A DNA stretch of 64,000 bases from an uncultured Alphaproteobacteria bacterium. Its GTDB lineage: Bacteria; Pseudomonadota; Alphaproteobacteria; RF32; CAG-239. A program made the translations under genes and the position numbers. The stretch lies in NCBI GenBank assembly GCA_944391485.1, contig CALXTQ010000020.1, positions 1,849-65,848 of the forward strand, given 5' to 3'. Shown one piece after another: positions 1 to 64,000 of the stretch (within the stretch, counting starts at the first letter, position 1; every line of letters starts with the position of its first letter). The notes beneath the pieces were generated by a model. The model ran no database searches. It had not been told where the DNA came from and saw only the letters and a list, made by a program, of their open reading frames with translations.

Positions 1-281
1 GCCAGAGTTTGCGGCGAACTGCGTTTAACCGCGGCAATCATAAAAGGTGTTTCACCATTGCGATTGCGAGATTTTACATCACCGCCGGCTTGAATGAACG
101 CCTTGATAATATCGGGCTCATAAAACTCTTTGCACGCCAACATAAACGGCGTCCAACCGTGTTTGTTGTAGGGCTCATTAACATCAAAACCTTGCTTTAA
201 GATAGATTTGATACGTTCCAAATCCATATCATAAAGTGCTTTCATCAGTATATTTTCTTCATTAACCATATGTTTTTCCAT
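1..281 (-). CDS. Ankyrin-repeat protein, partial (start codon at 279-281; C-terminus lies beyond the left edge)
   Basis: Reverse-strand translation from ATG at 279-281 reads MEKHMVNEENILMKALYDMDLERIKSILKQGFDVNEPYNKHGWTPFMLACKEFYEPDIIKAFIQAGGDVKSRNRNGETPFMIAA. These are ANK-type repeats (GWTPFMLA... / NGETPFMIAA). The frame stays open to position 1. It is not in the supplied ORF track because it runs off the edge. Confidence 0.6.
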   Translation of the reverse strand, partial: MEKHMVNEENILMKALYDMDLERIKSILKQGFDVNEPYNKHGWTPFMLACKEFYEPDIIKAFIQAGGDVKSRNRNGETPFMIAAVKRSSPQTL

Positions 282-394
282 GAATTATTTAAAAAAGATG
301 GTCCCCGGGGTAGCATTCAAAAATGCTAAAGTCAAGCACTTTTTATAACATTTTTTACATTATCTTATTGATTCTGAATGATTTTATTTTAAAT

Positions 395-2179
395 TCAAAG
401 GGTTGTAGTGAAAATATTTTTTTGTTGTTTCATTTTAGAAACATATAAAAAAACATCCAATAATTCTTTAATTTTATTAACTTTGAAGTCTGGATTTATT
501 AATTTTATATCCGAGAATTCAGGAAAAACAGGATGTTCAGAAAAAATATCATTTATATTTAAACTAATATATTCTGTATCTTGTACAGGCTTAATAACTG
601 AAACTAACATAATCGTATTTCTTTGATACTGATTATCTGTAATTTCTGTATAATATTTTTTTATTCCTTCTACAGACTGATCTGAAAATTTTGCATCCAA
701 TATTGCAAAATAATTTTGATTTTTATAATGGTATTTTATTAAAAAATCAGGAGTATAATAATTATATATAGAAGAACCTTTAAATTTAGATACACGAATT
801 AGATCTGTATCATTTTCTGTAATCGTAATTTTAGGTTCATGATAAAGGGTAATATTTTCATCCGCTGATATTTTCCAAAAATATTTTTTTTCTGCAAATA
901 GCTTTGAACTTTCCTCTTGGGTCGGAACTATTGAATAGATTTGATTAATTGCATCAAAAATCTGAAACAGACACACATATTCGTATAATCTTGCAATATT
1001 ATCTAACGGTAAATAGCTAAATACTTCGTCAATATTATGATAAAGAAACCACCATTGCAATAACAATGGGTACAGTTGTCTGTAATTCTTATCATACCTG
1101 AAAATAGGCGTAAGACGTGGTCTTGGTAAAACTTTACAAATGTTTTTTATATTAAATTTTGTAGACAAACAAAATCTCAAAGACATCAATTGATTTTTAA
1201 TCTTATTACACTTTTTCAAATAAAATTCATAAGTTTTTATCAGATATTGTTTGCAAACGTAAACAAACGCATTATTTTTTTCTTGTTCATTCATTTTGCA
1301 TAATGAATCTTTTATTTTTTGAAATTTTTCAGATATACTATCTATCGTTTTTATTACAGAAACAACATAAGTATATATAAGCAAATTCTCTTCTACTTCA
1401 AAGCTATTTACCAATGTATTATTTAATATGTTTTCAATTTTATATAATCTATTATGAATTTTAAGATTTGCTTCTTTGGATATTTTTAATTCAGATGAGT
1501 TTTGAGATAACCAATCGATTGAATTACGATCAAGAAAAGTTGCCTTGCTTATATCCACAACTTCTTTTTTTATAATTAAATGATTTCTTTTTATAAAATT
1601 AATACCTTGACTTTTAAAATACATTAACAACTTTTCGGCCATACATATCTGTTGGATTGACTGGTGAAAAGAAATATCACAATTTTTTATTTTAGGACTA
1701 AAAACTGTTGATATATATGTAAATGAGATATTTTTTATCTTGCTATCTAAATACAATAATAATTGTTCTATATATTCAGAACTTAACTTATTAGAAATTA
1801 TTTGCAGATAGTAATATTCTTCTTCTAGCTGTAGACCGTTATAAACAAATAACACTAAGCGAGAATAGCCACAAAAATTTTCAAAAATATGTTTATCAAT
1901 ATCAAAGATAACCTCATTCTCCAGATGCGGTTTTCCTCTCAAGGTTATATCCCCAATTTGCAAATAAATATTAGATTTATTGCTAACATTTAATACGGCT
2001 CTAAATGATATTTTATCTGTATCATATATGCACGCCTCTTCCAATGCTTGAAAATCTATTTCTCTAGGTAATTTTATTACCTTTTCCTCTTTATTGTCTT
2101 TTTTTATGAGTTCAAAAGATTTGATAAACTTAGATGTTGAAGAAATTGTAGTTTCCATAATTATATTCCCCAACCTCAA
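395..2179 (-). CDS. McrC-like PD-(D/E)xK nuclease subunit of a McrBC-type (type IV, modification-dependent) restriction system
   Basis: 594-aa ORF overlapping the upstream AAA+ gene by 50 nt, which is operon-like. The C-terminal region has a PD...(D/E)xK arrangement: YTPDFLIKYHYKNQNYFAILDAKFS. The alternative start METTISS at 2158 would shorten the overlap. Confidence 0.55.
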   Translation of the reverse strand: MRLGNIIMETTISSTSKFIKSFELIKKDNKEEKVIKLPREIDFQALEEACIYDTDKISFRAVLNVSNKSNIYLQIGDITLRGKPHLENEVIFDIDKHIFENFCGYSRLVLFVYNGLQLEEEYYYLQIISNKLSSEYIEQLLLYLDSKIKNISFTYISTVFSPKIKNCDISFHQSIQQICMAEKLLMYFKSQGINFIKRNHLIIKKEVVDISKATFLDRNSIDWLSQNSSELKISKEANLKIHNRLYKIENILNNTLVNSFEVEENLLIYTYVVSVIKTIDSISEKFQKIKDSLCKMNEQEKNNAFVYVCKQYLIKTYEFYLKKCNKIKNQLMSLRFCLSTKFNIKNICKVLPRPRLTPIFRYDKNYRQLYPLLLQWWFLYHNIDEVFSYLPLDNIARLYEYVCLFQIFDAINQIYSIVPTQEESSKLFAEKKYFWKISADENITLYHEPKITITENDTDLIRVSKFKGSSIYNYYTPDFLIKYHYKNQNYFAILDAKFSDQSVEGIKKYYTEITDNQYQRNTIMLVSVIKPVQDTEYISLNINDIFSEHPVFPEFSDIKLINPDFKVNKIKELLDVFLYVSKMKQQKNIFTTTL

Positions 2180-4634
2180 TTATATTCTGAACTATATTCT
2201 TAGAGATTGTATATGAGGACAATTCATCATACAACATCTTTAGTATACTCAAATATTTTTCTCCATCACCACATATTTCAGGAAGAATAAATTGAGCAAT
2301 TGCATAATCTAAAACATCCGAATTATCGTATTCAAAATTATCATTTTGCTCACCTATACTGGTCATAACATCAATATATTTTCGAATATTTTTTTGTTTT
2401 CGTGGCGAAATGAATCTTCCATTTCTATTTTTAGAAAGGATATCATAAATTGTTTCTAGTTTATCATTTCCGTAACTTTCTGCCGCCAAATTTTTTGCAA
2501 CTTGTCGAAAGCCAAAATTATTCTCCAATGCTGTATATGATATAGGAACAACCGTTTGTGTTTTATTATCTTCTACCTGTTTCAAGTCGTTATTAGGAAG
2601 ATAAAACACACAAGCTCTATTAATAATCCGAGGAGATAATATTTCTGTTGTATCATCCATATTGATAGTTGCAATAAATTTCATAGAATCTAAAATTTGA
2701 ATTTCCTCTAATTCTCGCTCAGATTGTAATCTTATAAATTTATTTTCATCATCTGCTATACTTAAAAAATTAGACCAATAATATTCTATAGGGCTTAAAT
2801 TAGCCTCATCTAAAAGAGACAAATATAAACATCCTTTATTCTTATCAGATTGTTGTTTTTTTAAAAATGTTCTTAACCCCGTATCTGCTTCTACAAAATG
2901 TCCTGTCAATGAATTATAATAGCCTATTAAATCTTTTGATGATGACCACCCTTTATTAACAGAAATTTTATTAAAATTAGCTCCCAAACTACTCGCTAAA
3001 TTTTGGACCAAAGAGGTCTTCCCGACGCCTGGCTTTCCATAAAATATTAAAAAGAAATTGTTAACTAATGACACCAAATAATTGATGATATCTTTTCTCT
3101 GCAACAATCTATTCTGTTTTTCAAAATACGTGTACACTTGATTCACAATTTCTTGTAAAGATAGATTTTGCCCTTTATTGGTATCATAAGTATCTTCATA
3201 TCTTTCATTAATATAATCAGCTTCTGTTAACATCTTAACTATAGGAGCCAGTTTATATATTTCTTCTCGATACTCTTTTTTTACTTTAGGTATTTCTTGA
3301 GAAATTTTATTTTTAATATCTTCTAACCGCTCTAGCTCCGAATTTTTCTCTTCTAACTCAAGCTTAATTTTCTTTAATTCTTTCTGCAATTTACCATATT
3401 CATCCTTTATATTGGTAAAAGATATTTTGATATTTAACTCTTCTACTTTTTTCTGTTTTTCAGAAAGCTCTTGTTTGGTTATGTCTAACAATTTTTGAAC
3501 TTCAGATAAGCTTTTTGAGACATCCCCAACCATCTCTTTTTTGTTTAATTCTTCTTCTAATTCCTTGATTTTTTTCTTATCATCACCGCCAAATTTCTGT
3601 TTTAACGTATTATCTGAATTTATTACATTAATAAATTCAGCTTCCGCTGTATTTAAAAGATACTTGATATTTTCTTTTTTACAAACGTAATTAAAAATCT
3701 GCTCATTTAAATCATGCTCATCTTTCTCTATAGATGACAATTTTGAAACTATTTTCGATAATCTATTTTTGTCGGCATCATTAACACGCCTTAACTGTTC
3801 AAGCAACTCTCTACGCTGATTGAATGAAATAGATTGCGAAACCTTATTTTGAACTAAATTTATTCCCCATGAAAGAAGGGCATCATCTGGAATAAAATCA
3901 ACCCAAATACCTTTTTCTTTCTCTATTAAAGAAAACACATCTCTAACATAAGAAAAACGTTCTCCATTCCATTCATTTCTCATTTTTACATCATTGAATG
4001 ATATTTCGCTTGATACGATATCTTCCTGGCATAACTCTTCTTTTATTTTATAAACAAAATAATTATTGTAATTTTTATTACTAACAAAAGGAAGGAGTCT
4101 CTCTTCCGCTGCCAAATTTACATAATAACCATAAGTTCCATTGGTATTTTTTTCTTGAGAAACAACCTTAAAAGGCCCATAAATAAAACCAGAATTTCGA
4201 ATAAAATAAAAATTATCTATTGGCTTAAAAGGAGAAAAGCATCTAACAATTGCTGTATCAATATTTAAAGCATCTAATATAAAACAATTTCTATACTTTT
4301 TTCTAACTTTATAATCTGAAATACTATTAGTATAAACACAATATTTTGAAAGGTTTGGTTTGCTTTCATCTATCAAATTTACTTCACTAAAATATGAAAC
4401 TGAAAACAGCTCCATATTTTCAAAATGATCAACAACATCTGAAAAATAAACATTTTTTTTATAATTTGGATACACTATTAACAAATCATTATTTGGAAAT
4501 GTCTTTTGAGGTACAACTCTCCAATATTCATCATCAAAAAAGACTGGATAAATAAATCCATTATTTGTTTCTTCTTCAGATTCGTTACTTGATTTAACTT
4601 TGATACAGATTAAAGGTTCACATTCATTAAACAT
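2130..4634 (-). CDS. McrB-like AAA+ (AAA_5 family) NTPase with a long N-terminal region and coiled coil
   Basis: 834 aa. Walker A is FYGKPGVGKTSLV. The Walker B/McrB-like segment LYLSLLDEANLSPIEYYWSNF resembles McrB DEINRANLS with INR missing. About 600 aa precede the ATPase, including a Lys/Glu-rich coiled coil (KELEEKNSELERLEDIKNK...). It pairs with the downstream nuclease gene. Confidence 0.65.
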   Translation of the reverse strand: MFNECEPLICIKVKSSNESEEETNNGFIYPVFFDDEYWRVVPQKTFPNNDLLIVYPNYKKNVYFSDVVDHFENMELFSVSYFSEVNLIDESKPNLSKYCVYTNSISDYKVRKKYRNCFILDALNIDTAIVRCFSPFKPIDNFYFIRNSGFIYGPFKVVSQEKNTNGTYGYYVNLAAEERLLPFVSNKNYNNYFVYKIKEELCQEDIVSSEISFNDVKMRNEWNGERFSYVRDVFSLIEKEKGIWVDFIPDDALLSWGINLVQNKVSQSISFNQRRELLEQLRRVNDADKNRLSKIVSKLSSIEKDEHDLNEQIFNYVCKKENIKYLLNTAEAEFINVINSDNTLKQKFGGDDKKKIKELEEELNKKEMVGDVSKSLSEVQKLLDITKQELSEKQKKVEELNIKISFTNIKDEYGKLQKELKKIKLELEEKNSELERLEDIKNKISQEIPKVKKEYREEIYKLAPIVKMLTEADYINERYEDTYDTNKGQNLSLQEIVNQVYTYFEKQNRLLQRKDIINYLVSLVNNFFLIFYGKPGVGKTSLVQNLASSLGANFNKISVNKGWSSSKDLIGYYNSLTGHFVEADTGLRTFLKKQQSDKNKGCLYLSLLDEANLSPIEYYWSNFLSIADDENKFIRLQSERELEEIQILDSMKFIATINMDDTTEILSPRIINRACVFYLPNNDLKQVEDNKTQTVVPISYTALENNFGFRQVAKNLAAESYGNDKLETIYDILSKNRNGRFISPRKQKNIRKYIDVMTSIGEQNDNFEYDNSDVLDYAIAQFILPEICGDGEKYLSILKMLYDELSSYTISKNIVQNIIEVGEYNYGNYNFFNI

Positions 4635-4771
4635 TATTTCACCCCTCTTATATATATAAAATTATACTATGATGTTTTTTATTGCCTATAAGATAAACAA
4701 TTTTATTCACAACAAAAAGTTGAAAACAAATTAAATAAGCTCACATTATGAAGTGAATCTATGCCAAAGGT

Positions 4772-5254
4772 TTAGATTTGTTTTAATTCTTCGATTAGTT
4801 CAAAGATTGTCATATCTGAGGCTTGAAGCTTGGAAACGGAAACCGGAGTTGGTTTATGTTCATCATAAATCGGGCTACCGGTGCGGCGGACAAATATCGC
4901 CGAGCTGATTTGTTTGCCGAAGGTCGGTGTATATTTGTTGGCAAAACCTTGTTCTTTGCTCCAATATCTTGATGTGTTGCTACCTGAAAGCGGACTTCCG
5001 GTGATGCAATAAAAATAGGTATCTTCTTGTTTCCATGGTGTATGTTGCCACAAAAGCAACAATTCCCCCAAACACAAAGAAAAGGTCGGAATATATAAGG
5101 CAAAAACCCCGCTGCCTTGAATATGAATGTTGTAATATTTGGGATTGGATAAGATTAAATCTTGATGTCGTTGCAATAAGTCTAAGTTATCAAACAATGC
5201 TTGCAACACTTCTTTATCAGGCGTGGCCGCCTGAACATAAAACTTAACTGTCAT
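4772..5254 (-). CDS. Hypothetical protein (160 aa), GC-richer than its surroundings
   Basis: Intact ORF with a local GC noticeably higher than the flanking AT-rich DNA. No recognisable motifs. It sits immediately upstream of an ankyrin gene on the same strand. Confidence 0.4.
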   Translation of the reverse strand: MTVKFYVQAATPDKEVLQALFDNLDLLQRHQDLILSNPKYYNIHIQGSGVFALYIPTFSLCLGELLLLWQHTPWKQEDTYFYCITGSPLSGSNTSRYWSKEQGFANKYTPTFGKQISSAIFVRRTGSPIYDEHKPTPVSVSKLQASDMTIFELIEELKQI

Positions 5255-5356
5255 TATATTTCTCCTGTTTAGTCCGTTTGGTTAAAGTGGGACAAGTTGG
5301 CATAAATTCACTTTTAAGGGGATTATGTTAAATAATCCCCCGAATGTCAAGTCTTC

Positions 5357-5899
5357 TCAATTTTTGTAAAGCACCGCTCCGTTATCAAGCAATAGGTTGG
5401 CAACATCAAGCTCTATTCGCTCCAAGGCTAAGGTTAAGGCGGTTTCGCCTTGGATATTGAGCCAATTCACATCAACACCTTTATCTATCAACATTTGAAT
5501 AGTTTGTAATTTGGTATCATCTTCCATATTTTCGTTCAAAATAACGGACATAATAGCGTTATATCCGAATATATCGGTTCTATTGACTTCGCTTCCCTCG
5601 GCAATAAGAAAATCAAGAGGCTCTTTTTCCATACAGAAATAACAAGCCACCAAAAATAAACTAGCTCTGCGGCGATTGATTGAGGCATTTAGATTAAAAT
5701 TGTTGGATTTAATCAATTTTTTCAACTCACTGACCGAATTGATATCAATATTACCTTCGCTTTCAAAATTATACGGCGGATTAACCGGCGTATTCTTTAA
5801 TCTCTCTTCTATTTGTTTGATTTTTTCTTGGACTTCTGCCATTTCTTCAATGGTAATAAATTTAGAATAAGTTTTATCTTCGGGATTATACATTAACAT
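5357..5899 (-). CDS. Ankyrin-repeat protein (181 aa from Met-65 of the track ORF)
   Basis: The C-terminus has ANK repeats (GYNAIMSVILNENMEDDTKLQTIQMLIDKGVDVNWLNIQGETALTLALERIELDVANLLLDNGA). AAGGAG sits 6 nt upstream of ATG 5897-5899 (MLMYNPEDK). The upstream 64 codons of the track ORF look non-coding. Confidence 0.6.
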   Translation of the reverse strand: MLMYNPEDKTYSKFITIEEMAEVQEKIKQIEERLKNTPVNPPYNFESEGNIDINSVSELKKLIKSNNFNLNASINRRRASLFLVACYFCMEKEPLDFLIAEGSEVNRTDIFGYNAIMSVILNENMEDDTKLQTIQMLIDKGVDVNWLNIQGETALTLALERIELDVANLLLDNGAVLYKN

Positions 5900-6314
5900 T
5901 TTCACTCCTTGTCTGTTTTTCTTACAAGGATATTTATCGGAAATAAAACCTATTTTGTGATTTGGCAAAAAACAAACTTTGGCTAGATAAATACCTATGT
6001 AGCTGATGGCTATGTTTCGATTATAAACACGAATTGTCTGGGGTGAGGTGTGATGTGCGAGCATGACACCTCTTTTTGTTGGACAGCACACGGCGGACGG
6101 CTTTCTGATTTCTTTTTAATTCCCAGATGATTAAATCACACCTCAGAGGTTTGTTTTGTTTTATTTGAGGGCTATTTTAAGCTCAGAAAAAAGAAAGCTA
6201 TTTTAATTCTGGTTCTATTATAATAGTTCTTTTTTATATCTATTATAATACTATTATATGGGTTAAAATTTGCTCTAAAATCCTTGTCTGATAAGGAATT
6301 GAGCAATTTAATGA

Positions 6315-6458
6315 GGAAATATAGCTTTCCGATGGCGGAAATAACGGTTTCCGGAACTGGAAATATAGACTTCCCCAAGTGGAAATATAGATTTCCGTTT
6401 TTGAATTTCCGGAAATAACCGTTTCCGCAAGCTTTATAAGTGGAAATAACGATTTCCG
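6315..6458. repeat. Array of six iteron-like palindromic direct repeats (GGAAATA-N3/4-TTTCCG)
   Basis: Copies start at 6315, 6337, 6359, 6381, 6411 and 6442. The first four are spaced exactly 22 bp apart, the last two 30 and 31 bp. Each unit is an imperfect palindrome GGAAATAtagnTTTCCg. The array ends 80 bp upstream of the winged-helix gene at 6538. Confidence 0.7.
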
Positions 6459-6537
6459 CCCCTAATTTTGTTCAATTTAAAATCTCGTATTCTCCGCAAA
6501 TAAATATTTTCAGGACAAAAGTTTATAAGGAGAAAAC

Positions 6538-6951
6538 ATGAGCAAAAGTAAAGCTACATTATCTATTACCGAACGTCTATTATTGGACTTCATTAAATAT
6601 AAAACAAACAACAATCATAAATTCTTTATGGGGAATGATAAAATCGCCATGGCCTTGGGATTAACGGTAAATTCCGCCAAAGTGATGATAAACGGACTTA
6701 TCCGTGAAGGGTATCTTATCAAATCAATGGATACCCACGGCCGCAGAATATTAGAATTATCCGACAAACCATACTTAACCATCGCTTGTGTTGATTTAAG
6801 CAACGTTGATAAACGCATTATATTGCAAGAAGCCCTGAACTTTCAACGAGACGCCGAATACTTCCAAAAACAATACGAGTTTGAAAAAGCACGAGCCGAC
6901 AGACTTCTTGCCGAACTAACACAGATAAAGCTAATGTATAAAGCTAAGTAA
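6538..6951 (+). CDS. Small winged-helix DNA-binding protein (137 aa) with a C-terminal coiled coil; candidate iteron/operator-binding protein
   Basis: RBS AAGGAG 5 nt upstream. HTH-like segment IAMALGLTVNSAKVMINGLIREGYLIKSMDTHGRRILEL. The C-terminus is a charged helix (QKQYEFEKARADRLLAELTQIK). It lies directly downstream of the repeat array. Confidence 0.55.
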   Translation: MSKSKATLSITERLLLDFIKYKTNNNHKFFMGNDKIAMALGLTVNSAKVMINGLIREGYLIKSMDTHGRRILELSDKPYLTIACVDLSNVDKRIILQEALNFQRDAEYFQKQYEFEKARADRLLAELTQIKLMYKAK

Positions 6952-6974
6952 CCTTATAAATAAAGTTTAATTGT

Positions 6975-8150
6975 TTATATTCTGTCGCTATATGGAAGCG
7001 AATTGATATAATCTTCCATAAACTGCCAATCTGGAATATAGCCCTTGTCTGAATAAGTGTGATTATCATCTATAATTGGTTCACCTGTCTCATCTCTCTG
7101 GATTGGTAGTCGGAGAATATCTGACAAATACTTTTCTTCTGTAACTTTTCTTCCATAATCATATTTAAATCTATTTGCTAAAAGTATTGTTTGTAAAAAT
7201 AGATAAATTGACTTCGTTGCTATTTCTTCTGCTAATAATAATATTTTGGCAGAATCTCCAACAACACATCCTTCTGACTGAAAAGATACAAAACCAGCAG
7301 ACCCCGTCCTTGCAACAGTTAAGCACATTTTATCTGTTAATACATAACCTTTTTTTAGACAATATATTTTATCTATCTTTCCTAAGACACCGTTGTTTTC
7401 TTCACCACTTTGAACAGCGATAAGCAAGCCTTTGTTTTCTTCTATTTCTTCTTTTGTAATACCTTTGCCATTTAACATAGTAAACAAATCAGAAACTTTA
7501 AATTCCTCCCATTGTTCAATATTCAGCTCTTTATTTGTGTTATTTTTTATTTTTGTTGTAATTGGTTTATGATGTAAAGATTTAATATAATTTTCCATAA
7601 ATTCCCAATCAGGAATATATCCTTCGTTGGAATATCCCATAGATGTATTGATTATTGGCTTCTTTTCATCATCATATTGTATTGGTAGCTTGATGATAAT
7701 ATTTTTTGATTTATTCAAATCGTGTAATTTTCTTCCATAAGACCACTTGTAGCGTTCTCTGTTTATAATGGAACAAATAAACATAGCCCTAAAAAAATTC
7801 AATTCAAATTTGGGGTTACAAATGGTTTCATCGTGACTACTGGTAAATTTAATTGGCTGATAGTAAGCATTACAAACAGAACCATTATTAGTGATTGTTA
7901 TACAATTTCCTTCAAAGATTTTACCTTCTAGTGTATTATCATCTTGCCCTGTTTTATCGCTCAATTTAATACTTTCTATATCGCAATAATCGGTAACACC
8001 ATTATTTTCTGCCGTAGCCCCCAAAAATGGTATTGGATTATCAGATGGAAATGTTTCTATGGTTTCTGGTTTATTATTAAAATAGCCATTTTTCATATCA
8101 AATAAATCGGATAATTTAAATTCTTGCCATTCTTTTATATCAAGCCTCAT
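6975..8150 (-). CDS. hsdS: Type I restriction-modification specificity subunit HsdS
   Basis: 391 aa with two similar half-repeats (IKEWQEFKLSDLFDMKNG ... IEQWEEFKVSDLFTMLNGKG), typical of two-TRD S subunits. It overlaps the hsdM stop by 11 nt. Confidence 0.7.
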   Translation of the reverse strand: MRLDIKEWQEFKLSDLFDMKNGYFNNKPETIETFPSDNPIPFLGATAENNGVTDYCDIESIKLSDKTGQDDNTLEGKIFEGNCITITNNGSVCNAYYQPIKFTSSHDETICNPKFELNFFRAMFICSIINRERYKWSYGRKLHDLNKSKNIIIKLPIQYDDEKKPIINTSMGYSNEGYIPDWEFMENYIKSLHHKPITTKIKNNTNKELNIEQWEEFKVSDLFTMLNGKGITKEEIEENKGLLIAVQSGEENNGVLGKIDKIYCLKKGYVLTDKMCLTVARTGSAGFVSFQSEGCVVGDSAKILLLAEEIATKSIYLFLQTILLANRFKYDYGRKVTEEKYLSDILRLPIQRDETGEPIIDDNHTYSDKGYIPDWQFMEDYINSLPYSDRI

Positions 8151-10080
8151 AAATTTTTCCCTCCTTAACCAAAAAAGAGAGATAATTGTTTATTGTTCTT
8201 TGGAAATCAGCTTCTGTTAATTTTGTATAATCGGTTTTCATATATGCTTCGCACAACCACTCATCATCAGCAGTTACTTTTTCTACAGCAGACTTGCCAT
8301 CAACTGCGGCTTTTCTTTCAAACAAATCAAGCCACTCTGTTTCTATTTTCTTCCATTTAGAAATAGTAAAATTACCTTTATCATCTTTAGTAAATTGCTC
8401 AACCCTGCCTAAATTTTTCTTTTTTGTAAAACCATCATCTTTGCAATAACCAAAAAAAGTACTCCTTGTTGTACCATCAGATTTTACATGCGGCTGCCCA
8501 AGTGTAAACAACATACAGCAAGCACAGACAGAAGAACCTGGATAAAATATTTCTGCCGGCAATGAAAAAACGGCATCTAATGTATTATCTTCAAGCAAAG
8601 CTCTTTTTTCTTCGGTAATAAGAGAACTAGAACCAATAGCACAAGCCAGAGGAAGCAACACTGCTAATTTTACCTGTTTAGTGGACTTTCCATTTTTTGC
8701 TAACTCACTATTCATCTCTTTTATAACATCTGATATATAATGGATAAAGACCAAACCTTTAGTAGGATCTTCTTTTCCATCCTTAGCTTTTCCCCATTCT
8801 TTTTTATAAGAATTTGGAATGCTAATGGGTTTAGCATTATATGGAGGGTTCATTAAAATAATGTCAGGTTTTGCTTTTTTGATAAAGTCTTTATGGTCAA
8901 AACAACTTCCTAATTTGATATTAGAATTTCCATCACCGTGGATCAACATATTTGTAACAGAAAGTCCAAAAGCTTTTTCTTCAACCTCAATACCATATAT
9001 ATTTTCTTTTTTAACCTTTTGCTGTAGCTTTTTAGTTTCTTCTTCTGTGTGCCCTTTTCTGCAATCAGCCAGCTCTTTAACCATTGCCTGCACCAGAAAT
9101 GAAGCACTACCACATGTCGCATCAAGTACAACCTTTGTATGATCAACCTCTGTTAACCTACACATAAATTCCGTAATATGGTCTGGAGTAAAAGCTTGAT
9201 TCTTATCTGCCTTACCTGTATATTTATTAAAAGCAATAAAGAATAAATTCAAAATATCCTGGCCTTCTGAACTATTTACATCAATATATTTATAAATATC
9301 CATAAGGATAGTATCAATAATCTCGACCCAATCTTTTTGTTTGAGAGCTCTTACTTTTTGATCTTTTAATACGCTATTTTGTAATAATTCAATTTTTTTA
9401 CTTTTATTATCTGAACCATCTAATAGATTTGTAAGTGTATTTTCAATACCAGCTATAATTTCCTTTTCTGAACTTAAATTTAAATAATTTTCGACCTGCT
9501 TTCTTAAAGCCTCATCAATTTTTGTTGCGACAAACTTTTTCAATAAGTCTTTAACATATAACAAAACTGTTCCAACAAATTGACTCCTTAAAGTTTCTGC
9601 AATATCTTTTTTATGCAACAATTCATTGAGAGCATAAGTATTTTTTAATACTTTTTCACGATCATTTTGTTTATTCAGTTGAAATAATGAAGCATAGTGA
9701 TCAAACGTATCTAAAACAGTTTCTTCTTTTAAAAGATGTTCATCATCCATAGCTGATTTCCATACTTTTATTTTATCATCATTTGTATTCGCTAAAATAC
9801 AAACAATTTTTTTAGTTTTATTAACGGCTATTTCTTCTTCAAGATACTCTCTTAATTGGTCCTCATCTTTTTTTGTAAACTTTTGTTTGGTTTCCACTAA
9901 AACCACAACTTCTTCTTTTTTAAAACGAATATCTAATTTAAAATGTTTATATGGACGGCCTAATAATTTTTCTAATTTTTCCTTTGAACCCGCAGCTACA
10001 ACATAGCTATATTCGCCATCTTCTATATTTGGCACATGACATTCACTACCAACACAGCTTATAATTGAGAACCTATCCAT
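8140..10080 (-). CDS. hsdM: Type I R-M N6-adenine DNA methyltransferase HsdM
   Basis: Motif I VLDATCGSASFLVQA and motif IV IILMNPPYNAKP (gamma-class amino-MTase). The N-terminal domain is HsdM-like. The start is placed at MDRFSII (ATG 10078-10080) with GGAGG 5 nt upstream; the track start at 10092 is an alternative. Confidence 0.85.
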   Translation of the reverse strand: MDRFSIISCVGSECHVPNIEDGEYSYVVAAGSKEKLEKLLGRPYKHFKLDIRFKKEEVVVLVETKQKFTKKDEDQLREYLEEEIAVNKTKKIVCILANTNDDKIKVWKSAMDDEHLLKEETVLDTFDHYASLFQLNKQNDREKVLKNTYALNELLHKKDIAETLRSQFVGTVLLYVKDLLKKFVATKIDEALRKQVENYLNLSSEKEIIAGIENTLTNLLDGSDNKSKKIELLQNSVLKDQKVRALKQKDWVEIIDTILMDIYKYIDVNSSEGQDILNLFFIAFNKYTGKADKNQAFTPDHITEFMCRLTEVDHTKVVLDATCGSASFLVQAMVKELADCRKGHTEEETKKLQQKVKKENIYGIEVEEKAFGLSVTNMLIHGDGNSNIKLGSCFDHKDFIKKAKPDIILMNPPYNAKPISIPNSYKKEWGKAKDGKEDPTKGLVFIHYISDVIKEMNSELAKNGKSTKQVKLAVLLPLACAIGSSSLITEEKRALLEDNTLDAVFSLPAEIFYPGSSVCACCMLFTLGQPHVKSDGTTRSTFFGYCKDDGFTKKKNLGRVEQFTKDDKGNFTISKWKKIETEWLDLFERKAAVDGKSAVEKVTADDEWLCEAYMKTDYTKLTEADFQRTINNYLSFLVKEGKIYEA

Positions 10081-10188
10081 AAAAACCTCCAAAAATATTT
10101 TCTTATTGGAAAAGTTAATATAATATTCTTTATATTATCTTAAATTGTATAAAAATATTTTGATTTAAGCCTTTTTATAATATTTTCC

Positions 10189-11619
10189 TTACTTCCCTTC
10201 CATTTCCTTGGCTAGTTCGGAAACGAGTTTCCAGTTCTGGCTTTTGTAAGCTTCTAACAAGGGGAGATAGTAGCGAGAATTTTTGCCTTCTCCTATATAT
10301 GGTATTCTTCTGACGCCGCCGGCTTTATCTTCTTTTCGCATAGCCAGCAAGGTTGTATAAGATATGCCTAAAAATGCCGCGGTTTGTTTAATATTCAACC
10401 AATTTGAACGAGCGGCAATATCAAATGCTTCTTGTTTTTTAGCACTATCAAGGTCATTTAAATAAAACTCTGATAATTCTGCGGCGTAATCACTAAACCC
10501 ACTACTCTCTAATGCCTTTACAAAGGAGCGAATAGAATTACTCATAGTTTTAACAACATTTGCAGAAAATACAATCTGCTTGAAATTAACATGTTTTGTA
10601 AATGTAATATTCTTAACTCTGAGTTCATTCAAAAATATAACATTAACAATCTGACCATAATGAAAGTTTACATCAGAAAAGGATACTTTACCCCCAAAAA
10701 TTGTATTGCTAAATATAATTTTCAATTTAGATATATTAGATAATAAAAAATTTGCCTGTTCTGAAAAAGTACAATTTCTTAAAATAAGAGCTGAATAACA
10801 CCCTTTTTGTATTTTATCAATCTCAAAATTACCATTGAATATACAGTTTTCAAACTTTAACAAACTTATTACTGTTTGAAAATTTCTATTTAATCCCGTT
10901 TTCCAATAACTAACCCGACAATTAAAAATGCAATTTTTGAACATAAATGATTTATCTCTTAAAAATAAACGTTCAGCTCCGCTGAAAGCACAATTCTCAA
11001 AAATTACTGTTCTGATATCTACATAATCAATAAATCTGAAAAGATTATCATTTTCTTCACTTGAAGAAATATTCATATTTTTCAAATGCAAGCACAAATT
11101 ATTAAATCCTAATGATTTTAATTCTATATCAGAAAAAGGAGGTTCAAAAACAGACCGAACCTCTTGCTCTGCAAAACAATACTCTTCCTCAAAGTTTTCC
11201 AAAAACTTTTTTAATTTAGCTTCATCCTTTACTATAAAATTACGATCATATCCTCTTTGGGCGTATAACTTTACTTTCTCGGACGGCAAATCAGGTTGTT
11301 TTAAATTGTAATTGAATATTGTCGCTAAAATGCACAAGAATGACTTAAGTGCATCTGCATAGTAAGGGTAATATTGGTCTAAATATTCATTTTTTACCTT
11401 TATTGGAGCTTCTTTTTTAGAAGGAAGGCTAAAAAGAAAATTTTTTACTGATTGAAAAACTTTATAATTATTTCCTGTTTCTTTTATATACTCATCATAT
11501 TGAGCCATTAAATCCTTGATGGAACTACCGGCATTTTCAATATCCGGTTCTCTTAATCTTAAAAAAACATCTGACAATCTCATCATATACAGTAGGCAAA
11601 ATTCTTTAAGCTGTTCCAT
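10189..11619 (-). CDS. Pentapeptide-repeat-like protein with a C-terminal excisionase/MerR-type HTH (HTH_17-like)
   Basis: The central region has degenerate A(D/N)(L/F)xx-type repeats (ENCAFSGAERLFLRDKSFMFKNCIFNCRVSYW...FENCIFNGNFEID...LRNCTFSEQANFLLSNISKLKIIFSNTIFGGKVSFSDVNFHYG). The C-terminus is NIKQTAAFLGISYTTLLAMRKEDKAGGVRRIPYIGEGKNSRYYL. Confidence 0.5.
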   Translation of the reverse strand: MEQLKEFCLLYMMRLSDVFLRLREPDIENAGSSIKDLMAQYDEYIKETGNNYKVFQSVKNFLFSLPSKKEAPIKVKNEYLDQYYPYYADALKSFLCILATIFNYNLKQPDLPSEKVKLYAQRGYDRNFIVKDEAKLKKFLENFEEEYCFAEQEVRSVFEPPFSDIELKSLGFNNLCLHLKNMNISSSEENDNLFRFIDYVDIRTVIFENCAFSGAERLFLRDKSFMFKNCIFNCRVSYWKTGLNRNFQTVISLLKFENCIFNGNFEIDKIQKGCYSALILRNCTFSEQANFLLSNISKLKIIFSNTIFGGKVSFSDVNFHYGQIVNVIFLNELRVKNITFTKHVNFKQIVFSANVVKTMSNSIRSFVKALESSGFSDYAAELSEFYLNDLDSAKKQEAFDIAARSNWLNIKQTAAFLGISYTTLLAMRKEDKAGGVRRIPYIGEGKNSRYYLPLLEAYKSQNWKLVSELAKEMEGK

Positions 11620-11640
11620 ACTATCACAGTATATATATTC

Positions 11641-11838
11641 TCATTGTTGTATGGGAGCTGCGAGGCTTTTGGCATATTCTCTCGTTAAAACACTATCAAG
11701 ACAACTCTTAGGAAAATCAAAACTAAAATTTTCAATATTTTGTTGGTTTAATGAAGGGATTTCTTCATCAACTTTGGCCTCACTTATGTAAGTATCTTTT
11801 TCAAATTGATAATCTTTAATATTATTCCAATTCATCAT
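11641..11838 (-). CDS. Small acidic hypothetical protein (65 aa), possibly co-transcribed with the downstream pentapeptide/HTH gene
   Basis: The ORF ends 22 nt before the start of the 476-aa gene and has a purine-rich stretch before its ATG. There are no motifs, so support is low. Confidence 0.25.
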   Translation of the reverse strand: MMNWNNIKDYQFEKDTYISEAKVDEEIPSLNQQNIENFSFDFPKSCLDSVLTREYAKSLAAPIQQ

Positions 11839-12380
11839 TTTTACCCCTAAAAACCAATTAAAACGATTATTATCATATATCTATTTAATTTTATTTAACA
11901 CTCAAAAATTGCGATTCCTTTACATCTAAAACAAAATATTTCCATTTTCTCACAAATCTTGCAAAACTTTTTACCTTAAGAAATCTATCAATATCTATTG
12001 ATATCTATTTAAAACCTACAAAGCATAAAATCATTGAAAAACAATGTGTTGACTTACATTTTGTTTTGAGCCAATACTGTTCTTGTCAGGTAGCAATACC
12101 CATGGTTAACAAAATTACGAAAGGAAAAACGATGACTGTTGTAGCATATATCATAGCTTCTTTGGTAAAAGCTTACCGTCTTAAAAAAGAAGCCAAACGC
12201 ATGGAAAACATTGTCAGAGCTGCAGGCTTTGCATACTAACTTCGGTTTATAAAACCTAAACCTTATTTAACCCCTGAAATTTAACCGTTTTAACTCAAAT
12301 GACCGACAGGAAAGCCTGTTTGTCAAACAGAATTATTATGCTCTTTTTTAACTAATATTCATTTTTGAAAGGAAATTAAA

Positions 12381-12884
12381 ATGCAAAACTTTTTGAACAA
12401 ATATAATGCCGTAAAGCTTGAAAACACTCAAGACGAAGGCAAATTAACCCTTGATAGTAGCAAAAAACGTATCTTAAAAATGCTTGATGAGAATATGAAA
12501 CACATCAAAAACAACTCTTGGAACATTAAAAACCGTATGAACAAGTTGATTGTTGATACCGAAACCAATTCAATCTTTACTTTGCGTTTAGGGGGCAAGA
12601 AAATAATCAAATATTCTCTTTATCTCTTAAATGACCGAGAAAAGCTCAATTTCTTGTCTGATTTTTACGATAGCATTGTCAATAATGAGTTTGATACCGA
12701 GATTTTGAATTTCATATCTCAAGAACTTGAAAACTCACAAAAACGCAGAAAAGCTTCTTTGGAACGTCGTAAACTCAAAAAGCAACAAGAAAAGGAAGAA
12801 GCAACCAAACGCACAATTGCAGCAGCCAGTTCTTTGATTGAAGAAACAATGTCGCAATCTCTGCCGCGTTACGCTCAGTTGTAG
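12381..12884 (+). CDS. Hypothetical protein (167 aa) with a Lys/Arg/Glu-rich C-terminal tail
   Basis: RBS AAAGGAAA before the ATG. An intrinsic terminator follows. No recognisable domain. Confidence 0.45.
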   Translation: MQNFLNKYNAVKLENTQDEGKLTLDSSKKRILKMLDENMKHIKNNSWNIKNRMNKLIVDTETNSIFTLRLGGKKIIKYSLYLLNDREKLNFLSDFYDSIVNNEFDTEILNFISQELENSQKRRKASLERRKLKKQQEKEEATKRTIAAASSLIEETMSQSLPRYAQL

Positions 12885-12907
12885 TTTCATACAACAATAT
12901 TAAAAAA

Positions 12908-12930
12908 GGAGGCTTTTGCCTCCTTTATCT
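12908..12930. terminator. Bidirectional intrinsic terminator between convergent genes
   Basis: GGAGGC-TTTT-GCCTCC hairpin (12908-12923) flanked by an A-run upstream and TTTATCTTTAT downstream. Confidence 0.65.
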
Positions 12931-12951
12931 TTATAAAATAGATACTAAAAT

Positions 12952-13458
12952 CTATAACGATTTTAGTACCCGCCAATCAATTTTCCAAATAAACCCTAGA
13001 ACAAATAATAAAGGATAGATCATTGCATATACATAATCATAAAGTGTATTATAAACACTATATTTCAATAAAATGACACAAGCTAAACCACCTACAACAA
13101 ATGGTAATACTATATTTAATTTTCTTACATTTATTATATAGGATAAGCGATACATGCTTATAATATGGTTTATTTCAATAAATTTATTATATTCATCAGT
13201 TATACTGTTTAAATCGTGCAAATATACCAGTAAATTGCGATACCAGACAATCGATAAAGTATATACTAGCATCACTATATAATATAAGTAATTGAAATTT
13301 TCTGATGGCTTAACATCATTAGAATAAAGCAATATCGCTATGCCAACTATTGAAGAACATAACGCACTATAATATTTATGAACGCTAGATATTAAACCAT
13401 ATATGTCTTTGATTTGCTCATTTAATATATTAAATTGATCTAAAATGCTTATTTTCAT
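12952..13458 (-). CDS. Small integral membrane protein (168 aa from MKISILD)
   Basis: Several hydrophobic spans (IVGIAILLYS..., YLYYIVMLVYTLSIVWY, IVLPFVVGGLACVILL, AMIYPLLFVLGFIW). AGAGGA lies upstream of ATG 13456-13458. It sits directly downstream of the Fic gene; the longer track ORF would overlap that gene. Confidence 0.45.
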   Translation of the reverse strand: MKISILDQFNILNEQIKDIYGLISSVHKYYSALCSSIVGIAILLYSNDVKPSENFNYLYYIVMLVYTLSIVWYRNLLVYLHDLNSITDEYNKFIEINHIISMYRLSYIINVRKLNIVLPFVVGGLACVILLKYSVYNTLYDYVYAMIYPLLFVLGFIWKIDWRVLKSL

Positions 13459-13514
13459 AACATTACTATCCTCTTTACAAAACATAATTTTTTCTTCAAG
13501 CAATACACGTCCGA

Positions 13515-14453
13515 CTATTCCATCATGATTTTCTGAACTTCGGCTTTTTGTTCTTGGGCGAACAAGGCATAGCCGGACGGGGTAAATGCTATTGGCCTTA
13601 ATTTTCCTTCTTTCATCCAATAACGAATGGTTGAAGTTGGAACATCGCACAACTTGGCAAATTTAGATATGGTAAGCAATGATTTATTAGGTTCTTGCTT
13701 ATGAACATCCAACAAATCAATCATCATTTTAAGCGAACGATTCAATGCCGAAAGCATAAATTTATAATAAGGCTCGCTATTCTCCCTTGTTTGATATGTT
13801 TCCAAAGCATTCAAATATCTCTTTCTATCAATAGGACGAATGATTATCGGAGCGTATCCGCTTTCAAGCAACATACTGTTAAGCAACAACCTTGCCGTAC
13901 GACCGTTACCATCAATAAATGGATGGATTGTTACCAAACGATAATGAGCTTCAATCGCTTTGAGCAGCATATCATCTTCTTTTTGCAACAACCAAGCAGA
14001 AAACTCTTTCATCAAATCAGGAACTTTAAGCGGGTTTGGAAGAATTGTTTGTGAACCGGATATTCTCACTCGGACACTCCGATAAAAACCGGCATTACCA
14101 TCATCAATGCCCGATAAAATAATTTTGTGTATCTGCAAGATATAGTTTTCATCAATTTTAACCGCCTTGGCCGCAGATGTTTGAATAAATTCAAAGGCTT
14201 TTGCATGGTTAATTGCTTCCAGATAATCATTGATAGGCTTTGCTCCGGAGGTAATTCTTTCTTCAATGGCCATCTCAGTTTCTTTTCGGGTTAAGGTATT
14301 ACCCTCAATCGCATTGGAAGTATAAGCAAGCTCTGTTTTCAGCCATTTATCAAGAACCTTTTGATTATCCTTATTTTTCAATAGCTTTTGCAAAATAGCT
14401 TTATTTTCTTCTATTTTTGATCTTATTTCCTGCATGACGGCCTCATACTTCAT
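13515..14453 (-). CDS. fic: Fic-family protein (AMPylase-type) with an N-terminal inhibitory-helix motif and a C-terminal HTH
   Basis: Canonical Fic motif HPFIDGNGRTARLL. N-terminal TSNAIEGNT matches the (S/T)xxxE(G/N) auto-inhibition motif. The C-terminus is PTSTIRYWMKEGKLRPIAFTPSGYALF (MerR/Xis-like HTH). Confidence 0.9.
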   Translation of the reverse strand: MKYEAVMQEIRSKIEENKAILQKLLKNKDNQKVLDKWLKTELAYTSNAIEGNTLTRKETEMAIEERITSGAKPINDYLEAINHAKAFEFIQTSAAKAVKIDENYILQIHKIILSGIDDGNAGFYRSVRVRISGSQTILPNPLKVPDLMKEFSAWLLQKEDDMLLKAIEAHYRLVTIHPFIDGNGRTARLLLNSMLLESGYAPIIIRPIDRKRYLNALETYQTRENSEPYYKFMLSALNRSLKMMIDLLDVHKQEPNKSLLTISKFAKLCDVPTSTIRYWMKEGKLRPIAFTPSGYALFAQEQKAEVQKIMME

Positions 14454-14470
14454 GGTTTTTATATTTATAA

Positions 14471-14499
14471 ACTATAAACCTCAAAGTCCCAAATGTCAA
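14471..14499 (-). promoter_or_regulatory. Predicted sigma70 promoter for the Fic gene at 13515-14453
   Basis: On the minus strand: TTGACA (14499-14494), 17-nt spacer, TATAGT (14476-14471). This is about 20 nt upstream of the ATG. Confidence 0.45.
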
Positions 14500-14590
14500 T
14501 CAATACTTCATAGTTGCATAAAAATAAAAGTATGAAGTTTATTGATAATGAAAAATCTATATTTCTGTTACCATTTTCCCGAGCAATACA

Positions 14591-14699
14591 AAATCCTTCT
14601 TGACTATAGAAACCGGTGGGGTATGGTGGTTATAAAATAATTAAAAGGGTGAGACAGTTGGGTGTGTTTCAGAGTTCGGCAAAAACCGCACATCCAGAA
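14591..14699. repeat. Conserved element, copy 1 (upstream of Fic gene 1). Weaker similarity continues to about 14885
   Basis: AAATCCTTCTTGACTATAGAAACCGGTGGGGTATGGTGGTTATAAAATAATTAAAAGGGTGAGACAGTTGGGTGTGTTT..AAAAACCGC is about 93% identical to 16040-16138. Confidence 0.8.
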
Positions 14700-14888
14700 G
14701 AAAAAATCATGCTTTTTCATGAGGTTGGCTTTTGTAAGACTACGGCTTCCAGCCTTAGTGTTTCAAAGTGTTCTTAAAAGCATGTTTCTGCAGCAAAATG
14801 TTCTTTTTTCTTACCGGTGCTCTTGAGCTAATTTTGCATATTTTTCTTATATTTTGTTTACTTGTCTTAAAGTGCTTCATTTATCAAT

Positions 14889-15929
14889 TTACAACACTTC
14901 CCAATAACCACCTTTAGCAGCTCCGATACGACGTATTTTGTTTTCTTTTTTCAAGGTTTCTAAATGCCATTTTATGCTATCCTCTGTCGTATTAAGGCGT
15001 TTGGCAAGTTCTTTTCTGCTGGCTTTGGGATCAATACGTAACACATCAAGAATTTTCTGGGTGGTTTTCTGGGTGGAATTTGGACTTTTCTGGGTGGTTT
15101 TCTGGGGGGAAATATCTTTAATTTGCATTTCTCTGTTATCCAACAGATTATTTTCTCCCAATAACAAATTACCAAAAAACTTATTCAAATACTCCATTGT
15201 ATATGGAATATCCTTTTCCAAATTTTGATAATTTGCTCTCACCAACGCATTTCTGAAATATTTCGAATGTTTTTCAAATAAATCATTATTTGTCTTAAAA
15301 CCAAGAGTATATAAATATTTAATTGTAAAAACTGCTGTGGCTCTGGTATTTCCTTCACCAAACGGATGTATCTGCCATATACCGGAAATAAATTTAGCTA
15401 AATGAGCAACTTTTTCAGCTTTACTTAATCCCATATAATTAAAGTTTTTCTCAGTTTGAAAATCATAATCCAACGTTTCTTTAAGACTATCTGAACGTCC
15501 GTATATAACCGTATCTCCATTCAAAATAGGTTCATCTTTGGTAATGTCATATGTTCGTAACTTTCCGGCGATTTCATCATCAAATATGCCACTAAATAAG
15601 GCTTTATGAATAGAAATATATTCCATCGGACTAAAAGAAAAAGTATGTGTGCTTAATATTTTAGCTATGCGAGCGGAAACTTCATCGGCTTCTTTCTCTC
15701 CTTGTTCTTTTAGCGTTATTGCCGGATTTATCTTATAATATTGTTTTACTTGCTCGGCAGCTTCATCAATAGATATCTTACCTTCAATATTATCTTTGGC
15801 AACTTCTATCAAATATTTTGACGGTAACAATCCGTCTACCTGTTGCAAACCAATGGCAACGCCCCAATTTTCTGCTTTTTTTTGCTTATCTGGTTCGCCT
15901 TGTTTTTTATATTCTTCAAAATCGCTCAT
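14889..15929 (-). CDS. Fic/Doc-family protein with a non-canonical motif and a C-terminal winged-helix domain
   Basis: Fic-like motif HPFGEGNTRATAV (HPFxEGN present; G->T and the second Arg absent compared with HPFx[DE]GNGRxxR). Low-complexity QKTTQKSPNSTQKTTQK repeat. C-terminal wHTH ASRKELAKRLNTTEDSIKWHLETLKKENKIRRIG. Confidence 0.8.
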   Translation of the reverse strand: MSDFEEYKKQGEPDKQKKAENWGVAIGLQQVDGLLPSKYLIEVAKDNIEGKISIDEAAEQVKQYYKINPAITLKEQGEKEADEVSARIAKILSTHTFSFSPMEYISIHKALFSGIFDDEIAGKLRTYDITKDEPILNGDTVIYGRSDSLKETLDYDFQTEKNFNYMGLSKAEKVAHLAKFISGIWQIHPFGEGNTRATAVFTIKYLYTLGFKTNNDLFEKHSKYFRNALVRANYQNLEKDIPYTMEYLNKFFGNLLLGENNLLDNREMQIKDISPQKTTQKSPNSTQKTTQKILDVLRIDPKASRKELAKRLNTTEDSIKWHLETLKKENKIRRIGAAKGGYWEVL

Positions 15930-15986
15930 TTTTAACCCAAACTTTACATTGATTCTTGGCTATTATTATGTCTTCTAATTTCTAAA

Positions 15987-16015
15987 ATTATAGTAAAGAT
16001 TATATTTTATCTCAA
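15987..16015 (-). promoter_or_regulatory. Predicted sigma70 promoter for the Fic gene at 14889-15929
   Basis: On the minus strand: TTGAGA (16015-16010), 17-nt spacer, TATAAT (15992-15987). This is about 55 nt upstream of the ATG at 15929. Confidence 0.45.
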
Positions 16016-16039
16016 TCTGTAATTTATCACATCCTAAAA

Positions 16040-16138
16040 AAATCCTTCTTGACTATAGAAACCGGTGGGGTATGGTAGTTATAAATCAATTAAAAGGGTG
16101 AGACAGTTAGGTGTGTTTTAAAGTTCGGAAAAACCGCC
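16040..16138. repeat. Conserved element, copy 2 (upstream of Fic gene 2). Weaker similarity continues to about 16380
   Basis: About 93% identical to 14591-14699, in the same orientation. Confidence 0.8.
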
Positions 16139-16580
16139 CTTTAGCCTGAAAAAATGGCGTTTTTTCATTGACTTGGATTTTTGGGTTTTATGCCTTCCAG
16201 CCACCCCAGCCACAGTTCAAAAATCGTCAGAAATGGCGATTTTTTCTTTATAAATCAACAACTTAACCGAGTCCGAAAATTTATATCATTACAGGCTTAA
16301 ATATGAATCATCTTCGGACTACTTTTTATGACTTTCATTAAAAATCAATAACTTAACTAAAGGCATTCTTTCATAGCCTTTTGGGATTATCATTTATCCA
16401 AAGCCGGATTTGAAGCCTGCCTACAATAAAAGTTTTTGACGTTACCGACGATTTATTTTGGCTCCGGCGGCTAGCCCCAGAGGTTACAGCATACGGCTCT
16501 GGTCTGCTGGTTGTCGCACCTGTACTCTCCGGTCGGGATATGCCTATCCTCTGCCACACATCGGCTAAGCTTAAAAATGA

Positions 16581-17069
16581 TTAGTCAAAATTGAAGGAAC
16601 CCTTTACGTGCAAGCTTAAAATAGATGTATGCGTTTTTAGTAGATATTTTAACTTCTTTTCCAACTTACCGAGAAGTTGTAAACCTAATCTATATGCAAA
16701 TCTTGTGGTTTGCATTTGGTCATTGTAAAATTCTTTACTAGATGTTGCTAAAAAGCTATCTACACCATCTTTATTAATTCTTGCATCTTCTGCATAGCAC
16801 TTACATTGAATTGCCCAATACTCATTATCTGTTGTTAAAGCAACCAAATCTATACCTGTGTCTTTACCACTAAAATCTTTTCTATATGGAAAATCCTCCC
16901 AAAGCCAAATTTCTTTGAATTTTCCTGTATATTTAGGAGTAATCATCAAATATGATTTCATTAATCTTTCAAATCTTGTGCCTTTATCTCTTTCTGAAAA
17001 AGACTCATTTCTAAATTTATTTAAAACGTCAGTAAAAGATAAAATTGGTGCAGACATCAGAATCTCCAT
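16581..17069 (-). pseudogene. Truncated Mrr-type (PD-(D/E)xK, Mrr_cat-like) restriction endonuclease domain gene (162 aa; C-terminal partner domain missing)
   Basis: Motifs FERLMKSYL...GKDTGIDLVAL...YWAIQCKCY (D...QxK Mrr_cat signature). This domain is normally the N-terminus of a much larger helicase/restriction protein. Here the ORF stops and is followed by an odd GC-rich non-coding segment. Confidence 0.5.
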
Positions 17070-17170
17070 AGATGGTTGATTAACTTAATCAAACACTTAA
17101 AAGAGTTCAAAAAGATGGTGCTGATGATAGAGAAGATGTAAATATCGTGCATATAATTAAATACTATATT

Positions 17171-26250: not shown

Positions 26251-26268
26251 GTTATGCCCCATAATCCA

Positions 26269-26301
26269 TTAAGAAAGGGGAGAAAATCTCCCCTTTCTTA
26301 A
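26269..26301. terminator. Long perfect palindromic hairpin after the ankyrin gene (putative terminator)
   Basis: TTAAGAAAGGGGAGA-AAA-TCTCCCCTTTCTTAA, 19 nt after the stop. There is no obvious T-run, so it is hairpin only. Confidence 0.45.
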
Positions 26302-26621
26302 TGCAAATTAAAATGTCGTGCTCTTAACTTCGAAATGAAAATATACCCCAACCAAGTATTGTAAGAACTTTACTAAGTTTAATATTGTTTTTTCCGATAG
26401 ATCTTTAAATCCGGTTTCCATAAAAAGCATCATGGCACCAATCCCAATCAGCCAGTTATATATTTTTAACAAAGGAGACATAAGTTAATATAAATTAGTA
26501 AACATGAATTATATTCTAATATCCTAAATATGAAATAAACTTTATATCATAAATTAATAGTTAAATGAGGGGTAATTATATTTTTATAAACTAATATTTA
26601 GAATAATGTAGATTAGTATGG

Positions 26622-26968
26622 ATGAGGTGCGTAATGTTTGAAGAAGAATTAGTTGAGCTTGAAAAGCTGTATCGATATAAAACATCTATACGGACTCCTC
26701 ATTTTGACGGCATTGAATGCTATAGGATAGACGGTGTTTATCAACGACAATTTTTCGTATTAGATAAATGCGAGAGCAAAACTGATACCATCGTTGTATT
26801 AATCGGAGTTAATTATACCCAACATCAAGCTACTGAATCTAGCATATATCCATAGAAAATGAATTAAAAGATTTTTTTGAAAATAAAAAATTTAAAGGTA
26901 TTGATTGGTTTTTAGCACCCAATATTGCTTATAATATTCCAGCTCCAAGACAATGGAAAATAAAAGAA
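26622..26968 (+). pseudogene. Decayed gene of unknown function (frameshifted ORF fragments)
   Basis: The 77-aa ORF 26622-26855 is followed in another frame by a protein-like continuation (..KKFKGIDWFLAPNIAYNIPAPRQWKIKEFIHSK) ending at 26968. Confidence 0.35.
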
Positions 26969-27075
26969 TTTATTCATTCCAAATAAACTATATATATTAC
27001 ATATGTAAATATATTTGATGTTTAACTTTTTGGCAAATAAGCTGAAAGCCCCAATAAATGATGCTTTTGCAAAAA

Positions 27076-27483
27076 CTAAAACGAGGTCGTTTCAATTATC
27101 ATTTTTGAGCCCGGAAACCCGAATAGAAGTTGATCTTCGCAGGGACAAACCCTTCCAGTTCTTCCGCAGGTGATTAAACCTCTCAGTACAAAAGGCTTTT
27201 GGCTGTATTTCAGCCCCGCACCGTTATGATTGTTAAGGGTTTTCTGCTTTTGACATTGCTCCCACAGCTCTTGCGAAATCAGCGGCGGATAAACATGTTT
27301 AATAATTCCTCTTTTGGTTTTCATCTCACCATAATGAAAGGGATTGTCCAATATATAATAGATGCTGGAATTGACATGCCACCGGCGGGTGTCGGGTTTT
27401 ATAATTGCGTATTTAAGGGAATAGTGAATTTTGATGAAAGTATTGTTCCGGAAAAGAGCGTGTTGGAATATTTTACCATGCAA
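27076..27483 (-). pseudogene. 3' fragment of a large serine recombinase gene (recombinase domain plus zinc-ribbon region only)
   Basis: LDNPFHYGEM...PPLISQELWEQCQ...FVLRGLITCGRTGRV resembles the recombinase/Zn-ribbon region of large serine recombinases. The N-terminal catalytic resolvase domain is missing, and a perfect 15-bp inverted repeat (27492-27537) lies just upstream. Confidence 0.5.
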
Positions 27484-27713
27484 CTTCTTTCAAAATGTTA
27501 AACTTTCCTGCAAATTCATACAAAGTTTAACATTTTTTCATTCCTGCTCTTTTAACCAAAATCAAACCGCTATATTTTCTGCCTATTTCAAAGAAAATGT
27601 TAAAGAATGTGCATTGTTCGATATTTTTTATATTTGAAAAATTTCTCTTGCAATATAATTTAAATTAGTCTAATCTATATTATATTAAATAAGGTGATTA
27701 TACAGGTGATGGC

Positions 27714-29114
27714 ATGGAATTTATCGGCAGAACGAAAGAACTTAGTGATTTAGAGCAAGAATATAATAATAAACATTCCTTTGTTGTTATATATGGTCGC
27801 AGACGTATCGGAAAAACTGCTTTAATTCAAGAATTCATTAAAGGCAAGCCTGCCCTATACTTCTTGGCGACAGAAGAATCCGAACCGCAGAGTATGAAGC
27901 GGTTTGCTTCGAGTTTATCGCAATTTGCCAATCAGGAATTTATTGCCAAGGCTAATTTTGATGATTGGATTGAGCTCTTCAAACTGTTTGCGGCTGTTCC
28001 AAGCAAAAATACAAAAGTTCTTGTTCTTGACGAATTTCAGTACATGGTCAACACAAATCCCGCTTTCACTTCAATCTTTCAAAAGGCATGGGATGAAGTT
28101 TTATCAAAGCAAGATATTATGGTCATTATCTGCGGTTCATACATTAATATGATGATGAAACAGGTTTTGGCCGAAAACAGTCCCTTGTATGGTCGCCGTA
28201 CATCTCAAATCCGATTGGCGCCGCTTCCTTTTTTTGATATCAGACAACATTATCACTATAAGTCTTTTTCCGATGTGGTTGAGCTTTATTCCGTGACCGG
28301 CGGCGTTCCGAAATATTTGGAATTTTTTGATAACAAAAATTCTTTAATGGATAATATCTCCCGTGTCATTCTTAATAAAAACGGCTTTTTGTACGAAGAA
28401 CCGGCGTTTTTACTCAATAAGGAAGTTAAAGAACCGGTAAACTATTATTCGGTTATGAAAGCAATAGCTCAAAACAATCACAAACTATCAGAGATAGCCT
28501 CGGCAATGTCCACGGAGGGCAACAAATTAAGTCCCTATCTGGAAACTTTGCAGGGGTTATACTTATTGGAAAAACGTGTTCCGGTAACCGAAAAAAAACC
28601 GGAAAAAAGCCGGAAAGGATTATATTTTATCCGAGATATATTTATCCGCTTTTGGTTTATGTTTGTCTTTCCTTATAAAGGAGAGCTTGAGCTGGATAAT
28701 CTGAATTTTGTACAAGATAAGCTGAAATCCAATTTTGTTGATAATCACGCGGCATTTGTTTATGAAGAAATCTGCCGCAACATATTTGCAGAACTATGCA
28801 AAAGTAAAGAAATCGATTTTGTTCCTTCTCGTATCGGCGCATATTGGAACAAAAATGAAGAGATAGATTTGGTTGCCATTGATGAAAGCAACCGGCGTAT
28901 TTTTGCGGCTGAATGTAAATATTACAAAGATGACAAGCCGATTGACGTTAATGTTTACGCAAAGCTGGCGGAAAAATGCCAAGTTAACGATTTCAAAGGA
29001 TATGATTTAACCTACGGCATATTCTCTAAAAGCGGCTTTACAAAACATTTGAAAGACATCGCGAAAGAAAACAAAAAATTTATTTTAATAGATGAATGTG
29101 ACATAGTAAAGTAA
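27714..29114 (+). CDS. AAA ATPase of the archaeal-ATPase (ATPase_2) + DUF234 type
   Basis: Walker A VVIYGRRRIGKTALIQEF, Walker B KVLVLDEFQY, and a ~200-aa C-terminal domain typical of DUF234 fusions. Confidence 0.7.
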   Translation: MEFIGRTKELSDLEQEYNNKHSFVVIYGRRRIGKTALIQEFIKGKPALYFLATEESEPQSMKRFASSLSQFANQEFIAKANFDDWIELFKLFAAVPSKNTKVLVLDEFQYMVNTNPAFTSIFQKAWDEVLSKQDIMVIICGSYINMMMKQVLAENSPLYGRRTSQIRLAPLPFFDIRQHYHYKSFSDVVELYSVTGGVPKYLEFFDNKNSLMDNISRVILNKNGFLYEEPAFLLNKEVKEPVNYYSVMKAIAQNNHKLSEIASAMSTEGNKLSPYLETLQGLYLLEKRVPVTEKKPEKSRKGLYFIRDIFIRFWFMFVFPYKGELELDNLNFVQDKLKSNFVDNHAAFVYEEICRNIFAELCKSKEIDFVPSRIGAYWNKNEEIDLVAIDESNRRIFAAECKYYKDDKPIDVNVYAKLAEKCQVNDFKGYDLTYGIFSKSGFTKHLKDIAKENKKFILIDECDIVK

Positions 29115-29137
29115 CTAAATTGTCATTTCATTTTCCG

Positions 29138-30250
29138 TTATCTTAATCTTTGGAGGTTGATGATGAAAAAATTTTGGATATTTGGCGTGATTGCTTTGAT
29201 GACAACATCTTGTGTTTTGTTTAATCAAAGTGAAGAAGAAAAATTTGTTAATCCGGTCTTTTATGAAAAAATGATTTCTGCTTCGCATTCAAATTTTGAA
29301 GTGCAGTTAACACCAACCAGTATTTATATGTTTTCCAGTGAAAGCTATAAGTATAATTATACTTGTAAACTCATCAATAACCAAATGGATACGGTTAGTT
29401 TGGAATGTTTTAAGTATAACTACAAAAACGAAAAAGAAGAAACACAAGTTTTCACCTATACTCTTAAACCCTGCACTAAAGAAAACCTTTGCTTAGATGA
29501 AGGTGGATGGCTGGTTTATCAAAAGATTAAACCATATAAATATTTTGATGAAACACTTACCTATATCGTTCCGTCAAAATCTAAAAATACTCCTAAAGAC
29601 AAATTTGTAAACCCGTTGTTTTATAAAAAACTATCGCCAATATCCCGTGGTTCTAGGCCAACCTTTTTGATGCCAACTTCTGTTACGACTATAGATTTAT
29701 ACGGAAAAGAAGATATTGAAAAATGTAAAATGCTTGAAAATACCCCTATGTTTGTAACTCTTGAATGTTCTTATTACAGTGATTTTTTAAAAAGAATGAG
29801 AAATTATGTTGTTCGTTACGTGTTACAAGGATGTGATGAGAAAAAAGAATATTGCTTTGGTGGTGAATGGTTCGTATTGGAAAATGCATCAGGCAGTGCT
29901 ATAGGAACATTTGTTATAGATAAAAAAGATATGGGGCAGTAAGAACTGCCCCTTTATCGTTACCAAGATTTGATATTTCGGATTTGTTGTTCTGCCCAAT
30001 TATTCCGTTTTAGGTCAACATCTTTACGATGCACATTATAAATAATACCTTCATCGCCAAACAAATTTTTCTCCACAATGGCCTTTCTGAGCTTGGGCCA
30101 ATTTTCTTGAGATACATTTCCTGTATTGAATTTTATATCCAATAACACATTTTGCAATTCCGGTGGATATGAAGCAAAATCAGTAAACTCCTTCTGAAGA
30201 TATTTTATATCTTCTGTTATGTGGTTCCGGAGCAATTTATCTATTTCATC
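29138..30250. repeat. Tandem duplication, unit 1 (lipoprotein gene plus the 3' end of a convergent lysozyme-like gene)
   Basis: About 95% identical to 30310-31422, offset 1172 bp. Boundaries are judged from where identity breaks down on each side. Confidence 0.75.
29157..29942 (+). CDS. Two-domain lipoprotein, copy 1 (candidate periplasmic immunity protein)
   Basis: GGAGG then ATGATGAAA. Lipobox LMTTSC. Internal duplication of a ~115-aa domain (FVNPVFYEKM... / FVNPLFYKKL...) with several conserved Cys. Confidence 0.7.
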   Translation: MMMKKFWIFGVIALMTTSCVLFNQSEEEKFVNPVFYEKMISASHSNFEVQLTPTSIYMFSSESYKYNYTCKLINNQMDTVSLECFKYNYKNEKEETQVFTYTLKPCTKENLCLDEGGWLVYQKIKPYKYFDETLTYIVPSKSKNTPKDKFVNPLFYKKLSPISRGSRPTFLMPTSVTTIDLYGKEDIEKCKMLENTPMFVTLECSYYSDFLKRMRNYVVRYVLQGCDEKKEYCFGGEWFVLENASGSAIGTFVIDKKDMGQ

Positions 30251-30289
30251 AGGAGATACCCTCAATTTTTTATTTAACCATATTTTCAA
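29960..30289 (-). pseudogene. Orphan C-terminal fragment (109 aa) of the lysozyme-like gene
   Basis: Its C-terminal ~95 aa (HITEDIKYLQKEF..DFASYPPELQNVLLDIKFNTGNVSQENWPKLRKAI.EKNLFGDEGIIYNVHRKDVDLKRNNW.EQQIRNIKSW) are almost identical to the C-terminus of the 31132-32097 product. The N-terminus is a different, short sequence. Confidence 0.6.
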
Positions 30290-30309
30290 TTTTCCATATT
30301 ATACTCAAA

Positions 30310-31422
30310 ATATCTTAATCTTTGGAGGTTGATGATGAAAAAATTTTGGATATTTGGTGTGATTGCTTTGATGACAACATCTTGTGTTTTGTTTAATCAA
30401 AGTGAAGAAGAAAAATTTGTTAATCCGGTCTTTTATGAAAAAATGATTTCTGCTTCGCATTCAAATTTTGAAGTACAGTTAACACCAACCAGTATTTATA
30501 TGTTTTCCAGTGAAAGCTCTAAGTATAATTATACTTGCAAACTCATCAATAACCAAATGGATACGGTTAGTTTGGAATGTTTTAAGTATAACTACAAAAA
30601 CGAAAAAGAAGAAACACAAGTTTTCACATACACGCTCAAACCCTGCACTAAAGAAAACCTTTGCTTAGATGAAGGGGGATGGCTGGTTTATCAAAAGATT
30701 AAGCCATACAAATATTTTGATGAAACGCTTACTTATATCATTCCTTCAAAATCTGAAAATGCTCCTAAAGACAAATTTGTAAATCCGTTGTTTTATAAAA
30801 AATTATCGCCAATATCCCGAGGTTCAAGGCCAACCTTTTTGACGCCAACCTCCGTTACGACTATAGATTTATATGGGAAAGAGGATATTGGAAAATGTAA
30901 AATGCTTGAAAATACACCGATGTTTGTGACATTAGATTGTTCATTTTATGAAGAAGAAACTAAAGAAACATATGGGCTTGTTGTTCGTTATGTTTTACAA
31001 GGATGTGATGAAAAAACTAAATATTGTTACGGGGGAGCTTGGCGTGTATTAGAAAATGAATCAGGTAGTGCTATAGGAACATTTGTTATAGATAAAAAAG
31101 ATACGGGGCAGTAAGAACTGCCCCTTTATCGTTACCAAGATTTGATATTTCGGATTTGTTGTTCTACCCAATTATTCCGTTTTAGGTCAACATCTTTACG
31201 ATGCACATTATAGATAATACCTTCATCGCCAAACAAATTTTTCTCGGCAATAGCCTTTCTGAGTTTTGGCCAATTTTCTTGAGATACATTTCCTGTATTG
31301 AATTTTATATCCAATAACACATTTTGCAATTCCGGTGGATATGAAGCAAAATCTGGAAACTCCTTCTGAAGATATTTTATATCTTCTGTTATGTGTTTCC
31401 GGAGCAATCTATCTGTTTCACC
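30310..31422. repeat. Tandem duplication, unit 2
   Basis: See 29138-30250. Confidence 0.75.
30329..31114 (+). CDS. Two-domain lipoprotein, copy 2
   Basis: About 93% identical to copy 1 at the protein level, with a divergent patch near the C-terminus (DCSFYEEETKETYGLV versus ECSYYSDFLKRMRNYV). Confidence 0.7.
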   Translation: MMMKKFWIFGVIALMTTSCVLFNQSEEEKFVNPVFYEKMISASHSNFEVQLTPTSIYMFSSESSKYNYTCKLINNQMDTVSLECFKYNYKNEKEETQVFTYTLKPCTKENLCLDEGGWLVYQKIKPYKYFDETLTYIIPSKSENAPKDKFVNPLFYKKLSPISRGSRPTFLTPTSVTTIDLYGKEDIGKCKMLENTPMFVTLDCSFYEEETKETYGLVVRYVLQGCDEKTKYCYGGAWRVLENESGSAIGTFVIDKKDTGQ

Positions 31423-32097
31423 TTTAGCTAACCTAAATTGACTATAGTTAATATATGAACTTGCTTTTTTATTGTTCTTTATAATATTACCTTTAGAATC
31501 TTTGTTTTGGCGACCTTGATTAATTTCATTTTGAAATATATTAAACGCGGCTTGTTTTTCTGCTTCCGTCGGTGGACGTCCGTTTACCTCCCAATTTACT
31601 TTATTAAAAGTATTCCAATCGTCAACATTGGCACCGGCACCCGTTGTCTTATTCCATGTTGTGTCAATATAGACATAGTCTAAAGGTTTTTCCTTATCTT
31701 TTATTACTGGAAGCATCCGCTCACTCAACTCCTTATCGGAAAACTTACCAGATGGAATATTTGCATCATTTACCACATTCCCTTTTGTATTTTGAGCGAT
31801 TTTGTAAGAAGCGGAATTATTTCCGATTGGTTTGGGTGATAAAGCAGAGCTTACTTTATTTCCTTCTTTCGCCACATTTTTAGCTAATGCTTGCGATAGG
31901 TAAGAACGAGCCGTGGTTGCTGGTTTAGATTGAAGGTGAGAAAAATCATTTTCCAACAAATGACGAGAGTTAAATTTATAGTTTTTATCTGTATCTTGAC
32001 GGGAAGAAAGCTCTCTTGAAAGCAGAGTTTGAGATTGTTTCTTTTTCAGCTCTTCTTCGGGGTCGTCTTGAATTATGTATTGAATTAAATTAGACAT
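31132..32097 (-). CDS. Protein with a divergent phage-type lysozyme-like (GH24/T4L-superfamily) C-terminal domain and a low-complexity N-terminal region; candidate secreted effector/toxin
   Basis: Starts at MSNLIQYI (ATG 32095-32097, AAGGA upstream). The C-terminal segment ITEDIKYLQKEF...LLDIKFNTGNVSQENW...L.W resembles the P22/T4 lysozyme ITAEKSSELLKEDL...LIFNIGKSAFAGS...LLW. GETDRLL aligns with the catalytic-Glu region EGERLKAY, but the Asp/Thr beta-hairpin appears to be missing. Confidence 0.45.
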   Translation of the reverse strand: MSNLIQYIIQDDPEEELKKKQSQTLLSRELSSRQDTDKNYKFNSRHLLENDFSHLQSKPATTARSYLSQALAKNVAKEGNKVSSALSPKPIGNNSASYKIAQNTKGNVVNDANIPSGKFSDKELSERMLPVIKDKEKPLDYVYIDTTWNKTTGAGANVDDWNTFNKVNWEVNGRPPTEAEKQAAFNIFQNEINQGRQNKDSKGNIIKNNKKASSYINYSQFRLAKGETDRLLRKHITEDIKYLQKEFPDFASYPPELQNVLLDIKFNTGNVSQENWPKLRKAIAEKNLFGDEGIIYNVHRKDVDLKRNNWVEQQIRNIKSW

Positions 32098-32360
32098 GCG
32101 TTTTTCCTTTACAAATTTTTTTAAAACAAAAAATCCGAAGAACTTAATCTTCGGATTTTGGATACACTTATCCCAAGTGATAAATCTCATATAACAAAAT
32201 TAAATACAATTTGCAAGACACAATAAAATACATAAACAACTTTTAGAAAATTTTCTTACACTCCTCTAATAACAAAAGTTATTAGCAGAATAAAATCTCC
32301 GTTAATCCTTCGTTAAAAATGCTTTTTATTTTATCATAACTTTTTAAAATTATAATAAAT

Positions 32361-32969
32361 ACAAAAAAGTCGGTTATCACATATATCAGAAAAAGTACGG
32401 ATAAATAATCACTTGAACATCAGGAATACGAGAACGAATTCGCAAAGAAAAATGCTCTTAAAATAGACAGATGGATTGAAGAAAGCATTTCCAGCCGCAA
32501 GGAGCTGAAAAAAAGAAAACTGGGAGAACTGCTGGAAGAGCTGCAAGAGGGAGATTGTCTCATATGCAGTGAAATTTCCCGCCTTTCCAGATCCGTTGGA
32601 GAAACTTTTTTAATTTTGCAAACCCTGATTTCTAAAAAATGTCAGGTTATTACTATTAAAGAAAACTATCATTTAGGCAACGATTTACAATCGCAGGTTC
32701 TGGCTTTCGCTTTCGGTTTATCTTCCCAAATTGAGAGAGATTTGATATCTCAAAGAACAAAATGTTCGTTGGACGCCAAAAAAGCAGCGGGCGTTAAACT
32801 CGGCAGGCCGATAGGCGCGGAAAGCAAAAAACTGAAACTATCCAAAAATACTAAAAAAATAAGAAATTTACTGGATAAAAAAGTGCCGAAAGCACAAATT
32901 GCCCGAATTATGGGAGTTCAGAAAATAACGTTACGAAGATTTATCAAACGTATGGGATGGTATGACTGA
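32361..32969 (+). pseudogene. Small serine recombinase (resolvase/invertase family) pseudogene
   Basis: The frame reads ..SVITYIRKSTDK*SLEHQEYENEFAKKNALKIDRWIEE...LLEELQEGDCLICSEISRLSRSVGETFLILQTL...GRPIG...HTH. The catalytic region YIRKST is present, but the conserved Gln codon is TAA (32406-32408) and no ATG start remains. The downstream part is intact to the stop at 32969. Confidence 0.7.
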
Positions 32970-33083
32970 CTGAAAATCGGAGCAGCGACTCTGATTTTAC
33001 TTTATACCGGAGTTTACAAGGGAAACGACCTTCCCGGCAGCCTGCGGAGATGTCGGGTCTCCGCATCTACGAGAAGAATATCA

Positions 33084-33908
33084 CTATAAACCCAAACTTC
33101 TTACGCTTACTTTCATGGATATTTTATGTTTTTCTTTCGGCTTCAGGCTAATGAAAGAATCTCCCTGATTGGCCGGTTCGACGCAGATAAATTTTTTATA
33201 TTGTCCCGGACTCATTTCCGCCAGATCTTTGTTCGGGTTCCACACGACCGTTGTGTTTGAACCGCTTTTCTCAACAGATATAATGCGTTTTAATACCGGA
33301 TCCACTATTTCTACGGTTCCGGTATGGTTTATAAACGCCGCATCAAACTCGCCTCTGATTTTCAAATTCTGCTCCAAATCATATGTCTTTCCGTCTAACG
33401 AGCTTTTGTACTGATGACCGGACAACCCCCGCAACTCGACTTCATCAATTGAACCAATGTTAAAATAAGCATGCAGAGCCTCGCTGAACCTAAAAGTCTC
33501 GTCGCCGTTGTTGACAGTCTCAAGGCAGCACTCGAGCACATCCGTAATTTTGATGAAAAACGCCGCCGACACGTCAATGCCGAATTTTGCGTCAGGAACC
33601 AGAGAAAACGCAGCTTCTATTCTGCTCTCGTCAACAGAAACGTTTTTTAAATCCCAATTTGAGAGTCTTGCAAAACCATGGCGCGGAAAATGACTGTTTA
33701 GGGCTTCTTCCGCAAAACGCGGCCAGCAAACCGGGATACCGCCACGGATTGCGTGGATCCGGTCAAATTTGTTAAATTCTCCAAGCCAGAAGATATCCTG
33801 CCGTTCTTTTCCGGGACGATAAGAAACAATATTGGCCCCCCAGGGAGAAATTTTGCATTCGGCCAGATTATTGCTCAGATTGATAAAACCGTTTTCATTC
33901 ATATCCAT
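33084..33908 (-). CDS. Aldose 1-epimerase family protein (glucose-6-phosphate 1-epimerase, YeaD-like)
   Basis: Sequence features typical of the D-hexose-6-phosphate mutarotase family (GGIPVCWPRF, ALHAYFNIG). The start is placed at MDMNENG to avoid overlapping the NUDIX gene. Confidence 0.7.
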   Translation of the reverse strand: MDMNENGFINLSNNLAECKISPWGANIVSYRPGKERQDIFWLGEFNKFDRIHAIRGGIPVCWPRFAEEALNSHFPRHGFARLSNWDLKNVSVDESRIEAAFSLVPDAKFGIDVSAAFFIKITDVLECCLETVNNGDETFRFSEALHAYFNIGSIDEVELRGLSGHQYKSSLDGKTYDLEQNLKIRGEFDAAFINHTGTVEIVDPVLKRIISVEKSGSNTTVVWNPNKDLAEMSPGQYKKFICVEPANQGDSFISLKPKEKHKISMKVSVRSLGL

Positions 33909-33966
33909 TAACAGACATCTCCATTCTGATCTTGAAGCAAAATAGTTTGTTACAGAAATTGTTTTG

Positions 33967-34500
33967 TTAATCCAAGTCGATAATTTCCTTAATGTGGAAA
34001 TTATCGTCATAAATATAACGCCGTTTTACAAAGCGTCCGGCTAATATTTCCGGTAAAAAATTTTGATCAGCCTCACGCATTTCCCGATAGGGAATTTTGT
34101 CTTCGTCCTGCCAAAAAGCGTTTACCTCCGCCTCATTTTCCCTTATCGCGCCAGAAAATTCGGTGCTTTTGAAGACATGAACATAAAAATTAACGTGAGG
34201 AAACTCAATATACCCGACCTGCACGGGATTTTTGATTGTAATTCCCGTTTCCTCAAAAGTTTCTCTGATGACGCAGTCCTCCATCGTTTCTCCCGCTTCT
34301 TTTTTGCCGCCCGGAAAATTAATACACCCTTTATTAATGCCACGGTGGTGCCTTATCATTAAAAATTTATGATTTACCGTATCTTCGACGATAGACAACG
34401 AAGCATCTTTCCTATCTGTAACTTCCATAAAATCTGCGCCTCCTGTTTTTCTCTTTTCATTATCGGAAAATTGTACTCTTTTTTCTCTAAAAGGCAACAT
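33967..34500 (-). CDS. NUDIX hydrolase
   Basis: Nudix box GGKKEAGETMEDCVIRETFEETGI. Confidence 0.8.
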   Translation of the reverse strand: MLPFREKRVQFSDNEKRKTGGADFMEVTDRKDASLSIVEDTVNHKFLMIRHHRGINKGCINFPGGKKEAGETMEDCVIRETFEETGITIKNPVQVGYIEFPHVNFYVHVFKSTEFSGAIRENEAEVNAFWQDEDKIPYREMREADQNFLPEILAGRFVKRRYIYDDNFHIKEIIDLD

Positions 34501-34698
34501 AATTCAGTCTGGCAGGGAACTGCGCAAAAAAATCCTATTATTAAGAGCGGCAGCGGAAAAAAACGGCGCAAAACAGTGTGGTTTATACGGATAATATTAA
34601 ACAAAATTGCAAAAATATCCCGCTGTTCCCCGAATAAATATTGAAATTTAAAATTTCCGACTTAAACCAATAATCATTTTGGAAACGGGGAATTTATC

Positions 34699-35865
34699 AT
34701 GAAAAAAAGCTTAATCGTTCTGGCTTTCGGAACACTGGGACTGGGAATTTCCGAATTCGGCATGATGAGTATTCTGTCAACTGTCGCCGAAGGACTCGGC
34801 ATCAGCATACCGCAGGCCGGCCATCTGGTCTCAACCTATGCGCTCGGCGTCTGCTGCGGCGCTGTCGGACTGGTTTTTCTGTCACAGGGAAAGCCTTTGA
34901 AATCACTGCTGATCGGCCTGATGACCGTTATGTGCATCGGAAACTTTCTGGCAGTTATCGCTCCGAACTATAATTTTATGCTTTTTGCCCGTTTTATTTC
35001 CGGACTGCCGCACGGCGGTTATTTCGGCGTGGCTGGAATTGCCGCCAAGAGAATAGCCTCTCCAAACAAACAGGTGGAAGCTGTCGCCATTATGATTTCC
35101 GGCATGACGGTCGCCAATTTAATCGGTATTCCCATGGCCTCGTATATTACGCATATTATGTCGTGGCACATGCTTTTTGCTCTTGTTGCCCTATGGGGAC
35201 TTTTTACAATCTGGTCTATTATCAAATGGGTTCCAGCAACGCTTCGCTCAGAAAACAACAGCATAAAATCGCAATTCGGCTTTTTGAAGAAGCCTCTCCC
35301 CTGGCTTCTTCTGGCGACAATTATGCTGGCAAACGGCGGCATGTTCTGCTGGTACAGCTATATTAACCCTATTATGGTCGACGTCGCCGGCTTTAAGTTT
35401 TATTCCATGGCAGGCATTATGATTTTGGCCGGTCTGGGCATGGTTCTCGGCAATTATGCCAGCGGAAAGCTTTCGTCTTTTATTACGCCGGTCCGTCTGA
35501 CAATGATCATGATTTGCCTGATGTTTTTGTCCGCGCTGCTGATGGTTTTTTGGGCGCCTTATCCTTATGCGGCTCTGGCGCTTATGTTTCTGGGAGCTTT
35601 TGGCCTGTTCGGCGTTTCCGGACCGGAACAATATCTGATTATCGAAACTTCCAAAGGCGGCGAGATTCTCGGCGCCTCAGGCGCTCAGGTTGCCTTTAAT
35701 CTGGGAAACGCCATCGGCGCTTTTCTGGGCGGGCTACCCATCAGCCTGGGATATTCGGCGGAATACTCGGCTTTTCCGGGAATTTTTCTAACGCTGGCCG
35801 GACTGGCCGCCATCTATTACTTCAACAAATTTTACCGGGCAGAAAAAAAGCCGGCTGATGACTAA
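34699..35865 (+). CDS. MFS transporter (12-TMS DHA1-like)
   Basis: 388 aa and highly hydrophobic, with an MFS-type repeat organisation. Confidence 0.8.
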   Translation: MKKSLIVLAFGTLGLGISEFGMMSILSTVAEGLGISIPQAGHLVSTYALGVCCGAVGLVFLSQGKPLKSLLIGLMTVMCIGNFLAVIAPNYNFMLFARFISGLPHGGYFGVAGIAAKRIASPNKQVEAVAIMISGMTVANLIGIPMASYITHIMSWHMLFALVALWGLFTIWSIIKWVPATLRSENNSIKSQFGFLKKPLPWLLLATIMLANGGMFCWYSYINPIMVDVAGFKFYSMAGIMILAGLGMVLGNYASGKLSSFITPVRLTMIMICLMFLSALLMVFWAPYPYAALALMFLGAFGLFGVSGPEQYLIIETSKGGEILGASGAQVAFNLGNAIGAFLGGLPISLGYSAEYSAFPGIFLTLAGLAAIYYFNKFYRAEKKPADD

Positions 35866-35876
35866 GTTTTTCCATT

Positions 35877-36371
35877 TTGAGTCTCCGTCAAAACAAAAAT
35901 CTTGAATTGTTTTTGATTACTGATACACTTTATGATTGTAAAGCATTTATCGATAACCAAATGGAGACTTCAATGCCTAAAAATGAAAAAAACGAAAATA
36001 TCATCAAAAAGCTGGGAAGCACTTCCCTGACCGAAGACTACGTCTTTCAGTCCGGAAAAAGCTGGGGAACGGAATATTATATGTCAATCTACCTTAAAGA
36101 CATCAGTTTTATTGAATTCGGGTATAAATCCTATCCCATCCTACTGATTCTGGCCGGCCTGCTTTTTGTTGTCTTTTTAAGCGATGCCAACGCATCCCTA
36201 CTGCTAACGGCTATTTTGCTGGTCATCGGCTTTTTCGTTACGCGGAAACATTCGGTAATCATCTCGGCGCACAGCAGGCAGTCCATTGTTCAGCCCCTGA
36301 AGGGAAAAACGACGGAAGCCAAGGATTTCGTGCATAAGCTTATGGATGCGAAGAAAAATCTTGCGAAATAA
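35877..36371 (+). CDS. Hypothetical small membrane protein
   Basis: Two adjacent TM helices (YPILLILAGLLFVVFL / LLLTAILLVIGFFV). The start is uncertain; METSMP at 35961 is an alternative. Confidence 0.35.
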   Translation: MSLRQNKNLELFLITDTLYDCKAFIDNQMETSMPKNEKNENIIKKLGSTSLTEDYVFQSGKSWGTEYYMSIYLKDISFIEFGYKSYPILLILAGLLFVVFLSDANASLLLTAILLVIGFFVTRKHSVIISAHSRQSIVQPLKGKTTEAKDFVHKLMDAKKNLAK

Positions 36372-36660
36372 AATTCTTCTCTAAAAAACTATTAACGGGA
36401 ACGCGGAGCCGGCGGCAACGCGTTTGGAAAGAAAATGCGCAGGTTCAGAGAACCCGGCGTCAGAAACAGCCCGAAAGGCAAAAAAAACGGCGGCTGCGCA
36501 TCCTGAAAAATGGGGGGCTTGAGAATTTTCTGCGCCGAAAGCCCCTCTTTTTAATATCCGGAACTCAAAAGACACAGTCCTTTTTTATTCAGGTTCCGCT
36601 TTCCCTTGATAAAAGCGTATGGCTGATTATATAAAGCGCAGTTTTTCAGGGGAGCTGCAT

Positions 36661-39159
36661 ATGTATAAATATCTTTTTATCTTACTCTTGTCATTCTGTC
36701 TTTGCGGAACAGTAGACGCTCAAAATGCCGGCACCGGCGAAAAGGCGGCTGCTTTGAATTATACAAAAATCAACAACGATCTGGACACTCTCAGCAAAAA
36801 ATTGTCTTCGGGAAAAGTTTCCGCCAAGGAAACCGGAGAATATCTGCAAAAGATCAACCAGATTCAGGACAGCGTCAATCTGGCGCGCCAGCAGTCCAAC
36901 GACGATCTGGAAAACACTCGCAAAAAACTCAATGCCCTGGGGCCGGCTCCCGAAAAAGACGAAAAGGAGCCGGCGGCAATCGCCAGACAGCGCGAAGAGT
37001 TCAACAAAACGGCAGACATGCTCAAAACCGCCGTTGCGCAGGCAGACCTTACCAAAACAAAAATAGAAGACCTGAATAATCTGATTTTAAAAATCCGCAA
37101 TCAGGAACTTCTGAATAATATTCTGACCAAACAAAGCTCGATTTTCCACCCGGAAGAATTTGCAAAATCTCTGGTCAGTTTCAGCGGTTTCCTGTTTGAA
37201 ATCATTAAATCGCCGTTTACGTGGTATAAAAGCCTGTCAACGGAAGATCAGGAAAAAGTCAACAGCAATATCGTCTATGTCATCGTCGTCATGCTCGCCG
37301 CTCTGGCCGCCGCCGTTTATTTAAGCCTGTATATCCGCAAATGGTTCGGGTATCAATCCGGCATCGAGCGTCCCGATTATTCTCAAAAAGTGCGTGCAGC
37401 TTTATGGATGACCGTTGCTAGAGGCGTTATCCCGGCCGCGATTATCGGCGCCTTTCTCTTCTGGCAGAAAAACAACCAGATTATCAACAACGGTTCTTTC
37501 GGTATTCTGCTGCATACGGCCGCCGTCTATCTGCTGTATTACTATCTTATCAAGGCGCTGGTCCGGGTCATCTTTACGCCTTCGAACAGCAAATGGCGAA
37601 TTATAGAGGTTTGCGACGAAAAAGCGCAAAGCACGAGCCGGGCTCTTATCTTCTCCACGGCGGCAATCTGCATTGTCTCTTTTTTCCAGAGCATGGCCGG
37701 ACAAATGGATTATAACCAGGACATCATCTATTCCCTGAAAATTTTTGCCAACGCGGTTAAAGCCTTCTGCATTATCATAACAGCGCGCAAATTCCTGTAT
37801 GACAGCAAATCGCTGACAGACGAAGAAATCAAAGACGGCAACAATATCGGCGATTTGAGCACATCGTCAAAAGTCAGCCTGTTCATCTCTTTTCTGATGG
37901 CGGCAGCTTTCGCCCTGTCGCTGCTCGGTTACATCAGGCTTTCGGAATTTATCATCAACCGCTTTATTATTTCGGTAACGGTTATCGGCATTTTTTATAT
38001 TTTTGACAAACTGCTGCGCGTGGTTTTTCACCGGATCCTGCTGTTTAAGTTCTGGATTACCACATTTCGCATCAATCGCAGAACGCTGGTCAAAACGGAA
38101 TTCTGGTTCGGTTTCTTTCTGACGCCGGTACTGGGCATTTTGTGCCTTATTGTTCTTCTGGCCGTCTGGGGTGTGGCCGTTGATATTATGCTGGCGCAGA
38201 TCAAAAACTTTCTGACAGGCTTTAATATCGGCGGTGTCAGAATTTCGATAACCTCCATTCTTCTCGGCATTATTTCCTTTTTTGTTTCCATGTTTCTGTT
38301 CAAAATGCTCAAAAACAGCTTTAACAGCGGCAATCTGAGCAAAATAGACATGGATCCCGGCGTCCGCAATTCTCTGGTGTCAGCGATCGGTTTTATCGGG
38401 TTGATTTTCTCGGCTGTTCTGGCTATCGCCGTCATGGGAGGTAGCTTCAGCAGCATTGCCATTATTGCCGGCGCCCTGTCTTTCGGAGCCGGTCTCGGCC
38501 TGCAGAATATGGTCAGCAACCTGGTTGCCGGCCTAACAATTTTGTTCGAACGGCCGGTCAAGATCGGAGACTGGGTAATTATAGACGGACAGGAAGGCAT
38601 TGTGAAAAAAATCAATATGCGGTCGACGGAGCTTGAAACATGGAACAAGTCCAATGTTATCATTCCCAACTCGGACATTCTGTCCAAAAGCCTGATTAAC
38701 AAGACTTACAGCGACCTGATGAGCCGGGTCGAAATCAAAGTCGGCGTTGATTACGACAGTGACATCAATCTGGTTAAAAACATTCTGCTTGATATCGCCA
38801 AAAATGATCCGGAAGTCCTGACTTCTCCGCCGCCGTCTCTGTCATTTACCGATCTGGGCGACAGCAGTTTGAATTTTCAGCTGAACTGCTTTACGGCCAA
38901 CGTATACAGCGCGTCGGGGATAGCTTTCCGCATCCGGGAAAACATCGTCAACAAATTCAGGGAGAACAACATCAATATCCCTTTTCCGCAACGGGTGATT
39001 CACTGTTTTCCCGAGGCTGCCGCAACGCCTTTCGTTCATCAGGACGGGCAGCTTTCCGCGGCGAAAGATTCTGCTCGCCGGATCGGGACAAAGCCTGAGG
39101 CTGAATCCCGCGCTCATCCGGATGAACAGCAGCTTGCGACAAATTCTTCTTCCCGCTAG
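36661..39159 (+). CDS. Mechanosensitive channel, MscK/KefA-like (MscS family with a large periplasmic N-terminal domain)
   Basis: Signal peptide MYKYLFILLLSFCLCGTVDAQ. Periplasmic coiled coil, about 10 TM helices, and an MscS core domain (GDWVIIDGQEGIVKKINMRSTELETWNKSNVIIPNSDIL). Confidence 0.85.
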   Translation: MYKYLFILLLSFCLCGTVDAQNAGTGEKAAALNYTKINNDLDTLSKKLSSGKVSAKETGEYLQKINQIQDSVNLARQQSNDDLENTRKKLNALGPAPEKDEKEPAAIARQREEFNKTADMLKTAVAQADLTKTKIEDLNNLILKIRNQELLNNILTKQSSIFHPEEFAKSLVSFSGFLFEIIKSPFTWYKSLSTEDQEKVNSNIVYVIVVMLAALAAAVYLSLYIRKWFGYQSGIERPDYSQKVRAALWMTVARGVIPAAIIGAFLFWQKNNQIINNGSFGILLHTAAVYLLYYYLIKALVRVIFTPSNSKWRIIEVCDEKAQSTSRALIFSTAAICIVSFFQSMAGQMDYNQDIIYSLKIFANAVKAFCIIITARKFLYDSKSLTDEEIKDGNNIGDLSTSSKVSLFISFLMAAAFALSLLGYIRLSEFIINRFIISVTVIGIFYIFDKLLRVVFHRILLFKFWITTFRINRRTLVKTEFWFGFFLTPVLGILCLIVLLAVWGVAVDIMLAQIKNFLTGFNIGGVRISITSILLGIISFFVSMFLFKMLKNSFNSGNLSKIDMDPGVRNSLVSAIGFIGLIFSAVLAIAVMGGSFSSIAIIAGALSFGAGLGLQNMVSNLVAGLTILFERPVKIGDWVIIDGQEGIVKKINMRSTELETWNKSNVIIPNSDILSKSLINKTYSDLMSRVEIKVGVDYDSDINLVKNILLDIAKNDPEVLTSPPPSLSFTDLGDSSLNFQLNCFTANVYSASGIAFRIRENIVNKFRENNINIPFPQRVIHCFPEAAATPFVHQDGQLSAAKDSARRIGTKPEAESRAHPDEQQLATNSSSR

Positions 39160-40438
39160 TCAGAGCCGCATCCTCCGACCGAACCGCCTTTTTATCGGAG
39201 AGTGCAGATTCCGGCCGTAAAGGCATCTCCCGGACAGGAAGCGCCGGTTTTTGCGAAGACGATTCCCGGACAGAATCCTGCCGAGAAGAAGAGAGGTAAA
39301 AAGCGGCCGTCCGGCCGTCGCGGTCAGCCAGTTTTTCGTCAGCCCCGTACCTGCGCAATACCGCCACACTGTCGGCAAAACCGTTTCTAGCAGCCGTAAT
39401 CAGGGGTGTTTCGCCTTTGGCGTTGAGCGCGTCGGGATTGGTTGAGAGCTCCTGACAGTACCCATAGTTTTTTTCGTAAGGACAAAACTGCAGCAGCAAC
39501 TCCAGAATATCGGGACGAAAAACCGCAAAGTGTAAAATCGGATCCATCGGATGCGGGCGGAGATCCGGCTCGCGGATGATTTTTCCCTTATCGCGGTGCT
39601 CTTCCAGAAAAGTCTTAATATCGGCGGCGGATGCTCCGGAAGCTATCTTATAACGGAGGATGTCCGTCGGAACAGGATCTTTTTCGAATGGCAGATTTGA
39701 CGATAAAACGATCTTTGCGGCGTCGGACTTCAGCGGCTTGTTTGTCCGGAGCTTCCGGTAATGCCGCTGCAGCCGGCGCGAGGCCTCCTCAAAACCTATG
39801 CCGTGCGTCAGAAACTCCCGATACTTTTTCAGACTGTCGTAACCGGCGAGCATCATAATTCCGTTCGGCACCCGGTTTTTTCTTCCCTGTATTCTGAAAT
39901 AGGGAAAATACCGCGCGGCATTGTCATAGTAAAGAGCATTTGACCCCGTTCCCAAAGGAACGGCAAAAGATATATATTCTTCCAACTCATCCGGTATTTT
40001 GAATTTATCGTCAAACCGGCAGGTATTGTTCAGAAAGGCAATTTTCAGATCCAGCGCCGTTTTGCACGGCAGATACAGCCGCGAACGGTCAACAGCCCCG
40101 CCCATGCAGCTTGAAAAATCCCAAATGCTCCAGTCGGCGGGAGAATTTCCCTCCATGCAGGAAGAATGCATGTCCAGCCCGCCGTGCCGCGCGGCTATCT
40201 TATCCACCAGTTCCGGAATGATCTTTTTCTTTTCGACTTCATCACCGTATACCAGCAGCAAAAGAGCATATTCCGCCTGCGCTTCCGGCGTCTGCATCCG
40301 CGACAGACGTTCCATAACCCGCCGTGGGTTGCGGTTGACATCGGACAAAACCTCCAAAAGCGCCGGTTCTTTGCTGCCAAATGCCGGAAACGCAAGAAAC
40401 AAAACGGTCAGGAAACAAAAAAATCCGCGTTTTTTCAT
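38972..40438 (-). CDS. Secreted ankyrin-repeat-containing protein with a disordered C-terminal tail
   Basis: Signal peptide MKKRGFFCFLTVLFLAFPAFG. ANK repeats (KGETPLITAARNGFADSVAVLRRYGADEKLADRDGRTAAFY). The 3' end overlaps the convergent channel gene by ~190 bp, so exact ends are uncertain. Confidence 0.6.
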   Translation of the reverse strand: MKKRGFFCFLTVLFLAFPAFGSKEPALLEVLSDVNRNPRRVMERLSRMQTPEAQAEYALLLLVYGDEVEKKKIIPELVDKIAARHGGLDMHSSCMEGNSPADWSIWDFSSCMGGAVDRSRLYLPCKTALDLKIAFLNNTCRFDDKFKIPDELEEYISFAVPLGTGSNALYYDNAARYFPYFRIQGRKNRVPNGIMMLAGYDSLKKYREFLTHGIGFEEASRRLQRHYRKLRTNKPLKSDAAKIVLSSNLPFEKDPVPTDILRYKIASGASAADIKTFLEEHRDKGKIIREPDLRPHPMDPILHFAVFRPDILELLLQFCPYEKNYGYCQELSTNPDALNAKGETPLITAARNGFADSVAVLRRYGADEKLADRDGRTAAFYLSSSRQDSVRESSSQKPALPVREMPLRPESALSDKKAVRSEDAALTSGKKNLSQAAVHPDERGIQPQALSRSGEQNLSPRKAARPDERKALRQPRENSESPVAEKGY

Positions 40439-40440
40439 GA

Positions 40441-42357
40441 TTACAGCCCCAGTTTTGTGATTATGGCGCGAAAACGGGTTTTCAGCCTCAATTTCCAGTC
40501 TTTACTCAGCATCTCTTCATACACGGCCTCCAGATTGACGCTCTCTCCCCCAGCAAACAGCAGTCTTTCAACCCGGTTTTCCGGAGATAAGGCATAATTT
40601 CTGATCACGATGCCCTGCCCCGGCGTCTGTTTGATACCGACGGACAGATCAAGATTCCGGACGGAATATTCCAGGTCTTGAGGCCGGATGTCGCCGCTGA
40701 AGGCAATCGTATCCACGCCGCCGGTTTCCGTGATCGCGTCCATTCCGTCGTTCAGCCGGTAAAAATAAACATCATTGCCAAGCCCGCCATGCAAGTCGTC
40801 ATTATATCCCAGACCGGCGATAAGATCGTCTCCGGAAGTGCCCGTCAACGTGTCGATTTTTCCCGCTCCTTTTAAAATCAGCTTCTCCGCATCCGCAAAC
40901 CTGATGTCCGGAACAATTTCGCCCAGCTCGTTCAGATTATTTCTGACACTTTGGCCGACATTGCCGTAAAAATCCTTTTCGGGAGTAAAGGAATCCAGTT
41001 TTTTGCTGAGCAAATACATCATCACTTTGGTTTTGCCGAGGCCGTTCTTTTCATAATAGGCTTTTACCTTTTCGGAAAAAGCGGAGACATCGGATGACCA
41101 TTCCTTCTTTTCGCTGTTCCATATAATCTGGATTGATTCCAGCCAGGACTGCAATTCGCCGCTTTCCGCCAGAAGCGTCTGCCAGACATGCCCGTAAAAA
41201 TCGTCATAGGCATCCAGAACATACGGCGCCGACTGAAAATGCGGCGCATTTGTCTCCTCGCTGCCGGTATGGGTGCCCCGGAACTTCTGCCCCATCAGCT
41301 TTTCCAGAACCAGCAGCTTGCGCGCATCTCCTATGTAATTGACGCCGTCTTCGGATACTCTGGAAGCGGGATCGGCATCGGCAACCCCCGCCCATGAATA
41401 AACGATGTCGTTTACCAGCCCAAGCTGCTCGAGAAAATCGTCGGTTTCGGTAAATTTTACGACAAGATCCCTTAATTTACGGCTTTCATCGCGTTCCATT
41501 GCCTGATGCAGAGAAAATACGACGCCCATACCCTGTATATCGGGAAGTTTTTTTATGTCTTCTGAAACCGGGAGCATTTTGTAGGTGCCCAGCATATTAT
41601 TCGTATTCAGCCAGACTTCCCGAAGACGGGTATGTCTTCCGTCCGCGAACACCACGTCGGCGTACCGGCCCAGAACATTGCCGTGCCCGTCGACCTGCTG
41701 CGCCGGCTCCGCCGTCAGACTGATCGACGCTATTCTTTCTTTTTCAGGCGTTGAAAAATATTTTTCGGAAAGAGGCGTTCCCCTTCCGCAGTCCTGAAAA
41801 GATTCCCGGAAATTCATTGCCGCGCCCGGTTTCCAAAACGTCAGCCGCGCATAAAGGTCGTCCTGCGGCGTTATGGTTTCCCGGCCGTCGTTCAGCCGGC
41901 GCAATTCTTCGAAAATATCGCCGCCGTCATATCCCGACAGACCGCTGCCCAGAATTTTGCCGCCGTCCAACTCGCGGCTTTTGCTCTTGCATAAATCTTC
42001 ACGGCCGTAAAACAGAAAAGCATCGTCCGGTCCCGGCAGAAAAGCCTGTTCCGAAAAGTCATCATTATTGAAATCAAACAAAAAACTCATGAGAGAGCGG
42101 TTCTTTTCAGGACCGTACAAACGAATACCGTCGCCGTTCAGATCAAGGAGCAGAACCTTCATATAATTACGCTCGTTTATTTCATGGCCGTTGAAGGTAA
42201 TATAATTTCTCGGCAGCAGTTTCACGTCGCTCCGCCGTACCGGCGGCGGCACAGCCGCAGGCGGCGTCCGGCTCCAGTTATCGAGCGCCGCATAAGCTCC
42301 GACAATGGCTGCCGTCGGAAGAAGGACCAAAGCCGCATCTTTCAGAAAACGTTTCAT
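40441..42357 (-). CDS. Secreted protein with C-terminal RTX-type (hemolysin-type) calcium-binding repeats
   Basis: Start at MKRFLKD (AAAGGAG upstream) with a signal peptide. C-terminal GGxGxDxUx-like repeats: GTSGDDLIAGLGYNDDLHGGLGNDVYFY. Confidence 0.65.
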   Translation of the reverse strand: MKRFLKDAALVLLPTAAIVGAYAALDNWSRTPPAAVPPPVRRSDVKLLPRNYITFNGHEINERNYMKVLLLDLNGDGIRLYGPEKNRSLMSFLFDFNNDDFSEQAFLPGPDDAFLFYGREDLCKSKSRELDGGKILGSGLSGYDGGDIFEELRRLNDGRETITPQDDLYARLTFWKPGAAMNFRESFQDCGRGTPLSEKYFSTPEKERIASISLTAEPAQQVDGHGNVLGRYADVVFADGRHTRLREVWLNTNNMLGTYKMLPVSEDIKKLPDIQGMGVVFSLHQAMERDESRKLRDLVVKFTETDDFLEQLGLVNDIVYSWAGVADADPASRVSEDGVNYIGDARKLLVLEKLMGQKFRGTHTGSEETNAPHFQSAPYVLDAYDDFYGHVWQTLLAESGELQSWLESIQIIWNSEKKEWSSDVSAFSEKVKAYYEKNGLGKTKVMMYLLSKKLDSFTPEKDFYGNVGQSVRNNLNELGEIVPDIRFADAEKLILKGAGKIDTLTGTSGDDLIAGLGYNDDLHGGLGNDVYFYRLNDGMDAITETGGVDTIAFSGDIRPQDLEYSVRNLDLSVGIKQTPGQGIVIRNYALSPENRVERLLFAGGESVNLEAVYEEMLSKDWKLRLKTRFRAIITKLGL

Positions 42358-42481
42358 TTCAGGCTCCTTTTTGGATATCATAAAGCCCAAACGTTAATTT
42401 TAACTGAATCAAAAATGAAGCGGAATACGGCCGAAAGAACAAAAAAAAGCCCCGTAACCGGGGCTTTCTCTCATTCTTTTA

Positions 42482-44782
42482 TCAGGACATGCGTTTGAGG
42501 CACATAATCCGGTACTTTCCGTTTTCAACCTCAACGCCGTGCGTATCGTGGGTAAAGCCGGGGAACTGTTCGTCAAACGCCTCCAGGGCTTTCAGATATC
42601 CCAGAAGAGGCCCGTCGGCCGGTCCGGCATTTTCACCCGGCATCAGCAGCGGAATTCCGGGAGGATACGGAACAACGCCGGTCGCAACAGTCCGGCCCGC
42701 CATCTCGTCCAGCGTCAGGGATTCAACATTGTCCAGAACCAGATTTTCGTAAGCCTGAACCGGCGTCATGTCAGGATGCGGCAGCAGAGAAAACGCCTCG
42801 CCCATCGCTTTTGTCGTTCCGAGATCCGACATGGCTTTGAACATCGAATCGCATAAATCTTTAAGCCCCATCCCCTCATAACGGCCCGGATTACCTTTGA
42901 TTAGAGCCGGAAGCACTCTTTCCAGCGGCGTATTGTCGTCATAATCCTGTTTGAAACCGAACAGGGCATTAAGCAGCGTTCCCCATTTTCCTTTGGTAAC
43001 CCCGAGAGAAAACAGGAACAAAATCGTGAAATCAGTGGTCTTTTCCACGACAATTCCCTTATTGTCGAGATATGCCGTCAAGACGGCCGCCGGAATACCC
43101 CAGCTGTCCAGCCCGCCTTCGGGAAGCACGCCGGGCGTCGTTACGGATACCTTTATCGGATCCAGCATACAGAAGCCGTCCTCAATATTGCCAAAACCGT
43201 GCCACTGCTCGCCGGGATGCAAAATCCAGCAATCAGGATCCGTCGCAAGCTGTTCTTCAGACGCGGCGCAGAACGGTATTTTTTCATGAGTATCCTTATT
43301 GTAAATATAGTCCGGCTGCCAAATATTGAAAAACCAGTCGTCATCACATTTATATTCTGCATTCAGGCGCGATACGGTTTTGCGGAAGGAGACGGCTTCG
43401 CTGATAGAATCATCGGTCAGGGATTTTCCGCCGGCTCCGTCCATCATGGCCGCGCTGATGTCGTTGGAGGCGATGATCGGATAAAACGGCGATGTCGACG
43501 CATGCATCATAAAGGCCTCGTTGAAGCGTTTATGGTCTATCGGACGGCGGCCTTCGCGCACATGGATCATTGACGCCTGAGAAAATGCCGCCAGCAGTTT
43601 GTGGGTCGACTGGGTGGCAAATACCGTCGGACCGCCGCGATCATAATCTTTCGGACTGCCGTTCATGGCAAAGCGATCATGATACAGCGGGTTAAACCGC
43701 GCATATCCGTACCAGGCCTCATCATAATGCAGGCGGTCGACACTCTGCCCCAAAAGCTCGTTTACGCGCTTTATATTATAGCACAGTCCGTCGTAAGTGG
43801 AGTTGGTGATGATGGCATAAACCGGCCGGGGATCAACGCCGTCTTTTATCAGTGGATTGTCCCGCAGGGACTTCTGAACGCTTTCTCCGGTCATCTTCTC
43901 GGGAAATATGGGGCCGATAATGCCGTAGCGGTTTCTGGACGGCACCAGATATGTCGGCACAGCACCGGACATAGTGATCGCGTGTTCGACGGACTTATGG
44001 CAGTTGCGGTCGCATAACGCTACCTGATTGCGGGTAACGCTGGCCATGACGACTACGCGGTTGGAAGTCGAGGTTCCGTTGGTTACGGTATAGCTCCGGT
44101 CTGCTCCGAAAACCTGAGCAATATACTTTTCGCTTTCGCCTATCGGTCCGGAATGATCAAGCAACGATCCCAGTTCTCCCACCGAAATCGAGAGATCGGA
44201 GCGGAAAACCGGCTCTTTGAAAAAGTCAAAGAAATCGCGGCCGGCCGGCGCTTTCAAAAAGGCTGTGCCGCCCGTGTGCCCCGGCGTATGCCAGGAATAT
44301 TCATGCACTTTGGAAAATTTTGCCAGAGCCTTAAACATCGGCGGTAGAATAAACCGGCGGTACCGTTTTATCGCGGCCAGAATACGTCCGGAAATAAAAT
44401 CCGACGTATCCTCCAGTATCCAGATAAAGTCGTTGACCTTGTCGAGGATGTCTGACGGAACCTCCGAGGCCGTTGTTCTTCCCGCCATCAGGAAGACCGG
44501 CACGTCCTCGTTACGCGACCGAATCAGTTTCAGAACCTGTTCGGCATTGGCGCAGCATTCCTGATTTTTTTCATCAATTTTCAGCAGAATGCACTGCAAC
44601 GTCGGATCCGAGACAATGATCGAACCGGCATCGGCAAAACTTTCGGCCACTTCGACCCTGACGTCGCTGTCTTCCAAGTCTTTTTTCAGCGTTTTAATAG
44701 CTCTTGCCGCCGCCGTATTGTTATTGATTCCCTCATAAACCATTAAAAGTTTTATGGCAAAAGGACTGTTCAAATCTTGCAT
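42482..44782 (-). CDS. adiA: Biodegradative arginine decarboxylase (Orn/Lys/Arg decarboxylase family, AdiA-like)
   Basis: 766 aa. PLP-Lys motif FATQSTHKLLAAFSQASMIHV. HYDEAWYGYARFNPLYHD and the C-terminal ..YRIMCLK closely track E. coli AdiA as I remember it (DEAWYGYARFNPIY... MCVKA). Confidence 0.8.
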   Translation of the reverse strand: MQDLNSPFAIKLLMVYEGINNNTAAARAIKTLKKDLEDSDVRVEVAESFADAGSIIVSDPTLQCILLKIDEKNQECCANAEQVLKLIRSRNEDVPVFLMAGRTTASEVPSDILDKVNDFIWILEDTSDFISGRILAAIKRYRRFILPPMFKALAKFSKVHEYSWHTPGHTGGTAFLKAPAGRDFFDFFKEPVFRSDLSISVGELGSLLDHSGPIGESEKYIAQVFGADRSYTVTNGTSTSNRVVVMASVTRNQVALCDRNCHKSVEHAITMSGAVPTYLVPSRNRYGIIGPIFPEKMTGESVQKSLRDNPLIKDGVDPRPVYAIITNSTYDGLCYNIKRVNELLGQSVDRLHYDEAWYGYARFNPLYHDRFAMNGSPKDYDRGGPTVFATQSTHKLLAAFSQASMIHVREGRRPIDHKRFNEAFMMHASTSPFYPIIASNDISAAMMDGAGGKSLTDDSISEAVSFRKTVSRLNAEYKCDDDWFFNIWQPDYIYNKDTHEKIPFCAASEEQLATDPDCWILHPGEQWHGFGNIEDGFCMLDPIKVSVTTPGVLPEGGLDSWGIPAAVLTAYLDNKGIVVEKTTDFTILFLFSLGVTKGKWGTLLNALFGFKQDYDDNTPLERVLPALIKGNPGRYEGMGLKDLCDSMFKAMSDLGTTKAMGEAFSLLPHPDMTPVQAYENLVLDNVESLTLDEMAGRTVATGVVPYPPGIPLLMPGENAGPADGPLLGYLKALEAFDEQFPGFTHDTHGVEVENGKYRIMCLKRMS

Positions 44783-44793
44783 AAACTCCTCCT

Positions 44794-46275
44794 TTATTTG
44801 TTGTTGGCATCGCTGACACCGAAATCCGGGAAACCAAACCGCGGGTGAACGCGGCTGTTGTCATATCTGCCGATGGAAACCCAGAACATCGCTATCAGAG
44901 CAAATATGGTTATAATTAAAGTCAGGTGGCGCACCCAGCAGGGAACACAGCCGCCCGGCCTGATGTGTTCTTCCTTGATGTCCAGTTTGCGACTGACCGC
45001 AAGTTCATAGAAGATAATGGTGGCAATAACAAACATCAGCGCCCAGCGGGTCTGTTCCGGATCCGAACCGATCATGGCGGTCAGGCAGTAAAAAGCGCCG
45101 ACCAAACCGACAAAGGTGTAAAAAATGTTCTGACTGCGGTCCATTTTATCGCGACCGAGTATTTTGATGGCCACCGACGAATAAATATACGGCAGCAGCG
45201 TAAGAATAACGGCTATAGAGGCAACTTTGCCAAACTGCTCGGCCGCTGTCGGAGACGTCGTCGCCAGAACCTGCAACGTCATGATGCCAGCAACGATCGC
45301 CAAACCGGCAGACGGAACGCCCCGACTGTTTACTCTGGCAAACACATTGCCGAACAATCCGTCGTCCGCCGCCGCTTTGGCCGTCTGACCGACCAGAAGA
45401 GTCCAGCCGCCCAGCGAACCGAGGCATCCTACGGCGGCGCAAAGCGCTACGATTTTACCGATTTCGCTGCCGAGCGCGATGCTGATGGCATCTGAAAACG
45501 GCGCGGAAGAGGCAATCAGCTCCTTATTGGGAATAATGCCCATAATCGCCGAAGAACTCAGAATATAGCAGACCGCGGCCAGCAAAACGCCCGAAACCGT
45601 GGCGATAGGCACGTTGCGCGCCGGATTGCGGACAACCGCCGTCGACACGGAAGCGCTTTCTACGCCGATGAAGGCCCATAACGTAAAGTTAAGAGTCATG
45701 CCTATGGCGGTTATGTCGCCTTTTCCGGAAACATTCCACCCTTCCATGAAAGTAGAGCCCTTAAACCAGAACCAGCCGAAAATTGCCATGCCGACGATAG
45801 GAAACAGGGCTACCGTCGTCGTAACGCTCTGGATGCGCGCCACAATGTTCGGACCGAGAATATTGGCATAGGTAAACAGCCAGATAACGGATATCTGCGC
45901 CAAAGCCATTACCAGCGGATCATTCAGAGCCGGAAAAAACGAGGTAAGATATCCCAGCCCGGCAACCGCCAGCCCCACATTGCCCACAACATTTGCCAGC
46001 CAGTAAACCAGATTTGTCTGATATCCCATATAATCGCCGAAAGCTTTGCGGGCATAGGCATACGGGCCTCCGGCCGCCGTATAAATCTGCGTCAGCTTGG
46101 AAAAGACAAGACCAAGCGCAATAGCCCCGACAATGGTAATCAGCCAGCCGATGACGGCGATGCTGCCGATTGCCGCAAGATTAGCCGGAAGCATAAAGAC
46201 GCCCGACCCCATCATGTTGCCGGCAACCATCAGAGTTGCCGGAAGCAGACCAATTTTATTATCCTCTCCTGCCAT
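44794..46275 (-). CDS. adiC: APC-family arginine:agmatine antiporter (AdiC-like)
   Basis: KIGLLPATLMVAGNMMGSGVFMLPANLA and GCLGSLGGWTLLVGQTAKAAADDGLF are near-identical to the AdiC signature regions as I recall them. It sits immediately upstream of adiA. Confidence 0.8.
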   Translation of the reverse strand: MAGEDNKIGLLPATLMVAGNMMGSGVFMLPANLAAIGSIAVIGWLITIVGAIALGLVFSKLTQIYTAAGGPYAYARKAFGDYMGYQTNLVYWLANVVGNVGLAVAGLGYLTSFFPALNDPLVMALAQISVIWLFTYANILGPNIVARIQSVTTTVALFPIVGMAIFGWFWFKGSTFMEGWNVSGKGDITAIGMTLNFTLWAFIGVESASVSTAVVRNPARNVPIATVSGVLLAAVCYILSSSAIMGIIPNKELIASSAPFSDAISIALGSEIGKIVALCAAVGCLGSLGGWTLLVGQTAKAAADDGLFGNVFARVNSRGVPSAGLAIVAGIMTLQVLATTSPTAAEQFGKVASIAVILTLLPYIYSSVAIKILGRDKMDRSQNIFYTFVGLVGAFYCLTAMIGSDPEQTRWALMFVIATIIFYELAVSRKLDIKEEHIRPGGCVPCWVRHLTLIITIFALIAMFWVSIGRYDNSRVHPRFGFPDFGVSDANNK

Positions 46276-46286
46276 AATTTCCTCCG

Positions 46287-46817
46287 TTACGCGGCAATCA
46301 AACGTTTTCCGGTTACATATTCGGCAATCTCAATAATGCCGTAGAGAACAATATATGCTCCCATCAGCGCCGTGATCGTAACGCTTCCCAAAACTGGATA
46401 AGCCAGAATCAAAAAGGCAAAGATTATCCCGACAAGACCGGCGCCCAGCGTCCAGCCCCAGGGGTATCCCGCCTGCCGGAAACGAAAAGCCTCAACCAGC
46501 TGGATAACGCCGACCGCCAGACACCACAAGGCAAAAATAACCGGCATGGATTCCGCGGTTACGCCGAGATTGCTGATGAAGATGACCCCGACAAAAATAT
46601 CTATCAGACCGACCAGCATGTACCACCCCGAATCGAAAGTAAAAGACGTCATGAAATAACCGGCGCCGATAACTATGAAAATAATGCCCAAATACAGAGC
46701 CAGCGCCACCATGGTTACGACAGGATGAAAAAAGACATAAATTCCCAAAATCAGCATAAGGACGCCTGCCAAAAGATGCCATATGCCTATGGAATGCCCG
46801 GTTTTTATATCAGCCAT
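46287..46817 (-). CDS. hdeD: HdeD-family (DUF308) acid-resistance membrane protein
   Basis: Start at MADIK (AAGGAG upstream), with repeated GxxxG-rich TM helices typical of HdeD. Adjacent to adiC. Confidence 0.7.
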   Translation of the reverse strand: MADIKTGHSIGIWHLLAGVLMLILGIYVFFHPVVTMVALALYLGIIFIVIGAGYFMTSFTFDSGWYMLVGLIDIFVGVIFISNLGVTAESMPVIFALWCLAVGVIQLVEAFRFRQAGYPWGWTLGAGLVGIIFAFLILAYPVLGSVTITALMGAYIVLYGIIEIAEYVTGKRLIAA

Positions 46818-47150
46818 CAGAATTCTCCTTCTCAAATTAAAAATCATGAGTTGATGTAATCATGATTTGCGGATTTTCAAACCTGCCTTCTGATAATTCC
46901 GCAGATTTTCCTTTGGGTATTCTCATCCTTAAAAATTACGCAGAAAACACGGCAAAACTTGCCGCGCAAAAAAAAATTTCAATAAACATATTACTTTAAT
47001 CTATTGTTTTTACATAATAAATTTATTAAGTGCCGGACGCGGCAAAAAAATTATTATGCCTTAAGCGTTCCTTAAGTTCACAATGGTGTACTGACCTTGT
47101 AAACAAAAGCCGCAGGGTGCGGCAGTCAACACACAGCAAAGGAGAATACC

Positions 47151-47522
47151 ATGAAAAAAATCGTTACCGTTACCGCTTTGGCCCTTGTTTTGGGATTATC
47201 CGGAGAAGCTTTCGCAAGAGGCGGCTATAATCAGCAGCCGGCCGGCGGATTTACCGGACCGACGATTAGCGCCATCAGCGTCGGCGAAGCCAAAAAACTC
47301 AGCGACGACACGCCTGTCGTTCTGACCGGAAAAATCGTCAGAAGCCTCGGCAGCGAAAAATACGAATTCAAAGACAAAACCGGCAGCGTTACTTTAGATA
47401 TTGACAACGACGACTGGAACGGTGTTAATGTAGGACCTGAAGATACCGTTGAAATTCAGGGCGAAGTCGACAAAGATTTCACCAGCTTCGAAATTGACGT
47501 CGACAGAGTGATAAAGAAATAA
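47151..47522 (+). CDS. ygiW: YgiW/YdeI (BOF, bacterial OB-fold) periplasmic stress protein
   Basis: Signal peptide plus an OB-fold family sequence ([34 protein letters not shown]). Located upstream of a qseBC-like pair, as in enterobacterial ygiW-qseBC. Confidence 0.7.
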
Positions 47523-47541
47523 AATTCTGAAGGTTGAGCAG

Positions 47542-48201
47542 ATGCGCATTCTTTTAATAGAAGACGACACGCTCATCGGAGACGGCTTAACGGTAGGCCT
47601 CGGGAAACTGGGGTTTACCGTTGACTGGTTTACCGACGGGCACGACGGCCGCGAGGCCTTGCTGCAGGCGCCGTACGACGCGGTTGTTCTGGATCTCGGG
47701 CTGCCGGGAATTGACGGTCTGTCTATTTTAAAGGAATGGCGGCTCGGCAGACGCAAGGAACCCGTCCTCATCCTGACAGCCCGGGGCGACGTCGACCAGA
47801 GAGTTATCGGCCTGGAGAGCGGTGCCGATGATTATCTGGCCAAACCTTTTGCTCTGGCCGAAGTGGCCGCGCGGCTCAAGGCGCTTATCAGGCGGTGCAA
47901 CGACAGAATGGAGCCGGAAATCACGCACGGAAGCATTACCTTCCGTCCGGAAAGCAGAACCGTCTGCCGCGACGGAAAGGAAATTTCTCTTGCCCCGCGC
48001 GAACTGTTGCTGCTGGAGCTGCTGCTTATGAACAAAAACAAGGTCATGTCCAAGGAAATGATTGAAAATAAGCTTTATTCCTGGGATGACGAGGTCTCCA
48101 GCAACGCCGTCGAAGTTCATGTCCACCATCTGCGGCGAAAACTGGGCAAAAATATCATAAAAACAATTAACAAAATCGGGTATATTCTGGGGGACGTATG
48201 A
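47542..48201 (+). CDS. qseB: OmpR-family response regulator (QseB/BasR-like)
   Basis: Receiver domain [16 protein letters not shown]...[10 protein letters not shown] and a winged-helix C-terminus. Confidence 0.8.
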
Positions 48202-49559
48202 AAATAAAGAGCCTGCGCATAAGACTGATCCTGTCGTTTATTCTCGTTTCCTCCGTTATCTGGCTGACGGCGGGTATTTTGTCGTGGAAAGAAAACCGCG
48301 AGCAGCTGGACGAGTTTTTCGACACTTATCAGCTCCTGCTCGGACGCCAGCTGGCAACCGCAGACTGGCAGAACCTGCGCAGCGACGCTCAAAAGAAAAC
48401 AGACAGGCTGATCGAAGACCTTGACGATGACGGCGACGAGGAAGACGAAGCCCTCGGCTTTGCCGTCTTTGACAATCAGGGCAATATGATTTTCAACGAC
48501 AACGAAAACGGAAAACGTTTCCCCTATAATTCTTTTGTTTCGGGCTTTATCGACCAGCCTATCGGGCGGAAGGGCGACATGTGGCGCATTGTCTGGCTGA
48601 AATCCGCGGACGGACAATATACGATCGCCGTGGGACAGGAAATCGAATACCGGGACGACGCAGCTCTTGAAATTGTGGAAGAAACGCTGCTGCCGTGGCT
48701 GGCCGGGCTGACAGCTCTGATGCTGGCAACGTTCTGGCTGGTCAGCAGCGGTCTCCGCTCGCTCAAAAAAATCAGCGGCGAACTGTCCGCGAGAGAACCG
48801 GACGACTTGTCCGGGCTGAAAACCGAAAATATTCCTCTGGAAGTCGCCCCACTTGTAAAATCGCTGAACGGCCTTTTCGTCCGGCTCGAAAAAATGCTGC
48901 AGAAAGAACGCAGTTTTATTTCGGATTCCGCTCATGAGCTCCGCAGTCCCCTGACAGCCTTGAAAGTTCAGCTTGAAGTCGCCATGTTATCCGAGAATGA
49001 TCCCGAAACCCTGAAAAAAGCTCTCAGCAATCTGCACCAGGGCATCGAGCGTTCGGAACGTCTGGTGGAGCAGCTGCTGGCGCTGTCCCGGCTGGAAGCG
49101 GCAAGCTCCGGCTATGCGGAAGAAAAGAATCCGCTTGACTGGAAGGCTCTGACCGACAAAGCTGCGGAAGAACAAAAAGAAGCTGCTGACAGAAAAAATA
49201 TTACCATTGCCACGGCGCTGGCAGACGGCACGGCCCCCTTTGCGGAAGGCAATGCCCTGCTCTGCTCGCTCCTGCTGCGGAACCTTTTGGATAATGCCGT
49301 CAAATACAGCCCGGACGGCGCGGAAATATCCGTCAGTCTCGGCAGCGGCGAACTTTGCGTCTTTAACGGCGGCGCCCGTGTCGAAGAAGAATATCTGCGG
49401 CGTCTGAGCGAACGCTTTTTCCGGCCGCCGGGACAAAAAGAAAGCGGCAGCGGTCTGGGACTTTCCATCGTAAAACGGATTGCAGAAATCCACGGCTGCG
49501 GCGTATGCTTTGAAAATACGGACGGCGGTTTCCGGGTTGTTGTCCGCAGAAAAGCGTAA
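48198..49559 (+). CDS. qseC: Sensor histidine kinase (QseC/BasS-like)
   Basis: Two TM segments, H-box [14 protein letters not shown], and an ATPase domain. It overlaps the regulator's stop by 4 nt. Confidence 0.8.
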
Positions 49560-49633
49560 ATTCCTGCTATACATTTCAAAAAAAACAGATTAAAAAGGAC
49601 TTAACAGCTAATTGCCATTAAGGAGTATTGATT

Positions 49634-50710
49634 ATGCAAAAAGTCTGGAACTACATTATCGACGGCAAGGGCATGGGGCTCAAATACCTCTCCGCCTTTG
49701 CGCTTCTTTCCGCCCTGATTATTTCCGTTATTTTGAAAATCGGAGGAGACCTGCTGGTTCCGTATGCGCAGGACGTGGCGGAGCAAATGCTTCCCATCCG
49801 GATTGAAAACGGCATTGTGGTCGAACCGTATAATACCCTGAAAACGGCAAAAATCCGGCTGGACGACAGCTCGGACAAATTTACCCTGCCGCTGGTAATC
49901 GACACCCGTTACGATACCTTAGATACCAACGGGCTGAAACAAGGCGTATATATGACCCGCACAACCTTGTATACTGTCAACAATAATGAAGTGCGCGTTG
50001 TCAAACTCAAAGACAATATGTATCTGCCACAGGGCGATTATACGGCGGCCTTCAAATCCTTTCTGAACTGGGGCATTGTTTTGTTTTTTGTTTTTGCGAC
50101 GGCAATGCTTTTCTTCCTTTATTTTATCCTCAGCCTGTTTTACGCCGTATGCGCCATTGCCGTGGCAGCCGTGGCCGGCCGGCGGTACGAGTTTGATCAG
50201 AGAATGCGTCTGAGCGCGCTGTCCCTGATTGCCGCCTATATTATCTTCTGGCTTCTGGACTTTGCCGGTCTCGGCATGGGGCGTTTCGCATTTTTCCTTG
50301 TCGTTCTGATTATTCAGGGGCTGGTTATTTATAAACTTCCGGCCCACCCGCGCGCCGCCGTTGAGCCATCTCTGCCGGCAGCCGCGCCGGAAAAAGCCGG
50401 ACAGTCCGAAATGCCGGCTGCTCCTGTTTTGAAAGCTCCGCTCAAAAAGGCGCCGCTTAAAAAGGCTCCGGGCAAAAAAGCCTTAACGCCCAAGCACGAA
50501 TCTGTCGCACCGGCTGTTCCCGCAAAAGACGCTGCCGAAAAAACCGCTGCAAAGGGTCGGCGGACATCGGCTGTCAAGACCGGAGATACCCAAAAAGATG
50601 CCAAAACGGCTGTAAAAAGAGCCAAAAACGCTAAAAAGCCGGCCGCGACCACTAAAGCCGGCGGCAAACCGAAAGCTTCCGGCAAAAAGCCGGCAGGTTC
50701 GGAAAAATAA
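49634..50710 (+). CDS. Polytopic membrane protein with a C-terminal Lys/Ala/Pro-rich histone-H1-like tail
   Basis: AAGGAG 9 nt before the ATG. N-terminal membrane domain. The last ~120 aa are KAP-rich (APLKKAPLKKAPGKKALTPK...KAKNAKKPAATTKAGGKPKASGKKPAG). Confidence 0.5.
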   Translation: MQKVWNYIIDGKGMGLKYLSAFALLSALIISVILKIGGDLLVPYAQDVAEQMLPIRIENGIVVEPYNTLKTAKIRLDDSSDKFTLPLVIDTRYDTLDTNGLKQGVYMTRTTLYTVNNNEVRVVKLKDNMYLPQGDYTAAFKSFLNWGIVLFFVFATAMLFFLYFILSLFYAVCAIAVAAVAGRRYEFDQRMRLSALSLIAAYIIFWLLDFAGLGMGRFAFFLVVLIIQGLVIYKLPAHPRAAVEPSLPAAAPEKAGQSEMPAAPVLKAPLKKAPLKKAPGKKALTPKHESVAPAVPAKDAAEKTAAKGRRTSAVKTGDTQKDAKTAVKRAKNAKKPAATTKAGGKPKASGKKPAGSEK

Positions 50711-50783
50711 CCTTTCCGCAAATCTGAAAAAACAGCTAAAAGTCCATATGGACTTTTAGCTGTTTTTTATATGACCGGACTCT

Positions 50784-51362
50784 TTACTTCAGCTCGGCAA
50801 TTTTTTCGGAGATCTCCCGGGACAGACTGCCGACCAAGCGGCTTTCGGTTTTTATCAGATTATCGTAGCCCTTTCCCGTTTCTTCGCTGAACTCGCTGCG
50901 TTCGCTCAGGACAACATTCTGCCGTTTATCCATAACCGTCCACCAGGCATCCAAAACCGTTCTACCGTCAAAGCTGCCTTCAAACCTGTTGACTTCGATA
51001 TTGACGATATAATCAAACTTTTCCTGATACAGGGCAAGCGGTTTTACCATAGACCCCGGCAGATACATGGACATATCGTCGGCTATGGTGCGCTGAAGCA
51101 TTGTCGACAGCGGTTCGCTCCAACGGTTGAACTCGGAAATATCCAGCTGCCCGCTGTTCGGAACAGCCGTTACAATCTGCGGTTTATCCAGATAACTCGG
51201 AATTTTGACCTCATCAACGGCAATGCGGTATTTGCCCGGAAAGGTTACTATAACGTCAGACGACTGCACACTGTTGAGATTATAAAAACGGGACGGCCGG
51301 CTGGTGCCCACGCACCCGGCCACAAACAATGCCGCCGCAAAAAATGCCAGTTTCTTCATCAT
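50784..51362 (-). CDS. ABC-transport auxiliary lipoprotein (DUF330, PqiC/YmbA-like)
   Basis: Lipobox LFVAGC. It is the last gene of the mce-type transporter operon and overlaps the MCE gene's stop by 4 nt. Confidence 0.6.
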   Translation of the reverse strand: MMKKLAFFAAALFVAGCVGTSRPSRFYNLNSVQSSDVIVTFPGKYRIAVDEVKIPSYLDKPQIVTAVPNSGQLDISEFNRWSEPLSTMLQRTIADDMSMYLPGSMVKPLALYQEKFDYIVNIEVNRFEGSFDGRTVLDAWWTVMDKRQNVVLSERSEFSEETGKGYDNLIKTESRLVGSLSREISEKIAELK

Positions 51363-52144
51363 TTTCCTGTCTTGCCTTTCAAAAGAGCCTCCGGATGCCG
51401 CTCAATATAGTCGGAAAAATTGCGAAAAGCCTTCGCCGCTTCGCCGACATTGAGAATCGCCCTGTTCAGATTATTGAGAACCCGGGCGGACGCATCGGAA
51501 TTGTCGCCGACAAACTTATTCAGACCGTTGACTGTCTGGTTAATTTTCGGCAGCAATATCGGAAGCTGTTTATTTAAAGTTTCAAAAAATGCATTAAATT
51601 CTTCCACGCTCTGCCGGACCGGGAGATTTTGAATGCCGCGCGACAGCTCTCCCATTGGCGACAAAACGGTGGGGATTTCCAATATATGGTCATCGACATC
51701 ATGATTTTTCAAGCTGATTTTCGTATCGGGAAGCATTTCGAGCTCAATCATCAGCTGACCGGTCAGATACGACTGCGTCGTCAGCCGCGCCCGCAGACCT
51801 TTCTCAATCAGGGCATCCAAAACCGCCTGTTTGGTATCATAACTTTCGCCGGCATTTATCTGCTGTCCGGTTTCCATCTTGACATAAACGGGGATGCTGA
51901 AGTCAAGGGTTTCCGCATTGGCCAGCAGGTCAATCTTGGCGACCTTGCCGATTTCGACCCCCTTAAAGACAACCGACGATCCGACGTTCAGGCCTTTGAT
52001 GGATTCATCAAAATACATAACGACCATCGAATCGTTGCCGGAAAAAAGCTTTTGTTTGAAAAAAACGGCAATGATGGCCATGAAAATGCCAATTGCGACA
52101 ATCATAAACAAACCAATCATTTTTTCGTCAGGTTCTTTATGCAT
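51359..52144 (-). CDS. mlaD: MCE-domain (MlaD-like) substrate-binding protein
   Basis: N-terminal TM anchor plus an MCE domain (VVFKGVEIGKVAKIDL). Confidence 0.7.
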   Translation of the reverse strand: MHKEPDEKMIGLFMIVAIGIFMAIIAVFFKQKLFSGNDSMVVMYFDESIKGLNVGSSVVFKGVEIGKVAKIDLLANAETLDFSIPVYVKMETGQQINAGESYDTKQAVLDALIEKGLRARLTTQSYLTGQLMIELEMLPDTKISLKNHDVDDHILEIPTVLSPMGELSRGIQNLPVRQSVEEFNAFFETLNKQLPILLPKINQTVNGLNKFVGDNSDASARVLNNLNRAILNVGEAAKAFRNFSDYIERHPEALLKGKTGK

Positions 52145-52145
52145 C

Positions 52146-52901
52146 TTATTTTTCCCCTCTGGTTAAAAATTTCAGAACCGTTTCGTTAGGCGGATTTTTC
52201 AGCAGATCCTTCGGATTGCCGCAGCCGGCGATGCTTTTGGTATTGGCATCCAGAAAGACGGAATTTCCCCCGATGGCGAAAATTGAGTTCAGTTCATGAG
52301 TAACAACAACAATCGTTGTTCCCAGACTTTGATTTATGTCTATGATCAAATCGTCCAGAAGTTTGGAACTGATCGGATCCAAACCGGCGGACGGTTCGTC
52401 AAAATAAACGATTTCGGGGTCCAGCGCCAGAGCCCGGGCCAGACCGGCGCGCTTTTTCATGCCGCCGCTGATCTCCGCAGGATAAAAATCCTCAAAACCG
52501 CGCAGACCGACCAGCGCCAGTTTCAGCGAAACCAGTTCTTTTATGAGCGCCGGAGAATAATTTGTATACTGCTGAAGCGGCAAAGCGATATTGTCCGCCA
52601 GCGTCATTGAACTGAACAGCGCGCCGCTCTGATACAATATTCCGCAGCGCCTCATGATTTTTTTCTGCTCTTCAGGAGTGGCGGAAGAGAAATTTATTCC
52701 ATCAATAAAAACCTCTCCAGAGGCGGCCGGCATCAGTCCGGTCAGAACCCGCAGCAAACTGCTCTTTCCGCCGCCGCTGGCTCCCATGATGATGAAGATG
52801 TCGCCCCGGCATACTTCAAAACTTATGTTTTTAAGCAAAACGTAATCACCGTATGCCACCGTCAGATTTTTGACCTTTATCTGCGCCTCATTTTGCTTCA
52901 T
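52146..52901 (-). CDS. mlaF: ABC transporter ATP-binding protein (MlaF-like)
   Basis: Walker A GASGGGKSS, signature LSGGMKKRAGLARAL, Walker B IVYFDEPSAGLD. Confidence 0.85.
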   Translation of the reverse strand: MKQNEAQIKVKNLTVAYGDYVLLKNISFEVCRGDIFIIMGASGGGKSSLLRVLTGLMPAASGEVFIDGINFSSATPEEQKKIMRRCGILYQSGALFSSMTLADNIALPLQQYTNYSPALIKELVSLKLALVGLRGFEDFYPAEISGGMKKRAGLARALALDPEIVYFDEPSAGLDPISSKLLDDLIIDINQSLGTTIVVVTHELNSIFAIGGNSVFLDANTKSIAGCGNPKDLLKNPPNETVLKFLTRGEK

Positions 52902-54010
52902 ATGCCCAAGACCTCAAAAATCATTGTCAGAATGCCGGTAACAACAATCATCCAGACTATTCCCGTTACGACGGCCTTTGTCGTTGCCAGACCCACGCTG
53001 TCCGCGTTCCGGCCGGCGTTGATGCCGTAATAACAGCCGCAAACGGCGATAATCCACCCATAAACGAACCCGTGAAAAATACCGACGAGAAAATTTGTCA
53101 TGTCAAGGGCGTCATATGAGTATTTCCAATATTCTTCCGGAGAAATGCCCAACAGGGTTATTCCGACAAAAGCGCCGCCGGCAATTCCCATGCCGTCAGC
53201 CAGCATGGTCAGAAACGGCATGGTTATCGTCAGCGCGATTATCCGCGGCAGCACCAGAAAGTCGAAACGGGAAATTCCCATTGTCTGCAAGGCGTCAAGC
53301 TCTTCGTTGACCTGCATTGTTCCGATGGCGGCGGCATAAGAAGCGCCTGTCCGTCCGGCCATGATGATGCCGACCATGATGGCCCCCATAATGCGCGTCA
53401 TGCCGATGGCAACCAGACTGGCCACATAAATCTGAGCGCCGAAAGTCTTAAGCTGGATTGCGCCGACAAACGCCAAAATCAGGCCAACCATAAAGCTCAC
53501 AAGCGATACGATGCCCACAGCCTTATAGCTGCTGTCTTCCAGCGCAAACAGAAAATCCACCCGCCGCATAACAGCCGAAGATGTCAGAAGACGCATGACC
53601 GAACTCATCGTGTGGCCGATGAAATCCAGCCCTTTTTTAATTCCCCGCCAGATTTCAATCCCCCAGGCTCCCACATTCTCCAAAAAAGAGCGGGGGCGAA
53701 CCACGCCTTTTTCCGGCTGACGGTCAACTGACAGCGCCAGCCTGACGAGTTTTTGCAGATTGTCCGGTATCCGGTCGTAAACAAGCTCCTGTTTGCGAAC
53801 ACCGGCATCCTGCGCGATTCTGTACAAAATAACGACCAGAGACGAATCCCATTTGCGGAGAAGAGCTCCCGAAAATTTGATTTTTCTGATTTTTGCTTCC
53901 GACAAACGGCGGTAAACGGCGTTTTTCAATCCTTCATCATCATAACCGATGAAATCACCGCTCAAAACGACTTCCGCCATATCATCGGAAACTATGCAAT
54001 CCAGATTCAT
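52898..54010 (-). CDS. mlaE: ABC transporter permease (MlaE-like) with an N-terminal STAS (MlaB-like) domain
   Basis: 370 aa. The first ~110 aa are non-membrane (STAS-like), followed by an MlaE-type permease core. Confidence 0.75.
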   Translation of the reverse strand: MNLDCIVSDDMAEVVLSGDFIGYDDEGLKNAVYRRLSEAKIRKIKFSGALLRKWDSSLVVILYRIAQDAGVRKQELVYDRIPDNLQKLVRLALSVDRQPEKGVVRPRSFLENVGAWGIEIWRGIKKGLDFIGHTMSSVMRLLTSSAVMRRVDFLFALEDSSYKAVGIVSLVSFMVGLILAFVGAIQLKTFGAQIYVASLVAIGMTRIMGAIMVGIIMAGRTGASYAAAIGTMQVNEELDALQTMGISRFDFLVLPRIIALTITMPFLTMLADGMGIAGGAFVGITLLGISPEEYWKYSYDALDMTNFLVGIFHGFVYGWIIAVCGCYYGINAGRNADSVGLATTKAVVTGIVWMIVVTGILTMIFEVLGI

Positions 54011-54365
54011 AAACCGAGCTCCATTCTGTTTCTTTGTAAAGTATGAACAGCCTGCGGATTTATCAAGATCCTTTCTTTTTCAATGTTTATAAAAAAGTAT
54101 GTTAAATTCGGCTAAATCAGTAATCTGTAAATTAGTCTTGCACAAAAGAAGCATTATTTCAACAGAAAGCGTCTTTTTCTCATTCCGGTCCGGACGCTTG
54201 TCGTGTTGTTTCCCAAACTTTTTGCAAAGAGAATAAAACAAACAACGCTTTGATTTTTCTTACAAATTATACATACCAAAATACTCCGTTCCTGATTATT
54301 GGCTTGACTTTTGACAGAATCTGAATTGTTATATTTTGGATATTAATTTCGGAATGAGTACAGGA

Positions 54366-55925
54366 ATGCGCAAGTTTTTAATTTTTATCAGTTTCTTAGC
54401 TGCCGCGGCAGTCATTGCGGGAGGAATCTACTTTTATACGGAAAAGAACAAAATGAAACCCGCTCCTGACATTATCATCAGCGAAGACTTTAATCTCGAA
54501 ATCCTTAAGGCTAAGGCCCGCAAGCTTGCCGGCAAAGATTACAGACAGCCGGAGAACAAAATTCCGGCGGAACTGGCCGAACTTGATTACGATAAACACC
54601 GCGACATCCGGTTTGTCCGCGAAAACGGCCCGTGGTACGGCAAAAAGCTGCCTTTTGAAATTCAGTTCTTCCATCTGGGGTCCATTTTCCAGATTTCCGT
54701 GCCGATTAACGAGGTTACAGACGGAAAATCTTCGCCTATTCAGTATTCCCCGCATTTTTTTGACTATGGAAAAAACCATTTTAAAGAACTGTATGCCAAA
54801 GATCTGGGCTATGCCGGCTTCCGGCTGCATACGCCGCTCAACAGCCCCGCTTATTATGACGAGCTTGTTTCTTTCCTGGGCGCCAGTTACTTCCGCGGCC
54901 TCGGAAAAGGCCAGAAATACGGCCTATCCGCCAGAGGTCTGGCTGTAGATACCGCCGAAGAAACCGGCGAAGAATTTCCGATTTTCAAGGAATTCTGGGT
55001 TGAGCGCCCCAAACGCGGCGCCAAAAGCGTCAGAGTTTATGCGCTGCTGGACAGTCCCAGCATTGCCGGCGCCTATACTTTTGACATCAGGCCCGGAAAA
55101 AACACGGTGATGGATGTGGAGGCGGTTCTGTATCCGCGCAAAGCCATGAAAAAAACCGGCATTGCCCCTCTTACCTCCATGTTTTTGTTCGGCGAAAACA
55201 CAAAAAACAAATTTGACGACCACCGCCCCGAAGTTCATGACAGCGACGGTCTGCTCATTCATAACGGCAATGACGAAATGCTGTGGCGGCCGCTCGACAA
55301 TTCAAAATATCTGCGCATCAGTTCTTTCGAGGACAACAACCCGAAAGGTTTTGGCCTGATGCAGCGGGATCAAAACGCCGCTCATTATCTGGATTTTGAA
55401 GCAAATTACGAGCAGCGCCCCAGCGCCTGGGTCGAACCTCTGGACAACTGGGGAAAAGGAACCGTGCAGCTGGTCGAAATTCCTAGTATTCAGGAAATTC
55501 ACGATAATATCGTGGCCTATTGGATTCCCAAGGAACCTCTTGAGCCGGGAAAGGAATATGTGTATAAATACCGTCTTTACTGGAGCCACGGCCTGCCTCA
55601 GAAAACCTCTCCGGCCAAAGTAATCTCCACTTATACCGGCATCGGCGGCGTTTCGGGCATGCTGGAAACCGGCAAACGCAAATTTGTAATCGACTTTGAA
55701 CTACCAAAATCCAAAAAAGACATTGCGGCCGGAAAAATCGTGCCCGAAGTTTCCGCCTCCGAAGGAAAAATCATCGGAACCCACCTGATTTACAATCCGG
55801 TAACCAAAGGACCGACCGTATATATAGATTTTGAGCCCAACGGCAAGACTTCGGAACTCCGGGTCCTGCTCAAAAAAGACGGCAAAACCATTTCCGAAAC
55901 ATGGAGTTATCAATGGTTACCATAA
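54366..55925 (+). CDS. opgG: Periplasmic glucan biosynthesis protein OpgG (MdoG)
   Basis: Signal peptide MRKFLIFISFLAAAAVIAGG plus MdoG-family length and sequence. An alternative upstream start is at 54336. Confidence 0.8.
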   Translation: MRKFLIFISFLAAAAVIAGGIYFYTEKNKMKPAPDIIISEDFNLEILKAKARKLAGKDYRQPENKIPAELAELDYDKHRDIRFVRENGPWYGKKLPFEIQFFHLGSIFQISVPINEVTDGKSSPIQYSPHFFDYGKNHFKELYAKDLGYAGFRLHTPLNSPAYYDELVSFLGASYFRGLGKGQKYGLSARGLAVDTAEETGEEFPIFKEFWVERPKRGAKSVRVYALLDSPSIAGAYTFDIRPGKNTVMDVEAVLYPRKAMKKTGIAPLTSMFLFGENTKNKFDDHRPEVHDSDGLLIHNGNDEMLWRPLDNSKYLRISSFEDNNPKGFGLMQRDQNAAHYLDFEANYEQRPSAWVEPLDNWGKGTVQLVEIPSIQEIHDNIVAYWIPKEPLEPGKEYVYKYRLYWSHGLPQKTSPAKVISTYTGIGGVSGMLETGKRKFVIDFELPKSKKDIAAGKIVPEVSASEGKIIGTHLIYNPVTKGPTVYIDFEPNGKTSELRVLLKKDGKTISETWSYQWLP

Positions 55926-56365
55926 AAATTCAGAGCGCCGAAGACATTGCCGCAGCTTATCTAAAACAGGCCGGATTTGACGATAGGGCGCTTGAACGCG
56001 GCCTGCCGAGGATTGTGCAGCTGCTTTCGGAAAAGCAGAAAAGCGGAGACGAAATTATAGAATATCTGGATAAAAAACTGCTGCAGGCGGCCGAAAAGAT
56101 TTTTCCGGACATGCCGGACGGAAAAGCGGCGGCCGTTGCCCGCGTCAAAGCGGTTTACATGCTGAACGACGGCCCGGCCAGATGGGGCACGGAAATTTTC
56201 ATGCCGGACAGAATAAGTTCCGAAATGGCCGGGGCTTTGCGTGAAAACCCGTTCAGACAAACGCCGACCAGCTCCTTTCAGGCCATGAAGCCGCAGCCGA
56301 TTGTCCCGTCTGCCGCAGCCAGTCTTTTTTCAAAAATACTGCACCCTTTCAGAAAGAGTAAATAA
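55913..56365 (+). CDS. Hypothetical protein encoded between opgG and opgH
   Basis: ~150-aa ORF overlapping the opgG stop by 13 nt and ending at the opgH start. No motifs. Confidence 0.3.
   Translation: MVTIKIQSAEDIAAAYLKQAGFDDRALERGLPRIVQLLSEKQKSGDEIIEYLDKKLLQAAEKIFPDMPDGKAAAVARVKAVYMLNDGPARWGTEIFMPDRISSEMAGALRENPFRQTPTSSFQAMKPQPIVPSAAASLFSKILHPFRKSK

Positions 56366-64000: not shown

Follow-up and report, generated by a model that had tools for sequence, protein, structure and literature searches.

A conserved iteron-like repeat array and its small winged-helix protein form a possibly origin-like module in an alphaproteobacterial defence island

Why is the gene for a small winged-helix protein in a chromosomal defence island preceded by a phased array of short repeats, and what might the pair do? 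The first-pass annotation of the window (the whole 64,000-nucleotide stretch of DNA analysed here) had described six iteron-like repeats in the ~220 bp before the gene, the first four phased by 22 bp, and this arrangement was confirmed by the unit starts and by shuffling. Six 17-bp units of the pattern GGAAATA-N4-TTTCCG start at positions 6315, 6337, 6359, 6381, 6411 and 6442, giving start-to-start spacings of 22, 22, 22, 30 and 31 bp. All six have the orientation of the downstream gene, here called hth, and lie 80-223 bp upstream of its ATG at 6538. On the plus strand they read GGAAATATAGCTTTCCG (iteron 1, 6315-6331), GGAAATAACGGTTTCCG (iteron 2, 6337-6353), GGAAATATAGACTTCCC (iteron 3, 6359-6375, with a degenerate right arm), GGAAATATAGATTTCCG (iteron 4, 6381-6397), GGAAATAACCGTTTCCG (iteron 5, 6411-6427) and GGAAATAACGATTTCCG (iteron 6, 6442-6458); five match GGAAATANNNNTTTCCG exactly and the third carries two mismatches. 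Scanning the window with up to two mismatches gave 12 matches, whereas 100 shuffles averaged 4.55 and never exceeded 10. The array itself, read on both strands, accounts for ten of the matches in the window, and the sole unrelated near-match lies at 61945. The array is not explained by chance.

The unit was found nowhere outside the array in the window, nor elsewhere in ~0.5 Mb of related loci. In 44 loci, exact matches to GGAAATANNNNTTTCC were confined to arrays at the corresponding place before a homologous gene and lay without exception on the strand of that gene, and the unit is therefore not a genome-wide REP-like or dispersed repeat, the concern raised in the first-pass annotation. The description of the units as palindromic holds in part: they do contain a partial dyad (GGAAA...TTTCC), but conservation is equally strong in the asymmetric left arm GGAAATAW and in the right arm, and a sister clade has lost most of the dyad symmetry. 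'Direct repeats with internal dyad symmetry' is the more accurate description. An RNA hairpin array, CRISPR-like repeats and a known RNA family were rejected, as no Rfam match was found in 5300-7300 and the sister-clade units (TGAACATA...CTTC) keep their position and spacing without complementary arms. With at least three direct repeats of ~17-22 bp phased by about two helical turns, the array has the repeat layout of an iteron-type theta replicon.

The hth gene (6538-6951, plus strand) encodes a 137-aa HTH_36-type winged-helix protein, the predicted binder of the array. The ORF is genuine, as judged from its ribosome-binding site (AAGGAG at 6527-6532), 155 homologues at E <= 0.001 (65-98% identity among the matches listed) and a dN/dS of 0.06-0.11. 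The DNA-binding fold assumed at first reading is borne out by an AlphaFold2 model (mean pLDDT 78.7), which predicts a winged helix (helices 10-22, 33-40 and 44-56, strands 60-64 and 70-74) followed by a single long helix at residues 92-136, a putative coiled coil for dimerisation. No further domain was detected beyond the DNA-binding domain and this helix. In the profile classification that the first-pass annotation had called for, HTH_36 (PF13730) was matched by 31 of 38 family members at E <= 0.01 (best E 3.3e-8). The family belongs to HTH_36, the window sequence alone falling just under the threshold (22.5 bits, E 1e-4; Pfam cut-off 25). The top PHROG matches were almost all replication-initiator families, namely phrog_345 (21 members), phrog_270 (18 members, best E 4e-8), phrog_428, 678, 8102 and 391, with the DnaD-like phrog_186. 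A MarR regulator PHROG family was matched by only 2 members, and Pfam MarR by only 7 of 38, weakly. The closest PDB folds are the generic winged helices of MarR and RbkR regulators, the likeness covering the winged helix only (full-length rmsd ~9-13 Å against MepR/AdcR-type MarR regulators); AspA is also among the fold matches (E 6e-3). MarR-family autoregulators carry a winged helix between N- and C-terminal dimerisation helices together with a MarR profile. The protein does not belong with them, since the model has an N-terminal winged helix and a single C-terminal helix and the MarR matches are few and weak. The window protein gave no match to Pfam Phage_rep_O or, at E <= 10, to the KfrA_N, ParR or TubR-type Pfam families. 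Searches for curated NCBIfam and PDB sequence relatives returned only noise, and membership of a known defence system was rejected by the lack of a PADLOC match. Relatives of 170-273 aa carry C-terminal tails that the 137-aa clade lacks; a beta-clamp-binding motif (QL[ED][MI]FP) occurs in the tails of only 3 of 81 representatives and is absent from the window protein, and is treated as no more than a lead.

Array and gene have been maintained together. The 22-22-22-30-31/32 spacing was kept in at least 57 of 63 metagenome loci and in 20 of 22 related GGAAATA-type loci, and the relative orientation of array and gene was fixed in all loci. Column identity was 93% in both repeat arms against 66% in the centres and spacers, and dS between clades was 1.3-2.6. 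The module is conserved and under strong constraint in its protein, repeat arms and spacing across clades with saturated synonymous sites, contrary to the earlier suggestion that it is vestigial. In diverged clades the array geometry was retained and the unit sequence changed, to TGAACATA-N4-yCTTC in loci L029-31, GGAGTTATACATATCC in L045 and GACAATATCCATTGTC in L048. These variants accompany changes at positions 45, 46, 49 and 50 of the recognition helix, and at least four specificity classes with matching recognition-helix changes were distinguished. Clade-specific repeats at equivalent positions, each with matching recognition-helix changes, indicate that the array is the cognate site of the protein. 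The covariation and the conserved geometry thus strongly support, at the level of sequence, the proposal of the first-pass annotation that the repeats are specific binding sites of the adjacent winged-helix protein, and suggest that the two co-evolve.

Upstream of the array lies a conserved AT-rich element (6197-6259) with direct repeats of CTATTATAATA at 6215, 6240 and 6251. A 40-bp segment at 6219 has 10% GC, and its instability lies at the 99.96th percentile for bases 1-34000; at most two other 40-bp stretches of the 34-kb island are less stable. The linker between it and iteron 1 has a conserved length of 54-55 bp. The element is a candidate DNA-unwinding element, or could instead be promoter DNA. 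Loci L017, L094 and L095 have an intact gene with an array of just four repeats, and L017 lacks the AT-rich element as well, showing that the gene can persist without the putative unwinding element. Past the array, a conserved block TTTTGTTCAATTTAAAAT (6466-6483, plus strand) begins at a constant 24 bp from the iteron 6 start and ~72 bp ahead of the ATG; that it serves as an UP-like element or binds a host factor would be a guess. A degenerate seventh copy of the unit (GCAAATAAATATTTTC, 6496-6511, plus strand, two mismatches) overlaps a conserved RATAAATAT motif and is a candidate autoregulatory site over the core promoter. The motif lies 39 nt upstream of both start codons, that of hth and that of the divergent ankyrin-repeat gene (5360-5899, minus strand, 180 aa from the ATG at 5899), and in L045 the last repeat abuts it. 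A sigma-70 consensus scan gave no convincing hth promoter, and promoter positions are those suggested by conserved motifs. A putative short transcript unit (5986-6077, plus strand) has, besides a promoter-like GATAAATA, two hairpins (a small one at the 5' end and a G+C one at 6045-6072) and a terminator-like T5 run. It travels with the array and the gene, its position conserved across clades and its sequence not. It had no Rfam match, and its alignment was uninformative for a consensus RNA structure because each clade has its own terminator hairpin sequence. No DnaA box (TTATCCACA) was present within one mismatch in 5900-6540.

The module sits in an R-M/defence island, between R-M and McrBC-like defence genes, and the island is known so far only from uncultured, mostly gut-associated Alphaproteobacteria. 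In most of the family the ankyrin gene is the neighbour of hth and its intergenic region, some loci having inserted genes or a replaced neighbour. In locus L019, genes are inserted between the ankyrin promoter and the rest of the intergenic region, while the short transcript unit, AT-rich element, iterons and gene stay together as a self-contained unit. On the other side, variable R-M cargo begins inside the last codons of hth; a role as R-M controller (C-protein) was rejected because this downstream cargo varies in type and orientation. The island carries a small tyrosine recombinase, resolvases and a large serine recombinase; the small tyrosine recombinase and resolvase/invertase genes are conserved nearby. 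The large serine recombinase is a split pseudogene in the window, making excision here doubtful. Against the flanking aldose epimerase gene, the module is oriented differently in the window than in L017/L095. Scanned against PHROG, the remaining conserved small proteins of the island (DUF3768; families 8, 10, 11, 12 and 7) yielded no function and no helicase, loader, primase or ParA.

We favour, with a probability of roughly 0.45, an iteron-type, origin-like module (an oriV plus a mini-initiator) that also regulates its own gene in this conserved R-M/defence island. The 137-aa protein would dimerise via its long C-terminal helix, and its recognition helices would read both arms (GGAAATA and TTTCC) of each 17-bp unit, the arm centres lying about one helical turn apart. 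Spacings of ~2, 2, 2, 3 and 3 helical turns would place the bound dimers roughly on one face of the DNA, permitting a cooperative, possibly wrapped nucleoprotein complex like those formed by iteron initiators and lambda O. Such a complex would stress the unstable AT-rich repeats 55 bp upstream, which may melt as an unwinding element, and binding to the weak seventh copy over the core promoter would let the protein set its own expression. We infer that recruitment of host replication proteins, and any actual replication, would follow.

In favour of the origin-like reading are the six phased repeats of one orientation with their conserved geometry, the constraint on arms and gene together with the cognate-site covariation, the HTH_36 and replication-initiator affinity of the domain, the conserved and very unstable AT-rich element at a fixed distance from iteron 1, the self-contained unit in L019 and the recombinase-bearing mobile context. 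In small alphaproteobacterial plasmids, HTH_36 proteins have a recognised role as initiators, and iteron-like repeats precede rep (PMC3832669, PMC6209633). The single protein annotated on the 1549-bp E. coli plasmid pKL1 is of HTH_36 type, is 158 aa long and is treated in the literature as its Rep (PMC3832669), which removes the objection that the window protein is too small for a RepA. Against the origin-like reading stands the lack of extrachromosomal occurrence expected of an iteron replicon: searches of 72,556 plasmids, 50,697 phage records and IMG/VR contigs found no relative of the protein, no circle was seen among 45 complete short contigs with the module, and all module contexts found were chromosomal islands. 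The intergenic region also lacks a DnaA box, a common but not universal feature of iteron origins. The protein has no extra domain, and its HTH_36 score in the window is under the Pfam cut-off. Two paralogous modules with the same repeat arms occur on one chromosome contig, which for active iteron replicons would imply cross-reaction. The serine recombinase pseudogene, the intact gene with four repeats in L017, L094 and L095, and the conserved ankyrin neighbour, which a replicon model leaves unexplained, count on the same side.

The module shares with iteron theta replicons (pPS10, pSC101, F ori2, P1 oriR, R6K gamma and RK2 oriV; Rep_3/TrfA-type) several direct repeats of 17-22 bp phased by ~22 bp, an adjoining AT-rich region with short direct repeats, an initiator gene immediately beside the repeats, a weak extra copy near the promoter of that gene, and initiator/iteron co-evolution. 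Their initiators, however, have two winged helices in 230-380 aa, compared with one winged helix plus a helix in 137 aa here; the internal dyad symmetry of our units suggests binding by a dimer rather than a monomer; the spacing follows a fixed 4+1+1 pattern; and the module has no DnaA box and is chromosomal, with no extrachromosomal member found. HTH_36 plasmid initiators (E. coli pKL1 Rep, 158 aa; Paracoccus pAES1, pAES7, pMARC3, pMOS2, pYEE7 and pYEE8) share the Pfam domain, are likewise very small, occur in hosts that include Alphaproteobacteria, and have binding sites directly upstream of the gene (PMC3832669), as in the module. The window protein has no pairwise sequence similarity to pKL1 Rep beyond the shared domain, and its winged helix is N-terminal rather than C-terminal; those autonomous plasmids are reported to carry two or three repeats or inverted repeats, in contrast to the six phased units of this chromosomal module. 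The best PHROG matches of the N-terminal winged helix are O-like or DnaD-like phage initiators (PHROGs 270, 345, 428 and 678). In the lambda O-some, dimers bind several dyad-symmetric iterons beside an AT-rich region and form a wrapped complex, and the module likewise has such iterons beside an AT-rich region. It is not of lambda O type: the likeness is confined to weak matches of the winged helix (PHROGs 345, 678 and 391), Phage_rep_O gave no match, the protein lacks a C-terminal domain for helicase-loader recruitment, the iterons precede the gene instead of lying inside it, there are no partner replication genes, and the context is not phage.

The main rival is a purely transcriptional module, which we consider less probable than the origin-like one. 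The protein would be an island-specific winged-helix autoregulator acting through a cooperative multi-operator array, with the divergent ankyrin gene or the short transcript as possible further targets, and the AT-rich repeats would be no more than promoter or UP-like DNA. Its fold is a generic winged helix nearest MarR and RbkR regulators in the PDB, and HTH_36 is found in regulators too (PMC3832669). The constant chromosomal location, the ankyrin gene as divergent neighbour across most of the family, the RATAAATAT motif 39 nt before both start codons, the weak seventh copy over this motif and the last repeat abutting the motif in L045 all speak for an autoregulator. Shortened arrays without the AT-rich part still retain the gene, and two modules on one chromosome pose no obvious problem. 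The six strong sites, however, lie 40-190 bp upstream of the putative core promoter and not over it; the absence of further sites in the 64 kb or in related loci indicates that there is no regulon; and genes can insert between the array and the ankyrin promoter. The PHROG and Pfam signal, moreover, points to initiators and not repressors (21, 18 and 12 members against 2), and an operator needs no fixed 54-55 bp link to an element of extreme instability.

An extension of the origin-like reading is that the module, instead of being a relic of plasmid maintenance, is a working chromosomal device, in which mini-initiator and iterons would fire locally, in situ or on an excised circle, amplifying or mobilising the adjacent R-M/defence cassette slot, whose junction lies in the last initiator codons; we think this unlikely. 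Quite unlikely, in our judgement, is a centromere-like site with a centromere-binding adaptor that positions or segregates the island or its excised form with a motor encoded elsewhere. In the classic parC/tubC layout, as in TubR/tubC, ParR/parC and AspA, phased repeats precede the gene of a small dimeric DNA-binding protein, and the module shares this layout; TubR and AspA are winged-helix proteins, AspA being among the fold matches. The long coiled coil could serve as a scaffold, as in KfrA of IncP/IncU plasmids, which likewise has an N-terminal winged helix with a long alpha-helical coiled-coil tail and binds repeats in its own promoter. KfrA has a single operator, though, where the module has a six-unit phased array beside an AT-rich element, and neither KfrA_N nor the ParR or TubR-type families were matched at E <= 10. 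No ParA, ParM or TubZ-type NTPase was found among the conserved neighbours in any clade, an integrated island needs no partition system, and the sequence affinity is to initiators. The earlier idea of a replication or partition origin is thereby divided: its origin side gains from the HTH_36/initiator affinity and the unstable AT-rich element, and the partition adaptor has little to support it with no conserved NTPase nearby.

We give marginally less credence to an architectural accessory complex, in which the coated array would bend DNA and aid recombinases in excision, inversion or R-M cassette exchange at the 3' end of the gene. The recombinase genes conserved nearby, the cargo starting in the last codons of hth and the differing module orientation against the aldose epimerase gene fit this proposal, but the array lies ~500 bp from the cargo junction on the opposite side of the gene, has no flanking inverted repeats of the recombinase core type and never changes orientation relative to the gene; nor is any recombination directionality factor known with an HTH_36 domain or initiator likeness. 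Least probable is an incompatibility or exclusion determinant belonging to the defence functions of the island, in which an initiator reduced to its DNA-binding and dimerisation parts, together with chromosomal iterons, would tie up an incoming related replicon by titrating or handcuffing its initiator and origin, since the missing tails of the 137-aa clade and the position between R-M and McrBC-like genes are offset by longer-tailed relatives that share the island context and the array, and no free plasmid or phage with a related initiator or iterons was found.

If the origin-like module is a working origin, a minimal iteron initiator would consist of one winged helix and a dimerising helix, replication functions would be tied to a chromosomal slot that swaps restriction-modification systems, and a native replicon would offer the first genetic handle on a never-cultured clade of gut Alphaproteobacteria. 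Should local firing at the cargo slot also prove true, the protein, with its single winged helix and coiled coil in 137 aa, would represent the smallest class of iteron initiator known, and an origin-coupled 'cargo slot' would organise defence-gene turnover in these bacteria. If the protein is only a regulator, the family would be a clean natural case of specificity co-evolution, in which one scaffold and a fixed six-site geometry serve at least four DNA recognition codes, useful for learning the rules of winged-helix recognition. Under either reading the locus is not a breakthrough but a well-defined and easily testable protein-DNA pair.

The array consists of six 17-bp units (GGAAATA-N4-TTTCCG) starting at 6315, 6337, 6359, 6381, 6411 and 6442 (span 6315-6458), with successive spacings of 22, 22, 22, 30 and 31 bp, all oriented in the same direction as the downstream HTH gene. 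The third unit has two mismatches to GGAAATANNNNTTTCCG; the other five are exact copies. When up to two mismatches were allowed, 12 matches were found in the window versus 4.55 expected (maximum of 10 in 100 shuffles), and 10 of the 12, both strands counted, belong to the array. The sole near-match elsewhere in the window, GGAAAAAGCCTTTTCCG at 61945-61961 with one mismatch, lies in the 50% GC part and is probably an unrelated hairpin. Exact units in 44 fetched loci all fell within the equivalent array 5' of the homologous gene and always on the gene's strand; a dispersed or generic genome-wide element, which the first-pass annotation had proposed to check for, was therefore rejected. Its observation of a repeat array upstream of a small winged-helix protein was confirmed as six phased units preceding a 137-aa ORF with a predicted winged helix.

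Of 22 related loci of the GGAAATA type, 20 keep the spacing of 22, 22, 22, 30 and 31/32 bp. A conserved TTTTGTTCAA block invariably begins 24 bp 3' of the iteron 6 start, some 72 bp ahead of the ATG. Among 63 independent metagenome loci, the array geometry is retained by at least 57. Column identity is 93% for the left arm and 93.5% for the right, compared with 66% in centres and spacers. Synonymous sites of the HTH gene are saturated between clades (dS of 1.3-2.6), so that neutral DNA is expected to be randomised; the array columns are nonetheless constrained. Together with a dN/dS of 0.06-0.11 for the gene, this leaves the suggestion of a vestigial element unsupported. Individual loci deviate: L017, L094 and L095 have an intact gene and only the four promoter-proximal repeats, L017 also lacks the AT-rich element described below, and L017 and L095 adjoin an aldose epimerase gene. 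The HTH gene of L027 is a pseudogene with degenerate repeats, and L033 has only a gene fragment.

Each protein clade has its own repeat unit at unchanged positions. The clade of the window, L002, L034 and L035 carries six copies of GGAAATA...TTTCC (22, 22, 22, 30, 31/32) and a recognition helix of (N/S)S(A/T)KV(M/L). L029-L031 (49% identity) carry six copies of TGAACATA-N4-yCTTC (22, 22, 21, 31, 31) with NTAKTF; L045 (35% identity) carries five copies of GGAGTTATACATATCC with TTAKQL; and L048 (30% identity) carries six copies of GACAATATCCATTGTC with GTTKEL. Because of this clade-by-clade covariation, the geometry and the constraint, the array appears to be functional and to be the cognate site of the adjacent HTH protein. 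An RNA-hairpin reading was rejected because arm complementarity is not kept between clades.

The HTH ORF (6538-6951, plus strand) has a good ribosome-binding site. AlphaFold2 modelling of the product (mean pLDDT 78.7) predicted a winged helix-turn-helix (helices 10-22, 33-40 and 44-56; wing strands 60-64 and 70-74) followed by a single long C-terminal helix (92-136). The partial dyad symmetry of the units and this helix suggest dimers on each unit. A word-indexed search returned 155 homologues at E <= 0.001 (65-98% identical among the matches listed), and when 1.84 billion representatives were scanned in full with an HMM, only 82 family members passed the same threshold, many of them 170-273 aa long, with a tail and a more extended coiled coil. 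The family is thus small and narrow; every source that could be identified is an uncultured alphaproteobacterium of the human or roe deer gut. In three of 81 representatives (P0141, P0143 and P0149; 243-273 aa), the C-terminal tail contains EEQL(E/D)(M/I)FP, similar to the motif QL[SD]LF that binds the beta sliding clamp; the window protein has no such tail motif. A distinct motif, LExLFxxxG(L/V)(S/T)xEQ(L/I), follows the coiled coil in many further long relatives.

The HMM classification called for by the first-pass annotation pointed to HTH_36, the only Pfam match of the window protein, at 22.5 bits, slightly below the cut-off of 25; 31 of 38 diverse family members matched it (best E 3.3e-8), and five of the 38 also matched DnaD_N. 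In a scan of 38,880 phage protein families, the matches were nearly all replication initiators: phrog_345 (21 members), phrog_270 (18 members; best 4e-8), phrog_428, 678, 8102 and 391, and the DnaD-like phrog_186; a MarR family was matched by two members only. Fold searching gave generic winged helices (MarR, RbkR) as well as N-terminal domains of RepA_N plasmid initiators (4pql, 4pt7, 5kbj), DnaD (2v79) and the centromere protein AspA (5k5q); the predicted fold on its own does not discriminate the kind of protein.

The Ank-HTH intergenic region is 638 bp long. A conserved AT-rich element lies 5' of iteron 1 and contains CTATTATAATA direct repeats at 6215, 6240 and 6251; in the GGAAATA and TGAACATA clades, the linker between element and iteron measures 54-55 bp. 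The 40-bp segment at 6219 is 10% GC; in instability it reaches the 99.96th percentile of the 34-kb island, where at most two stretches are less stable. Since the element is unchanged in clades with altered iterons, it must be read by something constant, either host machinery or DNA physics. Further upstream, positions 5986-6077 (plus strand) comprise a promoter-like GATAAATA (5986), two hairpins, namely a small 5' one and a G+C one (6045-6072), and a T5 run, and look like a terminator-ended small transcript conserved in position and not in sequence, with no Rfam match. The same arrangement, with unrelated hairpin sequences, occupies this place in L002, L006, L034, L036, L045 and L048, in several copies in L048. 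Two inserted genes separate the Ank promoter from this short unit in L019, where the short unit, AT-rich element, iterons and HTH gene still form one block.

RATAAATAT occurs at 5930-5938 (minus strand), 5986-5994 (plus) and 6499-6507 (plus). It lies exactly 39 nt 5' of both the Ank ATG (5899) and the HTH ATG (6538), starts the short unit as its third occurrence and is rare 5' of other island genes; it is probably a shared core-promoter element, from which we infer the Ank and HTH core promoters. The six strong repeats would therefore be placed 5' of the core promoter and would not cover it. In the window's clade, RATAAATAT is overlapped by a degenerate seventh repeat, GCAAATAAATATTTTC (6496-6511).

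The module lies in a defence-type island of about 30% GC (bases 1 to ~33,000); the remainder of the window is about 50% GC with housekeeping-type genes. The island encodes an McrB-like AAA protein and partner, type I hsdS and hsdM, two Fic proteins, an Mrr-like nuclease and several ankyrin-repeat proteins. Cargo atypical of a defence island is also present: a class II aaRS-like (tRNA-synt_2)/thymidylate kinase fusion (17171-19027, minus strand) and a class I lysyl-tRNA synthetase (20992-22635, plus), the latter adjoining a peptidase S51 and an AAA_28 protein. The divergent Ank gene (minus strand, ATG at 5899) encodes 180 aa. Gene callers gave a longer ORF (235-244 aa; 5357-6091, minus) running across the conserved intergenic elements; conservation and an AAGGAG ribosome-binding site before ATG 5899 favour the 180-aa form, which other clades also have.

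The layout of Ank, long intergenic region and HTH gene recurs in most loci with enough flank, down to about 30% protein identity, surrounded by recombinases and restriction-modification (R-M) systems; L038 and L039 have a small integrase gene directly 5' in place of the usual neighbour, and L029-L031 have other genes there. The order of the wider frame is small tyrosine recombinase, DUF3768, ankyrin gene, variable genes, ankyrin gene, HTH gene, locus-specific R-M system, pentapeptide/HTH_17 protein, two small proteins and large serine recombinase. Among closely related loci (compare L009-L032), similarity ends within the last 5-8 HTH codons, after ...ELTQ(I/L)KL (~6925-6975), beyond which each locus has a different R-M system. 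In the window, this slot extends to the pentapeptide/HTH_17 gene (10189-11619) and holds hsdS and hsdM, with no hsdR. L016 and L018 have the large serine recombinase intact. In the window it is represented by two fragments at 22794-23093 and 27127-27375 (minus; 95-97% identical to its residues 440-539 and 218-300) and is a disrupted pseudogene, because two higher-GC ankyrin genes (23225-26250) separate the fragments. Two contigs each harbour two complete paralogous modules (small tyrosine recombinase, DUF3768, Ank, Ank, intergenic region, HTH): L050/L071, 117 kb apart in OLZF01000004.1, and L052/L064, convergent and ~25 kb apart in OPXH01000180. Relative to the window protein, their proteins show ~77-81% and 96-98% identity; GGAAATA...TTTCC arms are common to both modules of a contig.

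The phased direct repeats, the constant distance between them and a conserved repeat element that should melt easily, the adjacent gene whose product would bind the repeats and the grouping of its DNA-binding domain with replication initiators together fit the anatomy of an iteron-type origin with its initiator gene. This is the leading hypothesis, with a probability of roughly 0.45, and agrees with the first-pass annotation's suggestion of iterons and an origin. HTH_36 proteins are regarded in the literature as an initiator class of small alphaproteobacterial plasmids with iteron-like repeats 5' of rep (PMC3832669, PMC6209633); in Stx phages, such proteins are also found in the variable stretch of genes immediately 5' of cI (PMC8951638). 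The objection that the protein is too small for a Rep does not hold, because the sole annotated protein of the 1549-bp E. coli plasmid pKL1, regarded as its Rep (PMC3832669), is a 158-aa HTH_36 protein, one with no direct sequence similarity to the window protein. Lambda O offers a closer likeness than Rep_3 proteins, which bind as monomers, in contrast to the dimers suggested here.

Several points count against an origin. No relatives of the HTH protein were found in plasmid, phage or viral collections, no circular contig carries the module, no DnaA box is present and the window protein has no domain able to recruit a helicase. One chromosome has two modules that share their repeat arms, the window's large serine recombinase is a pseudogene, variants have the gene without the AT-rich element and two repeats, and the conserved Ank neighbour is unexplained by a replicon model. 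Because of these points, a purely transcriptional autoregulator, not likely in itself, stays a serious rival. Iteron initiators normally autoregulate as well, so the readings overlap and are not fully exclusive. A centromere-like role is improbable, the NTPase partner being absent; a recombination-accessory role is likewise improbable, and an incompatibility decoy very improbable.

An iteron array with a cognate initiator-like protein is a known kind of system, and this particular HTH family is uncharacterised. The family is unusual in its very small size, with a predicted single winged helix and coiled coil; in a fixed 4+1+1 geometry and what appear to be four or more recognition codes sharing one scaffold; and in being exclusively chromosomal and bordering an R-M cassette slot of an uncultured gut lineage.

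Follow-up and report, generated by a model that had tools for sequence, protein, structure and literature searches.

The locus described here raises the question of what a pair of genes resembling hsdM and hsdS may do where no hsdR accompanies them. It lies in a stretch of 64,000 nucleotides from an uncultured Alphaproteobacteria bacterium, referred to below as the window. The reading that we favor, with a probability of about 0.8, is that positions 6933–10188 constitute a self-contained BcgI-like type IIB R-M cassette, and that the 549-codon gene upstream is a separate gene of the island backbone. The two genes of the cassette, designated A (RM) and B (S), are most likely a system of a kind already known; we read them neither as an orphan methylase nor as what is left of a type I system. 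What the analysis shows for the BcgI-like reading is the domain content of the two proteins, the conservation of motifs, and the pairing and mobility of the genes.

Organization of the locus and distribution of the gene pair

The four open reading frames (ORFs) described in an earlier note on this DNA, of 391, 650, 476, and 65 aa, are real (Table 1). All are encoded on the minus strand and are read in the order 65-aa ORF, 476-aa ORF, M, S; the 476-aa ORF is thus located upstream of M, and not downstream of the pair as the note had it. The reported overlap of M and S was borne out, with 11 nt shared between the two genes. The A gene starts at a TTG, with an ATG 4 codons in, at codon 5. Scans for promoters and terminators gave results at chance level in the AT-rich DNA of the locus, and no tRNA that could serve as an integration site was found in the window. 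An origin from E. coli was rejected, since megablast matched neither the island nor the high-GC part.

Table 1. Features of the locus, with positions numbered from the first nucleotide of the window.
Feature	Positions	Strand	Basis or remark
137-aa HTH_36 protein, conserved, convergent	6538–6951	plus	Pfam; far border of cargo slot
Exchangeable cargo segment	6933–10188	minus	96-nt leader, A, and S
B (S) specificity subunit gene	6975–8150	minus	Methylase_S twice; 391 codons
TRD2 half of S	6978–7562	minus	Methylase_S
TRD1 half of S	7563–8150	minus	Methylase_S
A (RM) subunit gene	8140–10092	minus	ORF list; 650 codons
C-terminal tail of A (aa 551–650)	8143–8442	minus	Common to type IIG/IIB fusion models
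N6-adenine methyltransferase core of A (aa ~293–550)	8443–9216	minus	Pfam, motifs
NPPY motif	8839–8850	minus	Within methyltransferase core
Motif I	9109–9123	minus	Within methyltransferase core
Helical connector of A, all-helical (aa ~130–292)	9217–9705	minus	AF2
Candidate PD-(D/E)xK nuclease domain of A (aa 1–125)	9718–10092	minus	AF2, motif conservation
K69	9886–9888	minus	Candidate nuclease motif
E67	9892–9894	minus	Candidate nuclease motif
D54	9931–9933	minus	Candidate nuclease motif
549-codon gene, interrupted	10189–11838	minus	Helical domain, β-solenoid, excisionase-type HTH
476-aa ORF	10189–11619	minus	ORF list
Excisionase-type HTH	10195–10401	minus	Foldseek
β-solenoid (aa 238–424)	10567–11127	minus	AF2
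Pentapeptide-type repeats	10579–10713	minus	Pentapeptide_3, within β-solenoid
65-aa ORF	11641–11838	minus	ORF list
167-aa protein, conserved, divergent from 549-codon gene	12381–12884	plus	Backbone partner; locus comparison

The absence of a helicase-type R subunit from the window, also reported earlier, was upheld by Pfam, tblastn, and phmmer alike: no R-type helicase is present among 30 window ORFs searched with Pfam (large ORFs up to 46 kb), and four R-type subunit queries gave no tblastn or phmmer match across the whole window. Among 54 genome loci carrying the pair, ResIII or HsdR is not systematically present within 10 kb. ResIII was detected in two of 43 large flanking ORFs, and the one in member 1 is PriA. 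The S gene directly follows A in 53 of these 54 loci, which come from Alphaproteobacteria, Melainabacteria, Elusimicrobia, Clostridia, and Kiritimatiellae, and in the same proportion of genomes (53/54), spread over several phyla, the pair stands alone as two genes. Its relatives occur in defense contexts, for example adjoining Kiwa and recombinases, and the cassette of the window recurs in an unrelated context in locus L001, where 10164–7507 is matched at 96% and 7106–6966 at 87%.

Domain content of the A and S proteins

The designation of the 650-aa protein as HsdM leaves unaccounted for the ~290 N-terminal residues outside its methyltransferase core, which include a conserved PD-(D/E)xK-type motif. 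The Pfam model N6_Mtase covers only aa 289–547, and within this match motif I (D324..G328) and NPPY (415–418) are both intact, as the earlier note had observed. Motif I precedes NPPY, the arrangement of gamma-class methyltransferases. No match to HsdM_N was found in the protein by Pfam. Its best PADLOC match is a REase_MTase_IIG model (PDLC03608, 3e-44), and its C-terminal aa 532–650, scanned alone, match three models of that name at E<0.01 (PDLC03619, 7e-20; PDLC03608, 3e-15; PDLC03602, 9e-4), the only further match being PDC-M10A (E 0.033). The AF2 model, which is mediocre over the whole chain (pLDDT 65, pTM 0.42), places a confidently predicted alpha/beta N-terminal domain before a helical connector (130–292) and the methylase. 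In Foldseek comparisons the alignment extends over 518–523 columns with BsaXI and DrdV, versus 285–374 with the top-ranked HsdM chains. A profile of the whole A family, searched against PDB sequences, reached type I M subunits only and did not reach BsaXI. Thousands of full-length A homologues of ~650 aa exist, annotated automatically only as "N-6 DNA methylase" or "SAM-dependent methyltransferase."

The candidate nuclease domain, aa 1–125, is predicted by AF2 to be alpha/beta (pLDDT ~80), with helices at 29–44 and 74–90 and strands at 55–59, 62–69, 95–102, and 107–113, a topology compatible with that of a PD-(D/E)xK nuclease. E67 is conserved in 38 of 38 relatives and K69 in 37 of 38, across proteins only 12–20% identical in this domain, and these relatives have an acidic residue either at D54 or two alignment columns upstream of it (the 'PE/PD...ECK' form). 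When the first 140 or 290 residues of A were scanned alone, neither Pfam nor PADLOC gave a meaningful match. The sole PDB profile match of the domain, to the catalytic motif of BpuSI, is weak (E 2.9), as is an hhalign alignment with an HSDR_N_2 domain (P 8.5e-4, probability 24%); in both, the motifs are in register. Glu53 is catalytic in BcgI, and the E67/K69 motif of A is located where this residue sits (PMC3592470). Most likely, then, the 650-aa A protein itself provides the R function, as the corresponding subunits of BcgI and BsaXI do.

The S protein contains, as claimed previously, two target-recognition domains (TRDs), recognized as two Methylase_S stretches whose halves are 34% identical to one another (E 4e-29). 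Its best PADLOC match is Specificity_II ("type II specificity subunit"; PDLC03591, 2e-21). The PADLOC profiles matched by A and S have lengths of 637 and 341, which we take to be those of BcgIA and BcgIB. Comparison with the most similar cassette, that of L001, shows that TRD2 has been swapped, and it is 58–68% identical to position-1 TRDs in Clostridia loci; no additional hsdS, TRD cassettes, or shufflon was found in the window. A MADS reading was considered on account of weak mad2, mad5, and mad8 matches and was rejected because the scores fall far short of the cut-off (30.8 versus 720 bits) and the mobile unit comprises just two genes.

Taken together with the published behavior of related enzymes, this architecture suggests how the system might work. 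In the A protein, an N-terminal PD-(D/E)xK nuclease (D54, E67, K69) would be joined through a helical connector to a gamma-class N6-adenine methyltransferase, followed by a short tail, and the HsdS-like B protein would read a bipartite site through its two TRDs. By analogy with BcgI and BsaXI, two A subunits would bind one B, each A methylating the adenine of one half-site, and on unmodified DNA the nuclease domains of A would cleave on each side of the site at fixed distances from it. Cleavage would presumably proceed without ATP-driven translocation, and HsdR would therefore not be needed. The A2B stoichiometry, the geometry of cleavage, and activity itself are thus what we infer for this pair from its characterized relatives.

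Two other explanations of the pair have to be weighed against the BcgI-like one. A classical type I system, with its hsdR unlinked elsewhere in the genome or deleted from the island, would fit the HsdS-like subunit with two TRDs and the overlap of M and S, and sister genomes do carry a complete type I hsdM-hsdS-hsdR set in the same slot. On sequence grounds this explanation is largely refuted, and we consider it extremely improbable. The sister HsdM in the slot has an HsdM_N domain, which A lacks; over the methylase core, A and that protein share only 25% identity, and A bears a 290-aa N-terminal extension that a type I assignment leaves unaccounted for; and no linked hsdR is found in the 54 loci across phyla or in the window. 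Because of this low identity, and because homology between the islands ends at the slot borders, the cargo has been replaced rather than trimmed by deletion, contrary to the earlier suggestion that an R gene was lost from the island.

Alternatively, the pair could be a solitary M+S methyltransferase, its N-terminal domain being either a relic or a module that binds DNA without being catalytic, and its role being methylation only, for epigenetic regulation or protection from other restriction enzymes. In keeping with this, the N-terminal domain matches no nuclease sequence model, and the solved structures closest by sequence are type I M subunits (3ufb, 6e-9; 2okc, 5e-7). A relic, however, would not be expected to retain E67, K69, and the acidic residue before them in relatives of such low identity; moreover, the pair behaves as a mobile defense cassette, and its slot is otherwise filled by R-M systems. 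A solitary methyltransferase is for these reasons unlikely, and the orphan module envisaged earlier gives way to a protein in which the R function is most likely fused to the methyltransferase.

The cargo slot and the interrupted 549-codon gene

The 65-aa ORF, previously taken for a separate acidic ORF, is in the same frame as the 476-aa ORF and is split from it by a single TGA (11643–11641). The two form one gene of 549 codons, interrupted by a GGA>TGA change at codon 66. Sister loci L010 and L011 have GGA at this position; intact homologues are 549 aa long, as are most of the members listed for the 90% cluster of the product, which has 95 members. Recoding of TGA (code 4 or 25) was rejected because TGA ends ordinary ORFs here, 5 of 24 in the window including the A gene. 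The product of the interrupted gene in this genome would at best be an N-terminally shortened protein of 476 aa.

The AF2 model of the 549-codon product has a pLDDT of 84. The pentapeptide-like repeats ascribed to the protein are present as a short region inside a predicted β-solenoid, where Pentapeptide_3 scores just above its Pfam threshold (29.5 versus 27 bits) over ~45 residues only. The coils of the solenoid are mostly 20–29 residues long with an 'FxNCxF' motif, and there are about nine five-residue repeats. The Foldseek match between the solenoid and AlbG falls short of significance (E 0.58), and similar scores are obtained with pectate-lyase-type helices. The C-terminal Xis-type HTH was confirmed by the predicted structure, while the proposed Pfam model, HTH_17, stays under threshold (17.2 versus 27 bits): some 66 residues are predicted to adopt an excisionase/MerR-type winged-helix fold, which Foldseek aligns with the RdfS excisionase 8dgl_A (TM 0.63, 30–32% identity, probability 1.00). 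This domain also matches the PHROG family 'HTH DNA binding protein' (1.8e-4), and its sequence has no match in the PDB.

Sister loci align at 98.5–98.7% up to 10189 and again at 90–94% from 6932 downward, and the cargo between these points differs. The slot is accordingly bounded by the stop codon of the β-solenoid/HTH gene on one side and the convergent 137-aa gene on the other. In many loci a homologue of the 137-aa protein is encoded on the opposite strand from the HTH gene, 2.6–7.7 kb downstream of it, and a homologue of the 167-aa protein stands beside the β-solenoid/HTH gene in most of 84 loci compared. By our own count, about 20 distinct-looking R-M or defense modules replace one another in the slot. 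In a survey that typed cargo by methylase and helicase labels only, the β-solenoid/HTH family was found very often directly upstream of many R-M cargo types, with some members adjoining non-R-M genes. A search for repeats at the cassette borders yielded a 10-nt duplication at the right junction only and no clear recombination site. The 549-codon gene is most likely an integrative-island backbone gene that flanks a slot of exchanged restriction and defense cargo.

The protein might instead be a functional accessory of the A+S pair, either a controller or the DNA-mimic anti-restriction factor imagined previously. It is encoded on the same strand as A and 96 nt upstream with no terminator-like site between, its Pentapeptide_3 match is above threshold, and its family often precedes R-M cargo. 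Pentapeptide DNA mimics are acidic, whereas this solenoid is basic (pI 8.7; 17 acidic and 21 basic residues); the gene is truncated here by a stop codon; no homologue occurs at any of the 54 other A+S loci; homology between islands ends exactly at the gene's stop codon, whatever the cargo; and part of the family neighbors genes outside R-M. Such a role for the protein is therefore quite improbable. A tie to restriction survives in the frequent position of the family upstream of R-M cargo, which is not the link originally proposed.

A more general role can be suggested tentatively, although we regard it as rather doubtful: the β-solenoid/excisionase-HTH family, in its 549-aa and 373-aa forms, might be a cargo-agnostic gatekeeper of the R-M slot in gut integrative islands. 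It would be an island DNA-binding protein whose gene precedes, by ~100 nt and on the same strand, whichever R-M or defense module occupies the slot, and would control expression or establishment of the module, or exchange of the cargo. In function it could then be an analogue of C proteins or BrxR-type regulators, to which its architecture is unrelated, and the nonsense mutation in the window would represent a natural loss-of-control variant.

Implications and comparison with known systems

The apparent anomaly of M and S without R is removed if, as is very likely, the cassette is a complete BcgI-class restriction enzyme. The A family is abundant, with thousands of proteins in several gut phyla and with shuffled TRDs, so that type IIB systems may be under-counted in gut microbiomes and could supply new specificities. 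The slot offers a convenient natural system for the study of defense-cargo exchange, and the comparison singles out the uncharacterized β-solenoid/HTH family that always borders it.

BcgI is a type IIB system composed of BcgIA ('RM') and BcgIB ('S') (PMC3592470, PMC3874165). Compared with its published descriptions, the window system likewise consists of two adjacent genes with neither a separate R gene nor an extra methylase, and in its A protein, too, an N-terminal domain, here with a candidate PD...ExK nuclease motif, is fused to a gamma-class N6-adenine methyltransferase while an ATP motor is absent; it differs in an N-terminal domain so diverged that no library model recognizes it. Models of BsaXI and BcgI have the domain order R-H-M (PMC11997821), which the AF2 model of A shares. 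The RM subunit of BsaXI (type IIB; cryo-EM 8w0p/8w2q) is, however, ~915 aa long with a 'knob' and a 'paddle' for which the 650-aa A protein has no room, and A has no sequence-level match to it. HaeIV joins R-M and one TRD in a single chain (PMC3874165), an arrangement resembled by some A relatives of 770–845 aa (P0244, P0279) with one Methylase_S TRD fused C-terminally, whereas in the window system the two TRDs are carried by a polypeptide of their own. Type I HsdM and HsdS (EcoKI, EcoR124I, StySJI M) provide the closest methyltransferase core by sequence and share the tandem TRDs of S and the overlapping genes; A differs from HsdM in having a nuclease-like domain in place of HsdM_N, and the pair differs in that neither the window nor the related loci provide an HsdR partner.

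The 549-aa protein resembles RdfS (8dgl) and HTH_17 in its winged helix, which here forms the C-terminal domain of a multidomain protein. With Qnr, MfpA, and AlbG it shares five-residue repeats inside a predicted β-solenoid, but this solenoid is basic, has longer coils, and makes up one part of a larger DNA-binding protein. R-M C proteins, in contrast, are ~80–100 aa long, have an Xre-type HTH, and are specific to their own operon, whereas the 549-aa family has a different class of HTH, stands upstream of many unrelated cargos, and is absent from other copies of the A+S pair.

Gene content and spread of the A+S cassette

The pair formed by A, a 650-aa protein first called HsdM, and S, a 391-aa specificity subunit, very probably (at roughly 0.8) constitutes a complete type IIB restriction-modification system, since two genes that spread across phyla as a unit and lack an R gene are what has been described for BcgI-like enzymes. 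These comprise an RM subunit and a smaller S subunit, and modify both strands without a companion methylase (PMC3874165). The cassette has the gene content of type IIB systems, and the puzzle of an M+S pair without R has an ordinary answer.

All four ORFs listed in the earlier note are present and the A and S genes overlap as described (see table), but on the minus strand the 476-aa ORF lies upstream of the methylase gene, not downstream. The methylase motifs reported as intact are found as D324-x-T-C-G328 (I) and NPPY at 415-418 (IV), both invariant in the family, within a Pfam N6_Mtase domain. The two target recognition domains (TRDs) of S are borne out by Methylase_S matches in two stretches and by 34% identity between the halves (E 4e-29). 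The best PADLOC match of S, "type II specificity subunit" PDLC03591 (2e-21), outranks every type I S model. The window also lacks an R subunit, as had been claimed: no R-type protein occurs among 30 Pfam-scanned ORFs, covering large ORFs up to 46 kb, and four R-type queries (tblastn and phmmer) found no match anywhere in the window. Only three ORFs exceed 750 aa; they encode an MscS channel, a decarboxylase and an AAA+ protein.

Full-length A homologues (about 650 aa) number in the thousands. A scan with one genome per species gave 54 loci, with hosts in the Alphaproteobacteria (including Candidatus Enterousia), Gastranaerophilales/Melainabacteria, Elusimicrobia, Clostridia/Lachnospiraceae and Kiritimatiellae, isolates such as Blautia and [Lactobacillus] rogosae among them. 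S directly follows A in all but one (53/54). Across these loci A is 66-81% identical and S, which is mosaic, 30-58%. The second TRD of the window is 58-68% identical to position-1 TRDs of ten Clostridia loci, and it alone differs from the closest cassette (L001; A 99% identical). Surroundings are unrelated between loci, for example Kiwa with a serine recombinase, or DUF3800 with a resolvase. The 10-kb surroundings of these loci hold 43 ORFs of 700 aa or more, and only two of them match ResIII; one of the two (member 1) is PriA.

Features of the window and their coordinates
Feature	Position	Strand	Remark
65-aa ORF	11838-11641	minus	first in transcriptional order
476-aa ORF	11619-10189	minus	second in transcriptional order
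650-aa A ("hsdM")	10092-8140	minus	third in transcriptional order
391-aa S ("hsdS")	8150-6975	minus	fourth in transcriptional order; 11-nt overlap with M
10-nt direct duplication	6925-6960	minus (reading)	right border of cargo segment
Last 32 codons of 549-codon gene	10189-10290		cluster of codon differences
Second variable segment	430-4750		probably defence cargo
Genes of second variable segment	2130-4634 and 395-2179	minus	overlapping
Two Fic/DOC genes	13515-14453 and 14889-15929	minus	island backbone
162-aa Mrr_cat_2 gene	16581-17069	minus	stand-alone
618-aa fusion gene and following genes	17171-20704	minus	
Class I lysyl-tRNA synthetase	20992-22635		low-GC part

A candidate nuclease domain in A

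The methyltransferase is limited to residues 289-547 of A, the HsdM_N domain is absent (Pfam), and the N-terminal 290 residues are matched by no library model (Pfam, PADLOC). The best PADLOC match of the protein is REase_MTase_IIG PDLC03608 (3e-44), with PDLC03602 and PDLC03619 matching as well; the C-terminal tail (aa 532-650) alone matches the same nuclease-methylase fusion models, its sole further match being weak (PDC-M10A, E 0.033). Foldseek aligns A to BsaXI and DrdV over 518-523 columns; for the HsdM chains ranked highest the alignment spans 285-374. The AlphaFold2 model is mediocre overall (pLDDT 65) and reaches about 80 in the N-terminal domain, where it places helices at 29-44 and 74-90 and strands at 55-59, 62-69, 95-102 and 107-113, followed by an all-helical connector (130-292) and the methylase.

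In this model D54 directly precedes the first long strand and E67-x-K69 lies at the end of the next. When 1.84 billion representatives were searched exhaustively, 2421 matched at E<1e-3, and from these and one genome locus 38 divergent relatives were aligned. E67 is kept in every one and K69 in 37, at N-terminal domain identities down to 12-20%; the acidic residue upstream is D54 in some and, in others, lies two columns before it as D or E, which gives the classical "P-[DE]-F...E-C-K" form. Direct support for the fold is weaker than this conservation: against the PDB, the N-terminal profile found one chain, the type IIG enzyme BpuSI, exactly on its D...EVK motif (E 2.9), and hhalign with the HSDR_N_2 domain of a related locus gave P 8.5e-4 with the D and ExK in register. 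A PD-(D/E)xK nuclease fold at the N-terminus of A is a supported candidate, not formally proven.

The cargo slot and the split 549-codon gene

The cassette occupies an exchangeable position. The window matches sister loci at 98.5-98.7% as far as the stop of the gene upstream of A (10189), and the match resumes at 90-94% from 6932 downward. Between these points the window carries the 3.26-kb cassette, and the sister locus L010 a 346-aa protein, a 1322-aa ResIII/Eco57I protein and an AAA_15/21 ATPase. The commonest content, found also on a 2.03-Mb contig, is a full type I system, in which hsdM (569 aa, HsdM_N present) is followed by small genes, hsdS, in some cases a PIN_12 protein, and hsdR (1003 aa). 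In the sisters L149-L153 (about 10750-19400 of the locus) this operon is unusually interrupted: three to five genes for proteins of only 129-313 aa and, in some cases, a PIN_12 protein of 373 aa lie inside hsdMSR. The earlier note had considered that an R gene was lost from the island. Compared with the type I HsdM in the same slot of the sisters, the window's A shows just 25% identity, and the cassette is therefore a replacement rather than what remains of a type I system after loss of its R gene.

The backbone of the slot is syntenic and comprises a divergent 167-aa gene upstream of the HTH gene and, 2.6-7.7 kb downstream, a convergent 137-aa HTH_36 gene followed by an ankyrin protein, past which L010 has a tyrosine integrase. 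A metagenome scan yielded 79 further loci of the HTH protein family; together with five other loci, those with 1.5 kb or more of sequence downstream, 59 in all, were assessed. The nearest ORF in the same direction usually begins 74-135 nt past the stop of the HTH gene, and similarity between loci ends right at that stop codon (GGGAAG-TAA). Among 73 cluster representatives of downstream ORFs, Pfam found N6_Mtase (15), Eco57I (15), ResIII (10), Methylase_S (8), HsdM_N (6), HSDR_N_2 (5) and MmeI domains (4). A 10-nt direct duplication, TAGCTTTAT(A/C), sits exactly on the right border of the cargo, at the 3' end of the 137-aa gene; no other repeats marking the cassette ends were found. That mobile elements carry defence hot spots is well established in general; a literature search found neither this slot nor its flanking protein family.

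Another recurrent cargo directly follows the HTH gene in L104, L106, L107, L111, L112, L124 and L125: a 719-753-aa fusion of an HSDR_N_2 nuclease with an N6_Mtase/Eco57I methylase, then proteins of about 440 aa and 587 aa. It is another nuclease-methylase fusion system, which annotation would call a type I methylase. Around distant homologues of the HTH protein (L129-L142; 33-37%) gene order is rearranged, the 167-aa partner lying downstream on the same strand and the 137-aa/ankyrin pair upstream; the next large gene encodes a recurrent 557-573-aa protein without methylase or helicase signature.

The 65-aa and 476-aa ORFs, taken earlier as separate, share a frame with a single TGA between them and form one gene (65 + 1 + 7 + 476 = 549 codons). 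Its length equals that of the homologue P0121 (99% identical), which has Gly at the TGA position; homologues measure 548-551 aa, most of the members listed for the 95-member 90% cluster have 549 aa, and two sister contigs (98.4% nucleotide identity) read GGA. TGA ends 5 of 24 window ORFs, the A gene included, and is thus an ordinary stop; recoding is ruled out and the in-frame TGA is a nonsense mutation or a read error. Synonymous differences from L010 are concentrated in codons 516-547, with 12 of 17 codon differences from L010/L011 in the last 32 codons, all but one synonymous. The otherwise roughly 37% identical homologue P0135 (373 aa) has identical C-terminal 80 residues. These sequence patterns suggest that part of the conserved 3' end is a recombination tract and came in together with the cargo.

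For the intact protein AlphaFold2 gives a good model (pLDDT 84, pTM 0.74), in which residues 1-220 form a helical domain, 238-424 a beta-solenoid and 480-548 a C-terminal HTH, with helices between the last two. The Xis/MerR-type assignment of the HTH stands, with a Foldseek match to the RdfS excisionase 8dgl (TM 0.63, 30-32% identity), and only this part is classifiable, as excisionase-like. Foldseek beta-helix matches, all non-significant, are to pectate-lyase types and AlbG (E 0.58). Of the pentapeptide-like repeats proposed earlier, about nine true five-residue repeats at the solenoid end account for a marginal Pentapeptide_3 match; most coils have 20-29 residues with an FxNCxF motif. The proposed Qnr/MfpA-type DNA mimicry does not fit, the solenoid being basic (pI 8.7) where such mimics are acidic, and the architecture probably differing from theirs; nor does the protein qualify as a C protein. 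Contrary to another suggestion of the earlier note, it is not an accessory of the A+S system: no homologue lies within 10 kb of the 54 other A+S loci. A regulatory role of the family is possible; that it acts as a cargo-agnostic controller of the slot is unlikely. Because a subset of the family adjoins non-R-M genes, the safest reading is that of a backbone gene at the edge of a hot spot for defence cargo.

A second variable segment, at the window's start, is missing from L010, where 429 joins 4751. Its two genes code for a coiled-coil/AAA+ (AAA_5-like) protein of 834 aa (PADLOC candidate PDC-M26A, 1e-30) and a 594-aa protein without family match, and the segment is probably another defence cargo. 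Two Fic/DOC proteins fused to MerR-type HTH and HTH_24 belong to the conserved backbone beside the slot. The restriction-endonuclease-fold Mrr_cat_2 protein (E 8e-28) is encoded just beyond the sister-shared segment (L152 homology stops at 16212). An odd combination follows, a tRNA-synt_2 (class II aaRS-like)/thymidylate kinase fusion and, after it, a Peptidase_S51 and an AAA_28 protein. Composition steps sharply at about 33000, from 27-42% GC (1-33 kb) to 43-54% (33-64 kb); the island lies in the low-GC part, as do the lysyl-tRNA synthetase and several ankyrin-repeat proteins. No tRNA gene occurs in the whole window.

Relation to known restriction-modification systems

The cassette lacks HsdR and HsdM_N, two features that define type I systems. 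The domain order of A (candidate nuclease, helical connector, methylase) is the R-H-M order that has been described in BsaXI and predicted by modelling for BcgI (PMC11997821). D54, E67 and K69 fall in the same protein region as E53 of BcgI, whose E53A mutant within the PD...EXK motif is nuclease-dead (PMC3592470), and as the BsaXI catalytic residues E73, D90, E105 and K107 (PMC11997821). Some A relatives of 770-845 aa (seen in P0244 and P0279) carry one TRD fused at the C-terminus, a HaeIV-type architecture (PMC3874165), whereas the window's system has both TRDs on a separate S. By analogy with BcgI and BsaXI, A and S would assemble as A2B, recognize a bipartite site and cleave on both sides of it.

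Follow-up and report, generated by a model that had tools for sequence, protein, structure and literature searches.

The window analysed here is a stretch of 64,000 nucleotides from an uncultured alphaproteobacterium, and it carries two Fic genes, Fic1 and Fic2, each with a copy of the same element upstream (Table 1). The sequence-only reading had described the genes as two distinct Fic-family members with C-terminal HTH domains, and a domain search confirmed this, giving Fic and MerR HTH for the first and Fic and winged HTH for the second; the motifs named there (HPFIDGNGRTAR, SNAIEG and HPFGEGNTRATAV) were all found in the translations. The near-consensus promoter proposed for each gene is also present, as sigma-70-like sequences with 11 of 12 matches were located for Fic1 (TTGACA-17-TATAGT, 14499–14471) and for Fic2 (TTGAGA-17-TATAAT, 16015–15987), both in the gap that separates element and start codon and hence outside the element. 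The reported flanking ORFs were recovered as well, with 167 aa at 12381–12884 for one and a membrane ORF (168 aa as called in contig L037) for the other. In three related contigs (L041, L043 and L051) Fic1 and the membrane ORF are swapped for an unrelated ORF of 235 aa.

Upstream of the two Fic genes a direct repeat had been noticed at about 93% identity, and we could recover it as 95 nt at 93% identity (14590–14684 versus 16039–16133) with a spacing of 1449. The similarity survives proper alignment, and by blastn the match grows to 144 nt at 83% (14590–14733 versus 16039–16181). The weaker similarity described past the block of about 100 nt does exist, but it does not run on for about 200 bp: it ends about 70 nt further on (14754 and 16203), after the two copies have converged in the alignment on the common end CTTCCAGCC (14746–14754 and 16195–16203), and the sequences are unrelated thereafter. 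Sub-patterns of 28 and 31 nt each occur exactly twice in the window, with 0.00 occurrences expected, and the copy number of the element in the 64 kb is two. Its invariant blocks are AAAATCCTTCTTGACTATAGAAACC and ATTAAAAGGGTGAGACAGTT, and in the copies that hold the first position in other genomes the conservation reaches leftward to 14571. The 3' half exists in two variants, alpha (the sequence of copy 1) and beta (the sequence of copy 2), which are found in either array position depending on the genome, indicating homologous recombination or gene conversion between copies; together with SNP variants of the 5' half they are mixed across array positions and cargos.

Table 1: Coordinates of the features around the two Fic genes in the window.
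Feature	Position	Strand	Description
Fic1	13515..14453	-	312 aa, Fic + MerR HTH
Element copy 1 (internal copy)	14588..14754	+	probable island-end arm closing in 7-nt core TCCAGCC
Candidate arm-type integrase-binding motif TGAGACAGTTGGGTG	14650..14664	+	15-nt word common to the integrase-proximal arm of L041
7-nt core remnant TCCAGCC	14748..14754	+	end of copy 1; the tail comes next in place of ACCCCAGCCA
Integrase-less Fic2 unit, 1,449 bp	14755..16203		113-nt tail + Fic2 with its own promoter + element core
Constant 113-nt tail	14755..14868	+	after every internal element copy, regardless of the next cargo
Fic2	14889..15929	-	346 aa, Fic + winged HTH; cargo of the mini-unit
Element copy 2 (last in array)	16037..16212	+	same arm, closing in the 17-nt tRNA-Gln 3' end
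att core / pseudo-tRNA TCCAGCCACCCCAGCCA	16196..16212	+	T-stem 3' strand, acceptor 3' strand, discriminator G and CCA of tRNA-Gln(UUG)
Putative older, decayed island (B1)	16213..22792		opens with terminator hairpin 16219–16244; absent in L049
Putative collapsed att remnant TCCAGCCA	22793..22800	+	far end of the B1 island

The origin of the element becomes visible at its end. The last 17 nt of copy 2, TCCAGCCACCCCAGCCA, are an exact match to the 3' end of tRNA-Gln(UUG), and the tRNA-Gln(ttg) genes called by ARAGORN in three related contigs (L041, L056 and L058) terminate in the identical 17 nt, so that the end of the element derives from tRNA-Gln. At the left junction of the Fic2 unit the tRNA identity is reduced to 7 nt, TCCAGCC, which is probably the region of strand exchange. 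The window itself holds neither a tRNA or tmRNA gene (ARAGORN) nor an integrase homologue (tblastn), and the island with Fic1 extends past its left end; the active partners, tRNA gene and integrase, are visible only in related contigs. Neither the tRNA-Gln origin of the element end nor the integrase had been part of the sequence-only reading.

A full unit was found in L041, a related gut alphaproteobacterial contig, in which an intact tRNA-Gln (6795–6869) is followed by a terminator, two occurrences of GAGACAGT, an integrase ORF, a cargo fragment, the element, the same 17 nt, a different flank and gpsA. The ORF, at 4866–6686 on the minus strand of L041, encodes a tyrosine integrase of 606 aa with DUF6538 and Phage_integrase domains, and the 17-nt repeat brackets the unit on both sides. 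This layout identifies the element as the integrase-distal end of tRNA-Gln-specific integrative islands together with the att core, and in the window, accordingly, the island boundary away from the tRNA gene carries the tRNA 3' end as a direct repeat. We consider it very probable that the element consists of a crossover core and of an arm of about 145 nt equivalent to the P' arm of attP, both belonging to a family of islands that target the 3' end of tRNA-Gln(UUG). The terminator and integrase flank of L041 is also present after the intact tRNA in L056 and L058, and in L014 it is placed after the element; except for L041, all element-adjacent integrase copies are fragments.

Element and integrase-proximal arm of L041 have a 15-nt word in common, TGAGACAGTTGGGTG, a length that was reached by 0 of 2000 shuffles, and copy 2 carries it with one mismatch at 16099–16113. 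GTGAGACAGT occurs twice upstream of the integrase genes in L014, L041, L056 and L061 and also in the more distant L060, where the motif pair is retained upstream of a 70%-identical integrase fragment beside tRNA-Gln. Judged from this recurrence, the GAGACAGT motif is a candidate arm-type integrase-binding site.

Searching for the element elsewhere gave 17 true matches, 4 in 185,579 species genomes and 13 in a metagenome collection, a number that under-samples the copies as the genome-scan pattern GAAACCGGTGGGGTATGG spans a variable part of the element. L046 and about 24 matches of the genome scan were dismissed as chance k-mer matches. Among the metagenomes with the array are the BRZ_* samples (ERZ247732xx). 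No match was obtained in phages or plasmids (two scans of viral contigs as well as phage and plasmid collections), and a look-up of the Mrr fragment and of a 594-aa ORF returned no exact protein record. With two copies in 64 kb and all 17 database matches in the same locus type, the element does not behave like a generic dispersed repeat, the outcome that had been named as refuting the proposal, and the many copies at unrelated intergenic sites that mark REP- or MITE-like sequences were not seen.

In 28 catalogued copies at least seven unrelated sequences come after ...CCAGCCA, and six of these flanks open with a plus-strand terminator hairpin, as would be expected if each had formerly been located immediately behind a functional tRNA gene and was displaced by successive insertions. 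In the window this flank is B1, and in L049 the element and 17-nt core are joined straight to the sequence from window position 22801 onward. Before 22793 no degenerate third element copy was detected beyond the 8-nt core. An 8-nt junction resembling it exists in L061, and sequences with no other relationship are joined precisely at TCCAGCC(A) at 22793–22800 of the window, in L061 and in L054.

The Fic2 unit has no recombinase gene and an element copy on either side, and its tail begins with TTAGTGTTTC. It is present in the window and in L038, L047, L048, L050 and L053, and precisely missing in L020, L037, L039, L049 and L052 with junctions at 14754 and 16203–16212, so that the break-points of this presence/absence polymorphism fall exactly at the repeat; the comparison set consists throughout of metagenome or MAG contigs, in which repeats can cause mis-joins. 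In L026 and L043 a unit of about 2.3 kb with AAA_21 and RloB replaces the 1.4 kb Fic2 unit, and in L044 both are arranged in series with the Fic2 unit after the AAA_21 and RloB unit. The Fic2 unit of L044 is near-identical to that of the window while the neighbouring host genes are just about 70% identical, although L044 has low coverage and the near-identical unit could also be an assembly chimera.

How these units are gained and lost can be read in more than one way. One is that they share the tRNA-Gln island-end origin and that gain, loss, swap and stacking of Fic2 and AAA+RloB result purely from RecA-type homologous recombination between the repeats of about 160 bp and the common tail, by unequal crossing-over or by exchange after DNA uptake and with no site-specific integrase involved. 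The shuffling of the 5'-half and alpha/beta variants would fit this well, and so would the loss of exactly one repeat-to-repeat unit in L020, L037, L049 and L052, which is the outcome of a repeat-by-repeat exchange. Also the fragmentary state of the element-adjacent integrases outside L041 points in this direction, as does the tail: it lacks the GAGACAGT motif and does not align significantly with the integrase-proximal arm of L041 (score 34, compared to 23.7 ± 4.5 with a maximum of 40 for shuffles), suggesting that the Fic2 unit may no longer be an integrase substrate. However, homologous recombination does not account for the initial gain of a complete island end with its core by each unit, nor for the joining of unrelated partners exactly at TCCAGCC(A), and the same population does harbour an integrase of full length, in L041. 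We therefore regard a purely RecA-type origin of this variation as possible rather than probable.

At the other extreme, the tail-cargo-element units with Fic2 or AAA_21+RloB might be functional cassettes in a system comparable to integrons, with excision and insertion in trans by the DUF6538 integrase, which we think unlikely. Each unit of about 1.4–2.3 kb, devoid of its own recombinase, may then have a single toxin or defence function and an entire attP, made up of element, TCCAGCC and tail (about 275 bp). Excised circles may be inserted at the pseudo-att site that ends the resident island, giving stackable and reorderable arrays which may move between species. Two junctions absent from the integrated state belong to such a cycle, namely a beta-type element joined to the tail TTAGTGTTTC in the circular unit and an alpha-type element joined to ACCCCAGCCA and CAGTTCAAAAATCG at the empty site.

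As it precedes Fic1, Fic2 and the 235-aa ORF, the element could also be a small RNA gene or a cis-regulatory leader or operator controlling the adjacent toxin-like genes, either as a plus-strand transcript running from TTGACT-16-TATGGT to the downstream terminators or by action on the divergent Fic promoters. Both copies do contain this plus-strand promoter-like site (14600–14627 and 16049–16076), and a terminator follows at 16219–16244, as plus-strand terminators do after most last copies. However, the promoter match is just 9 of 12 and equally common in shuffles (9 found, 8.7 expected), and the terminators are accounted for by the tRNA gene which they formerly served. Rfam gave no match at gathering score in the whole window and only chance-level ones at E ≤ 10 within 14300–16700. 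The proposed check for a conserved secondary structure by RNAalifold with 22 distinct copies gave a covariation term of 0 and no compensatory pair, and fold z-scores of the element against shuffles ranged from -0.70 to +0.76 on both strands; thus neither covariation nor a curated family speaks for a structured RNA. The element has no conserved ORF, and a small ORF was discarded by inspection as the reading frames differ between the two copies. A tRNA-like acceptor pairing TGGGGT/ACCCCA was likewise rejected, because natural variants (TGAGAT) disrupt the pairing without compensation. The small RNA idea was dropped with the tracing of the terminators and the null results of folding and covariation.

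The cargo argues in the same direction. Upstream of Fic2 homologues at 78–88% identity (L001–L008) the element was not found, showing that it is not bound to the Fic2 family, and it is also located at the 3' end of RloB and beside the integrase-bearing unit. The suggested search for non-Fic cassettes carrying the element was successful, with AAA+RloB, the 235-aa ORF and the integrase as adjoining cargo. As both Fic promoters lie outside the element as well, the regulatory RNA, operator or leader considered by the sequence-only reading is not supported and we judge it very improbable. In all likelihood the element plays no part in Fic expression beyond its position upstream of the promoter of each gene.

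An integron-like cassette array or a CALIN (attC cluster without integrase) with the element as attC would share several traits with the locus, as a conserved repeat of about 160 bp stands between short cassettes that carry a promoter and one toxin or defence function each, and as the cassettes vary between strains and can stack. However, attC sites are built from R''-L''/L'-R' imperfect inverted repeats, which the element does not have; no internal inverted repeat was reported and it folds no better than shuffles. Instead of an IntI-type integrase, which was not found, the associated recombinase is the DUF6538 tyrosine integrase beside a tRNA gene, and the repeat closes in a tRNA 3' fragment. 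With neither foldable imperfect inverted repeats nor IntI, we consider an integron virtually out of the question. Resemblances to attC, Xer/dif and oriT had been judged by eye and are unsupported.

We are thus left with tandem accretion at a tRNA hotspot as the highly probable explanation, the element being a recombination scar of a well-known type and not a regulatory leader. The suggestion that cassettes share a recombination site or that the layout is the footprint of tandem insertion is thereby upheld in substance, since the element carries an att core from tRNA-Gln and delimits units that other genomes possess, lack, replace or stack. In this accretion model the islands would use a DUF6538-type tyrosine integrase of about 606 aa, and successive insertions at tRNA-Gln would have stacked them in tandem with every junction retaining an island end and then a fragment of the tRNA 3' end. 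A large island, with type I R-M genes in its cargo and Fic1 as its final cargo gene, would close in copy 1. The next 1,449 bp (tail, Fic2, copy 2) would represent a second, integrase-less mini-island of the CIME type, lodged in the pseudo-att site in which the first one terminates. Past copy 2 and the 17-nt tRNA fragment older and decayed islands would follow. The mini-units would be moved, now or formerly, in trans by the integrase.

Tandem accretion and CIMEs have been described for ICESt1/ICESt3-related elements of Streptococcus thermophilus (IME review PMC5704250, citing Pavlovic 2004 and Bellanger 2011). As in that system, islands are stacked at one att site with internal att sites kept, and as in CIMEs integrase-less units would still be flanked by att sequences, where an incoming element can enter a resident attR (PMC5704250). 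In contrast to ICESt1/ICESt3, the islands here belong to uncultured gut Alphaproteobacteria and target tRNA-Gln with an integrase of the 606-aa DUF6538 type, the junction repeat comprises about 160 nt of island arm and core and not just a short repeat of the target gene, and the left junction retains just 7 nt of the target. The integrase-less units are also very small (1.4 kb and about 2.3 kb) with a single toxin or defence function, and their mobility is putative. The ssrA-specific islands of Dehalococcoides, which are tandem and bounded by a direct repeat of about 20 bp of the gene 3' end (PMC3146451), are similar in that multiple islands follow one small-RNA gene, that the repeat is closely preceded by a further conserved motif and that some islands lack integration genes and have been proposed to be cis-mobilizable (PMC3146451). 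They differ in using the serine recombinase DsiB, a tmRNA gene and reductive dehalogenase cargo (PMC3146451), compared to the tyrosine integrase, tRNA-Gln and the Fic, R-M and AAA+RloB cargo here.

Classical tRNA-targeting islands and prophages with lambda-like attP arms share the integrase beside an intact tRNA, as seen in L041, a tRNA 3' end and terminator restored by the element, the 17-nt direct repeat at the far end, a repeated motif on both arms and the full attP size, which element core and tail reach with about 275 bp. Compared to these, arm-site binding and crossover position are predicted for our locus, and the window has distal ends and decayed islands only. Integron cassettes are similar in their small stackable units, toxin or defence cargo and the conserved repeat in between, but here the repeat comes from an island end and a tRNA fragment, with no hairpin architecture and no IntI.

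In summary, the two Fic genes are very probably not co-regulated via a common leader but belong, as cargo, to distinct mobile units that have accumulated in tandem at a tRNA-Gln hotspot. For gut Alphaproteobacteria that are known from metagenomes only, this defines an integration hotspot, bounded in one lineage by tRNA-Gln and gpsA, the family of integrases serving it along with a likely arm motif, and a limited repertoire of interchangeable modules for toxin and defence functions, in which Fic-HTH proteins, AAA+RloB and type I R-M genes are represented. If it is true that the mini-units move in trans, they would offer a compact non-integron route to shuffle single defence genes.

The repeat that the sequence-only reading had seen before two different Fic-family genes was borne out: a repeat search of the window gave a 95-nt direct repeat (14590-14684 and 16039-16133, 93% identity, start-to-start spacing 1449), which grew to 144 nt at 83% identity in blastn, and two long sub-patterns of this element occur exactly twice each in the window (0.00 expected). 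In the alignments both copies terminate with CTTCCAGCC at 14754 and 16203 and unrelated sequence follows; the similarity ends ~70 nt past the high-identity block and not, as had been claimed, ~200 bp further. The two Fic genes do carry different HTH domains, and the separate near-consensus promoters could be confirmed as one 11/12 promoter-like site per gene, both between element and start codon in non-conserved DNA. The Fic2 family is very large. The TTQK linker that joins the Fic domain of Fic2 to its winged HTH is repeated, encoded by a 33-nt tandem duplication.

Features of the window around the Fic genes and the repeated element
Feature	Position	Strand	Description
Pentapeptide-repeat gene	10189-11619	minus	HTH_17 domain at C-terminal end
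Membrane ORF + Fic1 block	12927-14570
Fic1	13515-14453	minus	Fic + MerR-type HTH
Element copy 1	14588-14754
Constant tail	14755-14868		113 nt
Fic2	14889-15929	minus	Fic + winged HTH
Duplication in Fic2	15050-15111		33-nt tandem
Element copy 2	16037-16212		closes with the 17-nt tRNA-Gln end (16196-16212)
G+C-rich segment	16455-16570		~110 nt, in otherwise 30% G+C DNA
Mrr_cat_2 ORF	16581-17069		truncated, 162 aa
618-aa ORF	17171-19027	minus	class II aminoacyl-tRNA-synthetase-like core fused to thymidylate kinase domain
Lysyl-tRNA synthetase	20992-22635		class I
TCCAGCCA	22793-22800		8-nt junction
Serine recombinase fragments	27076-27483	minus	large type, Recombinase domain
G+C step	~33000-34500		~30% to ~50%

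The suggestion that the element is a regulatory RNA or leader was not supported. No Rfam family matched at gathering thresholds, and the matches at E<=10 were at chance level; the element folds no better than shuffles on either strand (z -0.70 to +0.76), and in the proposed RNAalifold check, on 22 distinct copies, the covariation term was 0 and compensatory pairs were absent despite a 3' half that comes in two strongly diverged versions, alpha and beta. No ORF is conserved between the two copies, and upstream of Fic2 homologues from other genomes (78-88% identity) there is no trace of the element. A dispersed repeat at many unrelated sites can be ruled out: a one-genome-per-species scan with an 18-mer gave 28 loci with the element in only 4, each in a MAG of an uncultured gut alphaproteobacterium, a metagenome-contig scan with a 19-mer gave 14 loci, of which the 13 real ones are all from human gut and of one and the same locus type, and there were no matches among viral contigs, phage records or plasmids.

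We compiled a catalogue of 28 element copies, 26 from fetched loci of genomes and metagenomes (L numbers) and 2 from the window. The right-hand neighbours of the ~162-nt element core (ATCCTTCTTGAC...CTTCCAGCC) are of two kinds. After an internal copy comes an invariant 113-nt tail, then the next cargo and another copy. After the last copy of each array, ACCCCAGCCA leads into sequences unrelated to one another, of which there are at least seven; in six of them a clear plus-strand hairpin and T-run terminator starts within a few to ~20 nt. The cargo between copies differs among loci: it is Fic2 in the window, L038, L047, L048, L050 and L053, an AAA_21 ATPase and RloB-like pair in L026 and L043, and both units in series in L044, and in L020, L037, L039, L049 and L052 the unit is missing altogether with one copy remaining. 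The Fic2 unit of L044 is near-identical to that of the window, yet its neighboring host genes are only ~70% identical to the window's. This suggests transfer between species, but the low-coverage contig may also be an assembly chimera. On the left side of the first copy, L041, L043 and L051 carry an unrelated 235-aa ORF in place of Fic1 and the membrane ORF; it has no Pfam match, and the swapped stretch reaches from the terminator of the 167-aa gene to the element's left edge. The pentapeptide-repeat gene has only its last ~245 nt in common with a 373-aa variant (L026, L037, L051), making its N-terminal part another variable slot, adjoining hsdM. As L049 joins the element straight to window position 22801 and TCCAGCCA directly precedes that position in the window, the stretch 16213-22792 is likewise an insertion, with this short sequence at its borders.

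From a complete small unit in L041 and a 17-nt tRNA-Gln match, the element is well supported as the att core joined to the integrase-distal end of an integrative island that targets tRNA-Gln. Behind the last copy in L014 lie a terminator and then a 206-aa ORF; this ORF contains DUF6538, a domain found at the N-terminus of one class of tyrosine integrases. Among fetched relatives of this integrase fragment, L056 and L058 have a tRNA-Gln(ttg) gene, not the element, before the same terminator and integrase fragment, and the last 17 nt of this gene, TCCAGCCACCCCAGCCA, are identical to the terminal 17 nt of last element copies, the one in the window among them. The L041 unit runs from tRNA-Gln over the terminator, two GAGACAGT motifs and a full-length 606-aa DUF6538 and Phage_integrase ORF to a cargo fragment and then the element, which again finishes in these 17 nt; beyond lies a different flank, leading on to serine-recombinase fragments and gpsA. 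What follows CCAGCCA in the various arrays is DNA that was formerly directly behind a functional tRNA-Gln. This is why most of these flanks begin with a terminator, and a transcript of the element is not needed. Thus the initial idea of a recombination site or tandem insertion was right in substance, given the tRNA-Gln end, the L041 unit and the unit polymorphism. In L041, L051 and L052 the stretch from the last element copy to gpsA contains serine recombinase fragments similar to those of the window, suggesting that a second recombinase family has used the hotspot.

The element has a 15-nt direct word, TGAGACAGTTGGGTG, in common with the integrase-proximal arm of L041 (0/2000 shuffles reach that length), and in L014, L041, L056 and L061 two copies of (C/G)TGAGACAGT lie a short way upstream of the start of the integrase gene. 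In L060 GTGAGACAGT adjoins tRNA-Gln twice, with an integrase fragment only ~70% identical and a different remaining arm. By analogy with the lambda-integrase paradigm, the shared motif is a candidate arm-type integrase-binding site on both arms. Element core, TCCAGCC and tail add up to ~275 bp, about as long as a complete attP. No similarity could be detected between the tail and the known integrase-proximal arm, the motif is missing from the tail, TCCAGCC is all that the left junction of the Fic2 unit retains, and the alpha and beta halves occur at either array position and beside either cargo. For these reasons homologous recombination between the 160-bp repeats could explain all unit dynamics; present-day loss, swapping and stacking of units would then be due wholly to it, and the integrase may have been required only for the original construction. 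We give this rival a substantial but less than even probability, and it concerns the dynamics and not the well-supported origin of the element. Slippage between the two CCAGCCA repeats in the 17-nt core may account for the 8-nt junctions (window, L061, L054). In L054 (5800-6000) a related DUF6538 integrase fragment with GTGACACA twice in its leader has two 57-nt tandem repeats upstream of it, which end in TCCACCA and are followed by TCCAGCCA; this looks like a sister integrase/att variant.

In the island-based model of the window, copy 1 would end a large island (type I R-M genes, pentapeptide-HTH protein, 167-aa ORF, membrane ORF and Fic1), and the pseudo-att site at this end would be occupied by a 1,449-bp integrase-less unit of tail, Fic2 with its own promoter and copy 2. 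Rightward the 17-nt tRNA fragment would lead into an older island in decay (16213-22792), which a collapsed 8-nt att remnant would separate from more low-G+C DNA reaching ~33-34 kb. The G+C step is the right edge of >33 kb of low-G+C island DNA, which includes ankyrin-repeat genes and the lysyl-tRNA synthetase. Neither an intact tRNA-Gln nor an active integrase was found in the 64-kb window, and a contig overlapping its left end reaches neither within 4.4 kb further left. Immediately left of the window, L059 (5424-9877) carries an ankyrin gene, a DUF3768 gene, a Phage_integrase fragment and a 414-aa RVT_1 reverse transcriptase that could be of retron or group II intron type. The G+C-rich segment just downstream of the Mrr_cat_2 ORF is 97.6% conserved in L045 and L053, with no Rfam match and fold z-scores of -0.8 and -0.3. 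An S51 peptidase and an AAA_28 protein adjoin the 618-aa ORF, and this group may be a defence or nucleotide-metabolism module.

The window array resembles the pattern of tandem accretion and cis-mobilizable elements (CIMEs) described for streptococcal elements (PMC5704250), and the tandem ssrA islands of Dehalococcoides have a conserved motif just upstream of each direct repeat (PMC3146451), matching the position of our element. Tandemly stacked ends of tRNA-targeting islands are a well-known kind of feature, and the modest added interest lies in a compact, possibly trans-mobilised defence/toxin cassette array in an uncultured gut lineage.

Follow-up and report, generated by a model that had tools for sequence, protein, structure and literature searches.

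A probable polymorphic toxin-immunity locus in an uncultured gut alphaproteobacterium, with a T4-lysozyme-like toxin domain, a convergent lipoprotein gene and one orphan module

Pesticin of Yersinia pestis and its immunity protein Pim are encoded in a convergent layout, and the MliC/PliC class comprises β-barrel lipoprotein inhibitors of lysozymes. A convergent layout is atypical for T6SS effector-immunity operons, and one N-terminal marker shared by many paralogues of a genome is typical of secretion-system effectors such as the MIX and FIX classes of T6SS. Temperate phages reportedly carry MuF-type polymorphic toxins, which Jamet et al. are said to have described in 2017. The PR'-tR' unit of phage lambda, which also governs the Shiga toxin (Stx) genes, is a late-gene unit that depends on antitermination by Q. 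In the colicin M family the toxins have an unstructured N-terminus with an uptake motif, their immunity genes are encoded on the other strand and downstream, and different members have recruited unrelated immunity families (PMC5821083). T6SS glycoside-hydrolase pairs, such as TssI2/TsiI2 of V. fluvialis with its pesticin domain, combine a muramidase that acts in the periplasm with a periplasmic or lipoprotein immunity protein (PMC9620997).

The locus analyzed here lies in a 64-kb stretch of DNA (the window) from an uncultured human-gut alphaproteobacterium, and it probably represents an antibacterial toxin-immunity locus of the polymorphic kind that includes one orphan module. Its features, as located by computational analysis, are the following.

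29139-30250: repeat copy 1
29157-29942, plus strand: predicted immunity lipoprotein copy 1, 261 aa, paired with the orphan; 90% identical to copy 2; patch allele YYSDFLKRMRN
29744-29880, plus strand: divergent patch of copy 1 (copy 2 counterpart at 30916-31052), 64% identity versus 95.5% elsewhere
29933-29952, no strand assigned: bidirectional terminator hairpin of copy 1, same sequence as 31105-31124 (terminator scan)
29960-30250, minus strand: orphan toxin C-terminal fragment, the last ~97 codons, corresponding to toxin residues ~225-321 (identity profile and protein alignment with the full toxin)
30251-30310: junction between the repeat units, 60 bp, unique and A/T-rich
30311-31422: repeat copy 2
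30329-31114, plus strand: predicted immunity lipoprotein copy 2, 261 aa, cognate to the full-length toxin; patch allele FYEEETKETYG
31105-31124, no strand assigned: bidirectional terminator hairpin at the 17-bp convergent junction, GGGGCAG-TAAGAA-CTGCCCC, overlapping the lipoprotein stop codon
31132-32097, minus strand: full-length predicted toxin gene, 321 aa, convergent with lipoprotein copy 2
31135-31749, minus strand: GH24/T4-lysozyme-like domain, residues 117-321 (AF2, Foldseek)
31645-31647, minus strand: catalytic codon T151
31663-31665, minus strand: catalytic codon D145
31690-31692, minus strand: catalytic codon E136
31750-32097, minus strand: N-terminal module, residues 1-116, disordered (AF2), with the invariant MSNLIQYIIQDDPEE peptide
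About 9 nt ahead of the toxin ATG, minus strand: RBS AAGGA
32103-32248, minus strand: conserved 5' cassette of the toxin gene, common to 45 distinct toxin genes
Inside 32103-32248, minus strand: upstream box
32130-32159, minus strand: intrinsic-terminator-like hairpin with U-tract (terminator scan)
32162-32181, minus strand: hairpin P1 (covariation by RNAalifold)
~32188-32196, minus strand: extended -10 TGTTATATG
32211-32216, minus strand: -35 TTGCAA

The C-terminal domain of the toxin is modeled by AF2 at a pLDDT of ~96 and has the two-lobed fold of T4 lysozyme (T4L), and all 50 of the top 50 Foldseek matches of the toxin are T4L or pesticin. This bears out the original prediction of a GH24-like C-terminus from structure. 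That prediction also held that the Asp/Thr hairpin is missing, which proved wrong since the catalytic set is complete. Specifically, profile and hhalign alignments place E136, D145 and T151 on T4L residues E11, D20 and T26 with identical spacing (at weak sequence E-values of 0.02-0.06), and among 48 sequences E136 and D145 are invariant while T151 is at least 90% conserved (it is invariant in A4). The E-8-D-5-T spacing of the toxin is that of T4L and differs from that of pesticin, where the residues are E178, T201 and D207. Note that the link to the Pfam Phage_lysozyme (PF00959) and Pesticin (PF16754) families is transitive only, running through relatives. The full window toxin reaches no threshold in Pfam, NCBIfam or PHROG, and among 144 distant relatives of its C-terminal domain 51 match Phage_lysozyme and 28 match Pesticin (Pfam, E ≤ 0.001).

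The remainder of the toxin had been described as a low-complexity N-terminal half. It is indeed of low complexity as well as disordered, but it makes up about a third of the protein and not half. The AF2 model contains no folded domain from residue 1 to the lysozyme domain, the toxin has no signal peptide, and the N-module has no match in Pfam, NCBIfam or PHROG. Its invariant positions are M1, S2, N3, L4, I5, Y7, I8, Q10 and P13, and its protein sequence is conserved although the codons differ synonymously. A longer, 352-aa ORF was rejected as the toxin gene because all homologues begin with MSNLIQ and because its ATG (32190) is located within the conserved -10 element.

The evidence for a polymorphic family comes from the distribution of this N-terminus. 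The invariant peptide is fused to at least seven different C-terminal domains, mostly cell-wall-degrading and each with its own partner gene, in a large, unannotated family of uncultured gut Alphaproteobacteria. For example, residues 1-112, at 76-93% identity, precede GH108, VgrG3-like/GH46 and SAA-like C-termini, a shorter stretch (residues 1-57) also occurs in SLT-type proteins, and unknown C-terminal domains carry the shared N-terminus as well. The C-terminal domain of the window toxin in turn follows at least two other N-modules. The loci are low-GC mobile islets with up to four toxin-partner pairs each and several loci per MAG, and the C-terminal types have their own small neighbors (clusters c2, c3, c4, c8, c13, c17, c26 and c36, among others). 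Conserved N-modules with alternative C-termini, adjacent type-specific partners (predicted immunity genes) and orphan cassettes are all present, as in polymorphic toxins in the sense of Zhang/Aravind 2012, and the N-module is a candidate for their secretion or trafficking domain. This also agrees with the earlier view that an orphan toxin C-terminus with immunity is a polymorphic-toxin hallmark, as one N-module serves many C-terminal domains.

These same properties bear on a reading in which the protein is a housekeeping or prophage cell-wall hydrolase (an autolysin or endolysin) that is accompanied by a proteinaceous lysozyme inhibitor and not aimed at other cells. GH24 is the classic endolysin fold, β-barrel lipoprotein inhibitors such as those of the MliC/PliC class exist, and two phage contigs that are described below (L047 and L050) encode related GH108 and SLT-like lysins. 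We nevertheless consider this reading very improbable, given that polymorphic architecture, orphans, type-specific partners and low-GC mobile islets characterize conflict systems and not housekeeping genes, that the toxin lacks a signal peptide, a SAR domain and a holin partner, and that an endolysin has no use for a disordered N-terminus of 116 residues with an invariant tip. The toxin gene also lies outside any prophage. A finding that was to speak against the original prediction, a phage endolysin within a prophage, was not made; the surroundings contain no phage genes and phage databases gave no match, although distant relatives of the pair do occur in phages.

The lipoprotein has a signal peptide and a lipobox (…LMTTSC). 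Behind these lie two lipocalin-like β-barrels in tandem, of 8 strands each, that both start with (E/D)KFVNPxFY. No sequence match was found among solved structures or Pfam/NCBIfam families, and the barrel fold resembles that of BtaiB, a solved T6SS immunity protein. At 10 of 10 loci that carry the window's C-terminal domain, a lipoprotein homologue is encoded convergently ~17 bp downstream of the toxin. A single-barrel version is present at three loci whose C-terminal domain is only 28% identical, as well as on the two phage contigs, and toxins with a type-2 N-module are followed by a convergent 262-aa gene that may be a counterpart of the lipoprotein gene. Pairwise identities of toxin and immunity protein are correlated at r = 0.88, and both fall into the same two clades. 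Because of this strict linkage and co-variation, the convergent lipoprotein is almost certainly the toxin's cognate immunity protein, as had been proposed, which would be exported to the periplasm and there bind and block the toxin. The convergent layout had been called unusual, yet it is the rule at every locus of this pair and is normal for colicin M-type bacteriocins (PMC5821083). Relative to Pim, what sets this partner apart is its two-barrel lipoprotein architecture with no sequence match to solved structures or Pfam/NCBIfam, a contrast that is drawn from these searches.

The combination of a predicted muramidase with a putative periplasmic lipoprotein immunity protein is shared with the T6SS pairs Tge/Tgi, VgrG3/TsiV3 and TssI2/TsiI2, and together with the BtaiB-like fold it suggests one possible delivery route. 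The toxin would in that case be cargo of a T6SS or another contact-dependent system, and its N-terminal peptide would be a loading marker for a VgrG, PAAR, Hcp or adaptor whose gene lies at another place in the genome. This is congruent with sister toxins that carry VgrG3-like_C and Tlde1_dom, domains known in T6SS effectors, and with paralogues that are scattered away from any apparatus and share one N-terminal marker, as in MIX/FIX. T6SS spikes with a pesticin domain also exist (PMC9620997). We regard this route as unlikely, however, because neither the 64-kb window nor the genes annotated beside related loci showed a T6SS core gene or one for VgrG, Hcp, PAAR or an adaptor, and none of the 144 distant relatives is fused to PAAR, VgrG, Rhs or LXG. 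In addition, a disordered low-complexity stretch that spans about a third of the toxin is atypical for T6SS cargo, and T6SS effector-immunity operons do not typically have a convergent pair separated by its own bidirectional terminator, nor a dedicated promoter-terminator leader per toxin. The earlier statement that no secretion-system genes are nearby was correct as regards T6SS, VgrG, PAAR and Hcp, and it is this same result that speaks against the Tge/Tgi framing that accompanied it.

The leader is a further property of the whole family. The 5' cassette precedes 45 distinct toxin genes whose C-termini differ, gave 58 nhmmer matches in the first loci with further ones in metagenomes, and reaches threshold with no Rfam family. 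Every member with this N-module has the same promoter-hairpin-terminator leader, and members with a type-2 N-module have one of the same design. That the leader is common to all members suggests control by antitermination, and expression would then be gated by this leader. Its order of a strong conserved promoter, then a short structured leader, then an intrinsic terminator immediately ahead of the toxin gene is like that of lambda PR'-tR'. Differences are that neither a Q-like gene nor a binding site was identified for the toxin leader and that the unit recurs in the chromosome before each of the toxin genes.

The likeness to a phage late-gene unit is one argument for a phage-derived lysozyme delivered by a particle. 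In such a scheme the N-terminal peptide would target the toxin to a capsid or phage-like particle (a prophage, GTA or tailocin elsewhere), an antiterminator would switch the toxin on with the late genes, and the lipoprotein would shield lysogens or kin from the incoming lysozyme as superinfection exclusion or immunity. Evidence is provided by the two IMG/VR phage contigs, L047 and L050, where the toxin's C-terminal domain (35-40% identical, E ~1e-46) and a convergent single-barrel lipoprotein homologue (30-36% identity) belong to the structural module. In L050 the toxin domain is fused to a MuF head-protein motif immediately after the terminase gene, and in L047 it lies between tail genes and tail-fibre genes, which we read as the position of internal or ejection proteins in podoviruses. 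Phage_Mu_F is also found in 17 of the 144 relatives, and a type-3 N-motif is common to the L047/L050 phage proteins and chromosomal toxins of the window's C-terminal type. The locus resembles MuF-type toxins in having variable C-terminal toxins behind a conserved N-module, with the toxin domain and β-barrel partner shared with these contigs. It is only distant relatives that have the MuF motif, however; the window toxin has no MuF match and is not in a prophage, phage structural genes had no match in the window or any bacterial locus, and the window N-module (MSNLIQYI) occurs in neither the 2.9 million viral contigs nor the 50,697 phage genomes searched. Arrays of up to four toxins per locus with several loci per genome are hard to fit with capsid cargo, and long low-complexity linkers are no known feature of packaged proteins. 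Overall we judge particle delivery to be unlikely.

Our leading guess, tentative and short of an even chance, is release in the manner of colicin M or pesticin followed by receptor-mediated import, with the disordered N-terminus as translocation domain. Evidence for this is a toxin N-terminus that is disordered, opens with a short invariant motif and has no signal peptide, together with a downstream immunity gene on the opposite strand, as in ColM systems (PMC5821083), whose product has predicted periplasmic export as in group B bacteriocins. TonB boxes are located in unstructured N-termini (PMC3390615), and the C-terminal domains of the family that can be identified all act on the cell wall or membrane. 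The colicin M family, with its Cmi/PmiA-type immunity, is likewise peptidoglycan-directed and polymorphic, has an unstructured N-terminus with a short uptake motif (of which the invariant motif here is a candidate counterpart), and has unrelated immunity families across its members. Against this, the AF2 model shows no folded receptor-binding domain in the center of the toxin, such as pesticin and the ColM proteins have: the disordered N-terminus leads straight into the lysozyme domain. The catalytic domain differs from that of ColM, being GH24 where ColM has a lipid II phosphatase-type fold. Unlike pesticin, the genes form chromosomal multi-copy arrays in Alphaproteobacteria, and the N-terminal motif is a TonB box only as a candidate. 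No lysis/release gene or SOS box was recognized by eye at the locus, and many paralogues per genome with one N-terminal marker are more typical of secretion-system effectors. The MuF-type relatives of the toxin/barrel pair and the phage-late-like leader also count against bacteriocin-like release, as they point to a particle-based route.

Whichever carrier is used, the toxin may be described as a muramidase-type enzyme in which a disordered N-module of ~116 residues is joined to a GH24 domain whose Glu-Asp-Thr set is complete. The first ~15 invariant residues of this module would be the family's delivery handle. As it has no signal peptide, the toxin would do no harm in the cytoplasm of its producer and would take effect only once in the periplasm of a neighboring cell, where it would cut peptidoglycan.

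Finally, in regards to the tandem duplication, a 1,112-bp unit is present twice with a period of 1,172 bp. The unit contains the 261-aa lipoprotein ORF on the plus strand, the 17-bp spacer and, by ORF and identity profile, the last ~97 codons of the convergent gene, which matches the earlier description of a lipoprotein gene with the final ~100 codons of a minus-strand gene. The duplication was likewise anticipated, but the ~95% identity given for it applies (as 95.5% in the period-1172 identity profile) only without a 137-bp patch, and the overall value is 91.6%. This patch, at 64% identity, is indeed where the lipoproteins differ, but it is more than a local difference since the same two alternative alleles recur as a cassette in many homologues across genomes. 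Among the 10 available pairs the patch shows no visible co-variation with toxin variants. The duplication is genuine and an assembly artefact is ruled out, because an independent assembly of another strain (L046, 95.7% identical) runs in the same order from toxin to lipoprotein, through the conserved junction and into 80 bp of the orphan, and two further assemblies, 98% identical to the window, end within the repeated lipoprotein gene.

The series of full toxin, immunity gene, 5'-truncated toxin C-terminus and second immunity gene is like that of CDI (cdiA-CT/cdiI) and Rhs orphans, and here too the homology breakpoint falls inside the toxin gene. Unlike those systems, the genes are convergent and the orphan is not another toxin type but a close copy of the resident C-terminus (95.5% identity at the DNA level). 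The breakpoint also differs in lying within the catalytic domain, and therefore the orphan has no active site: it lacks the lobe with the catalytic E/D/T as well as the N-module, and its match to T4L begins at ~residue 57. Its Pfam match to Pesticin is sub-threshold (E 0.0085, 16.5 bits versus a cut-off of 25.8), and its TTG-initiated ORF reaches 30289. The tandem copy, an immunity gene with a 5'-truncated and presumably catalytically dead toxin end, may be a displaced or duplicated orphan cassette that preserves a second immunity allele and supplies a substrate for recombination. A second orphan of the same C-terminal type is found at L114, and N-terminal stubs are present in L013, L022 and L037. 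Regarding expression signals in the duplicated region, lipoprotein copy 1 likely starts at the ATG at 29160 or 29163, behind a GGAGG; a terminator scan of both strands gave seven sites versus 1.9 expected; and a promoter-like TTAACC-17-TATTAT in the junction could drive lipoprotein copy 2.

A period-1,172 comparison of the window shows that a 1,112-bp unit is present twice, at 29139-30250 and 30311-31422, with a 60-bp unique junction between the copies. Identity of the copies is 91.6% in total, 95.5% outside a 137-bp patch (29744-29880) and 64% within that patch. Each copy holds a 261-aa lipoprotein ORF on the + strand, a 17-bp spacer and the 3' end of a convergent ORF, and a perfect hairpin in both convergent junctions, GGGGCAG-TAAGAA-CTGCCCC, is scored as a terminator in either direction. 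The convergent gene is complete only at the right-hand copy, where it codes for the 321-aa putative toxin; the convergent ORF of the left-hand copy, the orphan, is a 5'-truncated fragment that matches toxin residues ~225-321.

Genes of the duplicated toxin locus
29157-29942, + strand: lipoprotein copy 1 (immunity 1)
29960-30250, - strand: orphan
30329-31114, + strand: lipoprotein copy 2 (immunity 2)
31132-32097, - strand: full-length toxin

The duplication noticed in the original prediction is confirmed by this comparison and by other assemblies. Specifically, a contig from an independent assembly (L046, 95.7% identical) spans the toxin, the lipoprotein, the junction and 80 bp of the orphan, and two further assemblies that are 98% identical to the window end within the repeated lipoprotein gene. 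The duplicated arrangement is therefore real and common to strains.

AlphaFold2, run with a 48-sequence alignment, models toxin residues 1-116 as disordered (pLDDT <50) and residues 117-321 as a very confident globular domain (pLDDT ~96), and the best 50 Foldseek matches in the PDB are all T4 lysozyme (T4L), T4L fusion constructs or pesticin. The lysozyme-like C-terminal domain that had been proposed is thus borne out, but the accompanying claim that its Asp/Thr hairpin is missing was wrong. Across the toxin family E136 and D145 never vary, T151 is conserved in at least 90%, and the segment 'mEepkdyiYiDttwnkTvGaGa' is aligned to the T4L active-site segment both by a profile-versus-PDB search and by hhalign. 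Because both alignments place them so, E136/D145/T151 correspond to T4L E11/D20/T26 with equal spacing; the E-values of these alignments are weak (0.02-0.06), and the assignment therefore puts its weight on the fold match and on residue invariance. We infer a muramidase-type toxin activity, like the other functions of the system, from computational analysis of the sequences. Note that a search of the PDB with the single toxin sequence gave nothing meaningful, that Pfam, NCBIfam and PHROGs gave no above-threshold match for the toxin, the lipoprotein or the alternative N-modules, and that a sub-threshold Pesticin match came from the orphan only. A profile search of 1.84 billion representatives recovered 4,060 cluster representatives related to the toxin domain; among the best 144 of these, 51 have a Phage_lysozyme match and 28 a Pesticin match. 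The locus thus opens a large, wholly unannotated toxin family. Two other readings of the gene were rejected. A longer 352-aa ORF has its ATG inside the -10 of the upstream leader, which places the toxin start at 32097, and a prophage endolysin is rejected because the window has no phage genes.

In 10/10 loci where a toxin has this C-terminal domain, a lipoprotein homologue follows it in convergent orientation after ~17 bp. Toxins and lipoproteins split into the same two clades, and their pairwise identities correlate with r = 0.88 over 36 non-independent comparisons. These results support the earlier proposal that the lipoprotein is the putative cognate immunity protein of the lysozyme-type toxin. 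They also indicate that it was mistaken to call the convergent layout unusual, as all ten loci share it and an opposite-strand immunity gene is found with colicin M as well (PMC5821083). At three loci with a C-terminal domain of only 28% identity, the place of the lipoprotein is taken by a 147-aa single-domain version, and lysozyme-domain toxins with the type-2 N-module are followed by a 262-aa convergent gene, a candidate counterpart of the lipoprotein. The window lipoprotein carries a signal peptide and lipobox, and some homologues have a non-lipoprotein signal instead, so that export is the constant feature of the immunity partner. The protein consists of two repeats, each starting with (E/D)KFVNPxFY and each with conserved cysteines, and its AlphaFold2 model has two 8-stranded barrels (pLDDT 82.5). 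No sequence relative was found in the PDB by profile search or in any family library, and the literature on BtaeB/BtaiB yielded nothing usable. In the patch, a candidate specificity determinant, the two window copies read 'YYSDFLKRMRN' versus 'FYEEETKETYG', and many genomes show the same two alleles; among 10 pairs no correlation is visible between patch allele (DFLKRM versus EETKETY) and toxin variant. A lysozyme-inhibitor pair such as this could serve as an engineered lysin with its antidote. Upstream, a gene for a 466-aa ATPase_2/DUF234 protein (27714-29114, + strand) stops 25 bp before the first repeat copy. Lipoprotein copy 1 may be co-transcribed with this gene, because the repeat begins only 18 nt upstream of its start codon.

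Along the toxin strand, the full toxin is followed by immunity 2, then by the truncated toxin 3' end and immunity 1, which is the same arrangement as in CDI and Rhs orphan cassettes, and the orphan effector C-terminus was rightly recognised as a hallmark of polymorphic toxins. The orphan matches T4L residues ~57 to the end and lacks the catalytic lobe; it is therefore no enzyme by itself. It is of nearly the same toxin type as the full gene, its breakpoint falls within the catalytic domain, and it seems to be either a local duplicate or an older copy that was displaced. The lasting gain of the duplication would be a second immunity allele, different in the recombining patch, together with homology for further exchange. 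Remnants at related loci include N-terminal stubs, split genes and an orphan that lacks only its N-motif (L114), indicating that the toxin loci turn over.

Homology searches show that toxin residues 1-112 (76-93% identical) also precede GH108, PG_binding_3, VgrG3-like/GH46 and SAA-like domains, and that residues 1-57 also precede SLT-type and unknown C-termini. At least two other N-modules are in turn followed by the lysozyme domain (54-80% identical).

Other N-modules that precede the lysozyme domain
M.FFKKYTTPFGY…YGVDHSGFSTRDELEYQFAR…
…GQSxWYYxDPR…IDVP…PNP

Within the window's own (type-1) N-module, M1, S2, N3, L4, I5, Y7, I8, Q10 and P13 are invariant, and the peptide is conserved as protein since synonymous codon differences occur (ATGTCTAATTTA versus ATGAGTAACCTT). 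As many as four toxin genes share a locus, and behind each of them lies a small gene specific to its type. The cassettes are islets of ~30% GC within genomes of 40-50% GC. The hosts recovered by a genome scan are uncultured human-gut Alphaproteobacteria MAGs, several of which carry three loci apiece, and contigs from human-gut samples match the window at 98% identity. Toxins that act between bacteria influence strain persistence in the gut, and we know of no weapons described for uncultured gut Alphaproteobacteria; the literature on the RF32 host lineage gave nothing usable. The system joins a GH24 polymorphic toxin, a new immunity family, new N-modules and a conserved terminator-containing leader. 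New with this family are the lipocalin-like-barrel immunity family and at least three N-terminal delivery modules. Short toxins of 90-190 aa that start MGNLIQYIAQEDPEK form a sister group in metagenome stretches L052-L111; two or three of them stand in tandem, and every one has a leader copy to itself.

The ~150-nt cassette 5' of the toxin is kept in 45/45 distinct type-1 toxin genes (L001-L046), across C-termini and species.

Elements of the leader in 5' to 3' order (window 32103-32248, - strand)
box AAAAGTTGTTGAT
-35, TTGAAA (TTGCAA in the window)
extended -10, TGnTATAnn
hairpin P1, 8 bp
intrinsic-terminator-like hairpin with U-tract, 32159-32130 in the window
RBS, 25-35 nt further on

Both hairpins are recovered by RNAalifold. 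Pairs at the base of P1 covary (A-U to G-C in 9 sequences, U-A to C-G in 5) and U·G wobbles occur in 9; since such wobbles are tolerated, P1 is more likely an RNA pairing than a DNA operator. Variants of the terminator retain pairing through wobble or double changes, and three loci have a different hairpin at its position. The first loci contain 58 copies of the cassette. In 61 further metagenomic stretches the gene after each full copy codes for an MSNLI/MGNLI toxin or is a small MPKK… gene; neither set has a copy before a machinery gene. Type-2 toxins (L112, L113) are preceded by a cassette that is unrelated but built to the same plan, with a tandem pair of terminator-like hairpins; it is identical before one T4L-type and one Tlde1-type toxin. 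Rfam gave only sub-threshold chance matches to the leader, and reading the sequence upstream of the toxin by eye gave no convincing SOS box. The gap between terminator and RBS is too short for a promoter. The simplest reading is that the leader is an attenuator, such that toxin genes would be transcribed only once termination in the leader is overcome. The type-1 and type-2 leaders together suggest an antitermination-controlled toxin regulon, and, with a terminator-containing leader before every toxin gene, the entire arsenal is predicted to be under one antitermination switch. Expression of an 88-aa lysine-rich protein (MPKKTDKTKYVGDC…), whose gene has that of a 4-TM protein (neighbour-gene cluster c21) after it, is likewise driven by the leader or by its promoter half alone, and so is that of an 85-aa protein with 2-3 TM segments (c20); the regulon probably includes these as additional small toxin/immunity pairs.

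Leader copies before these small genes
L019, 2222-2640
L037, 8721-8871, - strand
L017, L031 and L038, near c20/c21

In regards to delivery, the original prediction had framed the toxin as a type VI (T6SS) effector, and this framing is unsupported. The window and the annotated genes flanking related loci contain no T6SS gene, and a PAAR, VgrG, Rhs or LXG fusion is present in 0/144 of the best relatives. Many paralogues that share one N-terminal marker, as in this toxin family, are nevertheless a T6SS-like trait, and export by a T6SS or another secretion system is thus weakened but keeps a low probability. Neighbour clusters c15, c20 and c21 (multi-pass) and c8 (single-pass) were dropped as delivery genes; as membrane proteins with no Pfam match they are more likely immunities. 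An autotransporter (c18), a Zeta-toxin-like protein (c12) and a tyrosine recombinase (c14) are not delivery parts either.

Our tentative preference, a real possibility, is a colicin M/pesticin-like bacteriocin. The toxin resembles these proteins in its disordered N-terminus with a short invariant tip, its lack of a signal peptide, a C-terminal enzyme predicted to act in the periplasm, and a downstream immunity gene on the opposite strand. Colicin M has an opposite-strand immunity gene and a TonB box in its unstructured N-terminus (PMC5821083), and pesticin combines a TonB box in a disordered N-terminus with a T4L-like activity domain and a periplasmic immunity protein, Pim (PMC3390615). Unlike both, the window toxin has no folded receptor-binding domain; its N-terminal motif is only a candidate counterpart of their TonB box, and no lysis gene was recognised.

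Two IMG/VR sequences bear on a third route, carriage in a phage-derived particle. L047 and L050 are genuine phages with major head, tail and terminase matches, and both encode the toxin's C-terminal domain (35-40% identical, E ~1e-46) and a convergent single-barrel lipoprotein homologue (30-36% identical).

Phage structural modules that contain the toxin/barrel pair
L050, 6968-8461
L047, 5410-9047

The L050 protein joins N-motif-3, a MuF motif and the lysozyme and is encoded immediately after the terminase gene. The L047 pair has tail genes on one side and tail-fibre genes on the other, which we take to be the position where podoviruses encode internal/ejection proteins. Phage_Mu_F is also matched in 17/144 of the best relatives, and an evolutionary link of the toxin family to phage MuF-type head proteins is clear. 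Such a toxin/inhibitor pair, common to phage head proteins and chromosomal arsenals, bears on how ejection enzymes become bacterial weapons. Against a particle, no type-1 N-module was found in an IMG/VR scan, tblastn of the toxin gave no match among 50,697 phages, none of the bacterial loci has a match to a phage structural gene, and many-toxin arrays are hard to fit in a capsid. We thus judge this route improbable. The type-2 N-module was likewise not found in IMG/VR, and tblastn of the toxin gave no match among 72,556 plasmids. Also doubtful is that the invariant N-peptides (at least three types) and dedicated leaders constitute an undescribed, antitermination-switched delivery system of gut Alphaproteobacteria, with toxins descended from phage MuF/ejection proteins. 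In such a system, cell-wall toxins from all over the chromosome would be induced together, and would be either loaded in trans into a phage-derived particle or moved by a route that differs from both T6SS and classical colicin uptake. L047 further encodes a YkuD/Tlde1-like protein with a 'WYYxDPR…IDVP…PNP' N-motif, whose gene precedes those of three paralogous small membrane proteins.

The GC content of the window is about 30% up to a sharp break at ~33 kb and about 50% after it, and the toxin locus lies at the inner edge of the low-GC part. This part (1-33000) is a mosaic of defence and accessory genes that also includes AAA ATPases.

Genes of the low-GC part
5357-6091, 23225-24382 and 24397-26250: ankyrin-repeat proteins
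6975-10092: type I R-M S and M subunits
13515-14453 and 14889-15929: two Fic proteins
16581-17069: Mrr-like nuclease
17171-19027, - strand: 618-aa protein in which thymidylate kinase is joined to a class II (D/K/N-type) tRNA-synthetase-like domain
20992-22635, + strand: class I lysyl-tRNA synthetase
27076-27483, - strand, and 32616-32969, + strand: serine recombinase fragments (Recombinase domain or resolvase C-terminal part with HTH)

The serine recombinase fragments border a block made up of the ATPase gene and the toxin locus, and small tyrosine recombinases (c14) occur near toxin arrays in L015, L018, L030, L034, L037 and L038. These flanking recombinase genes hint at site-specific mobility of the toxin cassettes. 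Window genes 4772-5254 and 5357-6091 recur beside toxin cassettes in L015, L018 and L037. Finally, the two tRNA-synthetase genes are odd cargo for an accessory island.

Follow-up and report, generated by a model that had tools for sequence, protein, structure and literature searches.

An inactivated Mpi-like small serine recombinase gene is the last gene of an AT-rich block in an uncultured gut alphaproteobacterium

The recombinase pseudogene and its surroundings

The DNA analysed here, which will be referred to as the window, is the whole stretch of 64,000 nucleotides from an uncultured Alphaproteobacteria bacterium (GCA_944391485.1, CALXTQ010000020.1:1849-65848). Positions 32369 to 32969 on the plus strand carry the remains of a small serine recombinase gene of the Mpi-like resolvase/invertase type with a 201-aa ancestor, recognised by a match to the Pfam Resolvase domain and by 99% identity to the intact protein P0001. 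Frame 0 from 32340 to 32969 translates as LFKIIINTKKSVITYIRKSTDK, a stop, and then SLEHQEY...RFIKRMGWYD up to the normal TGA at 32967-32969. The G at 32369 is the remnant of the ATG, the Ser10 codon AGT lies at 32394-32396 and the premature TAA at 32406-32408; the catalytic motif, read straight from the sequence, is YIRKSTDK with a stop in place of the next residue, Gln.

A homologue search found 6,787 proteins, and among the best 120, which were examined, nearly all have 201 amino acids and P0001 is the top match. P0001 is encoded in three assemblies (L001, L002 and L003) at the position held by the pseudogene in the window, with a convergent aldose epimerase gene followed by NUDIX and MFS genes downstream. 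The lesions were mapped by base-by-base alignment to these three orthologues, to which outgroup loci were added. An 11-bp deletion between 32368 and 32369 (plus strand) removed GGAGAAAAAAT, that is, the Shine-Dalgarno sequence and the AT of the ATG; the site is flanked by A6 runs, consistent with an origin by slippage or microhomology. A further cluster of lesions specific to the window lineage, delimited by alignments including the outgroups and by simulation of the clustering, extends from 32379 to 32432 (plus strand). It comprises G>A at 32379 (A5T), C>T at 32406, which turns the CAA of Gln14 into the TAA stop, T>C at 32412 (F16L) and a 3-bp in-frame deletion after 32432 that removes Ile23. 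A5T, F16L and the loss of Ile23 had escaped the initial annotation, which had correctly reported a stop at the invariant Gln of the S-x-x-x-Q motif and the loss of the start codon. Differences from L001 at 32375, 32405 and 32417 are synonymous; the window has kept the state of the outgroup loci at 32405 and probably at 32417.

No in-frame ATG, GTG or TTG was found upstream of the recombinase frame, and the first in-frame start past the TAA is a TTG at 32616, which lies beyond the catalytic Ser codon and opens an ORF of 117 aa. The same ORF is present verbatim on an independent metagenome scaffold of 3.9 kb (L054), which aligns to window positions 32309-35905 without gaps, at 99.83% identity over 3597 bp, and carries every lesion. 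Since an independent scaffold carries the identical set, the lesions are real and heritable and not sequencing errors. The pseudogene state is polymorphic among strains that are ~97.5% identical in DNA. The earlier claim of a resolvase pseudogene was clearly borne out by the Pfam match, by the lesions mapped against intact orthologues and by the same allele in L054. Positions 32369-32969 represent a genuine pseudogene, an inactivated 201-aa small serine recombinase, in which the ribosome-binding site and the ATG are gone, codon 14 is TAA and three further lesions are present. Because the ribosome-binding site and the ATG were deleted and the TAA follows the nucleophile Ser by four codons, the gene, as judged from its sequence, is incapable of yielding an active enzyme.

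With the stop read as Gln, the repaired protein matched Pfam Resolvase (PF00239) with E=1.6e-27 and 96.8 bits, its residues 7-147 aligning to profile positions 1-144 of 145. It possesses the N-terminal catalytic domain and the Ser nucleophile within the Y-x-R-x-S-T-x-x-Q motif of small serine recombinases. The only other Pfam match was a weak C-terminal HTH_23 (E=0.009); the Recombinase (PF07508) and zinc-ribbon domains were absent. A C-terminal helix-turn-helix is also indicated by the 201-aa length of the orthologues and by an alignment to the Gin invertase structure 4m6f that reaches residue 190. The best curated NCBIfam model for the repaired protein was that of the Mpi 'master DNA invertase' (NF009949/PRK13413), which scored 239.3 bits in a nearly full-length alignment (profile positions 2-197 of 203). 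Intact orthologues obtained 247-253 bits, and the curated equivalog cut-off of 272 bits, missed by the window protein and the intact orthologues, was reached only by a more distant relative (L023, 274.6 bits). On sequence comparison, the recombinase clade of the gut and rumen 'Alphaproteobacteria' MAGs is either a sister group of the Bacteroides Mpi invertase family or lies at its fringe.

In the promoter region of the recombinase, the pseudogene has kept a -10-like hexamer (TATAAT, 32351-32356, plus strand), which was read from the sequence in a stretch conserved with L001 and was not called by a simple promoter scan. Directly past the stop codon, a terminator-like hairpin (AAAATCGGAG-N6-CTCTGATTTT, 32973-32998, plus strand) is predicted to fold and has conserved counterparts, AAAACCAGAG...CTCTGGTTTT, in eight related loci. 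It went unflagged in a simple terminator scan and is taken to be the terminator of the recombinase gene. The second hairpin, which had been described earlier as CGGAGA-N7-TCTCCG, does exist and reads GCGGAGA-N7-TCTCCGC at 33044-33064, in the gap where the recombinase and epimerase genes converge. Neither strand provides it with a T-run, and the aligned related-island loci contain no counterpart of its sequence. With a z-score of only -1.8 for the fold of the whole region, and not being shared with related islands, this hairpin was rejected as a terminator or att site.

The first gene of the GC-richer flank, identified by Pfam and by its homologues, encodes an aldose/hexose-6-phosphate 1-epimerase (33084-34010, minus strand), and its convergent ORF begins 115 bp past the recombinase stop codon. 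As listed, this ORF has 308 aa compared to 271-274 aa in the homologues; the true start is probably internal, and the overlap with the NUDIX ORF at 33967-34500 is probably an artefact of ORF calling. An exact look-up of the window epimerase protein returned no record because the ORF start is over-long.

The AT-rich block and its large serine recombinase

The pseudogene is the last gene of an AT-rich block that occupies positions 1 to 33040 of the window and has its left end outside it. The GC content is 0.25-0.38 over 1-33000 and 0.42-0.54 to the right, with a step from ~0.37 to ~0.45 at ~32950-33100 (300-bp resolution), in agreement with the earlier statement that the composition switches within ~100 bp of the gene. 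Homology to related islands in other species breaks off ~30-90 bp downstream of the recombinase stop codon, at a point that varies between loci. The right-hand island edge claimed at this position is thus upheld by the GC step and by the end of related-island homology just past the recombinase gene.

The cargo of the block includes type I restriction-modification subunits, two Fic proteins, Mrr, AAA ATPases, ankyrin proteins, a DUF234 ATPase, a class I lysyl-tRNA synthetase (20992-22635, plus strand) and a fusion of a class II aminoacyl-tRNA synthetase-like domain with thymidylate kinase (tmk; 17171-19027, minus strand). A trio consisting of the tmk fusion, a peptidase S51 and an AAA_28 protein also occurs 1-4 kb from the recombinase in L018, with 49-72% protein identity. 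Closer to the pseudogene, a tandem duplication with a period of 1172 bp (29139-30267 and 30311-31439, 90-99% identical) has doubled a 261-aa gene and added, at 29960-30289, a partial copy of the 352-aa gene at 31132-32190 that covers its C-terminal 109 aa; the duplicated unit is single-copy in strain L001.

Several segments of the block share 92-94% DNA identity with loci of other species, namely 1-405 and 4751-6934 (L009), 27567-29066 (L012) and 16206-16435 (L026), these three loci having been fetched solely for encoding a recombinase homologue. The segments point to recent interspecies exchange of island cargo. The DUF234 ATPase shares 96% protein identity with its L012 counterpart. For the recombinase genes, DNA identity between the window and L009 or L012 is only ~70-72%. 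Because it has retained ~30% GC and contains segments 92-94% identical to the islands of other species, the block is best described as horizontally shared, compositionally unameliorated and not old. The initial annotation had called the island old, which is contradicted by the polymorphism of the pseudogene in ~97.5% identical strains as well as by the unameliorated GC content and the segments shared with other species.

The term island is used here on the grounds of composition, cargo and cross-species identity: the block differs in composition from its flank, contains fragments of a large serine recombinase (LSR) in addition to the small one, and includes horizontally shared segments. No tRNA gene was found in the window, and no relative with an empty, island-free site in a metagenome scan or among the contexts of epimerase homologues. 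The scan returned one 2.3-kb contig at 69% identity. Epimerase homologues bear the same taxon label, 'Alphaproteobacteria bacterium' MAGs; relatives with an epimerase 64-78% identical have unrelated neighbours, and for two of these proteins (P0122 and P0124, 74-78% identical) the contexts are not syntenic and the genomes are low-GC throughout. L001, the only close relative with a long contig, has an AT-rich block of different content at the same site, and the close strain L054 also carries AT-rich DNA there. A related species shows variation at this site as well, as the contigs L056 and L057 encode an identical epimerase (78% identical to that of the window) and have different downstream genes.

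Two remnants of an LSR gene were detected within the block. A middle fragment at 27136-27384 (minus strand), corresponding to residues ~189-305, contains the Recombinase domain (PF07508, E=3.9e-9) and matched the LSRs of related islands by tblastn with up to 55% identity, while a C-terminal fragment (residues ~414-540) was found by Pfam and tblastn at 22794-23090 (minus strand). The two are split by ~4 kb with two ankyrin-repeat genes (23225-26250, plus strand), and the catalytic N-terminus is missing. An LSR of ~500 aa is intact in five related genomes (L004, L006, L007, L010 and L015), where it sits at the GC boundary (~0.30 to 0.45-0.56), 3-6 kb downstream of the Mpi-like gene and with a conserved core-gene set beyond; the corresponding protein of L004 (C4) has the domains PF00239, PF07508 and PF13408. 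From this position and from established LSR biology, the large and not the small recombinase is likely the integrase of the island family. The small recombinase would accordingly be an accessory gene of AT-rich islands whose likely integrase is the LSR at the island edge. The immobilisation that had been read from the decay of the small recombinase does not follow from it, as this enzyme is of the resolvase/invertase type and an LSR occupies the GC boundary in five related genomes. For immobilisation, the fragmented LSR of the window is the better evidence, as far as gene content can tell.

When one genome per species was scanned, 50 loci of the recombinase family were obtained, almost all in gut or rumen 'Alphaproteobacteria bacterium' MAGs, several of which have two or three copies. 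The neighbourhoods are not syntenic with the window, yet recurrent: in 28 of 53 loci a divergent gene for a 160-187-aa protein without Pfam domain precedes the recombinase at a distance of ~190-290 bp, and frequent neighbours are ankyrin-repeat proteins, RhuM, extra small recombinases and often an LSR of ~500 aa (Resolvase, Recombinase and zinc ribbon). These loci describe a recurrent family of AT-rich islands in gut and rumen Alphaproteobacteria, with an LSR at the edge, an Mpi-like recombinase with its upstream module, and ankyrin and defence cargo.

Upstream deletion, mosaic structure and conserved module

The alignment of L001 with the window falls into two blocks (L001 3361-5418 with window 30256-32313, and L001 9932-20606 with window 32309-42956), demonstrating that 4.5 kb of L001 sequence is missing from the window upstream of the pseudogene. 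In L001 this segment specifies proteins of 249 and 601 aa as well as a Slam-type surface-lipoprotein assembly protein. The Slam-type gene (PF04575) and the gene of the 601-aa protein, which has no Pfam domain, lie at L001 5664-9717, immediately upstream of the intact recombinase gene and in divergent orientation to it, and have been lost in the window strain. The junction is a shared TT at window 32309-32310, flanked in L001 by ...AATCC-TT-GGTATT on one side and ...TTATTG-TT-CGTTAAAA on the other. L054 retains the L001-type upstream DNA, at least over the 326 bp that the scaffold covers, despite its lesions. Since L054 has the lesions together with the upstream DNA and the window has the lesions together with the deletion, the inactivation of the recombinase preceded the 4.5-kb deletion.

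The deletion also cut through a conserved element. The window retains at 32309-32322 (plus strand) only the right half (TTCGTTAAAAATGC) of a 24-bp element that reads GGTTGATTTTATTGTTCGTTAAAA in full and which, in the alignments of 38 loci of the recombinase family, precedes the start codon by 73-80 bp. The left half was lost together with the rest of a conserved upstream module of ~250 bp, defined by aligning the upstream regions of 17 loci. The module has a left element with the consensus ACA(C/T/G)AAA(C/T)(C/G)AAC(A/G)(A/T)TT and a right element with the consensus GGTTGATTT(T/A)AT(T/C)GTT(C/G)(G/A)TTAAAA (9764-9779 and 9922-9945 in L001). Both are present in 38 loci, mostly 148-161 bp apart, and have in common an inverted 10-bp core, A(T/A)(T/C)GTT(C/G)(G/A)TT, with an invariant GTT at its centre; a TTGAAAC(C/T)C(C/T)TTGGTTTT-like block is conserved between the cores. 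The window deletion ends on the invariant TT of the gene-proximal core, and its other end lies in CC-TT-GG.

The damage to the recombinase gene is strikingly uneven. Eight of the nine differences from L001 in the gene and terminator fall inside 65 bp, a clustering that uniform scatter never matched in 200,000 simulations (P<5e-6). They are followed by a tract of 726 bp (32433-33158), which runs from the gene body through the terminator into the epimerase gene, of which it covers the first 75 bp, and differs from the intact L001 allele only at 32504. Window and L001 diverge by ~2.4% overall and at 6.1% of the four-fold sites of flanking genes (81/1,328) compared to none of 64 such sites in the recombinase body, these counts coming from a single pair of lineages. 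Because the identity extends over synonymous sites, the terminator and 75 bp of the next gene, selection at the protein level is unable to explain the tract, and recent recombination can. The simplest reading of this pattern is a mosaic gene, in which the 5′ 65 bp stem from an older, decayed allele and the remainder was recently homogenised with an intact-type allele. In its extent, 32433-33158 resembles a recent homologous-recombination tract spanning the boundary between island and core. As another origin of the 5′ patch of lesions, copying from a paralogue was considered and rejected: no donor was found, and T5, L16 and the Ile deletion are absent from the N-termini of ~75 family genes in the fetched loci.

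Taken together, a history in three steps would best account for the locus. The small recombinase would have been knocked out in a first step; its gene body would later have been overwritten by, or have remained identical to, an intact-type allele via homologous recombination, leaving the lesion-bearing 5′ 65 bp; and the 4.5-kb deletion would then have taken the upstream module and the Slam/lipoprotein gene pair. The LSR of the island would have been broken up already before those steps. We consider this account as a whole, with a dead Mpi-like recombinase, an accessory role on an LSR-linked island and the three-step history, very probable.

An intact protein would presumably bind the module upstream of its own gene, either recombining it by inversion or resolution or regulating its own expression. 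The inverted orientation of the module was not seen in 28 intergenic regions (848 HSPs, with two weak reciprocal minus-strand matches only), and concerted evolution of the two cores was rejected, as identity within loci (7.77 of 10) does not exceed that between loci (7.75; permutation P=0.49). In the window and L001, searching for a partner of the upstream element in inverted orientation, or for any inverton, gave only chance-level AT-rich repeats, and no convincing promoter flanked by inverted repeats was found in the window. The lack of an inverted orientation and of homogenisation argues against frequent inversion. A far-reaching interpretation would be that the intact orthologues form an alphaproteobacterial Mpi-type branch on LSR-integrated islands, with the module as recombination substrate (an inverton for the divergent gene, or res-like) and the window deletion as the footprint of aberrant cleavage by a trans-acting paralogue. 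We regard this idea as doubtful; the 4.5-kb deletion arose after the window recombinase was already dead, which counts against an active inverton. Operator-like or res-like binding sites are the more conservative reading of the module than a recombination site or footprint. Should the module act as a switch, a phase-variable trait would be locked in those strains that have lost the enzyme.

Alternative explanations and relation to known systems

The view that the small recombinase was the island's own integrase or excisionase, and that its decay immobilised an old island, draws on its place as the last gene before the GC step and on the association of the family with AT-rich, island-like DNA in other species. 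However, a 201-aa protein of the resolvase/invertase type without Recombinase and zinc-ribbon domains is at odds with such a role, an LSR and not the small enzyme abuts the GC boundary in five related genomes, and the gene is intact in sister strains sharing the same junction; moreover, with ~30% GC and 92-94% identity to other species the block is not old. The small recombinase is thus unlikely to be the enzyme that moved the AT-rich block, and the complete scenario, including an old and immobilised island, appears very unlikely to us. A different question is whether the 3′ part of the gene was kept because a truncated product, such as the 117-aa ORF from TTG 32616 with an E-helix remnant and the helix-turn-helix, serves as a DNA-binding regulator. 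The retained promoter region and a gene body with one difference in 726 bp next to a lesion-ridden 5′ end would fit this proposal. Nevertheless, the identity includes synonymous sites (0/64), the terminator and the neighbouring gene; the sole Shine-Dalgarno-like sequence, GGAG, lies ~14 nt before the TTG and is too far away; and the upstream element to be bound is half deleted. We judge a retained regulator to be highly improbable.

Least credible of all is that the locus reflects an error of sequencing or assembly, or a functional gene translated from a non-canonical start with TAA recoded as Gln. It is true that the stop falls exactly on the conserved Gln codon, one transition away from CAA, and that the remainder of the ORF is undamaged, but the independent scaffold shows exactly the same five separate lesions, among them the loss of ribosome-binding site and ATG, and in-frame ATG, GTG or TTG codons are missing upstream. 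Furthermore, TAA is the commonest ordinary stop in the window, where 24 of the 50 long ORFs end with it, as do 12 of the 19 within the AT-rich block, and recoding is therefore not credible. We consequently favour the inactivated accessory recombinase and its stepwise decay. For annotation, the locus should be labelled an Mpi-like small serine recombinase pseudogene and not an island integrase. It is unsuitable for dating the island or for arguing its immobility, for which the LSR fragments at 22.8 and 27.1 kb are the better marker.

Among known systems, Mpi of Bacteroides fragilis is the closest in several respects: it is the best-scoring curated family, has ~200 aa and the same architecture, and occurs in gut bacteria beside variable surface and defence genes. 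In contrast to Mpi, the window protein and its intact orthologues remain below the 272-bit cut-off, the hosts are Alphaproteobacteria MAGs and not Bacteroidales, and the window copy is dead. The defining property of Mpi is the inversion in trans of many scattered promoters, with at least 13 such invertible regions under its control (PMC5903667, citing Coyne et al. 2003). Neither the window nor the conserved upstream module yielded an invertible region.

The nearest solved structures belong to the Hin/Gin/Cin/Pin invertases and the Tn3 and gamma-delta resolvases, which are distant (E=1e-6 to 3e-4), with matches to Gin (4m6f, E=1e-6), Tn3 resolvase (5cy1, E=4e-5) and gamma-delta resolvase (1gdt, E=2e-4). 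The Y-x-R-x-S-T-x-x-Q catalytic motif is common to all of them, and the binding-site-like repeats just upstream in a divergent intergenic region are reminiscent of res between tnpA and tnpR. An adjacent Tn3-type transposase and an invertible segment of the G/H type are, however, absent; Pfam searches covering a selection of the longer ORFs in the AT-rich block, together with the recombinase neighbours in related loci, revealed no Tn3-type transposase. The usual divergent neighbour is instead the 160-187-aa protein without Pfam domain, unlike in a Tn3-family resolvase with res, and two inverted cores ~155 bp apart fit neither the res nor the hix/gix architecture. With the LSR integrases of the phiC31, Bxb1 and CcrAB type, the small recombinase has PF00239 in common and an LSR gene lies 3-6 kb away in related islands, but it differs from these ~500-aa enzymes by its length of 201 aa and by lacking both PF07508 and the zinc ribbon.
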